From positions 4,576,001 through 4,640,000 of the forward strand of contig OY759599.1 in the NCBI GenBank assembly GCA_963662465.1: 64,000 nt of DNA. The letters run 5' to 3'. Both the position numbers and the translations under genes were made by a program. Every line of letters begins with the position of its first letter. Position 1 is the first letter of the stretch. This DNA is from Desulfatiglandales bacterium (GTDB lineage Bacteria > Desulfobacterota > DSM-4660 > Desulfatiglandales > Desulfatiglandaceae). This document shows, piece by piece, positions 1 to 64,000 of this stretch. Under the pieces are notes generated by a model, which saw nothing but the letters and a program-made list of their open reading frames with translations, was not told the origin of the DNA and did no database searches.

Positions 1-1
1 T

Positions 2-1012
2 TTGGCCAACATGAGCCATGAACTCCGCACCCCACTCAACGGCATTCTGGGATTTTCCCAGCTCCTGGCCCGAAGTAGTGCCCTTTCCTCCCATGACATG
101 GAACATCTTGACATTATCCGCCGAAGCGGCGAACATCTCCTCGCCCTGATCAATCAGGTCCTGGATTTTACCACCATCGAAGCGGGGCGAGAGACCCTGA
201 AGGAAGCTGATTTCAATCTTGACGGACTGCTGAACGAAGTGAAAAGCATGTTTAAAATCCAGGCCGATCGAAAACAACTGAACTTTTTCTTCGAACGGGG
301 TAAAAAGGCCCCCCGGTATATCCGTTGTGATCCGATCAAACTCCGGCAGGTGCTCATCAACCTCCTGAACAACGCCTTTAAGTTTACGGAAAAGGGGCGC
401 ATCACCCTGCGAATGGACATGGAGAAAAACAACGGCAAACTGCTCGGAAACAAAAACGAATTGCCGAGTCTTGTTTTTGAAGTGGAAGACACCGGCAAAG
501 GGATCGCCCCCGGAGAACTCAGCAAAATTTTCGACCCCTTTGAACAGGCGGAAGCCGGTCGCCTGGAAACCGAAGGCACCGGACTGGGACTGGCCATCAG
601 CCGACGGTTTATTGAACTGATGGGCGGCCATATCACAGTGGAAAGCAACCTCGGCCGAGGGTCGTTGTTCAGATTTGACATTTGTATCCATAAAGTCCGA
701 TCCCTCAGAGAGTCGGATATGCATGTGCCTCTGAAAATACATTTGGGGATTCCCTGGATTCATGAAACGGATCACGACCCCATAAGCGAACCTGCGCCCA
801 CCGGCCCGGAGAGCTGGATGGGGCGGTTCAGGACGGTTCCAGCCCCGTTACAGAAGCAGCTTAAAGACGCATTGCTACGTGCCGACATGGAAGCCATTGA
901 TCCGTTGATCGTCCAAGTAGCCGGGCATGACCCTCTTCTCGGAGCGAAGTTTAGGGAATTGGCCCATGAATTCGAATATAAAACCATTCTGTCCCTGATA
1001 AAAGGGGCATAA
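2..1012 (+). CDS. Sensor histidine kinase, 5' end outside window (HisKA + HATPase_c); no receiver domain before the C-terminal tail
   Basis: H-box ANMSHELRTPLN, N-box LINLLNNAFKFT, G-boxes DTGKGI and GTGLGLAIS. Confidence 0.9.
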   Translation: MANMSHELRTPLNGILGFSQLLARSSALSSHDMEHLDIIRRSGEHLLALINQVLDFTTIEAGRETLKEADFNLDGLLNEVKSMFKIQADRKQLNFFFERGKKAPRYIRCDPIKLRQVLINLLNNAFKFTEKGRITLRMDMEKNNGKLLGNKNELPSLVFEVEDTGKGIAPGELSKIFDPFEQAEAGRLETEGTGLGLAISRRFIELMGGHITVESNLGRGSLFRFDICIHKVRSLRESDMHVPLKIHLGIPWIHETDHDPISEPAPTGPESWMGRFRTVPAPLQKQLKDALLRADMEAIDPLIVQVAGHDPLLGAKFRELAHEFEYKTILSLIKGA

Positions 1013-1028
1013 AAGGAGTAATGACATC

Positions 1029-1664
1029 ATGGCCGAAAGTTGTGGCAATATCCTGGTGGTGGACGACACCAAAATGAATCTCAGAATCCTGGCGGAGGCC
1101 CTGGGAGCTGAAGGATACCGGGTTCGACCGGCCCTGAACGGTGAAATTGCCCTTGAAGCGGCACAAAAAGAGGTGCCTGATCTCATCCTCCTGGATATCC
1201 TCATGCCCGGCATGAACGGCTACCAGGTATGCGAAACCCTGAAAGAGGATGCGCGCCTCAAAGACATACCGGTGATTTTCATCAGCGCATTGGATGAAGT
1301 GGGCGACAAAATGAAAGGGTTCAGGGCGGGGGGCGTGGATTATATCAGCAAGCCCTTTCAAACGGAAGAAGTGCTGGCCCGCGTCAGGACGCATCTGACG
1401 CTCAGAAATCTTCAAAAGGATCTTCAGGAGAAAAATATCCATTTACAAAAATTAAACAGTGATCTTCAAAGCGCCCTGGATGAAATCAAAACCCTGCGCG
1501 GCATCATTCCCATATGCTCGCACTGCAAGAAAATACGGGATGATGACGATAGCTGGCAACGGATCGAAAAATATATCGGGGAACATTCCGATGCGGAATT
1601 CAGCCACGGCATCTGCCCTGAGTGCCTGAAGAAGTACTATCCCGAATTCGATTTGGGTAATTGA
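1029..1664 (+). CDS. Response regulator (REC + coiled coil + Cys-rich C-terminal tail)
   Basis: ILVVDD, DLILLDILMP, DYISKP; tail ICSHCKKIRDD...FSHGICPEC. Confidence 0.9.
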   Translation: MAESCGNILVVDDTKMNLRILAEALGAEGYRVRPALNGEIALEAAQKEVPDLILLDILMPGMNGYQVCETLKEDARLKDIPVIFISALDEVGDKMKGFRAGGVDYISKPFQTEEVLARVRTHLTLRNLQKDLQEKNIHLQKLNSDLQSALDEIKTLRGIIPICSHCKKIRDDDDSWQRIEKYIGEHSDAEFSHGICPECLKKYYPEFDLGN

Positions 1665-1685
1665 TTCAAGGAACCCAAAAAAGCC

Positions 1686-4600
1686 ATGTTTCGAAAAAAC
1701 CAAGATGGGTGGACATCCTCCACCAAGGTGGTCATCATTGCCGCCCTCATCTGGACCGGTCTGGTGGTTGTCTCCTGCTACTGGAACTGGACTCAAGTAA
1801 AACAATCCATGATGTCCCTGGCCGAATCCGAAGCCCAATCCAGTTTCAACAAGGACGTGGTCTATCGGAGGTGGGTAGCCCAGCAAGGGGGGGTATATGT
1901 CCACCCCTCTGAAAAAACCCCTCCCAATCCATATCTGGCCCATCTTCCCAACCGGGACCTGGTCACCACGTCAGGCCAAAATCTAACCCTGGTCAATCCG
2001 GCCTACATGACGCGCCAGGTCCATGAGATGGGAAAGGCGCAGTACGGGCTGAGAGGCCACATCACCAGCCTGACCCCCCTGCGTCCGGGAAACGCCCCGG
2101 ATATTTGGGAAAGCAAGGCCCTTCACGCCTTTGAGTCCGGCGCCCCGGAAGTGATTTCAATTGAGACCATTGAAGGGAAACCGTTTCTAAGATTCATGCG
2201 ACCGTTTTATACCGAACGATCCTGTCTGAAATGTCACGGCCACCAGGGCTACCGGGAAGGGGACATTCGGGGCGGCATCAGCCTTGCGGTTCCCCTTGGA
2301 CCCCATTTTGAGGAAATGAAACGGCAAAGGGCCCTGTTATTGACCGCCCATGTAGTGATCGGCCTTCTGGGTCTTTTCGGTCTGTGGATAGCAAACAGGC
2401 TGCTCTCTAGCTCGGAGATCAAAGTTCATGGATCCCACCACAGGCTCCACCAGATCATCGAGTTTCTACCCGACGCCACATTTGTCATCGACCGGGAAGG
2501 CCGGGTGGTGGCTTGGAACCGGGCCATTGAAGACTTGACCGGGGTCAAGGCGGAGGAGATGCTCGGCAAGGGCGATCATGAATACGCCCTCCCCTTCTAT
2601 AACAAACGCCGGCCGGTGATGATCGACCTGGTGATCGCGGACGATCATTCCCTGGATCACATGTACGCCTATGTCAAGCGGGATAAAGAGCGTTACGAAT
2701 CCGAATCCTTTATTCCCCACCTGAAACCCGGCGGCGCTTATCTATACAATACGGCCCGGGCCCTCTACGATGACGAGGGTCGCCTGATGGGCGCCATCGA
2801 GTCCATCAGAGACATCACGGATCAGAAAAAGGCCGAGGCGGCACTGGAAGAATCACGTCGTCAGCTCGCTGAGATCATAGACTTTTTTCCGGACGCCCTT
2901 TTTGTCATTGACAACCGGTCACAGGTGGTGGCATGGAACCGGGCCATGGAAGAATTAACCGACATTCCGGCTGAAACCATCATCGGCAAGGGGGACTACG
3001 AACATGCCCTGCCTTTTTACGGGGAACGAAGACCCATCCTCATTGATCTGGCCCTTTCCTGGGATGAACGTTATTTGGAAAAATATATCTCCGTCAAAAG
3101 GCGGGAAGACGGCGTGCTGATCTCCGAATCCTACCATCCCCATCTCAAAGGCGGCCTCTATCTTTCGGGAACGGCCCGTTTGCTTCGAAACGCTCAGGGG
3201 CAACCCCGGTGGGCCATTGAAAGCCTTCGGGATATCACGGCCATCAAAAAAGCGGAAATCACACTAAAAGCCGCCCGGCAGGCCGCCGAGGAGGCCAACC
3301 GCGCCAAAAGCGAGTTCCTGGCCAACATGAGCCACGAAATCCGAACGCCCTTAAACGGCGTGATCGGCATAACCAGCCTTCTGTTGGATGAAAACCTCAC
3401 GGACCAGCAACATTACTATGCTGAACTCGTGTACAAGAGTGGAGAAGCCCTGCTGACCATCATCAACGAAATCCTGGATTTTTCCAAGATTGAAGCGGGA
3501 AAGGTGGACCTGGAAACCCTTGATTTTGATCTTTACAGCCTCATGGACGATTTCATCTCGACCCTGGCCCCGCGCGCTCACGAAAAAGGTCTGGAACTGC
3601 TGTGCGGCATCGATCCCGAGGTTCCGGCCCTGCTTCGGAGCGACCCCGGACGTCTGCGGCAGATCCTCACCAACCTCGTCGGCAACGCCATCAAATTTAC
3701 CGAAAAGGGCGAGGTAGCGGTTCGGGTAGCCCTTGAATCCCAGGATAACGAATCGGTGACCCCGCGGTTCACCGTTCGGGATACGGGGATCGGCATTCCC
3801 GAAAACAGGATGTCATCGATCTTTGAAAAATTTACCCAGGCCGATGCCTCCACCACCCGCCGGTATGGCGGCACGGGCCTGGGACTTGCCATCACCCGCC
3901 TGCTGGTGGAACGTATGGGAGGCCGGATCGGAGTGGAGAGCAAAAAAGGCCAAGGCGCCACTTTCTGGTTTTGCCTGCCCCTGGCCCTACAACCCGGGAA
4001 AGCGAAAATTCAACTGCCTGGACCGGCTGAGATCCGGGGGCGCCGGATCCTGGTGGTGGATGACAATGCCACCAACCGCGAAATCCTCGTCCTGCGCCTG
4101 GGCGCCTGGGGCATGCGGCCCGTGGAAGCAGACGACGGCCTAGCGGGGCTTCAGGCCCTTGCCGATGGGCTGGCGGAGAAAGACCCCTTTAAAATCGTCC
4201 TGGTGGATATGCATATGCCCGGCATGGACGGGGCCGACTTTTGCCGGGCCGTCAAGGCGGACGCACGGTTCACGGACGTGCCCCTGGTACTCCTGACGTC
4301 CGTGGGGTTCCGGGGAGAAGCACGCCGGGTTCGGGAACTAGGCTTTTCAGGGTATCTCACCAAACCCGTCAGCCATTCGGATCTCTTTGACGTGCTGAAC
4401 CAGGTGATGATCGGCCGGAATGTCACACCCAAACCCCTTGTCACGCGCCATTCAACCCGGGAACTCAAGCGACTGAAAAACGTAACCGGGGCACGCATCC
4501 TTCTGGTGGAGGACAATATCACCAACCGGCAGGTAGCGTTGGGCATCCTTGAAAAACTGGGCCTGCAAACCGACACGGCGGAAAACGGCTTGGAGGCCCT

Positions 4601-5315
4601 AAAAGCCCTCGAGACCATCCCCTACGACCTGGTCCTCATGGACATCCAGATGCCGGAGATGGACGGGCTCACCGCTACCCGGAAAATTCGAAGCACGAAT
4701 ATGGAAATTCGAAACCTGCCCATCATCGCCATGACCGCCCATGCCCTTTCAGGCGACCGGGAAAGGTTCCTCGAAGCCGGGATGAACGATTACCTGGCCA
4801 AACCCATCAGCCCCCAGGGACTGGCCGATGTTCTGAGCCGATGGTTGCCGGAGGTCGGAGGTCAGAGGTCGGAAGACAGAGGTCGGAGGTCAGAGGTCAG
4901 AGGTCAGAGGTCGGAGGACGGAGGTGGGAAGTCGGAAGTCGGAGGGCGGGGGGCGGACGACGGAAATGCGGTATTCGATTCGGAGAGTTTCATGAAACGG
5001 GTGATGGGAGATGAAGCGCTCGGGCGTAAGGTAATGATCGGCTTTCTGGACGACATGCCCCGGCAGATGGCGATGTTAAAAGAATATATCGCGGCAAAGG
5101 ACAGCGTGGCGATTGAGCGTCAGGCCCACACCATCAAGGGCGCCATGGCCAATATGGGGGCGGAGACGGCACGTGGGTCGGCCTTTCAGATTGAAAAGGC
5201 CGGAAGGGCAAAGGACCCGGCATCCGCTGAAAAACATCTGAGTACACTGGAGACCGCTTTTGAAGCCCTAAAAAAAGAACTGGAACGGAAAATCAAGGAC
5301 TTTGATAACCGATAA
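1686..5315 (+). CDS. Membrane hybrid histidine kinase: DUF3365-like heme-c sensor, 2 PAS, HisKA/HATPase, 2 REC, Hpt
   Basis: Two TM helices flank a domain with CLKCH (CxxCH); duplicated PAS (FLPDATFVID/FFPDALFVID); SHEIRTP; two REC; Hpt AHTIKGA. Confidence 0.92.
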   Translation: MFRKNQDGWTSSTKVVIIAALIWTGLVVVSCYWNWTQVKQSMMSLAESEAQSSFNKDVVYRRWVAQQGGVYVHPSEKTPPNPYLAHLPNRDLVTTSGQNLTLVNPAYMTRQVHEMGKAQYGLRGHITSLTPLRPGNAPDIWESKALHAFESGAPEVISIETIEGKPFLRFMRPFYTERSCLKCHGHQGYREGDIRGGISLAVPLGPHFEEMKRQRALLLTAHVVIGLLGLFGLWIANRLLSSSEIKVHGSHHRLHQIIEFLPDATFVIDREGRVVAWNRAIEDLTGVKAEEMLGKGDHEYALPFYNKRRPVMIDLVIADDHSLDHMYAYVKRDKERYESESFIPHLKPGGAYLYNTARALYDDEGRLMGAIESIRDITDQKKAEAALEESRRQLAEIIDFFPDALFVIDNRSQVVAWNRAMEELTDIPAETIIGKGDYEHALPFYGERRPILIDLALSWDERYLEKYISVKRREDGVLISESYHPHLKGGLYLSGTARLLRNAQGQPRWAIESLRDITAIKKAEITLKAARQAAEEANRAKSEFLANMSHEIRTPLNGVIGITSLLLDENLTDQQHYYAELVYKSGEALLTIINEILDFSKIEAGKVDLETLDFDLYSLMDDFISTLAPRAHEKGLELLCGIDPEVPALLRSDPGRLRQILTNLVGNAIKFTEKGEVAVRVALESQDNESVTPRFTVRDTGIGIPENRMSSIFEKFTQADASTTRRYGGTGLGLAITRLLVERMGGRIGVESKKGQGATFWFCLPLALQPGKAKIQLPGPAEIRGRRILVVDDNATNREILVLRLGAWGMRPVEADDGLAGLQALADGLAEKDPFKIVLVDMHMPGMDGADFCRAVKADARFTDVPLVLLTSVGFRGEARRVRELGFSGYLTKPVSHSDLFDVLNQVMIGRNVTPKPLVTRHSTRELKRLKNVTGARILLVEDNITNRQVALGILEKLGLQTDTAENGLEALKALETIPYDLVLMDIQMPEMDGLTATRKIRSTNMEIRNLPIIAMTAHALSGDRERFLEAGMNDYLAKPISPQGLADVLSRWLPEVGGQRSEDRGRRSEVRGQRSEDGGGKSEVGGRGADDGNAVFDSESFMKRVMGDEALGRKVMIGFLDDMPRQMAMLKEYIAAKDSVAIERQAHTIKGAMANMGAETARGSAFQIEKAGRAKDPASAEKHLSTLETAFEALKKELERKIKDFDNR
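4851..4941 (+). repeat. Tandem heptamer array (GAGGTCR, 13 degenerate units) in the REC-Hpt linker
   Basis: gaggtcg gaggtca gaggtcg gaagaca gaggtcg gaggtca gaggtca gaggtca ... Confidence 0.95.
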
Positions 5316-5331
5316 GGGAGAATCAAAACAA

Positions 5332-5934
5332 ATGAAAATTCTCATTGCGGAAGATGACCTGACGTCGAGAACCCTGCTCAGTGGGATATTGGAGAAGTGG
5401 GGATATGAACCCATCGAGGCCACGGACGGGGAGACAGCATGGTGGATCATGCAACAGACGAATGCCCCGCCGCTGGTTATTTTAGACTGGATCATGCCGG
5501 GGATGGAAGGTCTGGAGGTAGTGCGCCGGGTCAGGGAGGTTGAAACGGAACGCCCGCCTTACATTATTCTTTTGACCAGCAAACAGGGAAAGGAGAATAT
5601 CATCACCGGGCTTGAGGTCGGCGCCAACGACTACATGGTCAAACCCTTCGATCCCGACGAACTTCGCGCCCGGGTACAGGTGGGACAGCGCATGGTGGAA
5701 ATCCAGGAACGGCTTCTGGCAAAGATGCAGGAATTGCAAAAGGCAGTGGATCATATCCAGAACCTGGAAAAGATACTCCCCATTTGCTCCTTCTGCAAAA
5801 AGATACGCGACGATGCCGGAAAATGGGAACAGGTGGAAGCCTATGTCTCCAAGAGATCAGGGGCGCTTTTTTCCCACGGCATCTGCCCTGAGTGCATGGC
5901 GAAACATTATCCCGATATAGACATGGATGCTTGA
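5332..5934 (+). CDS. Response regulator with Cys-rich C-terminal tail (paralog of 1029..1664)
   Basis: MKILIAEDD, LDWIMP, DYMVKP; ICSFCKKIRDD...FSHGICPEC; start moved to ATG 5332. Confidence 0.88.
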   Translation: MKILIAEDDLTSRTLLSGILEKWGYEPIEATDGETAWWIMQQTNAPPLVILDWIMPGMEGLEVVRRVREVETERPPYIILLTSKQGKENIITGLEVGANDYMVKPFDPDELRARVQVGQRMVEIQERLLAKMQELQKAVDHIQNLEKILPICSFCKKIRDDAGKWEQVEAYVSKRSGALFSHGICPECMAKHYPDIDMDA

Positions 5935-6023
5935 TCAGATGCTTATGAGTATCTATCGCGGCGCTTGACAAACAGCCGGAATCCAAACAAATTCACCTCC
6001 ATCAAAAAATACTCACGTGTGTT

Positions 6024-7313
6024 TTAACATGGCGCTTCGATACTTTCGGAACATTGATGCCTGGGAAGCCGAAGGCGAAAGCAGGCGCCCTGGTTTTCCT
6101 CTGAATCCACCGTGATGGAACCCTTGTGCTTATCCGTGATGATTTGATAGGCCAGGCTCAACCCCAGGCCGGTACCGCTGCCCACCGGTTTGGTGGTAAA
6201 GAAAGGATCAAAAATCTTATCTCGAATATTTTCGGGAATGCCGGGACCCGTGTCCTGAAATTCCAGGACCAGCCATTCTTCATCCTGCCGCCCACGAATG
6301 GTCAAGTCTCCGCCCGACGCCATGGCTTGGGCCCCATTGACAATGAGGTTCATGAACACCTGATTCAGGTCCGACGGATAACAGTCCAGGGGATCGAGAG
6401 GGTCCAGTTCCAGATGAACCCGTATCCCTCTTTTTCGCAGTTCCGAATCCGCGAGAGAAAGGGTGGAACAAAGGTTTTCCGCCACGTCAACGGTCTTTCG
6501 CTCGGCCTCATCCAGACGGGAAAAGGTCCTCAGATTCTGAACAATCTCTTTGACCCGCACGGCGCCTTCAAGGGACCCTTTGATCAGATCCGGAAAATCC
6601 TCCAGAACGAATTCCAGATCATGCGCCTCCCGCAAAGCGTCGAGGACCTGCCCCCCCTGCTCTCCCACCTTTTCCAGAAAAAGAGATTCCAGGCCCCCGT
6701 AGGCCGTAGAAAGATCGGAAAAAGATTCCTTCAGGCTGTGCAGGTTACTGATCACAAACCCAATGGGGTTGTTCACCTCGTGGGCCACTCCCGCCACCAG
6801 TTGACCCAGGGCCGTCATTTTCTCCGCATGAATCAACATGGCCTGGGTTTCCCGCAGTTCTTTAAGGGTTTGTTCCAGGAGGGTATTCTTCTTGATCAAC
6901 TGACGCTGAAGGTTGTTGATTTCCCGGTTCATGGCCGTCATCCGGGTATTGATCATATCCAGCTCAGCCACGTCATACTCCGCGGCAATCAGAACCTGGT
7001 CCCGGCGTCGATAGACCCTTGCCCGCGTACTTCGAGATTGCTCCAGGCCGTTCCCGGTGGTGAAAAAGCCTTCGAAAACGGGTCGGTCCCGAGCCGGTTC
7101 CGCGACCAGCTTTTCAAAGGACGGGTTCACCAGGGATTGGGCGGGAACTCCCGTTTCGCCGTCAACAGCCAGAAGATCAACCATCCCGTCGTTGGCGTAA
7201 ATGAGCCGTCCCGTCAGGTCAAAAACCCCAAGTGCCAGTGAGGTTGTTTTCCGGAGCAGCTCGGGAAGCAGATCAATCCAAATCCCGGGCAGTGGCGTCA
7301 TGGAAAGAGGCAT
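6024..7313 (-). CDS. Cytoplasmic NtrB-like histidine kinase with degenerate PAS
   Basis: [40 protein letters not shown]. Confidence 0.9.
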
Positions 7314-7324
7314 GTGGTTTTCTC

Positions 7325-7552
7325 GTAACCGTTCACGGTTGCCGGTTCACGGTTTTTCAATAAATTATGGGTTTCCTTCATACAGATTTACACTTTCTTG
7401 ATGAATCGTTTTTTCAATTTTAATGAAGGATGCGGAATTATGTTGGGATTGATAACCGCAATTTTTTAAATCTTCACAAGAGGACCCCATAATCTTCCGT
7501 TATCCTCTGTTTTTCAACCGTAAACCGGCAACCGTAAACCGTGAACGGTTAC
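7325..7552. mobile_element. 228-bp MITE with 16-bp perfect terminal inverted repeats and 8-bp target-site duplication
   Basis: TIR GTAACCGTTCACGGTT (7325-7340) / AACCGTGAACGGTTAC (7537-7552); flanking direct repeat GTTTTCTC at 7317-7324 and 7553-7560. Confidence 0.9.
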
Positions 7553-7566
7553 GTTTTCTCTCGGCA

Positions 7567-8034
7567 TCAGGGGGTGTGGGACACATCCATCTCATCCATC
7601 CGCACGTCTGAAAGAATCGTAAAATCGGGAATATGAACAATAAACCAATGGTAGAGGGGGTACACCGCCGCCGCGGCGGATGGCGTGAGGGTCTTTTTCA
7701 AAACATCCACCCAGGTGTTGAGCTGGGCCGACCAGTAGGTGCTGTGGAACCCCCGGGACCGATAGGCCCGGAATACCCACAGACAGGTTTCCACCAGGGT
7801 CTGCGCATCCGGTTTTTGCAGGATGGCCGCCACAAACCGTGCATGGTTGGCATGGTTGTCCTTCATGACATCCAGGTTGTTTTCCCCCACCAGCGCCATA
7901 ATATCGGAACGTTCCAGCATGAGCTCATTGATCATGCCCACCATCTGCTCCCGCCTCTCCGCATATTCACCCAGCACCTCGGGAGATACCTTCGGGATTT
8001 CTTCCGCCGTTGCCAATAGTTGTTCCTTGTTCAT
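7567..8034 (-). CDS. All-helical protein, probably globin/phycobiliprotein-like fold; partner of the B12-binding protein
   Basis: 155 aa, RBS AAGGAG; pattern DNHANHARFV..IL...W.FRAYRSRGF resembles helical domains that accompany B12 sensors. Confidence 0.6.
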   Translation of the reverse strand: MNKEQLLATAEEIPKVSPEVLGEYAERREQMVGMINELMLERSDIMALVGENNLDVMKDNHANHARFVAAILQKPDAQTLVETCLWVFRAYRSRGFHSTYWSAQLNTWVDVLKKTLTPSAAAAVYPLYHWFIVHIPDFTILSDVRMDEMDVSHTP

Positions 8035-8056
8035 ACCTGATTCCTCCTTGAGAGAT

Positions 8057-8734
8057 TCATTTTGAATCCGGATCCATCCCATCTGTTTTTAAAATGAACT
8101 GTTTCAACTCTCCCAGCGATGAAAGATGAATTACATCAGGATAAGGGTCCACCACATTTCCGCCCCCGTGGCGAAAAGCCTGCCCCCCGATGAGAACGGG
8201 AAGCTTCGGGAAACGCTTCCGCAATGCATTCAACATTTTTTCCAGATCTCCCATGTGAAAGTATACACTCAGGGAGATACCCACCAGGTCCGGTTCCACT
8301 TCATCAATAAACCGCACCAACTCAAAGGTTGGCGTGTTGGCGCCCAGATAAAGGCTGTCCCATCCCTGCATCTCAAATACATCGGCCGCCATCTTCGCGC
8401 CCACCTGGTGCATTTCATTTTCAGCGGATGCCACAATGACCTTTTTCCCCCTGCGGTGGGGCGAAATCACCCGGCTGTAGAGCTGGTTCATGAACCCCTC
8501 GGTAATGGAGGTGGCCATATGTTCCGTGGCTACGGAAATCCGGTTCATTTCCCACAGTTCACCCACCCGGTATAGAGAGCGCTGGAACAGACCTTCGTAA
8601 AGGGGGATAATGGGCCGGTTTTCGCGGTTCTCTTCCGCCAGAATCCGTGCGCATTCCGCCCGATCCCCTTGAATCAGGGCCGAAAGATATCGCTGATAAG
8701 CTTCATCTGAAACAAACTTCTCCCGTGCCGTCAT
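8057..8734 (-). CDS. Stand-alone cobalamin-binding protein (cap + Rossmann), CarH/AerR-like
   Basis: W-x9-EH (WEMNRISVATEH); E-x-H-x-x-G (EMHQVG); YLGANTP; VGISLS; IGG. Confidence 0.9.
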   Translation of the reverse strand: MTAREKFVSDEAYQRYLSALIQGDRAECARILAEENRENRPIIPLYEGLFQRSLYRVGELWEMNRISVATEHMATSITEGFMNQLYSRVISPHRRGKKVIVASAENEMHQVGAKMAADVFEMQGWDSLYLGANTPTFELVRFIDEVEPDLVGISLSVYFHMGDLEKMLNALRKRFPKLPVLIGGQAFRHGGGNVVDPYPDVIHLSSLGELKQFILKTDGMDPDSK

Positions 8735-8740
8735 CTCACC

Positions 8741-10897
8741 TTAACTCCCTTTTCCTGCTTTATCAAAAACCCATTTCTCCAGCATTTCGTACACCAGTTC
8801 CCGTTTCACCGGTTTGCTCATGTAATCATTCATGCCCGCCTCCATGCAACGGGCGCGGTCCCCCTCCATGGCGCCGGCGGTCATGGCAATAATGGGGAGA
8901 TCATTGAACCCGGCGTCACGAATGGCGCGCGTCGCCTCCAGACCGTCCATTTCAGGCATCATGACGTCCATGAGAACCAAATCAAAAGCCTGGGGTTGTT
9001 CCAGGACCTTTTCCACCGCAATCTTTCCGTTTTCAACCACGGTTACCTGGTAACCGGCCTTTGACAACATGATTTTTGCCAGTTTCTGGTTTACGGGGTT
9101 GTCTTCGGCCAGGAGAATCCGTGCGGCACGCTTGGCGTCTTCCCGTACGGAATACTGGGTCATGATGACGTGGGGTTGCGCACCGGTCTTTTCCTGTTCC
9201 GGGAGTTTCCACTTTTCCCCGAAAATCCGCCGCAGCATCTGGAACAGTTTTTTTCGCTGAAGGGGCTTGTTGAGGAACCCGTCAAAGCCGGCCTCCGCAC
9301 ATCTTCTGGCATCCCGCTGCATAACCGAGGAGAGGGCAATCAGGGGCAGGCCTTTGAAATCCGCCACTTTTCGAATCCCTTCGGCCACCCCGTAACCGCT
9401 GATCTCGGGCATCTGGATATCGATGATACAGAAATCATAGGGAGATTTCCTTTCGCGTCCCTCTCTAAGGACATCCACCACCCCGCTGCTCCGATCCAGT
9501 GCCGTCACATGAATCCGCGCCATTTCCAACACATATCTCAGAATATCCAGGTTGCTCTGGTTATCATCCACAATGAGCGCCTTCTTACCACTCAGGGAGA
9601 CCGTTTCAAAACGCGGGGGTTCCGCCGCTTCGGCAATTTCCATTTGCGCCGTAAAATGGAATCGGCTCCCCTTCCCCGGTTCGCTTTCCACCCAGATATC
9701 GCCGCCCAGCAACCGTACGATCTGTTTGCAGATGGCGAGGCCCAGGCCCGTCCCCCCGAACCGGCGGGTGGTGGAACCATCCGCCTGCCGAAAGGGTTCA
9801 AAGATACTCTCAAGCTTATCCACGGGAATACCGATGCCCGTATCGCGCACCACCACATGCAGGGTTAATCGATCCTCCCTTTCCTCCCGAACCTGCAGAC
9901 GCAATTCAATTTCACCTTCTTCGGTAAATTTGGAGGCATTGCCCATGAGGTTCACGATCACCTGGCGGAGGCGGCCTGGATCCCCTTTGAGTCGGTACGG
10001 CAGGTTGTTGTCAATGCGGCACAGAATCTCCACTGCTCCCGAGCCGACCCGCGGACGAATCATGTGGCACACGTCATAGGCCAGAAGTTCGGGGTCAAAC
10101 TCTATGAAATCCAGTTCCATCTCCCCGGATTCCACCTTGGAAAAGTCGAGGATATCATTGATCAGCGTCAGGAGCGCCTCACCGCTCTTTTTGATGGTTT
10201 CACCATAATCCACCTGTTCCTCATTGAGAGACGTATCCATGAGCATTTCCGTAAATCCGATAACCGCATTCATGGGGGTTCGAATTTCATGGCTCATGGT
10301 GGCCAGAAAACGGCTTTTTGCCTGAGCAGCCATATCCGCCGCCCGCTTGGCCGCCCGCAAATCCACTTCCACCTGCTTACGTCTGTCAATCTCCGATTCA
10401 AGAACCCGGTTGGCGGTGACCAGTTCCGCGGTCCGATCCGCCACCCGCTGCTCCAGTGTTTCATTGGTTTTTTGGAGTTCCGCCACCAATGTTCGGTTTT
10501 CCTGAACCAGACGGTAGTGTTCAAAGGCCTGCTGAACCACCGTTTCCAGCTCGGTGGGTTCCCAGGGTTTTCCCAGGTAATGAAAGACGTCCCCGTCGTT
10601 CACCGCTGAAATAACAGCCTCGATGTCAGAATAGCCGGTCAGGAGGATGCGGACGGTATCGGGATAGTCTTTTTTCAGACAGTAAAACAGTTCCGCCCCC
10701 GTCATACCCGGCATGCGCTGATCGGAAATAACCACCTGCGCCGGCTTTTCCCTCATGCGCAAACACGCCTCTTCGGCACTTTCCGCCATGACAACACTGT
10801 ATTTTTTTCGAAAAAGCCGGCGAAGGGACCGCACCACTTCCTTTTCGTCATCCACCAGAAGCAAAATTTTCGGATCAGCTTGGGAAACATCAACCAT
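8741..10897 (-). CDS. Hybrid histidine kinase REC-HisKA-HATPase-REC-REC
   Basis: N-terminal REC (SDQRMP), SHEIRTP, two C-terminal REC; ATG 10897 with RBS GGGGAG. Confidence 0.9.
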   Translation of the reverse strand: MVDVSQADPKILLLVDDEKEVVRSLRRLFRKKYSVVMAESAEEACLRMREKPAQVVISDQRMPGMTGAELFYCLKKDYPDTVRILLTGYSDIEAVISAVNDGDVFHYLGKPWEPTELETVVQQAFEHYRLVQENRTLVAELQKTNETLEQRVADRTAELVTANRVLESEIDRRKQVEVDLRAAKRAADMAAQAKSRFLATMSHEIRTPMNAVIGFTEMLMDTSLNEEQVDYGETIKKSGEALLTLINDILDFSKVESGEMELDFIEFDPELLAYDVCHMIRPRVGSGAVEILCRIDNNLPYRLKGDPGRLRQVIVNLMGNASKFTEEGEIELRLQVREEREDRLTLHVVVRDTGIGIPVDKLESIFEPFRQADGSTTRRFGGTGLGLAICKQIVRLLGGDIWVESEPGKGSRFHFTAQMEIAEAAEPPRFETVSLSGKKALIVDDNQSNLDILRYVLEMARIHVTALDRSSGVVDVLREGRERKSPYDFCIIDIQMPEISGYGVAEGIRKVADFKGLPLIALSSVMQRDARRCAEAGFDGFLNKPLQRKKLFQMLRRIFGEKWKLPEQEKTGAQPHVIMTQYSVREDAKRAARILLAEDNPVNQKLAKIMLSKAGYQVTVVENGKIAVEKVLEQPQAFDLVLMDVMMPEMDGLEATRAIRDAGFNDLPIIAMTAGAMEGDRARCMEAGMNDYMSKPVKRELVYEMLEKWVFDKAGKGS

Positions 10898-10960
10898 GAC
10901 GTTTCTCCCCCAAAGAGGTTTCGAAAAAACCGGCAAAACAACAAAAGGCCATTACGTTAT

Positions 10961-12070
10961 TCAAGGCGCCGCCTTAATGGTCTCGATAAAGCTGTTGTAA
11001 AAACGCTCGGCGTCAATGTCGAAGCAGACATCCACTTCATTTCCATAGGGGCTTTCGACGGTTGTCCCGAATGTCTGGTCGTCGCCGATCTCCACCATGA
11101 CCTTCACCTTCCGGCGGTTGGTGCAGATTGCCGGATCAACCACCATGGACGCGGCCACCGGATCCCAGAAATAGGTGGGCACTTGCTGATCCAGCAGCGG
11201 TTGAATGACGCCCACAATAAACCGGGCCACCAATCGGTCAAGATTTTTCAAGGGATCCAGCACCGTATCGGAGACCGGGGCCTGAGTGGACGCATTGAGG
11301 GGCGATATCAGGACGGAAACACCCGATTGCAGGATCACGGAAAAGGCCTGAACATCCAAAAGAACATTGTACTCCGCCGTGTTTTCCTCCTCCGACAAAG
11401 CGGCCAGGGTCCGGTAAGAGGCTGTTTCCTCAATGGTGGTTTGGGGCGGTACGGTCACGATATTGCCCAGATGGGGAGCAAAAGCGCCGGCGCTCATGAC
11501 GATCCGCTCAATATTGTCGGCAATATCCGGCGCCATCTGAAGGGCCAGGGCAATATTGGTCATGGGTCCAAGGCCCAGAATGGTGACCTTGTCAGGCGCG
11601 TTCCGTATTAATTCCACCAGGAGCTGAGCCGACGACAGGGGATCCGGCGGCGCTTTGATATCCGGGAGACCTGCATCCGCATAAAATTTCAGGGCGCTCT
11701 CCCGCCACTCGTCGGGAAATCCGCCAAACGGAAGGATAGCGGTGTTGGCGCCGTAGGACACCGGCGTCTCGGTTGCCCCTCCCAAATCGACCAGCTTCAA
11801 CGCCACGGGGACCCCGTCCACCTGAAGCATAAAACCCGTGCCCGTAACCGTGAGCGCGTCAAGCTTCACGCCGGCGGCGTTCATGAGATACAAAATGGCC
11901 ATGGCGTCATCCGAATCCACGTCCGTATCCACAATCACATGTTTGATTGATGACGCAGGCGCCGGAGCGCTTGAATTGTCGTCGGAACAGGCGCCGATAC
12001 AGAGTATAAACCCGGCGCAAATGGTTACGAAAAGCTTCTTTAACAACGGGACTACGGATTTGTGTTGCAC
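10961..12070 (-). CDS. Nucleoside hydrolase (inosine-uridine-preferring family), probable lipoprotein
   Basis: DTDVDSDD, LGPMTN, AEYN, WDP motifs; lipobox-like IGAC; GTG start with RBS AAGGAGG. Confidence 0.85.
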   Translation of the reverse strand: MQHKSVVPLLKKLFVTICAGFILCIGACSDDNSSAPAPASSIKHVIVDTDVDSDDAMAILYLMNAAGVKLDALTVTGTGFMLQVDGVPVALKLVDLGGATETPVSYGANTAILPFGGFPDEWRESALKFYADAGLPDIKAPPDPLSSAQLLVELIRNAPDKVTILGLGPMTNIALALQMAPDIADNIERIVMSAGAFAPHLGNIVTVPPQTTIEETASYRTLAALSEEENTAEYNVLLDVQAFSVILQSGVSVLISPLNASTQAPVSDTVLDPLKNLDRLVARFIVGVIQPLLDQQVPTYFWDPVAASMVVDPAICTNRRKVKVMVEIGDDQTFGTTVESPYGNEVDVCFDIDAERFYNSFIETIKAAP

Positions 12071-12232
12071 GATATCCCTCCTTAACCTCTCATAAACTGC
12101 GGTAACACGGCTTTTAAGCAATAAGACATTGCTTTTTCAAGGGAAAATATAGGGGAAATAACATTATGGGTCAAGCACAAAGGGGTTCCCGTCAGAGAAT
12201 ATCGCCGTTCCAGATTTTTTCACGACATGATA

Positions 12233-13162
12233 TTACGTTAAACCGAGTTTCCTGAATCTCTCATGGAGGAGATCCATGTATTGCGTTTTCATGGCATTAG
12301 ATAAAAAACATTTTTGAATCAGATCAGTCCATATGGGAAATGCCTTTACGATGCGACCTATCGTTTGTTCTATGGATTTTTGGGATAAATCGAGGCGTGT
12401 TTTTGCGAAGTACACGAAAAAATCATCCTTCTTCAGTTTATTTTTCTTGCCGCCCAGCGGCAATGCAAGCTCTTCCCGAGCATTTAAAATAATCGTTGTG
12501 TTCAAGAGATCATAAGCCGGTGAGAGTTCGACTTTCAGATCGCGGCAGATCACGGAGAAATTTTTTAGATGCATATCTTCATTTCCAACGAGATAATTAA
12601 AAAGGGTTAGCGTAAACAGTTTTAATTTTTCAATGGCCGGAAATGTGCAGAACTGTTCGATAAGGGATATCACCTGCTCCATGGACGAATCATATTTGGT
12701 GTTTCGGTCTTTTCCGGAAAGCTGAGCGAAATCTTCGACCGGTATTTTTTTGTTTCTGCCCACTCGATCAAAACGCCGGATGAAATAGGTCATGGCGCCA
12801 TCTTTAGAATACACCAAACCCTGCAAGGGGGTCTCAATCCCAATGAGTTTCGCCAACCGCATGGTCACATCTTCATTTTCCGGAACTTCCCTGTAATTCT
12901 GCGTTTGCGGTTTAAAAATATAGCGTCCGCCTGTGTCCACAATCTCAAAAATCTCATTTCTTAAATTCAAGCGCACACTTAATTTGGGTTGAACCCCTTG
13001 AATTGATATTTTGGCGGCCCTGGCAATTGCCTCTCTAACCTGCTCCTCGGCGGAAAAGGGGAAATCTTTCAATGACTTCAATCTGGGTGAGAGTTTTTTC
13101 AAACCCTTAAGAGAATACTTGCCGCCTTCACATGCCTCGTAGGTAATGGGACATCGTCTCAT
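12233..13162 (-). CDS. hipA: HipA C-terminal kinase toxin (HipT-like)
   Basis: SIQGVQPK, RRFDR, GNEDMHLKNFS, LSPAYD. Confidence 0.9.
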   Translation of the reverse strand: MRRCPITYEACEGGKYSLKGLKKLSPRLKSLKDFPFSAEEQVREAIARAAKISIQGVQPKLSVRLNLRNEIFEIVDTGGRYIFKPQTQNYREVPENEDVTMRLAKLIGIETPLQGLVYSKDGAMTYFIRRFDRVGRNKKIPVEDFAQLSGKDRNTKYDSSMEQVISLIEQFCTFPAIEKLKLFTLTLFNYLVGNEDMHLKNFSVICRDLKVELSPAYDLLNTTIILNAREELALPLGGKKNKLKKDDFFVYFAKTRLDLSQKSIEQTIGRIVKAFPIWTDLIQKCFLSNAMKTQYMDLLHERFRKLGLT

Positions 13163-13473
13163 TCTTTTTTCTCCTGAACGGTAACAGCGCCCACCAGATC
13201 ATTTCCCACTGCGATTAACTGACTTAAATAATTAAATTTATCAATTTTCCGCTGCCTCAAAAGACCTTCAAGAAGCGGTCCCTCCGGCAGCAGGCCATCG
13301 AAAAACGGCGGAAAACGGTCAAACATAAATTCTTTTCCGTCCGTCGGCATGGTTAACGCAATTGAAGGCCCCCTATATTTTTCAAAATATGCAAACCGGT
13401 ATTTTTTTCCGGCTTCTATTTCCTGTAAAATACCGGCCGGCACACCATGCATCGATACCTCAGCGCTTTTCAT
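13159..13473 (-). CDS. HipA N-terminal domain protein (couple_hipA / HipS-like)
   Basis: PSIALTMP, FPPFFDGLLPEG, DLVGAV; overlaps both neighbours. Confidence 0.88.
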   Translation of the reverse strand: MKSAEVSMHGVPAGILQEIEAGKKYRFAYFEKYRGPSIALTMPTDGKEFMFDRFPPFFDGLLPEGPLLEGLLRQRKIDKFNYLSQLIAVGNDLVGAVTVQEKKE

Positions 13474-13684
13474 TTGGCGCCTCCATCAGCGGACTTGTAA
13501 AGGTAATTTTTATATTCAGGGTCTTAAGCACTTTTTGCAAGGTTGAAAACCGAATGGTTTCTTTTCCTTTTTCAATATCGTAAATAACGGTATTCCCCAC
13601 ACCCGCCAGATCAGCCAATTGATTTCGCGTCAGCCCACTTTTTTTACGATGAAACAGAATCATGTCGCCTATCCCGTAATCCAA
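13460..13684 (-). CDS. XRE-family HTH regulator (HipB-like)
   Basis: RKKSGLTRNQLADLAGVG...IEKG; RBS AGGAGG before a TTG start. Confidence 0.85.
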   Translation of the reverse strand: MDYGIGDMILFHRKKSGLTRNQLADLAGVGNTVIYDIEKGKETIRFSTLQKVLKTLNIKITFTSPLMEAPNEKR

Positions 13685-13699
13685 AGCCTACCTCCTAAA

Positions 13700-13860
13700 T
13701 TGCCGCCTTGACGGCAAAAACATACAATTTATGCTTCAAATTGTCAGCAAGAACAATTGAATACAATTTTTTACCGCGATAAAGGTAAATATTGGCTTCT
13801 TTGTTTTAGGAAAATCGAGGTTTTCATATAGTATGGGTAACTTTACCGCTATGACGGTAA
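13700..13860. promoter_or_regulatory. Three 18-bp imperfect palindromic operators upstream of the hip module
   Basis: TTGCCGCCTTGACGGCAA 13700-13717; TTACCGCGATAAAGGTAA 13771-13788; TTACCGCTATGACGGTAA 13843-13860. Confidence 0.8.
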
Positions 13861-13875
13861 AATTTCAAGGGGATA

Positions 13876-15261
13876 TCAAATGCCATGGACCGCCATTCGT
13901 TTTCCCTCTTCCATTAACCTGTCAAGGCATTCAGTCAAATAAACGGGGATGGAAAGGAGACGGTATGAAACGGCTTGTCCTAAGGTGGTTTTCAGGCTGA
14001 TATCTTCCACAGTGGGCAAATTGAAATTGCATCGGACCGCAAAATCAAGACGTTTTTCCGCCATAAATTGATGGAGAGACTTCATGCTGCCCGCCGGGCC
14101 GGATTTTACCTCTAGTGGGACGACCTGTCCCCCGTGCCGCAAGAGGTAATCGATCTCCCCCTGCCTTCCCCCGGTCCTTTGCCAATAGAAAAGAGAGGCC
14201 TCCATCAGTGGACTTTGCAGTGCCCGCAATTGCTGCCCCACAAATTGTTCCGCCAGACCACCTTTATTCGAAAGAATGAGGTTTGCGGCCTCCCGTCGTC
14301 TGGTTGATGAAATACCCAGCTGGACGGAAATGAATCCGATATCCACCATTAGCGCCTTAAAAAATTTCTCGTTTGACTCAGCCCCCAGCGGCAACCCGTT
14401 TCCAGCGGAGTGGGCGACCCTGGTGCAAACTTTTGCCTGACAGAGCAAATCAAAGGCCTTCTTAATGGGACCGGTTTTGCTCGAAAGATCAACCCGGCTG
14501 TAAACAAATTTACTGCCCATCTGATTGGCTACGGACAACATGATTTTTTGTAACACGGCGGCTTCCATTTCCCCGCCGTATTTGTGGAAATCATCTCGAT
14601 AGGTCGCCAACAGGTCGTGTTGAATCTTCATGCAGGCATCCAGATCTTCAGAACTGATCCATTCCTGAACGACTTCGGGCATTCCCCCCGTGAGACAATA
14701 GGCCTGGTACAACCGGAGACATTTCTCATGGAGGGATTCGGGCATTCCCGATGTCTGTGAAAAGGAAGACAGTTTCCGGTAAAGGGCATCATGGCCGGAT
14801 GCTCGGACGAATTCAAAAAAGGAGATGGGTTCAAGATAAAAATAGGTAATCCGCCCCACCGGCATGCTGTATTGATATTTGCCAAGAGCAAAATCCAGCA
14901 ATGATCCGGCCGCAATGACCGGCAATTCCGGCATATCCTCCTTGAACCATCTGAGTTTTGCAAACAATTCCGGCACAGCCTGGATTTCATCCAGAAAAAG
15001 CAATGAGGATTCACATTTTACGGGAGTGGAAATTTCCGCTTCAATGTTTTTTAAAACCGCTTGAGGACGGTTTTCCGAAAAAAGATCCGCCAGATTGGGA
15101 AAACGTTCCAGGTTCATCTCGATCAATTGAAGATTGTGACGTTTTGCCAGGTCTCTCACAAGCCAGGTCTTGCCCACCTGCCTGGCGCCTCTGAGTACCA
15201 TGGGTTTCCTGTTGGGGTTTTCCAGCCACTGATCGAGGTTACGGGCAACGGACCGAATCAT
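13876..15261 (-). CDS. AAA+ ATPase (AAA_14 + DUF4143)
   Basis: GARQVGKT, FLDEIQ, AGSLL, GGMPEV, C-terminal EIDY...LEVK. Confidence 0.9.
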   Translation of the reverse strand: MIRSVARNLDQWLENPNRKPMVLRGARQVGKTWLVRDLAKRHNLQLIEMNLERFPNLADLFSENRPQAVLKNIEAEISTPVKCESSLLFLDEIQAVPELFAKLRWFKEDMPELPVIAAGSLLDFALGKYQYSMPVGRITYFYLEPISFFEFVRASGHDALYRKLSSFSQTSGMPESLHEKCLRLYQAYCLTGGMPEVVQEWISSEDLDACMKIQHDLLATYRDDFHKYGGEMEAAVLQKIMLSVANQMGSKFVYSRVDLSSKTGPIKKAFDLLCQAKVCTRVAHSAGNGLPLGAESNEKFFKALMVDIGFISVQLGISSTRRREAANLILSNKGGLAEQFVGQQLRALQSPLMEASLFYWQRTGGRQGEIDYLLRHGGQVVPLEVKSGPAGSMKSLHQFMAEKRLDFAVRCNFNLPTVEDISLKTTLGQAVSYRLLSIPVYLTECLDRLMEEGKRMAVHGI

Positions 15262-15288
15262 GCGTCTTCCTCACACCATGCGATAAAC

Positions 15289-15369
15289 AACAACACGTTG
15301 TTTTTATTCAAGACACATTAAAACAACGCGTTGAAATTGTCAAACAACAAAAAAACAACGCGTTGTTTT
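15289..15369 (-). promoter_or_regulatory. Sigma70 promoter overlapped by three AACAACGCGTTGTT-type palindromes
   Basis: TTGACA (15343-15338), 17 bp, TAATGT (15320-15315); palindromes at 15289-15302, 15322-15335, 15352-15369. Confidence 0.75.
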
Positions 15370-15494
15370 GTCATGGGGTCACTCCGGCACTTGAAAACGT
15401 CAAATGCCGCAAGAAGGCGCCGATCTCCTCACAGCGCAAACCTCTCTAAAAGATTTATCGTTGACTGATCAAAGAAAGCTGCTAATATTGCTTC

Positions 15495-15689
15495 ATGACC
15501 CTATTTGAGAAAAACAGGAACGATCTTTCCAAATCCAAATATTGTTACGATTTGAGCAAAGCGATATTGATCTCCATGATTGCTGTTCCGGTTTTCAAAA
15601 AGGAGCTTGACCTGTTAAGCATCACGGTTGGAAGTGTGGCTTCTGCCCTGTTTCTTTTTCTGGGCATGATTTTAAAAGGGGAGAAGTGA
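15495..15689 (+). CDS. Small two-TM membrane protein
   Basis: KYCYDLSK followed by two hydrophobic stretches; upstream TTGACT-16-TAATAT. Confidence 0.55.
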   Translation: MTLFEKNRNDLSKSKYCYDLSKAILISMIAVPVFKKELDLLSITVGSVASALFLFLGMILKGEK

Positions 15690-15691
15690 AA

Positions 15692-15790
15692 ATGCTGACC
15701 ATATATCTTGTTCTCGGTCTGATGGCGTTGGTTGGAATTATTTCGGTCATTATTTATGATAAGAAGAAAGGCGCCGGCAAACAGGGTTAA
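15692..15790 (+). CDS. 32-aa single-TM peptide (absent from ORF track)
   Basis: MLTIYLVLGLMALVGIISVIIYDKKKGAGKQG; RBS GGGGAG. Confidence 0.55.
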   Translation: MLTIYLVLGLMALVGIISVIIYDKKKGAGKQG

Positions 15791-15988
15791 TCTCACACCG
15801 GTTTCGCTCTTGACCGTGATCACCCCTTTGCATCCATAAACAATCCCTTTGATCACAGATAATCCCAAGCCGGTTTCTTCTCCTTTACCCTTGGTAGTGA
15901 AGTACGGATCAAATATTTTCTCAAGGATCGCCGGGCTGATCCCGCAACCGGTGTCTTCAACGCATAACTGCAAATAGCGGCCGGGCAA
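15791..15988 (-). pseudogene. Isolated HATPase_c fragment of a histidine kinase
   Basis: PGRYLQLCVEDTGCGI...FDPYFTTKGKGEETGLGLS with no H-box or credible start. Confidence 0.85.
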
Positions 15989-16040
15989 TAAGGTTGGCGA
16001 CGGTCAGAAGAATGCCGATTAACCCACCGGAGCATTGCCT

Positions 16041-16085
16041 TAAAATGCATTTTATGATAGATACTGACGTCTAAAATGCATTTTA
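16041..16085. promoter_or_regulatory. Two perfect 14-bp palindromes TAAAATGCATTTTA upstream of the second AAA ATPase
   Basis: 16041-16054 and 16072-16085; the first follows a -35-like TTGCCT. Confidence 0.75.
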
Positions 16086-16096
16086 CGGGAGAAAAT

Positions 16097-17431
16097 ATGA
16101 TTTATCTGATCAATACATTCAACCCGCACTGGGAAGGACATGCGTTGCCTGAATGGACATGGCCAAAACGGCGTGTTTTTGGGTATATGCTGAAGCTGAT
16201 GGATGGCCCCCTCTCATTGGGCATTGGCGGGTTACGGAGAATCGGAAAAACAACCCTTTTGAAACAATTAATGGGAAATCTGAATGAAAAAAGGATCCCG
16301 GCCAAGCGGATATGCTACTTTCAATTTGACCGGGATATTGTTCTGAAAGAAGACAGCGTTTTAGAAAGGGTGCTGGATGCCTATATTTTGGATTTTCTGG
16401 ATGAATCCATTGGGCGTATCCAGGAGAAAACATACATCTTTTTAGATGAAATCCAGCTTGTTCCCCGCTGGTCCGACATTATTAAACGGTATTTAGACAG
16501 GGATCCCCCGCTTACGTTTGTGGTTTCCGGGTCATCCTCTTTACTGCTGGAATCGGAATCAGCGGAAAGCCTGGCCGGAAGGCTCGATATGCTGCGTCTC
16601 TCCCCGCCGGATTTCAGGGATTACATGACCATCAATGGATTTGAACCACCGCCTGAATTTAAAATTGATCCCGGTTTGGGAAAGATTCCCACTGAAACCG
16701 CCCTCTATTACGGCGCGAACAGGCCCCGTCTCACGAGGTCATATCTTGACTATTTAAGGTGGGGCGGTTTTCCCCAGTTAAAAGAACTCCACGATGAGGA
16801 ATCGAAACACCGATATATTAAAGAAGTGGTTGTAGAAAAGGTATTGAAATACGATCTTCCGGCCCGGTTTCAACACGAAAATTCGCTTGACCTGGAAATG
16901 CTTTACGGAATCTATGCCGGTGAATATGGACAAATCGTAGAATACAATACCCTTGCCAGGGACATCGGGGTTTCCGTAAACAAACTCAAGAGGCTTACCG
17001 AAGCATTGATGGCCGGGTATCTTGTGCAATACTGTTTCAACCATACCCGCTCTAAAAGAAAATCCGGAAGGACAGGGAAAAAAGTATATTTGAGTACGCC
17101 CTCTCTTGCCGCACACCCCTATGGACCTCTGGATCTTTTTCCTGAAATATTGGGGAGGATCGTAGAAAATGACGTGTTTCTTCGTCTGAGAGAAATGGAT
17201 GAAACCCTGACATTCTGGAGGGTTGGCAGGCAGGAAATTGATTTCATCTTTCACGTACGAAATGTGGTGTTCCCCGTGGTATGTAAAACCGGGCGTTTAA
17301 GATCCAATGATACCCGTTTAATCCGATCTTTGGCGGAGAAATGGGGGGCGCCCTTTTCAGTGATGGTTACAGCCGACACATTCTATTTTTCAGACCCAAC
17401 GATCCTGCGTGTGCCGGCCTTTATGCTTTAA
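16097..17431 (+). CDS. AAA+ ATPase (AAA_14 + DUF4143)
   Basis: GLRRIGKT, FLDEIQ, SGSSS, GGFP, QEIDF; ATG 16097 with RBS GGGAGA. Confidence 0.88.
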   Translation: MIYLINTFNPHWEGHALPEWTWPKRRVFGYMLKLMDGPLSLGIGGLRRIGKTTLLKQLMGNLNEKRIPAKRICYFQFDRDIVLKEDSVLERVLDAYILDFLDESIGRIQEKTYIFLDEIQLVPRWSDIIKRYLDRDPPLTFVVSGSSSLLLESESAESLAGRLDMLRLSPPDFRDYMTINGFEPPPEFKIDPGLGKIPTETALYYGANRPRLTRSYLDYLRWGGFPQLKELHDEESKHRYIKEVVVEKVLKYDLPARFQHENSLDLEMLYGIYAGEYGQIVEYNTLARDIGVSVNKLKRLTEALMAGYLVQYCFNHTRSKRKSGRTGKKVYLSTPSLAAHPYGPLDLFPEILGRIVENDVFLRLREMDETLTFWRVGRQEIDFIFHVRNVVFPVVCKTGRLRSNDTRLIRSLAEKWGAPFSVMVTADTFYFSDPTILRVPAFML

Positions 17432-17441
17432 AGCTCGCTAA

Positions 17442-17537
17442 AAACCGGGCAAAGTGACTGTTTCGCATCCCGAAAAAGACATTCCTATCGGAACACTACG
17501 CAATATTTTTCGGCAAGCAGGATGGGATTGGAGGTAA
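17442..17537 (+). pseudogene. hicA: C-terminal half of HicA toxin (5' end lost)
   Basis: KPGKVTVSHPEKDIPIGTLRNIFRQAGWDWR*, in-frame stop directly upstream, lies just before hicB. Confidence 0.85.
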
Positions 17538-17541
17538 AAAA

Positions 17542-17943
17542 ATGCGATATTCTATTGTAATTCATAAAGACCCCAACTCTGATTATGGTGTTACCATTCC
17601 AGACCTTCCCGGTTGTTTTTCCGCTGGATCCACAATAGAGGAAGCCATAAATATGGCACAAGAAGCGGCTGAGTGTCATATAGAAGGTTTATTAATTGAC
17701 GCTGAACCTATCCCCACACCCAATAACATTGAAGTTCATAGAAATAATCCTGAGTTTAGAGAGGGTTTTTGGGCCTTGGTTGGAATCGATATCAGCAAAC
17801 TTTCTCTAAAATCCAAACGGATCAATATTACCATACCGGAAAGACTCATAAGGACGGTTGATCAATATGCCAAACGGTACGGCGCCAGCAGATCGGGGCT
17901 TTTGTCGGAAGCCGTTACCGAATATATGGCCTCGCATCCATAG
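17542..17943 (+). CDS. hicB: HicB antitoxin with C-terminal RHH
   Basis: YGVTIPDLPGCFSAGSTIEEA; KRINITIP...SRS. Confidence 0.92.
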   Translation: MRYSIVIHKDPNSDYGVTIPDLPGCFSAGSTIEEAINMAQEAAECHIEGLLIDAEPIPTPNNIEVHRNNPEFREGFWALVGIDISKLSLKSKRINITIPERLIRTVDQYAKRYGASRSGLLSEAVTEYMASHP

Positions 17944-17951
17944 CATCGATA

Positions 17952-17996
17952 GATGGTGGAGACACGCTCCAGGGCCGAGAGACTGTCGACGATCAC
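17952..17996 (-). pseudogene. kaiC: 45-bp relic of a kaiC3-type gene
   Basis: 41/45 identical to 48031-48075; encodes the identical peptide [15 protein letters not shown]; all 4 differences are synonymous. Confidence 0.85.
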
Positions 17997-18076
17997 TGTC
18001 CACAATATCAGCATAAACCAAGTGTAACGGCCTAACCAATAGGATCCCCTCTTGTTTGGTTCAGGTCTATTCTTAA

Positions 18077-20107
18077 TCAGCTTCTCACGCCATCCAAAAC
18101 TTCCCTCACCTTCCGAGCCAGGCTATCCGACATAAAGGGCTTTTCAATGAAGTTGACCCCTTCATCCAGGATGCCGTGGTGGGCGATGGCATTGGCAGTA
18201 TAGCCCGACATGAAAAGCGTCCCGATTTCCGGCCGAATCTTCATGACCTGCTCTGCCAGATCCTTTCCATTCATCTGGGGCATTACCACGTCCGTCATGA
18301 GCAAATGGATTCTGCCGGAGTGTTCCCCGGCTATCTCCATGGCCTCATTCGGGCTGTTTGCCGTGAGTACTGCGTACCCGAGCTTTCCCAGCATCATCCT
18401 TGCCATCCTCAAAATACCCGCATCGTCCTCTACCAGCAAGATCGTCTCACCATCACCTCTGGGAGGTTCCTCAAATCCGGTCAAAGTTTTTAAAGAGGCG
18501 TCTCCTTGATACCGGGGCATGTAAATTTTGAAGGTGGTTCCTTCGTTGGGTTCGCTGTAAACGCTGATGAAACCGTTGTTCTGCTTGACGATACCATAAA
18601 CCGTGGAAAGCCCGAGACCCGTCCCTTTTCCAATCCCCTTGGTGGTGAAAAACGGCTCAAAGACCTGATCCAGGATCGTTTTTTCCATACCACAACCATT
18701 ATCAGTCACCGTCAGCATGACAAATTCACCGGGTACTGCGCTATCGTGTTCGGCACAATAGGCATCGTCCAAGACCCTGTTTTTCGTCTCAATGGTGACC
18801 TTCCCCACGCCGACAATAGAATCTCGGGCATTGACAGCCAGATTGGCCAGTATCTGGTCAACCTGGGCAGGGTCCATTTTTACCGACCACAGATTCGTAT
18901 CCGGCTGCCATGCCAGATCAATGTCTTCACCGATCAGGCGCCTCAGCATTTTGAGCATCCCCGCTATGGTTTCATTGACGTCCAGTTCCCGTGGCGCGAT
19001 GGTTTGTTTCCGGGCAAAGGCCAGAAGCTGCCGGGTCAGGTCCGCTGCTCCTTTGGCCGCATCCTGAATCTCTTCAAGATCTTCATAAACGGGATTCTCC
19101 GGTTCCATATCCATGAGTACCATTTGCACACACCCCAGGATCACACCCAGTTTGTTGTTGAAATCATGGGCGATTCCTCCGGCCAACCGACCTATGGACT
19201 CCATCTTCTGAGCCTGGTTCAACTGCTCCCGCAATTTTACCTCTTCGGTGATATCAGCGAAGATACAGGCAAATTGGCCGGGCACGGGACGGAAGGCTGT
19301 TATCTGAAAGTATTTATTCAGTTCCTTGGAAAAATTTTCGAAGAAGGTCGGCTCGCCGGTCAAAGCGACGCAGCCGTAGGTATCGATCCAGTACGCCTCG
19401 GTGGCCGGCAAAACTTCGAGGACAGTTCTGCCCACAATGTCTGTGGCTTTCAGCCCGGTCATTTTTTCGAATGCAGGATTTATGGTGAGGAAGCGGTAGT
19501 CAACCGGTTGGCCCTGGCCGTTGCAAATGATCTCATGCAACGCGAATCCGTTTATCATTTCGCGAAAGAGCGTTTTGTATCTTTCTTCACTCTCTTTTAA
19601 CGTCTCCACCGCTTTCCTTCGTTCTTCTATTTCACGTTTCAGTTGTACGTTTGCATTCACCAGATCGGAAGTTCGTTCAGATACCATCTCTTCCAGTGAA
19701 TCCTTTTGCCTGCGCAAAAGATCTTCCGCTTCTTTCATGCGCAAAGCTGTCTTTACCTGCGCTATGAGAATATGCTCATCAACGGGCTTGGCCAGATAAG
19801 CATCCGCACCGGCATCAAGCCCTTTAACGAGATCTTTGGGCCCCGTTAAAACAGCCGAAATCAAAATAACGGGGATCGCGCTGGTGGCTTGGTCCTCTTT
19901 GAGTTTTCCGCAAACTTCATACCCGTCCATCCCGGGCATCTTGATATCCAATAAAATCGTATCAGGAGAATGAATCTTTGCCTTTTCAAGACCTTCCGGT
20001 CCCGATTGAGCGGTTATCACATGGCACTCGAGAAAATGATTCTTCAGTATGGCGGACAGTGTAATCAAATTATCCTGTTTATCATCAATCGCTAATATCT
20101 TTGGCAT
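18077..20107 (-). CDS. Hybrid kinase REC-PAS-HisKA-HATPase-REC
   Basis: MPKILAIDD, GGIAHDFNN, GTGLGLS, C-terminal REC. Confidence 0.92.
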   Translation of the reverse strand: MPKILAIDDKQDNLITLSAILKNHFLECHVITAQSGPEGLEKAKIHSPDTILLDIKMPGMDGYEVCGKLKEDQATSAIPVILISAVLTGPKDLVKGLDAGADAYLAKPVDEHILIAQVKTALRMKEAEDLLRRQKDSLEEMVSERTSDLVNANVQLKREIEERRKAVETLKESEERYKTLFREMINGFALHEIICNGQGQPVDYRFLTINPAFEKMTGLKATDIVGRTVLEVLPATEAYWIDTYGCVALTGEPTFFENFSKELNKYFQITAFRPVPGQFACIFADITEEVKLREQLNQAQKMESIGRLAGGIAHDFNNKLGVILGCVQMVLMDMEPENPVYEDLEEIQDAAKGAADLTRQLLAFARKQTIAPRELDVNETIAGMLKMLRRLIGEDIDLAWQPDTNLWSVKMDPAQVDQILANLAVNARDSIVGVGKVTIETKNRVLDDAYCAEHDSAVPGEFVMLTVTDNGCGMEKTILDQVFEPFFTTKGIGKGTGLGLSTVYGIVKQNNGFISVYSEPNEGTTFKIYMPRYQGDASLKTLTGFEEPPRGDGETILLVEDDAGILRMARMMLGKLGYAVLTANSPNEAMEIAGEHSGRIHLLMTDVVMPQMNGKDLAEQVMKIRPEIGTLFMSGYTANAIAHHGILDEGVNFIEKPFMSDSLARKVREVLDGVRS

Positions 20108-20133
20108 CGCAGCCTCCCTGCGGTCGGGTTGTT

Positions 20134-23100
20134 TCAAACTTCCAGCCATTTCCCGATTTTTTGTAATACGTCCTCAGGTTCAATGGGTTTGGATATATAG
20201 TCGTCGCATCCGGCCTCAATAATCTTTTCCCTGTCGCCCTTCATGGCTCTGGCAGTCAGCGCAATCACAGGGATATGGCCTGTTTTTTTGTCTTCCTTCA
20301 CCTTGCCAACCACCGTAAAACCATCCATTTTTGGCAGGGACATGTCAAGAAGGATCAAGTCGGGCAGTTCTGTTAAAGCCATATGCAGGCCTTCCTCACC
20401 GTCTGTGGCTTCTATGATGTTATAGTCGTTATGCAAAACGGCTCTCATTGTAAACATGTTGTCAGGATTGTCTTCCACCACCAGGATGGTCGGCTTTCCT
20501 TCCGCTCGGACCTTTTTCAGGTATTTTCTCTTTTGAATTTCAGGGGCTCTGGTTTTGTCCAGCGGTTCTATCATTGATGGTTCACCCAGCATCAGCCGGG
20601 TTTTGTGTATCAGGATTTCGCGAGGCACGTCTCCTTTTTGAGCCAGTTGCTGTACGTTATTGCACTTCAGTTCCTTGAGATCTTCCTTTGTCAGATCTTT
20701 TGCCGTGAGGATCAATACCGGAATTTTTTGTGTGGTTTCATGAGCACGGATGCTGTTCAACACCGCAAAACCATCCACTTTAGGCATCATCAGATCCAGG
20801 ATAATGCCATCGGGAATCGTGTCTTTCACATAATCAATCGCCTCCTGACCGCCACTCGCTGTATCCACCAGATACCCCTCGCTTTCCAAAACTGTCTTGA
20901 TCTGAATCATAGCAGTCTGATTGTCTTCAACCACGAGAACCCTCTTGGCGGCTTTTCGTTTTCTGGATTCCGTGTATTTATGCGGCTCTCCAATGTCATC
21001 AAGAATTTTTCGGATCTCTTCAAGCAAGGCGGTTGAAGTGGTCTCACTTTTCGCGAGAACGGAGGTGGCATTCCCGGTCAATTTTCTTCTATCTTCAGCC
21101 GTAAGTTCCTTAGCCGTGACAACGATCACCGGCAGGTTCTTGGTTGCGGGATCGTTGCGGACCCGTTCCAGCACTTCAAACCCGTCCATATCCGGCATGA
21201 TCAAGTCCAACACAAGGACATCCGGAATCGATTTCGCGATGATCTCCATACATTGCAGGCCGTTAGCCGCAACAACCGCCTGCATTCCCTCCTGGTTAAT
21301 CATTTGTGATATTTCTCTACGTTCGAACTCATTGTCATCCACAACCATAATTGCGTGAGAAGATCTCCCGCCAATCTTATTAATTTCCGCAATCAGCCGG
21401 TCCTTATTGACAGGCTTGGTGATATAGCCCACAGCGCCCAGGGCAAATCCGACCTCCTTATCATCCTTCATGGAAATAATGATTGTTGGAATATCGCGGG
21501 TTACTGGATTTTCCTTTAACTGCTGAAGTACCTCAAAACCATCCATTTCAGGCATAATCACATCCAGAGTGATGGCAAAAGGCCGATGTTTTTCGGCCAG
21601 CGCAAGGGCCTGCGCCCCGGATGTGGCGATTATGGGAAAATATCCCATCTGAGAAAGGTAATCAGCAATCATGCCCGTAACCTTAGGTTCATCATCCACA
21701 ACCAGAATGGTCTTTTGCTTCGGCGAGATTAGAGCAGGTTGCCACGGGATAAAAGGGTCAAATTCGGGAATGATGTTCTGCTGCTTCAAGGGTAAAGTTA
21801 AAGTGAATGTGGACCCCTTCCCGAGGACGCTTTCAACCGTAAGATCTCCACCCAGCATTCCGGCCGCCTTATGGGCGATGGTTAACCCCAGGCCGGTGCC
21901 TTCGTATTGTCTTGCGGTTGTTCCGTCAACCTGCCTGAATTCTTCAAAGATATGCGGCAGATCTTTTTCCGATATACCGATACCGCTGTCTGAAATCTCA
22001 ATATGGACATTTTCAGCATCACTGCGGACGGTAATCGCCACATGCCCTTTTTCAGTAAACTTGACCGCATTTCCCATAAGATTCTGGAGGATCTGATCCA
22101 CTCTGATTTCATCACTTTCAATTTCAGGGAGATTGTCAGGGACCTCCACCTTTATCTGAATCCCTTTTTCTTCAGCAATGATCTCAAGGCGCTCAGTAAC
22201 GGCCTCAATAGCGGAACTGAGGGAGAATCGTTTTGAGTTTACGTCCATTCTCCCGGACTCAATTTTGGCAAGATCGAGGATGTCGTTAATCAGTGTGAGC
22301 AGATTCTTTCCGTTCCGTGCAATGACATTCAGATAATTCAGCTCCTCTTCGGAAAGTTTGTCTTTTGCCTGGCGGATAAGGACCCGGGACAAAGCCATCA
22401 CCGAGTTAAGAGGGGTTCGGAGTTCATGGCTCATGTTGGATAGAAACTCACTTTTCAAACGATTGGCCTCTTCAACCTGCTCACGCTGGACCGTCAGTTC
22501 CACATTCTGTTCCTGCAGCTCCTCTGATGTTTGCCGGAGTTCTTCAGCTTGGGCTTGCAATTCTTCCGCCTGGGCCGCTAACTCTTCGTTGGCTGCCTGG
22601 GTTGCTTCCAGAAGATCTTTAATCTGCATTCCTTGTAATGCAGTGTACAGGCCTGTGGATATCATGGGAGCCGCCAGGCTCAGAAACTCAATTTTAAGCG
22701 GGTTGATTTCCTCGAAGGCAGCTACTTCCAATACGCCGTACAAGCTTTTTTCGTATACCAGAGGCAGGGCATAGATACTCCTGGGGGGTTCGTTCACCGT
22801 GCCGGTTTTCCCCATCGCATCTTCCCTGGTGATGCCTTTGAGCAAAATCGGTTTCTTTTCAACGGCGACCTGGCCCACAATTCCCTCTCCGAGAGCAAAT
22901 TCACTGGAAAAGTGTCTTCCCTCCACAAAGGCATAGGATGCCTTCAGTTCACACAGAGAATGCTTTGCATCATAAGCGTAGAGAGCGCCGGCGCATGCGT
23001 CCACATATCTTGAGATAAAATGGGTGCTTTTTGTGACCAGGTCATCGTAGGCGAGATCGCCGGCCATCTCTTCACTCAGAGAATTCTGCCCGTCCTTCAG

Positions 23101-23895
23101 CCAGAACTGGTCTTGCAGCCGGTCTACCAATCTGTTGAAATGAGCGGCCATGTCCGATATTTCGTTTTTTCCGGTGAGCGTTGATTTGATCAGGGTGCCG
23201 GTCTTCGTCACCTCGCTCATGGTATCTTTCAGCGCGGATACATTGGATAAAATACTTTTTGTGACAAAATAGGCAACCAGCAGGGACAGGAATATGGTGG
23301 CAATGATAAATAAAATCGTATGCCTCAGGACCTGTTGTTGTACAGCCCGTGCCTCCTCCATGAAACCATCCGCCTTGTTTATGGCATAAGCGGTAAGTTC
23401 CATCATCTTTCGTTCCAGACGTAATACGTAGGCGGCGCCTGTTGTTCGGGTAATATCTCCGGCAGCCGCCTTGTCACCCTGGATGGCCAGCTGTTCCACC
23501 TCCACCTGGATCGGTCTCCAGCCGGCAAACAGTTCAATGGTCTCTTGAACAAGTTTTTTCCCTTCTTCTCCCAGAATCAGGTTTTTTACGATATCAAGAT
23601 TCTGGTAAACAAGCTTTTCTTCAGACTGCACCGTTTGAATGGCCTGGTGTATTTCCATTTCCGTCTTTGACATGGCTACATCCTTCATGCTCCTGTGCAT
23701 ACGGACAACGCCGGCTTTGGCTTTCAGCGCCGCGGTGGATACCTTCAGCGGGTGGTCGTACAAGGTGGAGGTTAATTCCCCCAGTTCATTCATTCCCCTG
23801 ATGGAAAGCATCGCAAAAACCATGAAAAAAAACAGCACAAGCGCAAAAGAGAGAACCATTCTGCTTTTGATCGTAATTCTGTTCAGTAAATCCAT
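20134..23895 (-). CDS. Membrane hybrid kinase: four-helix sensor, HAMP, GAF, HisKA/HATPase, 4 REC
   Basis: Two TM; LGEGIVGQVA GAF; EEL coiled coil; SHELRTP; four receiver motifs. Confidence 0.92.
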   Translation of the reverse strand: MDLLNRITIKSRMVLSFALVLFFFMVFAMLSIRGMNELGELTSTLYDHPLKVSTAALKAKAGVVRMHRSMKDVAMSKTEMEIHQAIQTVQSEEKLVYQNLDIVKNLILGEEGKKLVQETIELFAGWRPIQVEVEQLAIQGDKAAAGDITRTTGAAYVLRLERKMMELTAYAINKADGFMEEARAVQQQVLRHTILFIIATIFLSLLVAYFVTKSILSNVSALKDTMSEVTKTGTLIKSTLTGKNEISDMAAHFNRLVDRLQDQFWLKDGQNSLSEEMAGDLAYDDLVTKSTHFISRYVDACAGALYAYDAKHSLCELKASYAFVEGRHFSSEFALGEGIVGQVAVEKKPILLKGITREDAMGKTGTVNEPPRSIYALPLVYEKSLYGVLEVAAFEEINPLKIEFLSLAAPMISTGLYTALQGMQIKDLLEATQAANEELAAQAEELQAQAEELRQTSEELQEQNVELTVQREQVEEANRLKSEFLSNMSHELRTPLNSVMALSRVLIRQAKDKLSEEELNYLNVIARNGKNLLTLINDILDLAKIESGRMDVNSKRFSLSSAIEAVTERLEIIAEEKGIQIKVEVPDNLPEIESDEIRVDQILQNLMGNAVKFTEKGHVAITVRSDAENVHIEISDSGIGISEKDLPHIFEEFRQVDGTTARQYEGTGLGLTIAHKAAGMLGGDLTVESVLGKGSTFTLTLPLKQQNIIPEFDPFIPWQPALISPKQKTILVVDDEPKVTGMIADYLSQMGYFPIIATSGAQALALAEKHRPFAITLDVIMPEMDGFEVLQQLKENPVTRDIPTIIISMKDDKEVGFALGAVGYITKPVNKDRLIAEINKIGGRSSHAIMVVDDNEFERREISQMINQEGMQAVVAANGLQCMEIIAKSIPDVLVLDLIMPDMDGFEVLERVRNDPATKNLPVIVVTAKELTAEDRRKLTGNATSVLAKSETTSTALLEEIRKILDDIGEPHKYTESRKRKAAKRVLVVEDNQTAMIQIKTVLESEGYLVDTASGGQEAIDYVKDTIPDGIILDLMMPKVDGFAVLNSIRAHETTQKIPVLILTAKDLTKEDLKELKCNNVQQLAQKGDVPREILIHKTRLMLGEPSMIEPLDKTRAPEIQKRKYLKKVRAEGKPTILVVEDNPDNMFTMRAVLHNDYNIIEATDGEEGLHMALTELPDLILLDMSLPKMDGFTVVGKVKEDKKTGHIPVIALTARAMKGDREKIIEAGCDDYISKPIEPEDVLQKIGKWLEV

Positions 23896-23900
23896 TGGTC

Positions 23901-24731
23901 TCAATCCTTTTTCTGGTAGATATGGCAGCATTCATTCACTTTTCTGAAACGCCTTTGATATTTTGTGGTTGGGATCTCTGCTTCACCCAATACCAAATAG
24001 CCGTTTTGGGCCAGGGAACGATATAGCTTATCGAATATTTGATTCTGATGTTCGTTATCAAAGTAGATTAAAACATTCCGGCAAAACACCATATCAAAAC
24101 CGCCGAAAATACTCTCAGGGGGGGCATAGCTCTTCTTGTCAAGAATATCATATACCGAAAAGGATACCATATTCCGAATAATCGGGAGTAATTGAAACGC
24201 TTCGCCTTCGGACGTGAAATATTTTTTCAACAGCCTGTATTTCATACTTTGAATGCTGTCAAATGGGTAGGCTTCCTTTTGTGCCTTTTCCAGTATCTTG
24301 CCGTCAATATCCGTTGCAAAGATCCTTGTATTGATTTTCAAGGCTTCTTTCTCTACTAATTCATGGATCAGGATCGCGATGGAATAAGGTTCTTCTCCCT
24401 TCGCACAACCGGCCGACCAGACCCGTATGGAATCATCAGCAGCCTTCTTTTTTTCATAAACAATAGCGGGGAGGACTCTGTCGGCAATGTATTCAAACGT
24501 CAGGGTATCCCTGAAAAACCGGCTTACATTGATGGTCAAGGCATCGATGAGATGATCGAATTCATTGGGATTTCCCTTCAGATAATGAAGATAATCGAGA
24601 TAGCTCTCACATTTTATGGAAGCAAATCGTTGCTGGATTCGGCGTTCAACCATGGAGATGCGATAGCCGGAAAAGTCAACGCCTCGTTTTTCATTCAAAT
24701 AATGTAAGATGAGTTTTACATTTTCATCCAT
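23901..24731 (-). CDS. cheR: CheR-type protein-glutamate methyltransferase
   Basis: TINVSRFFRD, RVWSAGCAKGEEPYS, ATDID, CRNVLIYF. Confidence 0.93.
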   Translation of the reverse strand: MDENVKLILHYLNEKRGVDFSGYRISMVERRIQQRFASIKCESYLDYLHYLKGNPNEFDHLIDALTINVSRFFRDTLTFEYIADRVLPAIVYEKKKAADDSIRVWSAGCAKGEEPYSIAILIHELVEKEALKINTRIFATDIDGKILEKAQKEAYPFDSIQSMKYRLLKKYFTSEGEAFQLLPIIRNMVSFSVYDILDKKSYAPPESIFGGFDMVFCRNVLIYFDNEHQNQIFDKLYRSLAQNGYLVLGEAEIPTTKYQRRFRKVNECCHIYQKKD

Positions 24732-24870
24732 TGGTCTTTTCCAGCACTTCTCTGACGCTGTATCCCAAGTGATTCATAGAAAAAGGTTTTTCGATAAAAT
24801 TAACCCCCTCGTCAAGAACTCCGTGGCAGACAATGGCGTTCATTGTGTAACCGGAGCAGAAAAGATAAAT
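24724..24870 (-). pseudogene. C-terminal remnant of a hybrid-kinase receiver domain
   Basis: IYLFCSGYTMNAIVCHGVLDEGVNFIEKPFSMNHLGYSVREVLEKTNG*, paralogous to the end of 18077..20107; stop overlaps the cheR start. Confidence 0.85.
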
Positions 24871-24887
24871 CTAATGCCCTTACTGCA

Positions 24888-26972
24888 TTACCTCAGAACT
24901 TTTTTCAAAACATGTTCAAGATCAGCTATTTGATAAGGCTTTGCCATGGCCCCCCGAAAACCGTGTTCCTCAAAATGGGCCATGGCCGGGTCATTGAAAT
25001 ACCCGCTGCATACGATGGCCTTTACACCCGGATCGATCTTGATCAATTCCTTGATGGCCTGAGCCCCGCCCATGCCACCCTTGATGGTCAGATCCAGGAT
25101 GACCCCGCCAAAGGGCTCTCCTGAACCCATGTGCTTCTTGTAAGTTTCGATGGCTTCCGCACCATCCTTTACGGTCTCGACTTCATACCCCAACCGCTCC
25201 AACATCTTTTGAGCCAGGGTCCTCAACATCTCCTCATCGTCCATGACCAGAACCCTTTGGATTGATGATTGTTGATTGATGATTGTTGATTGGGGACCCA
25301 GTTCAGGGCGCTCTGCTCTTTGCACATCGCTCTCTGCGGCAGAGGCCGGCAGGTATATGCTTACGGTTGTTCCTACACCGGTTGTGGAATTCACCATGAT
25401 ATGGCCACCATGTTTTTCAACAATCGCATAGGCCGTCGCCAAACCCAGCCCCATTCCCTTTTGAACCCCTTTTTCCTTTGTAGAAAAATAGGGATCAAAG
25501 ATTCTGTTCAGATGTTTTTCTGGAATACCTCTCCCCTCATCTTTGATGGAGATCTTCACATATTTCCCTTCTTTGAGAGGCGATGCGGAGTCTTTGTCTT
25601 GGTTCTCGATGATTTTGTTTTCGGCCTGAATGGTAATGGTTCCCCCCTGGGGCATGGCCTCCACGGCGTTTGTAAGCACATTGTTTATGGCGTAATGCAT
25701 CTGTCTTGAATCAAATTCCACCGGCCGGAGATCATCCTGGATGGAAAAGACCGTCGATGCCTCATGCGCCTGGGCCTGTCCCTGGATCTCCTTTAGCAGA
25801 CTCTGGATAGAACCCCGTTCTTTTCTGGGATGCCCTCCCTGGGAGAGGGTCAGAAATTGATGGGTCAAATCCCTTGCTTTTAATGATGCCTGTTCAATCT
25901 CATGGAGGAGTCCTCCCATGAGTGAATGGGGGTCAATATCCTCTTGGGCCATGGAGAGGTTCCCCATGATAATGGCTAAAAGATTGTTGTAATCATGGGC
26001 AATGCCGCCTGTCAGCGTACTGATGGCCTCTATTTTATGAATCTGCCTGAGTTGCTGCTCGATCTGTTTTCGCCTGGAAATATCCGTCAAATTCACGATA
26101 CATCCGACTACCTGTTCGGAACCGTCCAAAAGCGGTGTAGCACTCAGTAGTGAAGGGGTGGCGGAATTTCCGGACTTTTCAACAGACACTTCACAGAAAT
26201 GAAAGGTCTCGCCTTTGATCACATGATCAATGGTGAAAGATTCGAATTCCGGAGGATTGTTCGACAGTTTCTCCTTGCATTTGTCGATATGGATACGAAA
26301 AACATCATCAAATCGTTCGTTTAAACAATTACGACCCACCAGGTCAAAAACGACCCGGCTTACGCGGATAATCTTGCCCCGTGCGTCGCAAACAATGATG
26401 ACGTCTGTTGACTGGTCGATAATGGACCGACTCAGGCGCTCCTCGACCAAAATCTTTTCATGTTGCACTTTCATGACAAAATCTGTGCCCACCAGACAAA
26501 AAATGGACATGTTTTCATTGGAAATACGATTGGCGGAAAGGTATACGGGTACGAATCCGCCATCACCGGTTTTGAATCTTACTCCGGCGAATGAACATCC
26601 TGTTTCGCTCCTTTTTAAAAGGGCTTCATAAGCGGGGACATCGTGCTCATGAATATACTGATCCAGCAAACTGCCGATGATTTTTTTAAGCGGCACACCC
26701 AGCATGCCTGCCATGAATTTGTTGGCATACATGATGGTGCCGTCTTTGGCGAGAGAGATCACCCCCTCATGCATCTCTTCAATCAACATGCGGTAGCTGT
26801 AGTCAACGCCCTGGAGGACAAAGATCTGTTGTCCCTCCGGTCCATCCACCACCAACCCGTCCACCTCGCCGCTGCGAATGGCATCCAGGGTTTCCTGCGC
26901 TTCCTGCAAACGCGCAAGCAATTCTTCCTTTTCCAGCGTCAGTTGTTCAATCCGACGTTCCAGATCCGTCAT
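24888..26972 (-). CDS. Kai-associated PAS-PAS hybrid histidine kinase
   Basis: Start MTDLERR; EAQETLDAIRSGEVDGLVV N-terminus; GGIAHDYNN; REC. Confidence 0.9.
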   Translation of the reverse strand: MTDLERRIEQLTLEKEELLARLQEAQETLDAIRSGEVDGLVVDGPEGQQIFVLQGVDYSYRMLIEEMHEGVISLAKDGTIMYANKFMAGMLGVPLKKIIGSLLDQYIHEHDVPAYEALLKRSETGCSFAGVRFKTGDGGFVPVYLSANRISNENMSIFCLVGTDFVMKVQHEKILVEERLSRSIIDQSTDVIIVCDARGKIIRVSRVVFDLVGRNCLNERFDDVFRIHIDKCKEKLSNNPPEFESFTIDHVIKGETFHFCEVSVEKSGNSATPSLLSATPLLDGSEQVVGCIVNLTDISRRKQIEQQLRQIHKIEAISTLTGGIAHDYNNLLAIIMGNLSMAQEDIDPHSLMGGLLHEIEQASLKARDLTHQFLTLSQGGHPRKERGSIQSLLKEIQGQAQAHEASTVFSIQDDLRPVEFDSRQMHYAINNVLTNAVEAMPQGGTITIQAENKIIENQDKDSASPLKEGKYVKISIKDEGRGIPEKHLNRIFDPYFSTKEKGVQKGMGLGLATAYAIVEKHGGHIMVNSTTGVGTTVSIYLPASAAESDVQRAERPELGPQSTIINQQSSIQRVLVMDDEEMLRTLAQKMLERLGYEVETVKDGAEAIETYKKHMGSGEPFGGVILDLTIKGGMGGAQAIKELIKIDPGVKAIVCSGYFNDPAMAHFEEHGFRGAMAKPYQIADLEHVLKKVLR
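25261..25292. repeat. Heptamer repeat (GATTGTT/GATTGAT) in the kinase-REC linker
   Basis: attgatgattgttgattgatgattgttgattg, encoding QSTIINQQSSI on the minus strand. Confidence 0.8.
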
Positions 26973-26974
26973 GG

Positions 26975-27322
26975 TTAAGCACCCGGTTCCCTTTCTCTCA
27001 AATCCAGGCCCACCAGCACACGTTCCGTGTTGGACAGGTCGCCGATAATGCGCCGCAACGGAAGCGGCAATTCCTTGATCAGGGTAGGCATGGCCACGAT
27101 CTGTTCCTTTTTCAGTATTCCGGGTTCTTGAAAGGTGTCGATGACCTCCAGCTCGAAACGGCCCTTCAAGTGTTCCTGGCAGATCTGTTTGATATTGCTG
27201 ATGGCCAGCATCGATCTGGGCGTGGTGCCGGTCACGTACAATCGCAGAAGGTAGGTCTTTAGGCTTTTCTGCTTCACGGCGTTTTCGAAATCTCTGGATA
27301 CATCCCTGGGTTGTTCGACCAT
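26975..27322 (-). CDS. kaiB: KaiB-family protein
   Basis: [35 protein letters not shown]. Confidence 0.95.
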   Translation of the reverse strand: MVEQPRDVSRDFENAVKQKSLKTYLLRLYVTGTTPRSMLAISNIKQICQEHLKGRFELEVIDTFQEPGILKKEQIVAMPTLIKELPLPLRRIIGDLSNTERVLVGLDLREREPGA

Positions 27323-27339
27323 GACAGGACTCCTTCCTT

Positions 27340-27672
27340 CTATAATTTTTGTTTTCTAAGATCCAGCCCCACCAGAACACGTTCCGTGTTTTTTAGAGAA
27401 CCGATGATTCTTTTCATCGGCGGCGGCAGTTTCCTGACCAGTGTGGGAATGGCGAGAATCTGGTCGCCTTTGGCCAATTCGGGGTTTTTCAAGAGATCGA
27501 TCACCTCGATTTTGTAACGTCCTTTCAGCTCCTGTTCACAGATCTTTTTGAGGTTTTCAAACGCCTTCACGCAGTTGGGGGTTTGGCCGGCCACGTAAAG
27601 CCGCAGGGACCACTTATTGCCATTATCCATGTCTTCCATCACTGTTTCCGGTTCCTGTTGTTTCATGACCAT
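27340..27672 (-). CDS. kaiB: KaiB-family protein
   Basis: [27 protein letters not shown] 27672 with RBS AAGGAG. Confidence 0.95.
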
Positions 27673-27685
27673 CGGGTTCTCCTTT

Positions 27686-29386
27686 CTAATCCGCACCTCT
27701 CATTTTCGTGAGTTTGCGTATGTTCTGGTTCAGGGAAGTTTTGCTGACGTCCAATTCGGCAAGGGCATGCTCAATCTCTTCTTTTTCCGATTGAAAGGCA
27801 TCCTTAATTTCCTGCATACGGCTTTCCATGGCATTTTCCCTGCGCTTCAAATCCCGTCGCAGGCGCTCCAGCTTCTGCTGTCGCAACTGTTCTTCGGCCG
27901 TTTCGACCGCCTCCTGGTTGATCCGGCTGGTACCGGTGAGCACACCGCCGGGTCCGATGTACGCATCCACCAGTTGGAGGCCGTCGTCGGTGATCAGAAA
28001 TTCACGGATCTGGTTGGAATGGGCCATGCCCCTTGATTTCAGGACATACATGCCCCGGTTGCGCTCACCGTTGAGCTCGATGTCTCTGAGCAGAATCCAG
28101 GTGTCCATGAGCGAGGATATGGCGTTTTGGGTTTTTTCCAGGGCGTTTCCGCCGAAGGTCAGGTCGGTAAAGAAGGAGGTGATCCCTTTCACCTTCATAT
28201 AATCGATCAAACGGGTGAGGGTTTCTTTGACTTCCTTTTCGTCGCCCACGCTGCTTAAATTGGATATGGGATCAATGGCCACCACCGTCGGATTAATATC
28301 GTTAATGGCTTTCACCATCATAGAGAGATGAATCTCCATCCCAAAGGAACTGGCACGCACGGATCTAAAATGCAGCAGCCCATTTTCAGCAGGGGACCTG
28401 AGATCAATCCCGATACTGCCCATGTTGCGCATGATCTGCTGTGGGGACTCTTCAAAGGAAAAATACAACGCCTGCTCGCCGCGGTTGCAGGCGGCGGCCG
28501 CAAAACGGGCTGCCAGAGAACTCTTGCCGGTTCCGGCGGTCCCGGATACCAGGATGCTGGACCCTCGGAAAAAGCCCTGCCCGCCTAACATGGTATCGAG
28601 ACGTTCGACCCCTGTTGGTATTCTCTCTGTTGAAACCGGGTAATCCAGGTTCAGGCTCGTGATGGGGAGAATTGAAAATCCTTTTTCCGTAATCAGAAAC
28701 GGGTATTCATTGGCGCCGTGAGAGGTGCCCCGGTACTTGACGACCCGAATGCGACGGGTAGCCAACTGGTCATTCATGCGGTTGTCCAGAAACACCACAC
28801 AATCCGAAATGTATTCCTCCAACCCGTTGCGGGTAAAGGAGCCTTTGCCCTGCTCACCTGTAATGACCGCCGTCAGACCTTTTTCTTTGAGCCAACGGAA
28901 CAGACGTCGTATTTCGGCGCGCAAAGTCATTTCGTCGGAAAACCCGCTGAAGAGCGCTTCCATGGAGTCGACGGCGATTCTTTTTGCATTGACGGCACTG
29001 AGAGCACTTTCGATGCGGATAAAAAGCCCTTCCAGGTTGAACTCACCGGTCTCTTCAATTTCGCTTCTTTCAATATACACATGGTCCAGGAAGATTTTCT
29101 TCTCCCGGCTCAGGGCTTCCAGATCCCAACCGAGGGAGGCGACGTTTTCAGCCAGCTCACGTTCGTTTTCCTCAAAGGAAATGAATATGCCGGGCTCATT
29201 GAACTGTGTGGCGCCGTTTAATAAAAATTCCATGGCAAAAAGGGTTTTTCCACTCCCGGCACCGCCGCACACCAGTGTTGGCCGGCCTTTAGGGACTCCG
29301 CCCCCTGTAATTTCATCAAACCCTGAAATGCCGGTCCGGCACTTTTCCAAAGCGATGGATGTCTTCTGCTGAGTTTTATGGCTCAT
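27686..29386 (-). CDS. kaiC: KaiC, KaiC2-type (SS phosphosite, long C-terminal coiled coil)
   Basis: Walker A GGAGSGKT and [30 protein letters not shown]; about 75-aa helical tail. Confidence 0.95.
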
Positions 29387-30302
29387 AATTGCCCTCCAAA
29401 ATGAATGCTGATTGATTATGGCGTTTGCATAAAGTTTACCCTGCGTGCGTGATGAACTATCGGAAGGAATTTCGCTTCACACTAAAAAGCGTTTTTGGTA
29501 ATTATGCTTTTAAGTTATGCACCCATACATAAAAGCGGAGAAGAAACGACAGGTTGAATGAATGCAAAGACACAATACTTTCGCTTGATTATTCCGTTTA
29601 AGATTCAACTGGCGATTGAATCATAAGGTCATTATTGGGGCCGCATCTTGGATCAACTTCCTCCACAAACAGCGGAGGTCATTAATTGCTGAGATTACTA
29701 TTAAATCCATTAGTTAGTCTAAACCAGTTTTCAAGCACCTGTAAAGCAAAATAAAACAATCATTTGCCAGTCACGAAACCATTGCCTTCGTTTTCACAGA
29801 CCAATTTGCCGGTAACCCAACTGAGAATGGTAGATATCTTCAACAATAATGAAAAATCGGAAAAAGAGTGCCGCTGATACAAGATATGCCAGATATCAAG
29901 TGGGCTTTTCAAAGTTCAAGAAATTTGTGTGATCTTGACAAAGGTCCAGTATGTTGGCAGGTCAAAAAACGTGTAAGATATTCAAGTCTGAGGAATTTGT
30001 AAGACTGATATATCTATTCGATATTAAAACGATTTATATCTTTTAGAGGGCTGCAATACATAGCACAGGTTTTTGTATTATCAAAACTTATTGGGTAATC
30101 CACAAAATTTAATCGCAATATCAGCATTTTCTTCTCCACAAAAATAATTGTGCATAGGTCGCTTTTTTCAAAAAAACTTCTCCACCTGTGACCGTATATG
30201 TTAATCACCTCTGTTATCATAGTCCCAAAAAAATGAATTCCTATCACCCCAGTACCATCTTGCGGAGCTCTCCCGGAGGAATGGACTTCGTATTCCACAT
30301 AG

Positions 30303-30725
30303 CACCGCATAAAACATACCAGCCGGGTAAGGGAAAACCTTGAAGAGATACGGGAAACAATCGACCTCGCCCAACGGGAATTCGCGACAACCGTGGAACA
30401 GTACAGGCGATTAGCATCCAGAGAGATTAACAGCGCCGATCTTGTAAAATATGTAAGGCTGGTATTCGGGCTCAAAGAGCGGAAGTTGAGTCCTGCCCAG
30501 GAAAAACAGGAAAAAATCATACCCAGTGTGACATGGTTGTTTGAAAATGGAAGAGGGAACCGAACCGCCGGCAGGAATTATTGGGGTGCCTACAATGCGG
30601 TCAACGAATACCTGAATTATTTCCGCGGGAAAACTCAGGACAACACCCTGAGCAGTCTCTGGTTCGGTAAAGGCGCCCAACTCAACAAAAATGCTCTCGA
30701 TGTGGCCATGAAATTAGCAGCATAA
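30303..30725 (+). pseudogene. C-terminal fragment of a DUF932-like phage/plasmid protein
   Basis: RIKHT...WGAYNAVNEY...SLWFGKGAQL.K.AL; open frame begins right after a stop, no RBS/start. Confidence 0.7.
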
Positions 30726-31093
30726 GGTATGGAATTAAGAATAAGCCATCCCTTCGATTCCAGTGAACACGAGAGGAATAGTTTCGATGTGACTGCATTT
30801 CACAAAAGCCTGGGCATCACCTATTTTATCGGGAAGGAAGCTGTCCCTCCAGGGGAGATGCGGCAGACAGTACTGCAAGCATTTTATTGCTTGAAATACG
30901 CCTGTGCATCAGTTTTTTTTCGGCACCTCTATTTTCTATTAAACGGAGTAGCAGGTTGAGACTGATACTAAAAATAAAGTGTTTTGATTGATTTTATCCT
31001 CATTTTGCGATATAAAATTGTGCAACCTATAAACGTGACGCAGTAACAACCTTTTTCGGCAGAGTAAGGATGGCGTATGGCTCACGGATAAAC

Positions 31094-31134
31094 AAAACCC
31101 CGATTCTTTAATATGTGAAGAACGGGTTTTTTTT
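31094..31134 (+). terminator. Intrinsic terminator-like hairpin
   Basis: AAAACCC..G.TTCTT / AAGAAC GGGTTTT followed by a T-run. Confidence 0.6.
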
Positions 31135-31253
31135 CTTTGGAACTCAGGGATGGATTAGAGCAAGGCCGGTGGCCCCATTTCCCAGAACAGGATTGACTTA
31201 CTCACACCAGAGATGAATATGAACGAACATCAATGGAATTTTGAAAAGCTGGT

Positions 31254-31732
31254 GGTGTCAAATTCGACCAAACCGTTGCCTTGACAGGTTTTTACAGCAA
31301 GAAAGACTATCCGGAAAAGCTACGCTGAATAAAATACTTTGATGCGGAAAAAGGCAGATCATTTATCTTTCTCACGAATCAATTCACCCTACCAGCCATA
31401 ACGATTGCAGAACTATATCGATACAGGTGGCGAGTGGAGATTTGTTTTCAAATGGATCAAACAATATTTGCAAATCAAGAGTTTCTGTGGCACCTTGAAA
31501 AACGCTGTGAAAACGCAAATCTGGATTGCGGTATCAACGTATGTTTTGGTCGCCATAATGGAAAAGCGGCTGAAAATCGATTTGACTCTCTATACTATTT
31601 TACAAATTTTGAGCATCACGTTATTCGAGAAAATGCATATTTTAGAGGCTTTCACGGTAAAAGATTACAGGAGCTAGTTCGCTACTGGACCTATCCAATT
31701 GAAATTATTTGAATCTTAACCGGATATAACTG
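31254..31732 (+). mobile_element. Degraded IS4-family transposase (3' part) with probable right end
   Basis: DQTVALTG..YPEKLR*..FLTN..IAELYRYRW.VE, frameshift, FKWIKQ.L.IK.F.GT..NAVKTQIW; end TTAACCGGATATAACTG. Confidence 0.85.
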
Positions 31733-31869
31733 ACAATTTACTAAACATGATGAGATCTATTAATCATTGGCGTTGAAACATAATTTGGGCGGATAAATCG
31801 CGTATAATCAGGCTCACAGGCTCAAAAGTATCCCTTTATGTTAACAACAACTAATCCTGGAAAATTTAT

Positions 31870-32379
31870 ATGAAAAAAAAGGTCTTACAACATATTTTTT
31901 CACTTAGAATTTGTGTCGGTTATCTCGGCGAGGCCGATCAATATTCCTGGTGGTCCAGCGGGTTCTTTTCTTCTACGAGCACTGCGTTTCTTTCACCGGT
32001 GTTTAGTAAAACAAGTTTTGCAGCTCAGTATTATGGTGTGAGAGAAGCCGCAATGATTGTGCATGATGAGCATATCGGTATCGGTAAAGGCGTATTCCAT
32101 TTATTCAGGCTACCGGAAACTCATGAAATTGAAATGCATCGCCTTCTGAACAATCCGGATACAAAAACAGCTGTTCAAGATCTCATCAAAAATAGGGAAG
32201 CAGCAGAACAATTTTTATCTGAATTCGGGGAAGACAATGGTGAACAAACCGTTGGCCCTTATCGACTGGATGATACAAGCAAAATCTTAATCCCCAAAAC
32301 CTGGGAAAAAGTTGCCGGACAATATGCAGCTGCATTTAAAAATGGCAATAAGACGTTCCCCTATTTCACGACATCATAA
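31870..32379 (+). CDS. brxE: BREX BrxE-family protein
   Basis: VGYLGE...WW...AFLSPVF...AAMIVHDEHIGIG..FHLFRLPE; first gene of the operon. Confidence 0.8.
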   Translation: MKKKVLQHIFSLRICVGYLGEADQYSWWSSGFFSSTSTAFLSPVFSKTSFAAQYYGVREAAMIVHDEHIGIGKGVFHLFRLPETHEIEMHRLLNNPDTKTAVQDLIKNREAAEQFLSEFGEDNGEQTVGPYRLDDTSKILIPKTWEKVAGQYAAAFKNGNKTFPYFTTS

Positions 32380-33164
32380 TGAATAACCACAAACCATACA
32401 CCACACAACTAAGCGCCGGCCAGGGAGCAATTGACGAAACCCGAACACTCCTGGATCTGTGGCAGCCGGGAATAAAAGCATCTGCGCTATATCAGACTGC
32501 TCTGGATTCTGGTTATTTTTCCAATGTAACCGCAAGGCGGTTACGCAATATTGTGAAGGAATGTTTTTTGCCCAGATACCTCGTTAAAGGGGATTATCCT
32601 GCCGTTTTATTAAAAGCACTAAAAAACAACCTTTCCTCAGCAGAATTGTCGAAACTATTTTTTCTTTTCACCGCAAGGGCCAATCCGATTTTGGCGGATT
32701 TTGTCAAAATGGTTTATTGGGCCAAATATGTCAGCGGCCAAGATTCAATCAGCAACACGGATGCAAAAAATTTTGTCATTGAAGCAAACCAGAACAGCAA
32801 AACCATTCGTTATTGGTCAGAACGTACCATTCAAAGGATGGCGGGTTATCTAACCGGCTGCTGCGCAGACTTTGGCATGCTTGAAAAAGGCCGCAAAAGT
32901 GTCCGTAAAATCATACCCTTTCGGATCGAACAAAAGGCAATGGCTTTACTGGCATATGATCTTCATTTTGCCGGTTTTGGTGATAACGCAGTAATTGCGC
33001 ATCCGGACTGGGAGTTGTTCGGATTGGAAAAAGAAGATTTGAAAGAGGAAATGAAACGTCTTTCTCTTAAAGGTTTTTTTATCATTCAATCTGCCGGAGA
33101 CGTTATACGCATTGGATGGAATCATAAAAGTTGGGAGGACCTGATTCATGTCATCGCTAAATGA
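32379..33164 (+). CDS. brxA: BREX BrxA (DUF1819)
   Basis: YTTQL.AG, TARRLRNIV.ECF, WSERT...DFG; gene order. Confidence 0.85.
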   Translation: MNNHKPYTTQLSAGQGAIDETRTLLDLWQPGIKASALYQTALDSGYFSNVTARRLRNIVKECFLPRYLVKGDYPAVLLKALKNNLSSAELSKLFFLFTARANPILADFVKMVYWAKYVSGQDSISNTDAKNFVIEANQNSKTIRYWSERTIQRMAGYLTGCCADFGMLEKGRKSVRKIIPFRIEQKAMALLAYDLHFAGFGDNAVIAHPDWELFGLEKEDLKEEMKRLSLKGFFIIQSAGDVIRIGWNHKSWEDLIHVIAK

Positions 33165-33552
33165 TGATTTCAAAGAATTGTTGGAACGAATACGGCATGG
33201 CCGCGAACTTGGGCACGCCAGCTTTGAGCCGATTTATTATCTCGTATTTTCACCATCCAAGATTTTGGAAGTGAAACGGCAAATGCCGGCCTGGACAGCC
33301 AAGTTGAAAAATGACGGATGGAATGTACATATCTTTTCAATTATGGAAAATATTGCACAAATACTTGAAAACGCTCCCCTCAGAAAGATATGGCTCACGG
33401 CTGACAGCAAAAACCCAACCAATTGGGAAAAAACCAATCAGTCTTTAGCAAATACATTAAGCAATGGGTCTTTGCAAAAAGCACTCGAACAAAAGCTTGC
33501 TGAATTGGATAATCGAGTAATCTATCATAGGTGTTGGAATGGAAAAAATTAA
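33148..33552 (+). pseudogene. brxB: BREX BrxB (DUF1788), apparently missing its C-terminal part
   Basis: FEPIYYLVF.P N-terminus; only 134 aa; lacks the usual C-terminal ..HP..R / YPG / NYR segment. Confidence 0.7.
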
Positions 33553-36500
33553 AGAACTGTTTGATCCCAAAAAAAATATACGGCGGACCATTGAAAAAGT
33601 CATCACCTATAATGCATCCCAGGAAAACAGGCTGAAAGCCGAGATAACGGAATATGTCGTCACTCATAGTATTGAAGACCAGTTTGAAAAATTGCTTTCA
33701 AGAATGCAGGCAGCGCTGGAAGCCGGAGGTGAAAATGAAGTCGGTGTATGGGTTTCCGGTTTTTATGGTTCCGGAAAAAGCTCATTTACCAAGTATTTAG
33801 GATTGGCCTTTGATGACCAAGTTCAAATTGACGGAACGCCTTTTATAAAGCACTTGCAGGATCGGCTCCATAAAGCCCAGACCAAAGCACTCTTGTCAAC
33901 TGTTTCCAAACGGTTTCCCGCAGCGGTTGTCTTTTTGGACCTTGCCAGTGAAATGCTTGCCGGTGCCACCATGGAAGATGTATCCACGGTGCTTTTTTAT
34001 AAAGTGCTTCAATTTGCAGGTTACTCACGCAATATAAAAGTGGCGGCTTTTGAACGCAGGCTTCAAAAAGATGGCCGGTATGACGAATTCAAACAAAAAG
34101 TCAAGACCGATATAGGTACCGATTGGCCGTCCATTCAAAATGACCCCCTCGTTGTAGACAGCATGATTCCGGATATTGCCCATCAGATGTATCCTGAAAT
34201 ATTTAAAACCTCATCCGCATTTAACACGGAAACAAGCGACTTTATTCAATTTGAAAATGAACGTGTCAAAGAAATGTTAGATATTGTGCGCGATGCCACC
34301 GGCAAACAACATATTCTTTTTATAATTGATGAAGTGGGGCAATATATTGGGTCACGCCAAAATCTTATCCTTAATATGGACGGGCTTGCCAAAAACCTTA
34401 AACAAATCGGCGACGGCAAAGTCTGGATTATCAGTACCGCCCAACAAACACTTACCGAAGATGATCCCAGGGCAGCGCTCAACTCTCCGGCACTTTACAA
34501 ACTAAAAGACCGTTTTCCGATTCAAATTGACCTGGAATCCAGCGATATCAAAGAAATTTGTTACAAGCGATTATTGGGCAAATCTTCAGCAGGCGAAAAA
34601 TTACTGGATAATTGTTTCGTCAAAAACGGTGAGGCATTAAGGCACAATACAAAACTTCAGGACGCCAAGTATTATGACTCTGATTTTAATAAAGAGACCT
34701 TTATAAACCTGTATCCTTTTTTGCCGGCACATTTTGATATCCTTCTTCATCTTTTGGGCGCATTGGCAAAATCCACTGGTGGCATCGGCCTCCGATCAGC
34801 CATTAAAGTGGTGCAGGATATATTAATAGAAGGTATCGCAAATCAACCGTCGGTGGCCGAACAATTGGTGGGTTGGCTGACCACAACCGTCATTATCTAT
34901 GATGCCTTGGAAAAAGACACCCGACGGGCCTTTCCTTCCATTCACCAGGCAGTGGGAAAGGTGCTGATCCGGTTTAATGATTCAAAGATTCATCAAGATG
35001 TTGCCAAGACAGTAGCCATTCTTCAGATTTTGGGCAACCTGCCTGTAACAATTCAAAATGTGTCCAGCTTAATGCACCCAGGCATCACTTCCCCATCCTG
35101 CAAGGATCAAGTGCAAACAGCCGTGAATGAATTAATCAATGATCCGTTTGTCCCGTTTGGGGAACAAGAAGGGAATCTCTGTTTTTTCAGTGAAAAACTT
35201 AATGACATTGAACTGGAGCGCTCCCAAATTCCCTTACGAACCATAGAAACCCGGCGGCTTTTTAATGAAGCATTAAAAGAAGCCTTCAATCCTTTGCCAA
35301 CCACCCGATTAAACGGCACATTGGTGGTCCGGACCGGATTGAAATCCCAGAGCGGATCATTTGCCGCAAGTCTTGCTGGTGAGCGCGAAACCATTCAGAC
35401 CATTGTGGAACTTAGCGCACCAGGTAATTTTGATACGGATCATACCCGAATAATCGATGAGTCCAGGGCGCGCAGTTCTCAATACACAATCTATCTTCTG
35501 GGCAAAGAAGATCCGGTTGTGAATGACAAACTGGCGGAAATGTATCGTTGCCGGGAAATTTGCAATCGCTATCGAAATGAACCCGACCAGGAAGTAAAAG
35601 AATACTGTTCTGCGCAATCAGACCGATCAACAAAACTGGCAAATGAGCTGCAACACCTTATTAAGCGATCCCTTGCCAAAGGAAGTTTTTTGTTTCGTGG
35701 CAAATCAACGGCGGTGGACAACTTGGATCAAGATTTGCTCGAATCATGCAAAAAACATCTTGCAAGTGTTGCCCCCCAGGTGTTTGATAAAAATTCCGAA
35801 GCCCCGGTCCGTGTGGACACCTCTTTGGCTGAAAAATTTTTAAAAGCAGGCAATTTGTCTGCCATCACATCTCAAATTGATCCATTGGATCTTGTGCAGA
35901 CCGTCGGTGCCACCCCATCGATACGCAAAGACCATATTTCTTTGATCAGCATCCGTGACTATATCGACCGCAATGGAACAGTTGAAGGAAAACGTTTGAT
36001 AGAGCACTTCACAAGTGCCCCATTCGGATGGTCTCAAGACACATTACGATATCTTATTGCCGCATTGCTTCTTGCCGGTGAAATCAAGCTAAAGGTTTCC
36101 GGCCGGGAAGTTACCGTGAATGGCCAACAGGCCATTGATGCCCTAAAGACAAACAATACCTTTAAATCCGTTGGGATCTCTCTGCGTGAGGGAAGGCCTT
36201 CTAATGAAATCCTTGCGCGAGCGGCGGAACGTTTGACGGATTTGATCGGCGATACGGTCGTTCCATTGGAAGATGAAATCAGTAAAGCCACAGCAAAGTA
36301 TCTGCCCCAATTTCAATCTAAATACGCCCCATTAGCGGAAAAGCTGGATACTTTAAATCTCCCGGGAGCAGATCGTTTAAAATCGGTTAGCAAAGAGATC
36401 GCAGATATTCTTTTTACCGATGCATCCGATGCCCCGGAACGGCTCGGCGGGGAAGAATCCGGTCTATACGATAATCTAAAATGGGCGGGGATTGTAGATA

Positions 36501-37165
36501 TAGCATTTAAACAAGGGCTGGAAAGCACTATAAAGGAACTGCAGCAGCATCTTACAGCTATTAATTCATTCCCAGAGTCTGGCGTGCCGGGATTATTGCG
36601 GCAAGATCTTGCAGAAGAAATTTCGCTATTAGAAGAACGTCTTTCAACTGAAAATTTTTTCCGAAATGCAACCGAGTTTACCACTGCGCTAACCAGCATT
36701 AAAACATGTGTCCGTGATGCCACAGAAAAAATGAATGAAGTACAGGAAAAAACCATTAAAGAAGCAGAAACAGACCTTAGGCGATTAAACGAATGGCATG
36801 AGCTGACTCAGGAAGAGCAAACCAGCGTTTTATCACAAATTGAAAATTTTAAGATTACGCCGGAAGAAAACATTGATGGAATAAAACAACTTATCACCCA
36901 AGAGTTTAATATTTATACGACGATCCAAGACATACGCAAAAGAATCATCTCCATGGGAGAAGAACGTGCAGCCAAAAAAGAAAAAGAACGGCTGGAAAAA
37001 GCAAAAGAAGAAAACACTTATTTAAAAACGTATTCAATCCCCCTTAAGATTATCTCTCTTCAGCAGCTAAACGATATGCTGAAGAATATTGAGCAAATTC
37101 GAGTGGATGCTATAAAACACGATAAGTTCGAAATACGTTTTATTGTTGAACCGTCATCTGATTGA
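33539..37165 (+). CDS. brxC: BREX P-loop ATPase BrxC
   Basis: GVWVSGFYGSGKS, IIDEVGQY, LKDRF, YPFLP, APFGW; 1208 aa. Confidence 0.95.
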   Translation: MEKIKELFDPKKNIRRTIEKVITYNASQENRLKAEITEYVVTHSIEDQFEKLLSRMQAALEAGGENEVGVWVSGFYGSGKSSFTKYLGLAFDDQVQIDGTPFIKHLQDRLHKAQTKALLSTVSKRFPAAVVFLDLASEMLAGATMEDVSTVLFYKVLQFAGYSRNIKVAAFERRLQKDGRYDEFKQKVKTDIGTDWPSIQNDPLVVDSMIPDIAHQMYPEIFKTSSAFNTETSDFIQFENERVKEMLDIVRDATGKQHILFIIDEVGQYIGSRQNLILNMDGLAKNLKQIGDGKVWIISTAQQTLTEDDPRAALNSPALYKLKDRFPIQIDLESSDIKEICYKRLLGKSSAGEKLLDNCFVKNGEALRHNTKLQDAKYYDSDFNKETFINLYPFLPAHFDILLHLLGALAKSTGGIGLRSAIKVVQDILIEGIANQPSVAEQLVGWLTTTVIIYDALEKDTRRAFPSIHQAVGKVLIRFNDSKIHQDVAKTVAILQILGNLPVTIQNVSSLMHPGITSPSCKDQVQTAVNELINDPFVPFGEQEGNLCFFSEKLNDIELERSQIPLRTIETRRLFNEALKEAFNPLPTTRLNGTLVVRTGLKSQSGSFAASLAGERETIQTIVELSAPGNFDTDHTRIIDESRARSSQYTIYLLGKEDPVVNDKLAEMYRCREICNRYRNEPDQEVKEYCSAQSDRSTKLANELQHLIKRSLAKGSFLFRGKSTAVDNLDQDLLESCKKHLASVAPQVFDKNSEAPVRVDTSLAEKFLKAGNLSAITSQIDPLDLVQTVGATPSIRKDHISLISIRDYIDRNGTVEGKRLIEHFTSAPFGWSQDTLRYLIAALLLAGEIKLKVSGREVTVNGQQAIDALKTNNTFKSVGISLREGRPSNEILARAAERLTDLIGDTVVPLEDEISKATAKYLPQFQSKYAPLAEKLDTLNLPGADRLKSVSKEIADILFTDASDAPERLGGEESGLYDNLKWAGIVDIAFKQGLESTIKELQQHLTAINSFPESGVPGLLRQDLAEEISLLEERLSTENFFRNATEFTTALTSIKTCVRDATEKMNEVQEKTIKEAETDLRRLNEWHELTQEEQTSVLSQIENFKITPEENIDGIKQLITQEFNIYTTIQDIRKRIISMGEERAAKKEKERLEKAKEENTYLKTYSIPLKIISLQQLNDMLKNIEQIRVDAIKHDKFEIRFIVEPSSD

Positions 37166-37182
37166 AAACAAGGAGCAGATGG

Positions 37183-38220
37183 ATGATTAATTCGATTTCA
37201 ATAAAGAATTTTACAGCGTTTAAAGATCTTACCGTCAAGTACGGTAAGGGCATCAATGTGTTTTTAGGCGCTAATAGTACAGGAAAATCTCACCTCCTGA
37301 AACTGATGTATGCCTTGTGCGCCGCCAACAAACCGCTCGAAAAGGAACTTTTCGGCGATCCGCAACACTACATATCCAGTAAATTAAAAGGCGTTTTTAA
37401 GCCGGAAGGGAAAATCGGGCGACTCTGTCGCAATGATGAAAAAGCAATCATTCGTGCGGATTTCATTCCCGATCGATCCATTGAATTTGCATTTTCCAGT
37501 GATATGGATGAAGTCGTTATAACGGACAATCAATCATATGAAAAATATAGCTGGGAGCCGGTGTTTATCCCGCCAAAAGAGATGCTCAGCCTTTTTGAAG
37601 GCTTCTCAAGTCTTTATCTTAAGCGTGAACTCACCATTGATGAGACTTATTTTGATCTTTGCCAGGCCATTGAAACCCCCAAATTGAAAGGTGACCATAG
37701 CAAACAGGCATCTAATCTGTTGAAAAAAATAAAGAACATCTGTGAAGGCGAGTTTTTGCTCGTAAAGCAAAAAAAATTCTATTTCAAGCCGACAAAAGGC
37801 GAAATGCTTGAAGTCGAACTGGCTGCTGAAGGGTTTCGCAAATTGGGCATTCTGCAGCGTTTGATTGAAAATGGTCATATCCTGCCTGGCATAACCGGCC
37901 CGTTATTCTGGGATGAACCGGAATCAAACCTCAACCCCTCCCTCATGAAACAACTGGTGATCATTTTGTTGGAAATGGCGCGTGGGGGGCAGCAGATCTT
38001 TTTGGCAACCCATGATTACGTTGTTTTGAAATGGCTTGAGTTACTAAAGAATAAAGATGAGCAGATTTTTTTCCATGCGTTATATAAAAACGATGATGGA
38101 GAAATCGAACTAAACAGTACGGATGATTACTTAAAAATTTGCCCCAATGCCATTGATACAGCGTATTCTGATCTGATCGACCAGGATATTGAAAATACCA
38201 TGGGAGGCCTGGGCAAATGA
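37183..38220 (+). CDS. ABC/AAA_21-type ATPase inserted in the BREX operon
   Basis: IKNFTAF, GANSTGKS, AEGFRKL, WDEPESNLNP, ATHDY. Confidence 0.88.
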   Translation: MINSISIKNFTAFKDLTVKYGKGINVFLGANSTGKSHLLKLMYALCAANKPLEKELFGDPQHYISSKLKGVFKPEGKIGRLCRNDEKAIIRADFIPDRSIEFAFSSDMDEVVITDNQSYEKYSWEPVFIPPKEMLSLFEGFSSLYLKRELTIDETYFDLCQAIETPKLKGDHSKQASNLLKKIKNICEGEFLLVKQKKFYFKPTKGEMLEVELAAEGFRKLGILQRLIENGHILPGITGPLFWDEPESNLNPSLMKQLVIILLEMARGGQQIFLATHDYVVLKWLELLKNKDEQIFFHALYKNDDGEIELNSTDDYLKICPNAIDTAYSDLIDQDIENTMGGLGK

Positions 38221-38699
38221 GGGTCAGTGCGGACGGATTTGAGTTCGATTTTACAGATGCAATAGACGCCTTTATATTTGATGAAAAAGATAAACACCTG
38301 CCGACCTATCATGGATTGTCCCATGCCATGAAAGCCGTGGATATTGTTGTTGAACTTGAAAATGAATATCTGTTTGTTGAAGTGAAGGATTTTTACGCGC
38401 CCGAAGACTATCATGACAAGGACCATTTCAAGCATTTGACGGATGCTTTAAAGTATAAATACCGGGACTCGTTTTTATATCGCTGGGCTGAAAACAAAGT
38501 CGAAAAACCTGTCTATTATCTCTGTCTTCTGACCTTGGACAATGCCCTTATTTCGAGGATGAACAAGGAAATCCGCATACATCTGCCCTCCGGCCGGCCA
38601 ATTGATCGTTGGGAAAAAGAACTTTTACATGAATCACTGGTCTTAAATGAAGAACGGTGGAATCATAATTTCCCCAAATGGCCAGTCAGCCGTTCGTAA
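38217..38699 (+). CDS. Hypothetical protein with PD-(D/E)xK-like nuclease motif
   Basis: KAVDIVVE...LFVEVKD; ATGA overlap with the ATPase. Confidence 0.65.
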   Translation: MRVSADGFEFDFTDAIDAFIFDEKDKHLPTYHGLSHAMKAVDIVVELENEYLFVEVKDFYAPEDYHDKDHFKHLTDALKYKYRDSFLYRWAENKVEKPVYYLCLLTLDNALISRMNKEIRIHLPSGRPIDRWEKELLHESLVLNEERWNHNFPKWPVSRS

Positions 38700-38726
38700 C
38701 CCAAAATTTTATAAGGATACCCTTTC

Positions 38727-39400
38727 ATGGCGTTTGATCAGGCCACCAGAAATAAACTCCAGAAATTTGTATCAGAAGCTCGGGGCTTACTTGCAGACGA
38801 ATTTTCCCGGCAAATGCAAAATGATTATGGCATGGACCCGGATACCGGGGCGGTGAGTACTATCGACAGTCTTCCCCGGTTAACGGATGCACAACACCAA
38901 ACCGCAAAATTATTGCGGGAAACAATGGCCCATTACCAGGCATCCGATTCCGGAAATGATGTAAAGGAGATCTTGGGCCGAATCGTCCGGGAGCAGGCGT
39001 TTACGGTTTTAAACCGGCTGTGTGCCCTGCGCATGGCTGAAGCCCGTGGCATTTTAATTGAATCCATTGCAAAAGAGTACAACTCAAAAGGGTTTCAGTT
39101 GTATGCGCGTGTAGCCGGGACCTCTTTGGGTGAAACCGGTGATGCCTATAGGAACTATCTGTTCAGCGTGTTTGATGAATTTGCAATCGATTTGGCCGTT
39201 TTGTTTGACCGATATTCCCCCATGGGCAGGCTTTTTCCAAAAGAATCCGTCCTTTTGAAACTCCTTGACCAAATCAATGATGTTGAGATCGAAACCTTGT
39301 GGGCCGAAGATGAAACCATTGGCTGGATTTATCAGTATTTTAATTCAAAAGAAGAACGGAAGAAAATGCGGGATGAATCCTCCGCCCCGCGAAACAGCCG
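38727..39400 (+). pseudogene. pglX: PglX/BrxX methyltransferase, N-terminal about 225 aa only
   Basis: FTVLNRLCALRMAEARG, DETIGWIYQYFN, APRNSR, then homology stops before QFFTP and all MTase motifs. Confidence 0.88.
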
Positions 39401-40756
39401 GGTGAAGGTCTTGGAACCGAATTTCAAACTTCTGCCGAACCCATGGCTCCCATCGCCAAAGTGGTCTGTTCTTTTCTCAATACAAAAGGCGGAACGGTTT
39501 TCTGCGGAGTCGATGAGAATGGAAAAATTGTCGGCATTGAAGATGCCCGCTCCATTGCCTTACGTCTCCAGGCCTTTTTAAATGACGCTATTTCGCCCAA
39601 AGCCTTTTTTTCCGTCAATATCGATGAAGAAGACAGTCGATCGATTATCAACATTGAGGTGCCGCAGGGGAAAGATCGGCCCTATGTATTTGAAGGAGCG
39701 GTTTACATTCGTCAAAAATCGAAAACGCGTACATCTGACGCAATGACGTTAAGGAATATGGTGCAGACCCAATCCATCGAACCCGACCGTTGGGAGCGCC
39801 GGCCGTCCATGGCGCTGGAAGCAGAAGATCTGAACACCAATGAAATTCTTAAAACCATCGAGGATGCAGTTAGATCAGGTCGATTTGACTTCTCGAATGC
39901 GAAGGATCAAATTGCGGTCCTTGCGGAATTGGGGGTCTATCGGTCCTGAATGTACACCCAGGCCGCTGATGTGTTTTTCGCAAAAAATCCTGCCCTCAGG
40001 CATCCCCAGGTCCGGGTTCGCGCCACCCGTTTTGCCGAAGATAAAGGATCGAATGAATTTCTTGATTCCCGGATTTTTCAGGGGCCCCTGGTTCAGGTAC
40101 TAAACAAGGTGCTTGATTTTATGGAGAGAAACCTCCCCATCACTTCACACTTTAACAATGACCGGATTCAGCGGGAGGATAAACCGCAATATCCGGTGTA
40201 TGCGTTGCGCGAAGGACTGGTCAATGCGTTTGCCCACAGAGATTACACCGGTTTTTCAGGAGGTCTTTCAATCGGCATTTATCCTACAAGAATCGAAATT
40301 TGGAACTCCGGACGATTGCCGAAAGAACTGAAGGTAGGGGATTTACGTAAAAACCACCCGTCATTACCGACCAATCCGGATATCGCGCATTTGATTTACA
40401 TCAGGGGCCTGATGGAGCAAATCGGCCGTGGAACACAAAAAGTAATAAACGCATGCCGGGAGCATGGATTGCCCGCCCCTAAATGGCAGGATCAACCATC
40501 CGGCGTGACGCTGACATTATACTCAGCAAAGTCCGCGGTTTCTGATGAGACCCCATTAAATAACCGCCAGAAAGCCTTGATTGAGGCGCTCGCTCCCGGA
40601 GGTGAAATAAGACCTAAAGATTACAGGAAAAATTTCGCATCTGATGTGTCCGAACGCCAGGCACGGCGAGATTTAACGGTTCTCGAAGCATTAGCCTTGC
40701 TGGAGCGAAAGGGGAAAGGGGCGGGCACGCGATATGTGAGAGCTAAGCAGACATGA
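39401..40756 (+). pseudogene. AlbA_2/Schlafen-HATPase-wHTH protein, 5'-truncated, with in-frame TGA at 39947-39949
   Basis: GEG..TEF..CSFLNTKGG.VFCGV; ALREGLVNAFAHRDY; GRG; ARRDL..L HTH; both ORFs share one frame. Confidence 0.85.
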
Positions 40757-41004
40757 ACCGGACATAATCCAGCCATGGCCGGATTAATCCTTAAATATAG
40801 CGTAAAACATTGTAAGTTATATGGAAATTGTTATTACAGAGCAAAACAATTAGGACATTTCCGGACACGAATAGGAACGGCCGGATAATTTCAAAATATG
40901 ATGAAATGATTGTTTAGATGTTTGATTAAACACGAAATTCGCCATTATGTTTGGGGAATTGAATACGTAAAACAGGACATCAAGCGGACATTCGGAGCCA
41001 TGCC

Positions 41005-43530
41005 GTGAAAATTAAAGCATATCTGCAAAATCAAGTTTTCTTGCCGCGGATAAGAAAAAACAGCGTCCTTGTTATCTATGATCCGGAAAAGATTTATCAT
41101 GACGTTTGTCTGGATTTGGCAACCGCTGCCATCGAAGTAATTGACGCCACCGACAGCAGTATTACCAGTCGGGAAAAGGCTTTAAATGCATTAAGAGAAC
41201 TCGGTCGCCCAAATGCGAATTTGGAAGGATTGCTCGTATATGTCCCGGCCCAGGCGCCGGAGACTGAAGAAGACAAACAGAAAGACCCATTTGCACTTTA
41301 TACGGTATGCGGCAGTGTGTTTCCGGATGGGGCCGGAGATGCCTACATGCACCTCTGCTTAAAAGCGAAACCCGATCACGCAACGGAAATCCGCCGCATC
41401 TTCAGCCAGGACCCGACCCCTTCTTTTGCGGTGATTGATGCGGTTGGCGGCGGCAAAGGGTGGCCGAATTTACAAGTGGCGTTAAACGTGGAATCGGCAA
41501 ACGATATCCTTTTTGCCCTTCTGGCACCGGCGGAGTTACAAAAGCAATCATTGGAAGCAAAAGAGGGCTGGGTGTCCGAAGCCAAAGACCTGTTTGCCGT
41601 GTGTTTGGGTTTAAAACTCCTCACGCGGGGCAAGACCTGGTCGAGCATAGCAGACGAACTCTGGCGATTTGTTCTATACAGTGAATTTGTTTTCGATTTG
41701 CCGGGAGATCTGCCGGAATCCCTGGCCAATGTTCCACGTGCAAATGAAGCCGCAAAACCGATTGTTGAAGATCTTTGCGAAAGGCTTCGAAATGACCACC
41801 GGGCCCAGACCACCTATATCCAGCGTGCCCAGGCCATTGAACAGGAACTTGAGCTACCGAGCCACTGCATATCCATTACTGACCTTGGCGTACGGGACAC
41901 CTTCCCTTTTGAAGAAAGGTCTTTTCTGAACCAAGGCATGGAGGCGATTAAAAACAATGATGCCGATGCCGCTCGATACATTTTGAATCAACATACCAAC
42001 AATGTATGGGCCGGTATCGGTGAAAGCCAGGTGCAATGGGGGCTTGTGGGGGCTGCCCTTGCATTATGTGAAGCATGCGATGATTTTGAACGTCAATTGC
42101 CGGATTACTCACGGAACATGGATGCCTTGATCGATTTTTATGTGAGCAGCCTGCGTGAAGTCGATAGGCTTCAAAGGGAATTTGAGCAATCCGTATCCGA
42201 CAGCATGGCCTCTGCTTCCTCGATGAATGAAATCATTGAAAAAGCCCGAAGCAAATACCGCAGCCTGTCATCAAGAGTACAGGACTTATTCATCCGTCAT
42301 GTGGAAAAAACCGGTTGGCCGCCTCTCGGAAGACTATCCAATGCAGACCTTTTTGACAGCAAAATAGCCCCCAAGCTTCAAGAAAGCGGTCATAAAGTCG
42401 CTTTTTTTATGATTGATTCACTCCGCTATGAGCTGGGGGTGGCTTTGGAACAGCAGCTGGCGGAAGACGACCCTGTTGAATTGATTGCTGCGATGGCACA
42501 ATTACCGAGTATCACATCCGTGGGTATGGCCAGTTTGCTGCCGGACGCAGGAAACAATCTTAAACTGACCAAAGAAGACAATAAAGTGACACCTTTTCTT
42601 GGGACTGCAAGAATCACATCCGTAAAACAACGCATGGATGTGATGCGAAATAGATACGGTCAGCGGTTTGAAGAAATGAAATTGGCAGAGTTTATTAAGC
42701 CCCGGAAAAAGATACAGCCCGATGTGGACCTTTTGGTTATTCGAAGCGTTGAAATTGATGCTTACCTGGAAACAGACCCGGAATTGACACTCCGGTTGAT
42801 TCAAGATGCCTTGAAACGAATTCGGGTGGCGATTCACAAATTAAAAGGCATGGGATTCCATGAGGTGGTGATTGCCACGGATCATGGGTTTTTCTTAAAT
42901 CCCCATACGGAAGCCGGAGACGTCTGCACAAAGCCAAACGGAGATTGGTTGTTTGTTCATGATCGCCTGGCATTGGGAAATGGTGTTTCAGACAGTGCCA
43001 ATTTTATATTATCTGCGAGTCATTTGGGGATGCGGGGGGATTTTGAAAAGGTCGCTGGTCCGCGCAGTTTAGTTGCCTATCGTGCGGGGGAGCTGTATTT
43101 CCACGGTGGCATTTCTTTGCAGGAATGCATTGTCCCGGTGATTACCATCCGCTTGAGTAAAGAACAGCCCAGAAAAGAAAAAGCCAGAATCAAAATATCC
43201 TATAAAACTGATGCCAAGCATATTACATCGCGATTCCCGGTCATTGATGTGGAATATGAAAAAAAGCAGATGGAAATGTTTGTTCAGGAAAATGAAATTG
43301 AACTGCTGCTTGAGGCCCATGATAAAAATAGCAATGTGGTGGGGGAAGCAAAAGCCGGCGGCATTGTCAATCCGGCAACCGGAACCATTACGATCAAGGC
43401 CGGGGAACGTCTGAAAGTAACATTGAAAATGCAGGAAGAGTATCACGGAAAATTCACCGTGAAGGCCATGAACCCGTCAACATTGGCAATCTTCGACAAA
43501 CTGGATTTAAAAACCGATTATGTGGTGTAG
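41005..43530 (+). CDS. pglZ: BREX PglZ phosphatase/nuclease domain protein
   Basis: IDSLRYE, LPSIT..GMASLLP, ATDHGF, YFHGGISLQE. Confidence 0.95.
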   Translation: MKIKAYLQNQVFLPRIRKNSVLVIYDPEKIYHDVCLDLATAAIEVIDATDSSITSREKALNALRELGRPNANLEGLLVYVPAQAPETEEDKQKDPFALYTVCGSVFPDGAGDAYMHLCLKAKPDHATEIRRIFSQDPTPSFAVIDAVGGGKGWPNLQVALNVESANDILFALLAPAELQKQSLEAKEGWVSEAKDLFAVCLGLKLLTRGKTWSSIADELWRFVLYSEFVFDLPGDLPESLANVPRANEAAKPIVEDLCERLRNDHRAQTTYIQRAQAIEQELELPSHCISITDLGVRDTFPFEERSFLNQGMEAIKNNDADAARYILNQHTNNVWAGIGESQVQWGLVGAALALCEACDDFERQLPDYSRNMDALIDFYVSSLREVDRLQREFEQSVSDSMASASSMNEIIEKARSKYRSLSSRVQDLFIRHVEKTGWPPLGRLSNADLFDSKIAPKLQESGHKVAFFMIDSLRYELGVALEQQLAEDDPVELIAAMAQLPSITSVGMASLLPDAGNNLKLTKEDNKVTPFLGTARITSVKQRMDVMRNRYGQRFEEMKLAEFIKPRKKIQPDVDLLVIRSVEIDAYLETDPELTLRLIQDALKRIRVAIHKLKGMGFHEVVIATDHGFFLNPHTEAGDVCTKPNGDWLFVHDRLALGNGVSDSANFILSASHLGMRGDFEKVAGPRSLVAYRAGELYFHGGISLQECIVPVITIRLSKEQPRKEKARIKISYKTDAKHITSRFPVIDVEYEKKQMEMFVQENEIELLLEAHDKNSNVVGEAKAGGIVNPATGTITIKAGERLKVTLKMQEEYHGKFTVKAMNPSTLAIFDKLDLKTDYVV

Positions 43531-43533
43531 ATC

Positions 43534-45657
43534 ATGGATGAATTGGACAAGAAGTTAGGTTCTGTTTTTGAAGGCCGGATCGTCCGAAAAGACCTGTTGC
43601 ATCGAATCAAAAAGGGTACCAATGTCCCCACATTTGTGTTGGAGTTCTTGTTGGCGCGGTATTGTGCCAGTGATGAACCGGATGAAATCCAGGCAGGTAT
43701 GGAAGCTGTACTGGCAACGCTTCAGGATAATTATGTCAGACCCGATGAAGCCAATGCAGCCCAATCCAAAGTGGCAACCAATGGGAAGCATAAGTTTATC
43801 GACAAAGTACACGTTCGATATGTCGAGAAGGAAAAACGTCATTGGGCGTCTTTGGAAAATTTTAATTCCCAGCGCATTGCCATCGGCGAAAAATTTTATC
43901 GGGACAATGACCGGTTGCTGGAAGGCGGTATCTGGGCGGAAGTTACCGTTTCCTATAATGAATATGATGAGGATAACTATGCCTTTATCATTGATGATCT
44001 GCGCCCGATTCAATTGAGCCGATTCGATTTTGAACGATATGGTGAAGATCGGAAAAAACTTACGCGGGATGAGTGGCTGGATGTTATTTTGCGGTCCGTT
44101 GGATTAGAACCCTCTAAACTTTCACCCAGAATCAAATTTCATTACATTGCACGCCTTGCCCCGCTGGTACAGGCCAATTTTAATTTTATTGAACTGGGTC
44201 CCCGGGGGACCGGGAAATCATATTTCTTCAGTGAATTTTCACCTTATTCCACCTTGATCAGTGGCGGCCAATCAACAAAATCAGTCCTTTTCTATAATAA
44301 TGCCAGGAAAAAAATGGGATTGGTCGGCTTTTGGGATACTGTGGCGTTTGATGAAGTCGCAGGCATCAAAATTAAAGACCCGGATACCATCCAGATCATG
44401 AAGGATTATATGGCTAACGGGCGGTTTTCGCGCGGCGTGGAGGTGATTGCCGATGCCAGCATGGCCTTTGTCGGCAATATTGATCACTCCATAGAACAGA
44501 TTGTCAGATCCACCGAATATGATCTTTTCTTACCCCTGCCAAAGGAATTTGACCTGGCAATCATGGATCGTTTTGCCTGCTATCTGCCGGGATGGGAAAT
44601 CCCTAAAAACACATCCGCATATCTGACCAACAATTATGGATTCATCACAGATTACCTGGCTGAGGCCTTTCACTATCAATTAAAGCACCAAAACAAATAT
44701 GAAGTGGTGAACCATCGTGTTCGATTGGGCAAAGCCATTGAAGGCCGTGATGAAATCGGTATCAAGAAAACATTATGTGCGTTCTTAAAGATCCTTCATC
44801 CGATTGATGACCCCACGGACAAGGAGTTTGAAGAGTATGTGGCCTATGCAGTGGAGGCCCGGCGCAGAATAAAAGAACAGATGAACAAGCGGAAGCCCGA
44901 TGATGAATTTGCAAACATTAATCTTTCCTTTTTCACCGCAGATGGAAAAGAAATCATTGTTTATTGCCCTGAATCCAAAAACATCAAGGCTACCCAACAG
45001 CCTAAGCGCAAAAGCCTTGATATAGATTTTGACGATGAAGACGCCGGCGTTCAGGAAAAAGACCAGGTTGGTGCGGCAGAAAAAGCAAAGCCTGAAGAGG
45101 TGGAAACGCCTGCCGATATTTCAGAACCTGTAGCTGAGGAAAAGGATGATGAATCTAAGCCGGACCCAGAAATGCTCGATCTTAAAGAGCAGCATTATAC
45201 GATTTTTTATGGTGATATGGGTTTTAGCTATGAAACCATTATCGGGCCATATTTGAAAGGCGCAAAAGAAATCACCGTCGAAGACCCGTATATCCGTGTG
45301 ACGCACCAAATCCAGAATTTTATCCGCTTGTGCGAAACTATTGTTAAGCAAGCAACCATCCGCAAAATTAATCTCATCACCAGCTATGATGATAAAATAA
45401 ACATTTCCGAAATGCGGGATAGCCTGGAAGAACTCAAACAAAGCCTGCTTGAAATCGATATTCTTTTAGATATTAAACTGGACCCCAATATGCATGACCG
45501 GGAAATTCGAATCGACAACGGATGGGTCATCAAAATCGGCCGGGGTTTGGATTTTTATCAAAAACCCAGTTCCTGGTTTGAAATCGGTGTAAATGATCTG
45601 TCTTTACGCAAATGCCTTGAGACAAAGGTTGATATTTATAAGGCAGATAAGAATTGA
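43534..45657 (+). CDS. brxL: BREX BrxL with C-terminal MIT_C/PLD-like domain
   Basis: NVPTFVLEFLL, ELGPRGTGKS, AFDEV, PGWEIPK; EDPYIR...HDREI..DNGW.IKIGRGLD. Confidence 0.93.
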   Translation: MDELDKKLGSVFEGRIVRKDLLHRIKKGTNVPTFVLEFLLARYCASDEPDEIQAGMEAVLATLQDNYVRPDEANAAQSKVATNGKHKFIDKVHVRYVEKEKRHWASLENFNSQRIAIGEKFYRDNDRLLEGGIWAEVTVSYNEYDEDNYAFIIDDLRPIQLSRFDFERYGEDRKKLTRDEWLDVILRSVGLEPSKLSPRIKFHYIARLAPLVQANFNFIELGPRGTGKSYFFSEFSPYSTLISGGQSTKSVLFYNNARKKMGLVGFWDTVAFDEVAGIKIKDPDTIQIMKDYMANGRFSRGVEVIADASMAFVGNIDHSIEQIVRSTEYDLFLPLPKEFDLAIMDRFACYLPGWEIPKNTSAYLTNNYGFITDYLAEAFHYQLKHQNKYEVVNHRVRLGKAIEGRDEIGIKKTLCAFLKILHPIDDPTDKEFEEYVAYAVEARRRIKEQMNKRKPDDEFANINLSFFTADGKEIIVYCPESKNIKATQQPKRKSLDIDFDDEDAGVQEKDQVGAAEKAKPEEVETPADISEPVAEEKDDESKPDPEMLDLKEQHYTIFYGDMGFSYETIIGPYLKGAKEITVEDPYIRVTHQIQNFIRLCETIVKQATIRKINLITSYDDKINISEMRDSLEELKQSLLEIDILLDIKLDPNMHDREIRIDNGWVIKIGRGLDFYQKPSSWFEIGVNDLSLRKCLETKVDIYKADKN

Positions 45658-45723
45658 TTTTGATGAGACATCAGCTCCGAGTTATTGAATAGGACATATG
45701 AAAGGGTTAAGTCTGCCGTTGAC

Positions 45724-46251
45724 TCTTGGTCCTTATCACCGGGAAGTTTATGAATCAGATGTCGTTGGGGAGTCCGTTGATAGTACGGACGCGGTTTAAT
45801 TCCCGATTAAACCGTGAGGCCAACATTAGGGATTATCACTCTGGGTAAGACCTTCCCGTCGCTCCCATCGAACGGGATTGCCAGAGGTAGGTTGCTCGAT
45901 ACACCGCAAGGTGGTCGGGAGAAGGGCCTGAGGCCGGGGGTCAGACCCGTTTTTCTCCCTGGAGGGGAGGATTAGGCCGAGGTGGCGTGCATGTTGGGGG
46001 AGGGGTTGCTAATTCTCTGCACCCCGTTGACCGAAAGTCATCTGAGTCATGAGTATGCGGGTATAACTCATGGTGGGCATGCATAGGTGTTAGGTATGGG
46101 GAGGATCTGAAAGGCACGGATAGGTGACCGAGGGAAGCCTTATAGCGCCCTGCGCATCAAAGTGACACACGATGTGTAGTAGGTTTTGGGAGACCGAAGG
46201 TTCTATGAGGTGGCAGCGCAGCCGTAAGGGCTGCACCGGTGATGCCCAGGA
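45724..46251 (+). ncRNA. Candidate large (about 530 nt) structured non-coding RNA of unrecognised class
   Basis: Terminal helix ATCACCGG 45735-42 / CCGGTGAT 46236-43 plus TCTTGG/CCAGGA; more than 10 nested hairpins; GCAA and GTAA loops; G-U pairs favour the + strand; no credible ORF. Confidence 0.7.
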
Positions 46252-46279
46252 TGAGATCGGTGGAGGGAAAAGGAAGAAC

Positions 46280-46396
46280 ATGAAGTGCCGGTCATGTGGC
46301 CACAGATTCGCCGGAGAATTCTACGAAAGCTGCCCGGAGTGCTACAGTGTCAACACCGAAGGCACCGCCGATGAGAAGTACGATGGGTATCGGTGA
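46280..46396 (+). CDS. 38-aa zinc-ribbon microprotein
   Basis: MKCRSCGHRF...CPECYS (2x CxxC); purine-rich RBS GGAGGGAAAAGGAAG. Confidence 0.65.
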   Translation: MKCRSCGHRFAGEFYESCPECYSVNTEGTADEKYDGYR

Positions 46397-46749
46397 TAAA
46401 ACGGATGAATTCAAACTGGGAATATCTTGACAATATAGCCAGGGATTTGTTTCCACTAAAATGCTGTAATACTTAATGAATATAACAAAAAGTGGCAGTT
46501 TGGCCGGCGACAAGGCATTAAGAAAAAGTCAGAAAAAACAGGTAAAGTCGAAAAATGAGAATAAGCAAGAAAAAAGAGGGACAAGAAATAGAGAGAGTTC
46601 AAAAATCAATATATTTGAAATCATAAAAACAGATTTTTTTCATGTCTTTTTGGGAATTAGGATGAAAAGTCTGGTGTCGTTATCTGTAAAGTGAGAGCAG
46701 CCGCTCGAAAGTGGCAAGAATGAAGAAAATTTTTGGTTTTGTTAGAGCC

Positions 46750-47076
46750 CTAAGAGCCCAAAAGGCGACGGCTTAATAGGGTTTGCATATCTCTACGCCC
46801 ATCAACAATCAATAAAATGTAGACATTGATTTCCATTATTCTGTAAATGATACGATACGGCTTAAAGAAGATTTCACGGTATTCGCGAATTCCCAATGCG
46901 GCCAATTCCGGAGGATATACACCTCACAGGGGAGAGTCAGACAAACTAACGAGTGCCGCTTCGATTTTTTCTAGAATATGATTCGCGCTATTCTGTGTGT
47001 CATGCCGCGCTATGTAGTCATAGATTTCTTCCAGGTCACGTGCAGCGTGTTCAGTCATCAGGACTTCGAAAGGCAT
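46750..47076 (-). pseudogene. RelE/ParE-family toxin with internal TGA (absent from ORF track)
   Basis: MPFEVLMTEHAARDLEEIYDYIA...SPL*GVYPPEL..YRE..FKPYRIIY..DGRRDMQTLL; stop at 46924-46926. Confidence 0.88.
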
Positions 47077-47210
47077 CAACGATTTCTCCGGTTCTGACGA
47101 AGCCGTTTGACTACATCGGTGGCAGGTTCTACTTTGCCATATTCTATCTGCTGATTTCCAAGGGCTAGGATTTTCAGCAAAGCCATGGTTTCCTGGGTTT
47201 GCTCATAGAA
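47076..47210 (-). pseudogene. C-terminal remnant of Phd/YefM antitoxin
   Basis: YEQTQETMALLKILALGNQQIEYGKV...; TGATG overlap with the toxin; N-terminus absent. Confidence 0.8.
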
Positions 47211-47273
47211 GGTACAACCCTATGGTTTATCCTCTGAACCCGAATACCGGAAGACCCGGTTGCGGCAATCTCC

Positions 47274-47648
47274 TTACACTTCCTTTTCCCGGCAGCTTTT
47301 CAAAACCCGCGCCACCGCCGCTGTGAAACTCTTCCGGTCAAAGGGCTTTTCCATCCATTCCGTTTGCGTCACACGCATTTCGGCAATCCGCGGCTCGCCG
47401 CTTTGAAGGACCACATCAAGTTCCGTGGTCTCCACGTCCACGAGGGGAAACCCGAAAAACGATCCGACAATGAAACCGGGATCCCGGCCGAAAAGGGTTT
47501 CAGCAGCCGGGTTCACCAGACGAACGATGCCCTCCGCATCCGCAACGATTATGGCATCGCTGTTGTTGAATATGACCTGTGCCAGTTGACGTTCGCCGGC
47601 CCTGAGGGTCATGGTTTCCACATCTTGACGGGTGATATCGGTCATCAT
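47274..47648 (-). pseudogene. Internally deleted Kai output gene: PAS fragment fused to the end of a REC domain
   Basis: NPAAETLFG..FFGFPLV..TTELD..AEMRV then EKPFDRKSFTAAVARVL, like the end of 50655..52175. Confidence 0.7.
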
Positions 47649-47664
47649 ATGTAACGCTTCCCTA

Positions 47665-49179
47665 TTATTTAAAAAGCTCTTTGACCCGGTCTATTTCTTC
47701 CGGTGCGGAAAAAACAGGATGGCCCGAGAGGATTCCGGTCACATTGCTGAAGGATTTCCCGATATGCATGCCTTCGCCGTCGATGTTGAATTCCCGGATA
47801 TCCTTGTCGTGCATGGAGCCCCGCATCTTGAGCGCCGTGATCCCGCGGCGCATCTCTCCGAACATCTCCACGTACCGAAGCAGGATAATCGTGTCGGTAA
47901 TGGTGGAGATGTGCGCCTCCGTCACCGACGTTCCCCCCATGAGTTCGCCGGTGGTGGATGTGAAGAGCCCCGCAACCTCCTGATGCTTGATAAAGGAGGT
48001 GAGGGCGATGACGAATTCCCGAAATCCCTTGATGGTGGAGACGCGCTCCAGGGCCGAAAGGCTGTCTACGATCACCCGGTGGGGTTTGAACTCCCGGATG
48101 ATGCTCTTGATGATGATCAGATGATCCTCCAGGCCTTCCGCTTCCGGATACCGGCATACCACCTTGAGTGTGCCGTCATTCTCCATCTGTTCAAAGTCTA
48201 TGCCCCAGCCGGTGGCATTTCTGAAAAGCTGCTCCCGGCTCTCCTCAAAGGCCAATATGAGCGCCTTCTGATTGTTTTTCGCCGCTTCCGCCGCAAACCC
48301 GGCGGAAAGCATGGTCTTTCCACATCCCGTGGCGCCGGATACCAGAATGATGGAGTCCCGAAAAAACCCGCCGCCGCACATCTTGTCCAGATCGGCGTTT
48401 CCGGAGCTGATACGGACGGTGGAAGAGCGCTGTTTCAATTCAATCCCCGATAGCGGTATGGCGACGATGCCGGTGTTCTTGATCACCGTAAACGGGTACT
48501 CTCCCTTCTGGTGGCTGGTGCCGCGGAATTTGAGGATCTCCATGGTGCGGCGGCGCTTTTCCGCCTCCAGAACATTGCGCAGGATGATCACGTTGTCGGC
48601 CACGAATTCCTCGATGCCGAACCGTGCGATAGCGCCATACTCCTCCGTGCGCTCCGCCGTGATGATAGCCGTCACGCCCATCTGTTTCACCGCGGCGGCT
48701 ATTTTGAAGAGTTCGTTGCGCACCATGCCCGCGTCGCTGAACCTCCCGAAGATCGATCCGATGGAATCCATGCTGACCCGCCTGGCGCCAATCTTTCCAA
48801 CAGCATATTCGATACGGGCCAGGAGGGCGCCAAGGTCATATTCTCCGGCAATGACGTGATCTTCTCCCACCACAGGAGAGGCATCCACAAAGGCCCACTT
48901 CCCTTCCAGCTCCCACTTTGCCACATCCCAGCCCAGAGAAATCACGTTCTTTCGGATATCATCGGGCGGTTCCTCGAAGGTGATAAAAACCCCCGGTTCT
49001 TCCTTTTTGAGGATCCCTTCGGAAAGAAACTGGACCGCAAACACCGTCTTGGCGCTTCCCGATGTGCCGGCGATGAGGGTGGTCCGCCCCTTCGGGAGCC
49101 CCCCTTCACTGATCATGTCGAATCCTTCAATGCCGGTCTCAATTTTCTCGATGCCTATGATTTTTTCCATCTCAGTCAT
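47665..49179 (-). CDS. kaiC: KaiC, KaiC3/KaiC1-like (ST phosphosite)
   Basis: [47 protein letters not shown]-loop-like [10 protein letters not shown]. Confidence 0.96.
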
Positions 49180-49484
49180 GCTTGATCTCCTTTCCCTTGA
49201 TTGTCGTCCGTCACGGGGGAGAGATCCAGTCCGAGGAGAACCTTCTCCGAATTGGAGAGATCGCCGATGATCCGCCTGAGCGGGGGCGGCAGGTCTTTGA
49301 TCAGGGTCGGCGTGGCGAGTATTTTTTCATTTTCCGCCAGCTGTGGACTCTCTAGTACATCAATGATCTGGAGATCGTAGAGATCTTTCAAATCCCGCTC
49401 GCAAATCTTCTGCAAATTTGAGATGGCGCGCTCTGATCTCGGCGTTTTCCCGGTGATATAAAGGCGCAACTTGAATTTGTTCAT
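49176..49484 (-). CDS. kaiB: KaiB, KaiB3-like
   Basis: [48 protein letters not shown]. Confidence 0.96.
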
Positions 49485-49503
49485 TTTTCCCTCCGATAAA
49501 TGA

Positions 49504-50610
49504 TTATGATGGCTGTTCTGTTATTGTTTTTGGATTTGTAGAGATGCCGGCGCCCTGGGCACGGTTTCGATAAAATGACACCAGATGCCCCATAAGTTCA
49601 AGCACCATGATCCATCCTTCCCCGGTATAGGCCTTTTTCTTTTCAGCGGTAGCGGTTTCCCGGGCCTTCTCTTTGAGGGCGGTGGTGTGAATATCAACGA
49701 TATCACGGGGCCCTGCCTTGTAAAACCCCAGGCTTTCAGCCATTGAGGAGAGGCGCCCGGATATATCATGTTTTACTTTGAAGGCCTGCTGATCCAGGGC
49801 CAGATCCATCAGCGCTTTATAGCCGTCCACCAGATGGCGGAAGGTATCGGGAAACCCCTCCATCAGGGTCATTGTACCGTACATTTTGGCGGTGACACCG
49901 GTTTGGGGAGGAGAAGAAAGCGTGGCCAGGGAACGCAATTCCTTCTCCCGTCGTTCTCGATCCTTCGCCTGCTCCAACGCCGCATGAGTTCTCTTTAGTT
50001 GCTCCGCCTTCTCTTCCAACTCCCGGGTACGCGCTTCCACCAGTTCTTCCAGATGCCGGCGGTGCCCATCCAGTTCCTCCCGAACTTCGCTCAGATCACG
50101 GTTTTTCTGAATGGCGTCTTCATATCCGGAAAGGAGAAGGTTCAACATCTGCCTGCGACTTGCATATATGACTCGCCGCTCGTCCCCCACGGCCAGGTCC
50201 AGACCCCCTTCGGAATCCATTTCCCTTTGCAGCGGATGCCACTGGAGAATCGACGCTACTTTTGCGAGCAATTCCCCTTCTTGATACGGTTTAGTCAGGA
50301 AATAGTCCGCCATCACTTCAAGGGCACGAATAACGTCCGTTACGTTGGATAGCACCGTAAGCAGTACCACCGGAACTTCTCTTAAGGCATCATCGCCCTT
50401 GATGGCCTCGCACATCTCATATCCGTCCATCACCGGCATCTGAACATCGGACAGAATCAGATCGGGTCGGTCCTTTCGAGCCGCGGCAAGCCCTTCGCTG
50501 CCGTTTACCGCCACCCGGACCCCATAACTGTGCTCCCTGAGCAAGGCCTTGAGCAACATGGCCTGGGTCGGGCTGTCTTCAACGATCAGAATTTGGGGGA
50601 CTTCTTTCAT
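49504..50610 (-). CDS. Receiver domain + coiled coil + KaiA3-like C-terminal domain
   Basis: REC (EDSPTQ, SDVQMP, TKP); C-term [36 protein letters not shown]...[15 protein letters not shown]; directly upstream of kaiB-kaiC. Confidence 0.8.
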
Positions 50611-50627
50611 GCCCGCTTCCTCTTTTG

Positions 50628-50655
50628 GATTGTTGATTGTCGATTGTTGATTGTT
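50628..50655. repeat. Four GATTGTY heptamers, intergenic
   Basis: gattgtt gattgtc gattgtt gattgtt. Confidence 0.85.
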
Positions 50656-52175
50656 TATAAAAGTCGCTCCACCGCCGCCCTGAAACTTTTCATTGCAAGC
50701 GGTTTTTCAAGAAAATCCGATGCGCCCAGACGCATGGCTTCCAGAACGTTTTCCTTTTCTCCAAAGCCCGTCACCATAATAACCCTGCAGTCAGGATTGA
50801 TCTCTCGAACCTTTTTCAATAATTCCAGACCACTCATGCCGGGCATATTGATATCGGTGATGAGTAACGGAAAAGGCTTTTTCCGGAATGCCTCAAGGGC
50901 CTTTTCCGGGTCTCCATACCCTTCGCACCCCAGGTTCATCCCCCGCAGAAATCTCATCATAATATCCACCAGCATCGGTTCATCGTCCACCACCATGATG
51001 CGGTTGGAATCCTTCCGCATGACCGCTAAACATTCGTCCACGACCCTGGCATCATAGCTGCTACCCCTTCCCCGGTTCAATTCTTCAATGACGATCTTTT
51101 TGGGAAGGGCGGGCCGGTAAGGCCTGTGGGTAATCATGGCGTCCACCACATCGGCCACCGCCAGAATGCGCGCCCAGGGGTGAATCTCCGCATCCTTAAG
51201 TCCGTGAGGATACCCTTTTCCGTCCAGCCGTTCATGGTGCTGCGATACCACCTCGGCCACGGGCCACGGAAACGGGATGCGATGCAGGGCCTGAAATGCC
51301 GTTTCAGGGTGCCGGCGGATAATGCCGAACTCGTTGTCGGACAACTTCCCCGGCTTGCTCAGGATACCCGATGAGATAACGACCTTTCCCAGATCGTGGA
51401 GTATGCCGCAAACCTTGAGGCCTTCGATGTCTTCCGCGGACATCCCCATTCTTTCCGCAATGCGAACCGCCAACTCCGTGACCCCTCGGGCATGCCCGGC
51501 CGTATAGGGATCACGGCTTTCCAGCAGTTCACTGATGGCCTGGGTGGTACCCACGAAGCTGGAGGTGAGTTCTTCGGTTTTCTCCCTAACCAGGCTCTCC
51601 AGTCTATCGTTCAATCCCTGGAGTTCAGCCTGGGTGTTCCTGAGCTGTCGGTTCTGTTCCAGAGCATTCTGATAGATAGAAAAAAAGAGGGTCAGGATCT
51701 GTTCGTGCCGGGAAGTTACCCGATGGATTTTGCCATCTACGAGGAGATCGAATTCTTTCGGTGTCTCCGGGGTTCTTTCTCCGGGAGGTGCATTTAAAAT
51801 GGCCTTCACGGATGAAAGAAAAAAGGTCTCATCATAGGGTTTGATCATATAGTAATCGGCGCCGGCGTTAATGGCCCGCACCACATCTTCCGGATTGGAG
51901 AGCGATGAAATAAGCATGATGGGGATTTTCCCGAGCAATGGATCGTGCTTTACGGCATGGGTCATCTCGCATCCGTCCATCTCCGGCATGACGATATCGC
52001 TGACAATGAGCGCCGGTTGTCGCTTGCCCGCTGCCGCAAGCCCTTCAATGCCGTTGACGGCCACCATAGTGGAATACCCCTGCTCATCCAGGATAAATTT
52101 AAATTGCGCCGCCTGTGTGGGGCTGTCTTCCACAATCAGAATGTCAAGTGGGTCTATCATCATCTTTTCCTTCAT
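50655..52175 (-). CDS. REC - HD-GYP phosphodiesterase - REC
   Basis: RDPYTAGH, LHDLGK, HHERLDGKGYP, ADVVDAM, RPYR. Confidence 0.92.
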   Translation of the reverse strand: MKEKMMIDPLDILIVEDSPTQAAQFKFILDEQGYSTMVAVNGIEGLAAAGKRQPALIVSDIVMPEMDGCEMTHAVKHDPLLGKIPIMLISSLSNPEDVVRAINAGADYYMIKPYDETFFLSSVKAILNAPPGERTPETPKEFDLLVDGKIHRVTSRHEQILTLFFSIYQNALEQNRQLRNTQAELQGLNDRLESLVREKTEELTSSFVGTTQAISELLESRDPYTAGHARGVTELAVRIAERMGMSAEDIEGLKVCGILHDLGKVVISSGILSKPGKLSDNEFGIIRRHPETAFQALHRIPFPWPVAEVVSQHHERLDGKGYPHGLKDAEIHPWARILAVADVVDAMITHRPYRPALPKKIVIEELNRGRGSSYDARVVDECLAVMRKDSNRIMVVDDEPMLVDIMMRFLRGMNLGCEGYGDPEKALEAFRKKPFPLLITDINMPGMSGLELLKKVREINPDCRVIMVTGFGEKENVLEAMRLGASDFLEKPLAMKSFRAAVERLL

Positions 52176-52205
52176 TATACTTATTTAAGGCATGATATTG
52201 GGAAT

Positions 52206-54518
52206 CTAAGCGAGCTTGTACTGGGCCACAATGGCCTTGATTTCTTCTGCCAGTTCGTTAAGTCCGGCTGCCGCCTTCTCAGCCTGCTGAGTCCCTGCTT
52301 CCGTCTGGCCGGCCGCCTGGTCGATGCTTTCCATGGCCGAATTCACCTGGTCCATGCCCGCCAGCTGCTGGCGCGTACTGGCGGCAATCTGCCGGGCCGC
52401 TTCCTCTACCTTCTGAATGCGGCTCGCGATGGCTTCAATGGCCTCTCCCGTGGAGCGGGCCAGCTGTTGTCCCACCTCGGTACGCCTGGTCCCTTCTTCC
52501 GTCACCATGACAGCGGTATTGGTGGCTTTCTGAATGTCTCCCAGGATATCTTTTACCTGGGCCGTGGCCTGGCGCGACTGTTCCGCCAGGCTCCGGACTT
52601 CCCCCGCCACCACGGCGAACCCTTTTCCCGCCTCCCCCGCACGGGCCGCTTCAATAGCCGCATTCAACGCCAGCAGGTTGGACTGATCCGCGATATCGTT
52701 CACAGTGGCGATGATCGCCCCGATCTGCTGGGTCTGTTCACTGAGGGCCAGGATGGTCTCAGCGATATTGGCCACCTGCTCTTTGATGTTGTCCATTCCC
52801 GTTACGGTTTCCTTGACCGCCTCAAGGCCCCGCTTTGAAGCCTCCGTGGACTCCTCCACCATGCGGGACACCAGTGTCACCCGTTCATGTGACTGTTCCG
52901 CCGTCTGACGAACTTCCTGCACCGTCGTGCTGGTCTCGTTGACCGAGGCCGCCTGCTGGCTGACGGTGGCGGCCTGCTGGCTGGTGGTGGCCAGGATCTC
53001 ACTGGCCGCCGAAGAAATATTAGAAGTGGCTTCCCGCATGCGGGTAGCGAGATTGCGAAGTCCACTGGTCATAGCGTTGAGGTTCATGCCCAGGATGTCC
53101 AGATCGTCCTGACCGGTCACCGTTAACTGCCCGGTCAAATCCCCCTTGCCCACTTTTTCCACAAAGGTCACGTAGTTTCGAACCGTATCTTCCAGATACG
53201 CCTTCACCTTTCGTTCTTCAGCCGCCTTTTGCTCCACGTCCTCCATGGAGGTTTTCAGTTTTAGCACCATGCCGTTAAACGCATCGGCCAGAATGCGCAG
53301 CTCATCTTTTGATGTCACATGGGCTTCCACATCCAGCTTGCCGGATCTCACGGCCTGGGCCGTGTTCGTGATCTGTCGTATCGGCCGTGACAGGGTGGCG
53401 GCGATCCATAAGGCAAGAAGGGCCACGATGGCCGCCGCAACGCCACCGATCACCCAGGTCATATTCCGGAGATGCCGGGACAATGCAAAGGCGTTGGCTT
53501 CATCCACCTCGGCCAGGATGGCCCATTTCAACCCCCCCATGTTGAGGGGGGCATAGGAAGATAGCACCTTTTTTCCTCTATAATCCATGACCAGACCTGT
53601 ACCGCTTTCACCGGCCAGGGCCTTGCGGGAAGCCTCAGTATCCACGCCGTTTTCCGCAACGGTTCCCACCAGGGAAGCCTTCACCGAATGGGTTTCCCGA
53701 TTCAGAAGAGAATCCGATCGCATCCGTTTATCCGGTCCCACCAGGTAGGATTCTTCCCCCTTGGCGATTTTGGAACCAGAGGTCATGATATCGTTGATCA
53801 GGGTAAAGGGAATCTGATATACGAGGCTGCCGGCACGGACCGGACCGTTGTATATGGGCGCACCGGCGAACATGGCCGGTTCACCGTCCATGAGGCCCAC
53901 ATCCGCAAAGATAACATCACCATTTTTGGCGGATTTCAGTTGTTGAAAAAGATTCCCCAGGTTGGTGTCCTTGAAAACATCCGATGTGATATTCAGGCCG
54001 AAAATCTTTCCCTTGTTGGTGCTGTAAACCACATTTCCCTCATTGTTCACCAGGATAACATCCTCAATTTCCAGTATTTTCTTGTGTCCGGGAAGAGAGG
54101 CGTGACGCTCCTGATGGATTGCACTGTATCCGCTGCCGTCTTCCGCATTGAGAACGTCCGGTTTTCCCAGGTAGAGCGAACGAACTTTCTCCGGCCCCAC
54201 GAAGCGAAATCCATTGGTTAGATCTCCTATGCCATAAACGACATCCGGTTCTTTGGACATCTGGGCTAGATCCGCCACCCATCGCTCTATATTCCGGGTG
54301 ATTTGGCTCTTCTTCAGAAATGTTTCTTCCGCCATCTGAGAAAACGCCTCCTGACGCAGTGCCTTCTGGGCTTCCTCATAAAAAAGCACCCCCAGAACCG
54401 CAAGCGGGACCAGTGAAAACAACAGAAACCATACTAAGAGTTTTCCCTGAATGCTTCGAAAAAAATTGAGTGACCCCGCGGTTTCAACGGACATGTTCAC
54501 GCCTTCATCTTTCATCAT
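52206..54518 (-). CDS. Methyl-accepting chemotaxis protein (Cache sensor, HAMPs)
   Basis: [34 protein letters not shown]; two TM. Confidence 0.95.
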
Positions 54519-54536
54519 GGTTTATCCTCCGGAAGG

Positions 54537-55739
54537 TCAATACGTGGGCTGCCATTTGCCATCCTTGACCTTGATAATGTGGATGGTTCGAATGCCGTCT
54601 CCCTTTTTGTCAAAAACCATCATGCCGGCAGTGCCCCGCCACATTTTCATGTGAGCCAGACCCTCACGGATTTTGTTGCGGTTTTCCTGAACCTGGGCCG
54701 GATCACTGGTGATTCCTTCTTTCCTCATGATATTCACCAGAAACTGCAGGATATCGTACACCACCACATCGAACTGTTCCGCCTGACATTCCATGTCCGC
54801 GTATTTTTCTTTGCATCGCTTTGAAAATGCGTTCACATATTTGGAGACTTGAGGATTGGGGTCGCTCGGGTTAAACAGGGCGTTGGACCACACCCCTTCC
54901 GCCGCTTCCCCGGCCAGTTGGATGACGGTGGGTGTCCCCACGGTACTCCCCCCCAGGATCGGTTGGATCAACCCGCTAAGCCGTATTTCCTTAATGAGGG
55001 CGCCGGCCTCAAAAGGAAAAGCGGCAATACAGATACCGTCCGGTTTCAACGCCTGCACCTTTTTCACCTGTTCGCTGAAATTCTTTTCCCCGGTTTCAAA
55101 AGTAATGGGGTTTTCCAGGTCCAAAACCTTGACGTTTTGATCCTTGAATATCCTGGGCCACAGTTTTTCCCCAAGTGGTCGAGTAGACACATCCTTTCGG
55201 TCATACAGGATGGCAACGGTTTTGATGTGATTGGCCTTTATCCATGCTTGAGCTACGCTCACCTCTTTTTTTTCGGCGCTGACGGTCATGCGAAAGGCAT
55301 AGGGATATGCTTTGAGATCGCTCAGCCCCGGTTTAGAAGATGCAGTGGCAATAATAGGCACCTTCTCCTCGTTGGTCACTGAACGAAGGGTTTCAAAAGT
55401 ACCGCTGAAAAGCGGCCCGATCACGGCCAGAACCCGGTCCGAATTTGCCAGTTCCCGGTAGGCGGTGGTGGCCTTTGCCGCGTCCCCGCCCGTATCGAGG
55501 GCGAACATTTCCACCGGTGTTCCGTTCACCCCGCCCCGAAGGTTTATTTTTTCAACGGCCATCTCCATTGCCACAATCTGTTTCTTCCCCCAGTCCGGGC
55601 TGGGGCCGGTCATAGGCGCCAGAAGCCCCACTTTGATAGGACCTGGTTCCGCCGCGGCCGGACAGAGGAAGAACAACATCATGAAACCCATCAACGCCAT
55701 TACAATGGCCAAACTTTTAACCAAATTTTTCATAACCAT
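54537..55739 (-). CDS. Periplasmic binding protein, branched-chain amino acid (LivJ/K) family
   Basis: Signal peptide; IKVGLLAPMTG; IN..GGV.G; VIGP; no permease genes nearby. Confidence 0.9.
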   Translation of the reverse strand: MVMKNLVKSLAIVMALMGFMMLFFLCPAAAEPGPIKVGLLAPMTGPSPDWGKKQIVAMEMAVEKINLRGGVNGTPVEMFALDTGGDAAKATTAYRELANSDRVLAVIGPLFSGTFETLRSVTNEEKVPIIATASSKPGLSDLKAYPYAFRMTVSAEKKEVSVAQAWIKANHIKTVAILYDRKDVSTRPLGEKLWPRIFKDQNVKVLDLENPITFETGEKNFSEQVKKVQALKPDGICIAAFPFEAGALIKEIRLSGLIQPILGGSTVGTPTVIQLAGEAAEGVWSNALFNPSDPNPQVSKYVNAFSKRCKEKYADMECQAEQFDVVVYDILQFLVNIMRKEGITSDPAQVQENRNKIREGLAHMKMWRGTAGMMVFDKKGDGIRTIHIIKVKDGKWQPTY

Positions 55740-55779
55740 TTCCCTCCTTAAAAGATTGGATTTCACTTTTTTGTAAAAG

Positions 55780-56169
55780 TCAGTTCTCAACAACTATGAC
55801 GCCTTCCAGAACCCCTTTGCACAAGTTGAGGATCATATCGCCATCCACCGGCTTGTTGAGTACTTCGAATTCCGCGCCCTGGTCGGCCACGTGCTGCAGT
55901 TCCTCAAAGAATTCCCCGTAAAACGCCGTCACAATATAAACCGGAATGTCTTTATTCAGCTTTTGAATTTCACGAAGCGTCTCCACGCCATTCATTCCGG
56001 GCATCTTCAAATCGAGAAAGACCAGGTGGTAGCTTTGGCGTTTTAAAATTTCAATGCCGTCCATACCCGACGACGCCGTGTCCACCTGGTAGCCGCTATC
56101 TTCCAGGGCCAGTTCAAAGGATTTACGAATGGCGTCTTCATCATCAATCACAAGGATTCGTTTTGTCAT
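55780..56169 (-). CDS. Single-domain response regulator
   Basis: ILVIDD, FLDLKMP, VTA, KP. Confidence 0.9.
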   Translation of the reverse strand: MTKRILVIDDEDAIRKSFELALEDSGYQVDTASSGMDGIEILKRQSYHLVFLDLKMPGMNGVETLREIQKLNKDIPVYIVTAFYGEFFEELQHVADQGAEFEVLNKPVDGDMILNLCKGVLEGVIVVEN

Positions 56170-56196
56170 TTTCTCCTCCATCTCATGTCACCTCAA

Positions 56197-58392
56197 TCAC
56201 ACGGGCAACCGCACCGTGAAAACACTCCCTTTACCGACTTCGCTTCGGCATTCAATGGCGCCGCCGTGCTTTTCAATAATTCCCCGGCTCACGGACAATC
56301 CCAAACCTGTTCCTTTACCCACCGGCTTGGTGGTATAGAAAGGATCAAAGATCTTCGCTTCTATATCTTTCGGTATCCCGCTTCCGGTATCCTTCACCCG
56401 GACCCTCACAAAACCGTCCGAATCCCCATCGATGTGAACATCGATGGCACGGGTTTTTGTATCTGTCATGGCATCCAGCGCATTTCCGATGAGGTTCAGG
56501 AAAATCTGTTGGATATTGCCGGCGTTGACGGATACATCCGGACAGCCGGGCGATGTGGTCACGTTGAATGAAACCCCATCCTTTTCAATGCGATAGGAAA
56601 GGAGTTTGTGCACACGTTCAATGATTTCCCCGCAGCTGATCCGTTCAGTGTTGCCTTCATCATCCGGCCTCATGCGGCAAAAGGTCTGCAGGTTCTTAAC
56701 GATATCGATACACCGCCGCGTTTCCCGCTCCATGTCATGAAGAACCGAAAAGAGCTTGGATTCCGGATCCACATGTTTTTTGCAGTACTGCGCAAAATTG
56801 AGCATCCCCATCATGGGATTGTTCAGTTCGTGGGCGATCCCCGCCGTCAGCGTTCCCAGCGCCCCCAGTTTCTCCGCCTGAATCAACTGGGCCTGAGACT
56901 CTTTCAGGGCTACAGTACGCTCCTCCACCCGCTTTTCCAGATTGTCATGGGCGCTTTTGAGCTGATTTTCCGTCTCTTTAAGAAGGCTGATGTCCACAAA
57001 GCTCTCCAGCAGGTGACGTCGGCCTTTGAGGATGATGGGCGCCACGGTTTTGAGAATGGGCACTTCCCTGCCATCGCCGGTAATGAGAATCCGTTCCGAA
57101 TTGTCCACTTCCTCATGGAGATCGGTAATGGGACATCGCCCGATTTCCGCGGGGCATATGAACTGATGACAAAGGGAGCCCAGCACCTTTTCTCCCTCAA
57201 CGCTGATCATTTTGATGGCGGTCGGGTTGGCATCCACAATCAAATGGTTCTCAGGATCAATCACCACAATACCGGCGGAAGCATAATCGAAAATGATCCG
57301 CATCTGCGCCTCCCGTTCCGCCAAATCCTTTTCCATCTGTTTCCGCACTGAGATGTCCCGAATGACCCCTACGGTCCCCATGAAATCCCGGCTTTCCGCA
57401 TTGGGGTTGATCTCCCACATGCCGGAACTGTTCACCTCCACGATCAGATAATCGGAACTGAGCGCCTCAATGTATCCCGGCTCAGAGGATGCCTTGTTCC
57501 GGGGCACCAGGCAAACTTCAAGCCCTTCAGTTTTTCGTATCCCCGTCCGCTGTTCATTAAAAAGTTTGGGCGCCTTTTTATCGCCGGTTTTTGTTCCCTT
57601 TAATTTTTCCAGAACCATTGCACGGTCCACCCGCTGAGCATCCGCGGGCATAATGATGATGCTGAAATGCTGACCGATGAGGTCTTCAGGCATATACCCC
57701 AAACGATTGATAGCTTCGTTAACAAAGGTAAATCTACCCTGGGGATCGATACGGTACACAATATCCGGAATGGTCTTGACCAAGCTTCGGAATCGATTTT
57801 CCGAAAACCGCAATTCACAGACCCGATCCTCCAGCTTTTCATTGAGTTCCCGGAGTTCCTCCTGGGCCTTCAAAAGCTCTGTGTTCCGCTGCACGGCATT
57901 TTCGTAAGTGGAGAGCAGCAGGTTCATGATCCGCGTGCTGGTGGAGCGCACTTTCCGAAGCTTTCCCCCGACGACAATCTCGAGCTCCTCCCACTGCTCA
58001 TCTCTTTTCACCACTGGGGTATGGGTCAGGACGTCCTTCACACGGGAGAGCAGGGCGGTTTCATCAAAAGGCTTGGTCAGGTAGTAATCCGCTTTGGCAT
58101 CAAGACCTTTCAGGATATCTTCCGGGTCAGAAAGGGTGGTCAACAAAATGATCGGGATTTGCGCCAGATCCGAATCATCCTTGATGCAGCAGCACATCTC
58201 ATAACCGCTCATTTCGGGCATCATAACGTCGCTGATAATCAAGTGGGGATGCTCTTTCGATGCCGCCTCCAAACCTTGCCGCCCATTTGGGGCCACATGA
58301 ACCCCATAGCCCGCCTGTTCCAGCAGAAACTTGAGGTACATGGACTGGGTGGGACTGTCCTCCACCACCAGAATGCGGGATTTATTAACCAT
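56197..58392 (-). CDS. REC-PAS-PAS histidine kinase
   Basis: EDSPTQ REC, AGIAHELNNP, FYTTKPVGKGTGLGL. Confidence 0.92.
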   Translation of the reverse strand: MVNKSRILVVEDSPTQSMYLKFLLEQAGYGVHVAPNGRQGLEAASKEHPHLIISDVMMPEMSGYEMCCCIKDDSDLAQIPIILLTTLSDPEDILKGLDAKADYYLTKPFDETALLSRVKDVLTHTPVVKRDEQWEELEIVVGGKLRKVRSTSTRIMNLLLSTYENAVQRNTELLKAQEELRELNEKLEDRVCELRFSENRFRSLVKTIPDIVYRIDPQGRFTFVNEAINRLGYMPEDLIGQHFSIIIMPADAQRVDRAMVLEKLKGTKTGDKKAPKLFNEQRTGIRKTEGLEVCLVPRNKASSEPGYIEALSSDYLIVEVNSSGMWEINPNAESRDFMGTVGVIRDISVRKQMEKDLAEREAQMRIIFDYASAGIVVIDPENHLIVDANPTAIKMISVEGEKVLGSLCHQFICPAEIGRCPITDLHEEVDNSERILITGDGREVPILKTVAPIILKGRRHLLESFVDISLLKETENQLKSAHDNLEKRVEERTVALKESQAQLIQAEKLGALGTLTAGIAHELNNPMMGMLNFAQYCKKHVDPESKLFSVLHDMERETRRCIDIVKNLQTFCRMRPDDEGNTERISCGEIIERVHKLLSYRIEKDGVSFNVTTSPGCPDVSVNAGNIQQIFLNLIGNALDAMTDTKTRAIDVHIDGDSDGFVRVRVKDTGSGIPKDIEAKIFDPFYTTKPVGKGTGLGLSVSRGIIEKHGGAIECRSEVGKGSVFTVRLPV

Positions 58393-58816
58393 TGTGCCTC
58401 TCCTGAGATGTCGCCTTGGGTTTAACCTTGACCAGACTCTTGACCTTCAGCAAAAACTCGGTTTCCCAGTTGGGTGGCTCAAAACCAAACCCTTCCGGCT
58501 TTGCCAGCACATCCAGGGCACCGGCCTGAATCGCCTCAAAGGCCACATTTATTTCCCGGAAATTGGTGTTGGCCGTCACCACGATAATGGGCGTGGGATT
58601 TTCCGACATGATCCGCCGGGTGGCCGCCAGCCCATCCATGACCGGCATGGCCACATCCATGGTAATCAGATCCGGTTTCAGGCGGAGGGTCATGTCAATG
58701 GCTTCCAGGCCGTTCACGGCTTCCCCCACCACCTCTATTTCCGGATCAGCATCGAGAAGCTCCTTTAAAATTAGACGGATGGTTTTCGAATCATCCACGA
58801 TCAATATGCGAATCAT
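58385..58816 (-). CDS. Stand-alone CheB-type receiver domain
   Basis: IRILIVDDS, ITMDVAMP; paralogous to the CheB N-terminus, no esterase domain. Confidence 0.85.
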   Translation of the reverse strand: MIRILIVDDSKTIRLILKELLDADPEIEVVGEAVNGLEAIDMTLRLKPDLITMDVAMPVMDGLAATRRIMSENPTPIIVVTANTNFREINVAFEAIQAGALDVLAKPEGFGFEPPNWETEFLLKVKSLVKVKPKATSQERHNG

Positions 58817-59847
58817 AAGATTAACTCCTTAATTTTATGGGCGATCTTATTCAGCGCCAGCACTTCAGTGACCGCACCCATGGCAATGGCTTCCTTGGGC
58901 ATGCCGAAAACAATGGAACTGGCCTCATCCTGGGCGATGGTATAGGCCCCGGCCTGTTTCATGGCGTATAACCCATTGGCACCATCCCTGCCCATTCCAG
59001 TCATCAACACGCCCACAGCGGTCGGACCATACTGTTTTGCCACTGAGTTGAAGAGGGCCGTCACCGAAGGTCGGTGCCCGTCCAATGGATTTTCCACCAG
59101 AAGCGCCACCTTTTTTTGAGGGCTGACCTGCAGATGTACCCCGTCCGGAGCAATGTACACGGTGCCCGACAGGAGGGGTTCCCCCGCATCCGCCAGTTTC
59201 ACCCGCAACGCAATGGTCTCATTGAGCCATCGGGCCAGGCCGCCGGTAAATCCTTTGCTGATATGCTGAACCACCAGCACCGGCACGGAAAAGGTGGCCG
59301 GCAGTTCACCCAAAACCGTCCGAAGGGCCGGCGGTCCGCCCGTTGAGGTGCCGACGGCAAGGATTTGGTATGCCGGTTGAACGGGCCTTGACACCTGATT
59401 GCGGTAACCGACCGGTTCCGGATGTTTCGGGATATGCCATCTGCGCCGGATCACTTTCACATCCGCCATGGCCTTGACCACATTGATGAGTTCATCCGCA
59501 TCCGGGTCATCGCTCCGAAGTCCCCGGGGTTTTCTGATGACCATCAATGCGCCGGACTCCACCCCTTTATAAGTCGCCCCCAGACGAATATCCGATTCGG
59601 TGCTGGTCAGCACCACAATGGGCACCGGGGTTTCAGACATGATCCGGCGAATGGCCTCATAACCGTCCATGTGCGGCATCTGAATATCCATGGTGACCAC
59701 GTTCGGTTGCAGCCGGGCCACCATGGCCACCGCTTCCTCTCCATTTCGCGCTTCTCCCACCACCTTCAGTTCCGGATCGGTGGTCAAAATGGCGCGAATC
59801 AAATGTCTGAGCGTCGGTGAATCATCGACAATTAAGACGTTGATCAT
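58813..59847 (-). CDS. cheB: Chemotaxis methylesterase CheB
   Basis: REC + GTSTGGP, VQHI, HRPS, TGMGRDGA. Confidence 0.95.
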   Translation of the reverse strand: MINVLIVDDSPTLRHLIRAILTTDPELKVVGEARNGEEAVAMVARLQPNVVTMDIQMPHMDGYEAIRRIMSETPVPIVVLTSTESDIRLGATYKGVESGALMVIRKPRGLRSDDPDADELINVVKAMADVKVIRRRWHIPKHPEPVGYRNQVSRPVQPAYQILAVGTSTGGPPALRTVLGELPATFSVPVLVVQHISKGFTGGLARWLNETIALRVKLADAGEPLLSGTVYIAPDGVHLQVSPQKKVALLVENPLDGHRPSVTALFNSVAKQYGPTAVGVLMTGMGRDGANGLYAMKQAGAYTIAQDEASSIVFGMPKEAIAMGAVTEVLALNKIAHKIKELIL

Positions 59848-59857
59848 ATCAACATTC

Positions 59858-62248
59858 CTATCCAATTAACCGTTCTATGGTTTCCAGCAGTTCCTGCTGA
59901 TCGAAACTCCCTTTGGTGATATAGACATCCGCTCCCGCTTCCATCCCCTTCAGTTTGTCTTCAGGAGATTCCAGCGATGTGACCAGAACAATGGGGAGAT
60001 GCTCAAAGCGCTTGTCCTGCCTGACTTTTTCGGTCAGCTCAAAGCCGTTCATGCGGGGCATTTCAATATCAAACACCACCGCATCAAAGGATTCCCCCTG
60101 CATCTTTTCCCATCCTTCCATGCCGTCGGCGGCCTGGGAAACCTGATACCCCGCATTTTCCAGGATATTCCTCTCCAGGGTCCGGGTGGTTATGGAATCA
60201 TCCACCACCAGCACTTTCTTCTGAACCGTTTTTTTGGCACGGACGTTCATAAACAGCGAACTTCCCCGCAACCCCTGGGCTGAATGAATAATGCTCCCCG
60301 CATTCAGTATCATGACCACCTGACCGGTCCCCAGGATCGTGGCGCCTGAAATATTCCGTACCCGCTGCAACTGAGCCCCCAGGTTTTTGACCACCACCTC
60401 CTGTGCACCCAAAAATTCATCCACCTGAAAGGCGAGCTTTTTCTCCACCGCCCCCAGAACCACCACCCCGATTTTCTTACCGCTGTTTTCGCTCTCTTCT
60501 CGAACCGGAAGTTCCAGAATCTCCGCCATGGAAATCAGGGGCAACGCCTTGTCCCCAATACGAACAGCGGGTTTTCCTTCCATACGCCTGATCTCTTCCG
60601 GTTTAAACTGCATGATTCGTTCAACGGTGGTGTTGGGAACCGCCACGGTTTGACCCGCCACCTTCAGCATCAACACGTGGCTGGTGGCCAGGGTCAACGG
60701 AAGGATCAGGGTAAAGGAGGTCCCTTTGTCCACTTCGGTTCGGGTTTTCACCTGTCCATGCAGTTTTTGAAGCTGTTCCCGCACCACATCCATGCCGACA
60801 CCCCGGCCGGAGAGATCCGTGACCGTCACATGGGTGGAAAGGCCCGATTGAAACACCAGGTCAATGGTCTCCTCAGCGCTTAGGTTTTCCGCATCCGCCG
60901 GCGTGATGAGATTGTTTTTCACCGCCGCCCGGCGCACCGCCGCTAGATTGATGCCCGCACCATCATCGCTCACCTCCAGAACAATGTGGTTTCCACTTTG
61001 GGAGGCTTTGAGCTGAATGGTTCCCTGTTTGGTTTTCCCCTTTTTCACACGCTGATCCGGTGCTTCGATGCCGTGGTCTATGGCATTTCGAAGCAGGTGG
61101 GTCAGGGGGTCCTTCAACCCTTCAAGAACCTGCCGGTCAATTTCAGTCTCGGCGCCCCGCAGGACCAGTCGGACTTCTTTCCCCTTTTCCCGACCGATAT
61201 CGCGGATCATTCGCGGGAACAGATCAAACAGGGTGGCAATGGGCACCATGCGAACGCGCTGCACACCGTTCTGCATATCATCTGTCAGAAGGGCCAGGTG
61301 ACGGTAGTCACTCTCCAGTGACTCGGAGAGGCGGTTGATGGTTCGACCCACCTGGTGCAGGTGATTTTCATTGATGGAAAAGAAGTCGAGAAGCGCCGCC
61401 AATTCCGAATCTTTTAGAGTGCGACGTTCCAAAGCCCGTTTCCGGGCCCGGGATTTCCGCCATAATTTCTCCCAGCCGCCCATGACCCTTTGAACGGACT
61501 TTAATTCCCCGAGGCGCTGTTCCATCCGCATTCGGCTCACGAGCAATTCGCCCATTCCCGCCATGAGGGCATCCAGCTTTTCTGTTTTGACACGAATGGT
61601 ATCTCCGCCCATATCCCGTGAAAACCCCTTTTGCCGTCTGACATCTTCATCCCGGGATGAGTTTCCGGTGTTTTCCACGGGTTCACATGCCGTTGACAGG
61701 GCTTCCCGCCGCACAACCTCACCCGCGGGAATTTTGGTCGTCGGCTCTTTTTCACTTCCCCCTGGTCGCAATTCAGCCCCTTCCGGTTTTTTATCCGATG
61801 GGACTGGGGTTGACGTCTTGACCTTATCTTTTTTGTCGGTCAATTCTCCCCGCAGTGCTTCATCCAGTGCGCTCATGACCGATTTTCGGTCCTCAAAAGA
61901 AAGCACCTCTCCCTGGAGATGCAGGCGCATGGATTCCGTCAGGAGATCGGTGGCGCGAAGCAGTCGATCCACCAGTTGAGATGAAGACTGCAATTCCCCT
62001 TTTTTAAGGGCCCCCAGAACATCCTCCATCTTGTGGGCCACCGTACCGATGTCCTTCAAATCGACGGCACGGGCGGACCCCTTAATGCTGTGGGCCGACC
62101 GAAACAGGGATTTCAGCAGGTCATCTTTTTCGCCTCCCGGCAGGTCCTTTTCCAGTTCCAGAAGGCCCTTGTTCAATGCGGCTGCATGTTCTTCCAGTTC
62201 CACCCTGAAGGTGGCCACCAATTGACGCTGAAGTTCTTGGCGATCCAT
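59858..62248 (-). CDS. cheA: Hybrid CheA (Hpt-HATPase-CheW-REC), WspE-like
   Basis: AHSIKGS, HLLRNAIDHG, SGRGVGMD, CheW domain, C-terminal REC. Confidence 0.95.
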   Translation of the reverse strand: MDRQELQRQLVATFRVELEEHAAALNKGLLELEKDLPGGEKDDLLKSLFRSAHSIKGSARAVDLKDIGTVAHKMEDVLGALKKGELQSSSQLVDRLLRATDLLTESMRLHLQGEVLSFEDRKSVMSALDEALRGELTDKKDKVKTSTPVPSDKKPEGAELRPGGSEKEPTTKIPAGEVVRREALSTACEPVENTGNSSRDEDVRRQKGFSRDMGGDTIRVKTEKLDALMAGMGELLVSRMRMEQRLGELKSVQRVMGGWEKLWRKSRARKRALERRTLKDSELAALLDFFSINENHLHQVGRTINRLSESLESDYRHLALLTDDMQNGVQRVRMVPIATLFDLFPRMIRDIGREKGKEVRLVLRGAETEIDRQVLEGLKDPLTHLLRNAIDHGIEAPDQRVKKGKTKQGTIQLKASQSGNHIVLEVSDDGAGINLAAVRRAAVKNNLITPADAENLSAEETIDLVFQSGLSTHVTVTDLSGRGVGMDVVREQLQKLHGQVKTRTEVDKGTSFTLILPLTLATSHVLMLKVAGQTVAVPNTTVERIMQFKPEEIRRMEGKPAVRIGDKALPLISMAEILELPVREESENSGKKIGVVVLGAVEKKLAFQVDEFLGAQEVVVKNLGAQLQRVRNISGATILGTGQVVMILNAGSIIHSAQGLRGSSLFMNVRAKKTVQKKVLVVDDSITTRTLERNILENAGYQVSQAADGMEGWEKMQGESFDAVVFDIEMPRMNGFELTEKVRQDKRFEHLPIVLVTSLESPEDKLKGMEAGADVYITKGSFDQQELLETIERLIG

Positions 62249-62273
62249 TTTTTTCTCCGGTTAAATTGGCGCC

Positions 62274-64000
62274 TTAATTCAGGCGATACCGCTTCACAAT
62301 CCCCTTCAACTGCTCAGCCAGGACATTAAGATTTCGTACCGATTCCTCCACCTGCCGCGTACCTTCCTCAGTCTGGCCGGTGGCCTGATTAATGTTTTCC
62401 ATGGCGTTTGAAATCTGGTCCATACCGGCCAGCTGTTCCTGGGTACTTACGGCGATCTGTGAAATGGTCTGGGTCACCTTTTTGATATTCTCGTTGATGG
62501 CGGAAATGGCGGCCCCCGCCTTTTCCGCCTGTTTAACCCCCGCATCCGCCCGCTTGCTCCCTTCTTCCGTCACCATCACCGCCGCATTGGTGGATTTCTG
62601 AATCTCGCCCAGAATCTCCCGGACCTTGGACGTGGCCTGTCGTGACTGGTCCGCCAGGCTGCTCACTTCTCCGGCCACCACCGCAAAGCCCTTGCCCGCC
62701 TCGCCGGCCCGAGCCGCCTCGATGGTGGCGTTCAGGGCCAAGAGGTTGGACTGGTCCGCAATATCATTGACCGTTTCGATGATGTCTCCGATCTGTTGGG
62801 TCTGTTCGCTGAGGGCCAGAATATTTTCAGCAATGCCGGCCACCTGTTCCTTGATGCGGTTGACCCCGGCCGATGTCTCTCCCACGGCTAGAAGCCCCGA
62901 TTCCGCTTCGACCATGGACTCCCTGGCCATTTCAGCCACCTGGAGGCTCCGCTCAGAACTTTGCTTCGCGGTCTGCCGTGCCTGATCCACCGTAGTGGCG
63001 GTCTGGTTGACACCGGCCGCCTGCTCGCCGGCCGTGGCGGCCTGCTCCTGGGTAGCCGCCAAAATCTCAGCGGTAGCCGATGTCATGTTCTGTACCCCCT
63101 GGGCGACCTGGCTTGCCAGCTCTCTCAGGTTCCGGGTCATCTCGTTCAGATGATTCCCCAGGGCCGCCAACTCATCCTCGTTGTCCGGCGGTGTCACAAC
63201 AGCCGTGAGGTCACCCTTTCCAACCGCCTCCACAAAGGTTACATAATTTTTGACCGTCGCTTCAAGGTACTCTTTGGTCTTGCGGTCCGCTTCGGCCCGG
63301 TGTTCCACCGCCTCATTCATTTGGTTCAAATTGGCCACCATCTGATTAAAGGCTTCGGCCAAAAGACCGGATTCATCCTTTGCGTCCACCTTGGCCCTGA
63401 CCGCCAGATCGCCGGCGCTGATTTTTTCCGCCGCTTCCTTTAGTACCCCTATGGGTCTCGCGATTCGGGCCACCACGATCCAGAGAAGCACCAGGGCCAG
63501 GGCCGTTAAAGCCACACCGATCATGATCATACGCCACATAAGCCGGGTGGCTTCCTGAGTGACCACAACAAGTGGCAGATTGATATTGACGGACCAGGGC
63601 TTTTTGGTTTGACCGATGTGAACCGGTACGAATAACTCGATACGCCCTTCGTTACTTTCAATTACAGTTTTTCCTGACTGAACATTTTGCAGATCCACCT
63701 GCCAGTTCTGGTGTGTTTTCCGCATGTGTACACCAACATCCTCATTTAACCCGTCCGAAGCAGCAATCAAACCATCGTAAGTAATCAGATTGATCGTGGC
63801 GATTCCGGGAAAGGGGTTATGCTGCTTCAGATAGTCACCAAAATCCTTCAAATCCATGTCCGCCCCTGCGATACCTAGAAAAACACCGTTTTCCACGATG
63901 GGCGCCACCAGGGATGTCATCAATACTTCCTTCCCCTGAACCGGATATAGATAGGGCTCAATGATGCATTCCCGCTGCCGTTTTTTCGGCAGTTGATAAT
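62274..64000 (-). CDS. Methyl-accepting chemotaxis protein (dCache); 5' end outside window
   Basis: MCP hairpin motif; frame stays open to the window edge (YQLPK...EPYLY). Confidence 0.93.

Follow-up and report, generated by a model that had tools for sequence, protein, structure and literature searches.

A structured stretch downstream of brxL in a Desulfatiglandales genome is very probably the truncated 5′ part of a group II intron

A folded stretch at the end of a BREX locus

In the genome of a Desulfatiglandales bacterium, brxL, the last gene of a BREX locus, is followed by a stretch of about 530 nt that had been proposed, from the sequence alone, to be a large and elaborately folded noncoding RNA in the size class of OLE, ROOL and GOLLD, possibly forming a new class. 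What is this stretch, and does it belong to an RNA family of its own? We addressed this question in a window of 64 kb, i.e., the whole stretch of DNA analyzed, which spans positions 4576001-4640000 of a genome assembled as a single contig (8.16 Mb). Positions are those of the window unless genome positions are specified. Our results indicate that positions 45772-46251 very probably correspond to domains I-III of a group II intron, its 5′ part, left as a truncated and inactive remnant, and do not represent a new RNA class.

The features of the locus are listed in Table 1. The remnant starts 115 nt 3′ of the brxL stop codon. The stretch is G-rich with no credible open reading frame (ORF), as originally described: no ORF of 90 aa or more is present in 45658-46171. 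Its GC content is 0.50-0.59, compared with about 0.42 in brxL, with a positive GC skew. A promoter and terminator scan of 45400-46800 returned no terminator and one promoter-like site, on the − strand; both results were at or below the level of shuffled sequences.

The BREX locus itself (32379-45657) appears degraded and invaded. The only PglX match is a 284-aa ORF (38727-39581) that covers positions 1-230 of a 1332-position model (PADLOC), and BrxB, a short protein of 134 aa, covers model positions 1-123 of 190. Between brxC and pglZ are found, among other genes, a HEC-02A/HEC-02B pair (37162-38699) and a split AlbA_2/HATPase_c_4 gene (39443-40756). The defense island is flanked by two KaiC-like genes, located at 27686-29386 and 47665-50610 (− strand), one of which is followed by KaiB and a response regulator.

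Table 1. Features between brxL and the zinc-ribbon gene fragment (window coordinates)
Feature	Position	Strand	Basis
brxL	43534..45657	+	Pfam BrxL_N, BrxL_ATPase, MIT_C; PADLOC BrxL, 940 bits
Repeated motif of about 27 nt, core AAGTCTGCCGTTGACTC	45703..45730	+	Matches in related genomes and own genome
Spacer, 41 nt, no detected homology	45731..45771	+	Family alignments; nhmmer envelope begins 45795
Group II intron remnant (very probable), domains I-III	45772..46251	+	nhmmer, BLAST, family alignment, covariation
Domain I of remnant (approximate borders)	45772-46140	+	Read from alignment
Domain II of remnant (approximate borders)	46148-46205	+	Read from alignment
Shortened domain III of remnant (approximate borders)	46206-46251	+	Read from alignment
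Junction overlap GATGCCCAGGA	46241..46251	+	End of match to intron-bearing contig, start of match to zinc-ribbon contigs
Zinc-ribbon gene, 3′ part	46238..46396	+	BLASTP to 105-aa paralogue, tblastn
38-aa ORF starting at internal ATG 46280	46280-46396	+	Zinc-ribbon

The motif that precedes the remnant is repeated elsewhere. Matches of 86-96% identity were found in 8 related genomes belonging to several genera, out of 61 genomes searched, and four sites with up to 2 mismatches are present in the own genome. Motifs of this type (GGGGTCAAGTCTGCCGTTGACTCTT-like) occur in multiple copies per genome (loci L017-L024, L028-L030 and L032-L034), often as inverted pairs about 20-40 nt apart; such pairs were seen in L019, L021, L023 and L028. 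From these sequence features, the motif resembles a MITE or a terminal inverted repeat; it is not part of the intron. No transposase was found beside an own-genome copy (L032).

Comparison with shuffled sequences had been suggested as a check of folding. On the + strand, the fold of 45700-46280 reached −223.7 kcal/mol (z = −2.87), and none of 100 shuffles was as good. The − strand gave a nearly equal z of −2.61, with one of 100 shuffles as good; since both strands score similarly, the z-score by itself selects no strand. The 530-nt unit had been delimited by two helices pairing its ends across 500 nt. All four arms lie where they had been placed (TCTTGG at 45724-29, ATCACCGG at 45735-42, CCGGTGAT at 46236-43 and CCAGGA at 46246-51), as does the hairpin GCAGCC-GTAAG-GGCTGC at 46218-34, and the 8-bp closing helix is present in the + strand minimum-energy fold. 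However, neither closing helix has a counterpart in any relative in the family alignment presented below. Their 5′ arms are located upstream of the intron homology, TCTTGG being inside the 27-nt motif, and their 3′ arms are located at the border of domains III and IV. In a post hoc test in which both flanks were shuffled (mononucleotides), 62 of 2000 shuffles produced a perfect 8-bp helix between 45700-45769 and 46210-46279, which is suggestive of the 8-bp closing helix and the adjacent 6-bp helix being somewhat unlikely by chance.

Homology to a family of group II introns

The absence of group II hallmarks, asserted in the original prediction, was contradicted by a homology search. We built an nhmmer profile from four members of an intron family (the own-genome copy and loci L037, L038 and L039), excluding the stretch under study. 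The profile matched 45815-46223 on the + strand, over model positions 77-485 of 652 (E = 7e-50, 163.5 bits), and this was its sole match in the 64-kb window. By BLAST, four other places in the own genome matched 45817-45953 with 75% identity, and identity to the intron copies was 75-82% overall. Pairwise and multiple alignments extended the homology with the 5′ ribozyme part of the intron from about 45772 to about 46251. The first hairpin, for example, is GTCCGT/ACGGAC in the remnant and GACAG/CTGTC in the own-genome intron, and the loop TGATAGT is common to both.

The four own-genome copies consist of a unit of 1.6-1.9 kb alike at 99.9-100% identity, one of them being cut short at its 3′ end. 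Three of the four are inserted in a U-tract behind a terminator-like hairpin of the host. Their 399-aa ORF contains the reverse transcriptase (RT) domain RVT_1 (5.9e-44) and the GIIM domain (3.8e-20), with no further Pfam match, and is directly followed by a match to RF00029 (Intron_gpII, domain V/VI) of 37.9 bits (E = 5.5e-5), the gathering score being 40. On the Rfam D1-D4 model, a full family copy scores 27.4 bits against a gathering score of 35. The genome as a whole is rich in introns, with 54 matches to RF00029 (42 above the cut-off) and 50 RT matches, several of which have internal stop codons.

A pattern scan of one genome per species revealed five family loci, distributed over four or more phyla. 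L037 and L038 possess both an RT and domain V/VI. In L039, about 820 nt separate domain V/VI from the domain I motif upstream and no RT is present, making it a complete ORF-less intron; this member, of about 0.9 kb, lies at about 1736-2620 (− strand) in a betaproteobacterial MAG, and its domain V/VI scores 35.9 bits. L036 and L035 (the latter at the same place as L012, in genome G034) carry neither and are therefore fragments. The relatives with an RT and domain V/VI are found in unrelated contexts, none beside BREX. No relative with a truncation like that of the remnant was detected, either among the 61 genomes searched or among the five loci of the pattern scan; the sole other match to part of the remnant in the 61 genomes is a shorter piece that G034 carries in another context.

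Covariation among homologs, another check that had been proposed, was assessed with RNAalifold on a family alignment of five sequences, including the remnant. Compensatory changes were found in 52 of 140 consensus pairs. The idea of RNA-level selection on the + strand is thereby upheld, and it is the ribozyme on which this selection acted. The remnant shares the conserved helix structure of domain I, with compensatory changes. Several of the helices described earlier were supported by such changes in the relatives: the long hairpin CTCTGG/CCAGAG with its inner TCCCGT/ACGGGA, the multi-helix junction whose closing stem is GTGCATGT/GCATGCAT, together with the hairpins inside it, and the GNRA hairpin CTCGAT-a-CACC-GCAA-GGTG-GTCGGG, whose loop is GCAA, GUAA, GCGA or GUGA across the five sequences. 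The proposed three-way junction fared less uniformly, as its GTCCGT/ACGGAC helix covaries but its GTTGG/CCAAC stem has no counterpart in any relative in the family alignment.

The remnant keeps 105 of the 140 consensus pairs, compared with 124-136 for the other four rows of the alignment, in a consensus that is dominated by three close relatives and penalizes any diverged row. Domain I is nearly intact in its front half (38 of 39 pairs), the losses being in the back of domain I and in domains II and III. Because the remnant folds well and retains the front of domain I to this extent, its decay is mild, which might reflect either a recent deletion or retention of the fold for some reason.

Missing parts and the junction with a zinc-ribbon gene

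A search against Rfam had been recommended, and it gave no match to the stretch at either gathering or relaxed thresholds. None of the 4227 families of Rfam 15 matched anywhere in the 64-kb window at the gathering score, and relaxing the threshold to E = 10 yielded nothing above chance level in 45500-46500 (where all E values were 1.6 or higher) or in 46200-47700. Intron_gpII was without a match at this threshold in both intervals. The 54 domain V/VI matches of the genome all lie outside the window, the nearest being at genome positions 4407850 and 4984107. An ad hoc domain V pattern found no match over the window, a result of little weight since 0.33 were expected by chance. The lack of a domain V/VI match indicates that the remnant is a fragment and not a complete intron. 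Likewise, tblastn with the family RT detected no RT in 45001-48000, a stretch whose sole ORF is the zinc-ribbon gene fragment. Rfam misses the remnant because RF00029 covers domain V/VI, which is absent here. Since even a full copy remains below the gathering scores of RF00029 and of the D1-D4 model, a 5′ fragment shows no hit at all.

The 5′ boundary is also incomplete. The remnant has no GUGYG motif at this boundary, since it aligns GGAG or GAGU where full copies have GUGA(C/U). It lacks the conserved 5′ hairpin GGGCGACYUGCAGCCCC followed by GUUUUCU..AGUGA, and in the family alignments neither the hairpin nor GUGA is recognizable in the spacer in which they are expected. This spacer contains the ATCACCGG arm and the GTTGG arm. 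The GGGCGACYUGCAGCCCC hairpin is found in all five relatives with an aligned 5′ end, as a slight variant in G034, while L037 begins too late; its conservation as an internal element refers to every full family copy whose 5′ end was visible. At the other end, domain III of the remnant is without the CAUAGUA-type stretch conserved in the family alignment.

In L007 (923-2863), L008-L010, L036, L038 and L039, a terminator-like hairpin (GGGCGACYTGCAGCCCC) is located inside the mobilized unit, with GTTTTCT and GTGA, in this order, downstream of it. In the own genome, a separate terminator hairpin of the host directly precedes this unit. The 5′ splice site actually used by the family may therefore be located 5′ of the GUGA that looks canonical; alternatively, the lineage may have a 5′-exon stem-loop of its own. 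Alternative upstream 5′ splice sites are reported for a IIC intron in PMC1702495.

The gene downstream of the remnant is truncated as well. It had been taken for a zinc-finger microprotein, and it is really a gene of about 100 aa truncated to its 3′ half. By BLASTP, its frame aligns only with residues 48-101 of a 105-aa paralogue encoded in the own genome (38 of 54 identical, E = 3e-26), the protein homology beginning at about 46232-46238. The N-terminal part is present in the homologues of L013, L027, L014 and L026 (tblastn).

Proteins of this zinc-ribbon family have about 95-105 aa, with an acidic N-terminus (MDWDDEFD...), then ...SAYFFLSDDAQDEI... and a CxxC...CxxC zinc ribbon. Members are found in L025 (1355-1669), at genome positions 5597099 and 5609762, and in L013, L014, L026, L027/L015 and L016. 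In L025, the gene is preceded by one that seems helicase-like on visual inspection. The G021 gene has an in-frame stop directly before the internal Met of the zinc ribbon and may exist there as two ORFs. Pfam searches with the zinc-ribbon proteins gave sub-threshold matches only (DUF7129, 17.5-18.2 bits against a cut-off of 30), and PADLOC assigned them to no defense family.

Metagenome contigs were informative about the junction. A contig of 1648 nt (X3) matches 45300-46251 at about 99%, with 8 differences and 2 gaps, and then continues with 232 nt unlike the window. In the first 30 letters of this continuation, a 14-mer differs at a single position from the beginning of domain IV in the own-genome intron (13 of 14 identical), a likeness judged by eye on the 30 letters that were visible. 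Contigs with zinc-ribbon homologues (X3, X4) start to match at 46241. The match on the intron side ends at 46251 and that on the gene side starts at 46241, which defines the 11-nt overlap. Judging from these matches, the overlap is probably the breakpoint of a deletion at a microhomology; a close relative would still have more of the intron, and the genome studied would have lost this stretch by deletion. A single X3 contig joining 45600 to 46409 was set aside, its shorter side comprising 28 letters.

Together, these data are consistent with the following scenario. A group II intron would originally have been located downstream of brxL. A deletion would then have removed the intron from the border of domains III and IV onward, including domains V and VI and the RT gene, together with all sequence up to the middle of the downstream zinc-ribbon gene, and the ends would have been joined at the overlap. 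An RNA that has neither domain V (the catalytic center) nor domain VI (the branch site), and no maturase, is unable to splice or to retrohome. What remains would be the fossil of a ribozyme scaffold, which could explain why many of its helices still fold: they would have been inherited. The remnant is most likely non-functional.

Other readings and known systems

Could the remnant nevertheless have been co-opted? It could be the transcribed leader of the 38-aa ORF, a decoy for maturases or the 5′ half of a split, trans-splicing intron. We consider co-option in any of these forms very unlikely, and transcription with or after brxL combined with a role as leader or decoy more unlikely still. The absence of a terminator-like site between brxL and the ORF makes read-through plausible. 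RNA-library contigs (X5) match 45772-46000 (3 differences) and 46018-46168 (no difference) at 99-100% identity, the first one beginning precisely at the start of the intron homology; yet these contigs cannot show the ends of an RNA and the library may contain DNA, so that they give a weak hint of transcription. The preserved front of domain I would suit a retained role, but the family-conserved 5′ hairpin and GUGA are gone, domain III is shortened and the truncated form recurs in none of the 61 genomes. The G021 gene suggests that a short C-terminal ORF may stand alone elsewhere. For trans-splicing, the products of some of the roughly 50 genomic RT matches could act in trans; however, among the domain V/VI matches inspected none was recognized as an orphan of this family, three of the 54 corresponding to the three copies that retain a 3′ end.

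A second reading is that of a complete ORF-less group II intron, with domains IV-VI farther downstream and the zinc-ribbon ORF inside domain IV. The L039 member demonstrates that such an architecture exists in the family, and the small ORF begins about where the RT ORF begins in full copies. We nevertheless regard this reading as extremely improbable, given the absence of a domain V/VI match in 46200-47700 (E up to 10) and throughout the window, the failure of a search over about 1.5 kb downstream to find a domain V hairpin with the catalytic triad, the origin of the zinc-ribbon ORF as the 3′ half of an independent conserved gene, and the different, intron-like sequence that a near-identical strain has past 46251. 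It is just as hard to believe in a new class of large structured noncoding RNA tied to defense islands, as the lack of an Rfam match, the elaborate fold (z = −2.87) and the adjacent BREX locus suggested, because the homology to group II domains I-III is strong, the relatives carry an RT and domain V/VI away from BREX and the closing helices that define the 530-nt unit occur in none of them.

The truncated intron remnant is retained as the explanation. Its value is mainly corrective: what appeared to be a new large structured RNA beside a defense system is very probably a decayed mobile intron. It also points to a blind spot, since 5′ fragments of this intron family pass as "no hit" in Rfam, and to a cheap filter, the comparison of candidate noncoding RNAs with the introns of the same genome. 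In addition, it documents one example of a deletion in a defense island whose BREX system itself seems broken (pglX being reduced to its first ~225 residues).

With OLE, ROOL and GOLLD the remnant has its size and multi-helix fold in common; unlike them, it matches none of the Rfam families and is homologous to group II introns. The covariance models of these three RNAs, of RNase P and of tmRNA (Rfam 15) gave no match at the gathering score in the 64 kb.

The parent family has features of class IIC introns, namely insertion behind terminator hairpins and an RT without an endonuclease domain. In the domain V triad, the own-genome intron has CGC instead of the AGC of the Rfam consensus; CGC is presumably a mark of class IIC. 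These traits recall class IIC, a likeness that concerns insertion site, RT domains and CGC. PMC1702495 deals with group IIC introns such as B.h.I1 of Bacillus halodurans; insertion behind terminator-like hairpins, as seen for three of the four own-genome copies, and an RT limited to RVT_1 and GIIM bring the family close to this class (PMC1702495, PMC4424553). In contrast to group IIC introns, the family has a ribozyme of about 650 nt 5′ of the RT, including a conserved terminator-like hairpin upstream of GUGA in every copy. In the remnant itself, these target and boundary features are all absent.

According to PMC4424553, bacteria rarely contain ORF-less introns, which are found in genomes that also harbor related introns. 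Like those described there (see also PMC2882425), the remnant has no RT gene and is accompanied by related, RT-encoding introns. Such ORF-less introns retain both domain V and domain VI and are competent to splice, which also appears to be the case for L039; the remnant has neither domain.

The closest comparison is with truncated bacterial group II introns. Most bacterial copies are truncated or inactivated, often amid other mobile DNA, as stated in PMC4424553. The truncated introns covered there (see also PMC4181065 on an RmInt1-type remnant) consist of a partial ribozyme without a working RT or catalytic domain, as does the remnant downstream of brxL. They are located outside housekeeping genes, amid mobile and defense DNA and in intron-rich genomes, as is the case here. 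There is no difference of principle between them and the copy studied, which is cut at the border of domains III and IV and fused to a truncated zinc-ribbon gene.
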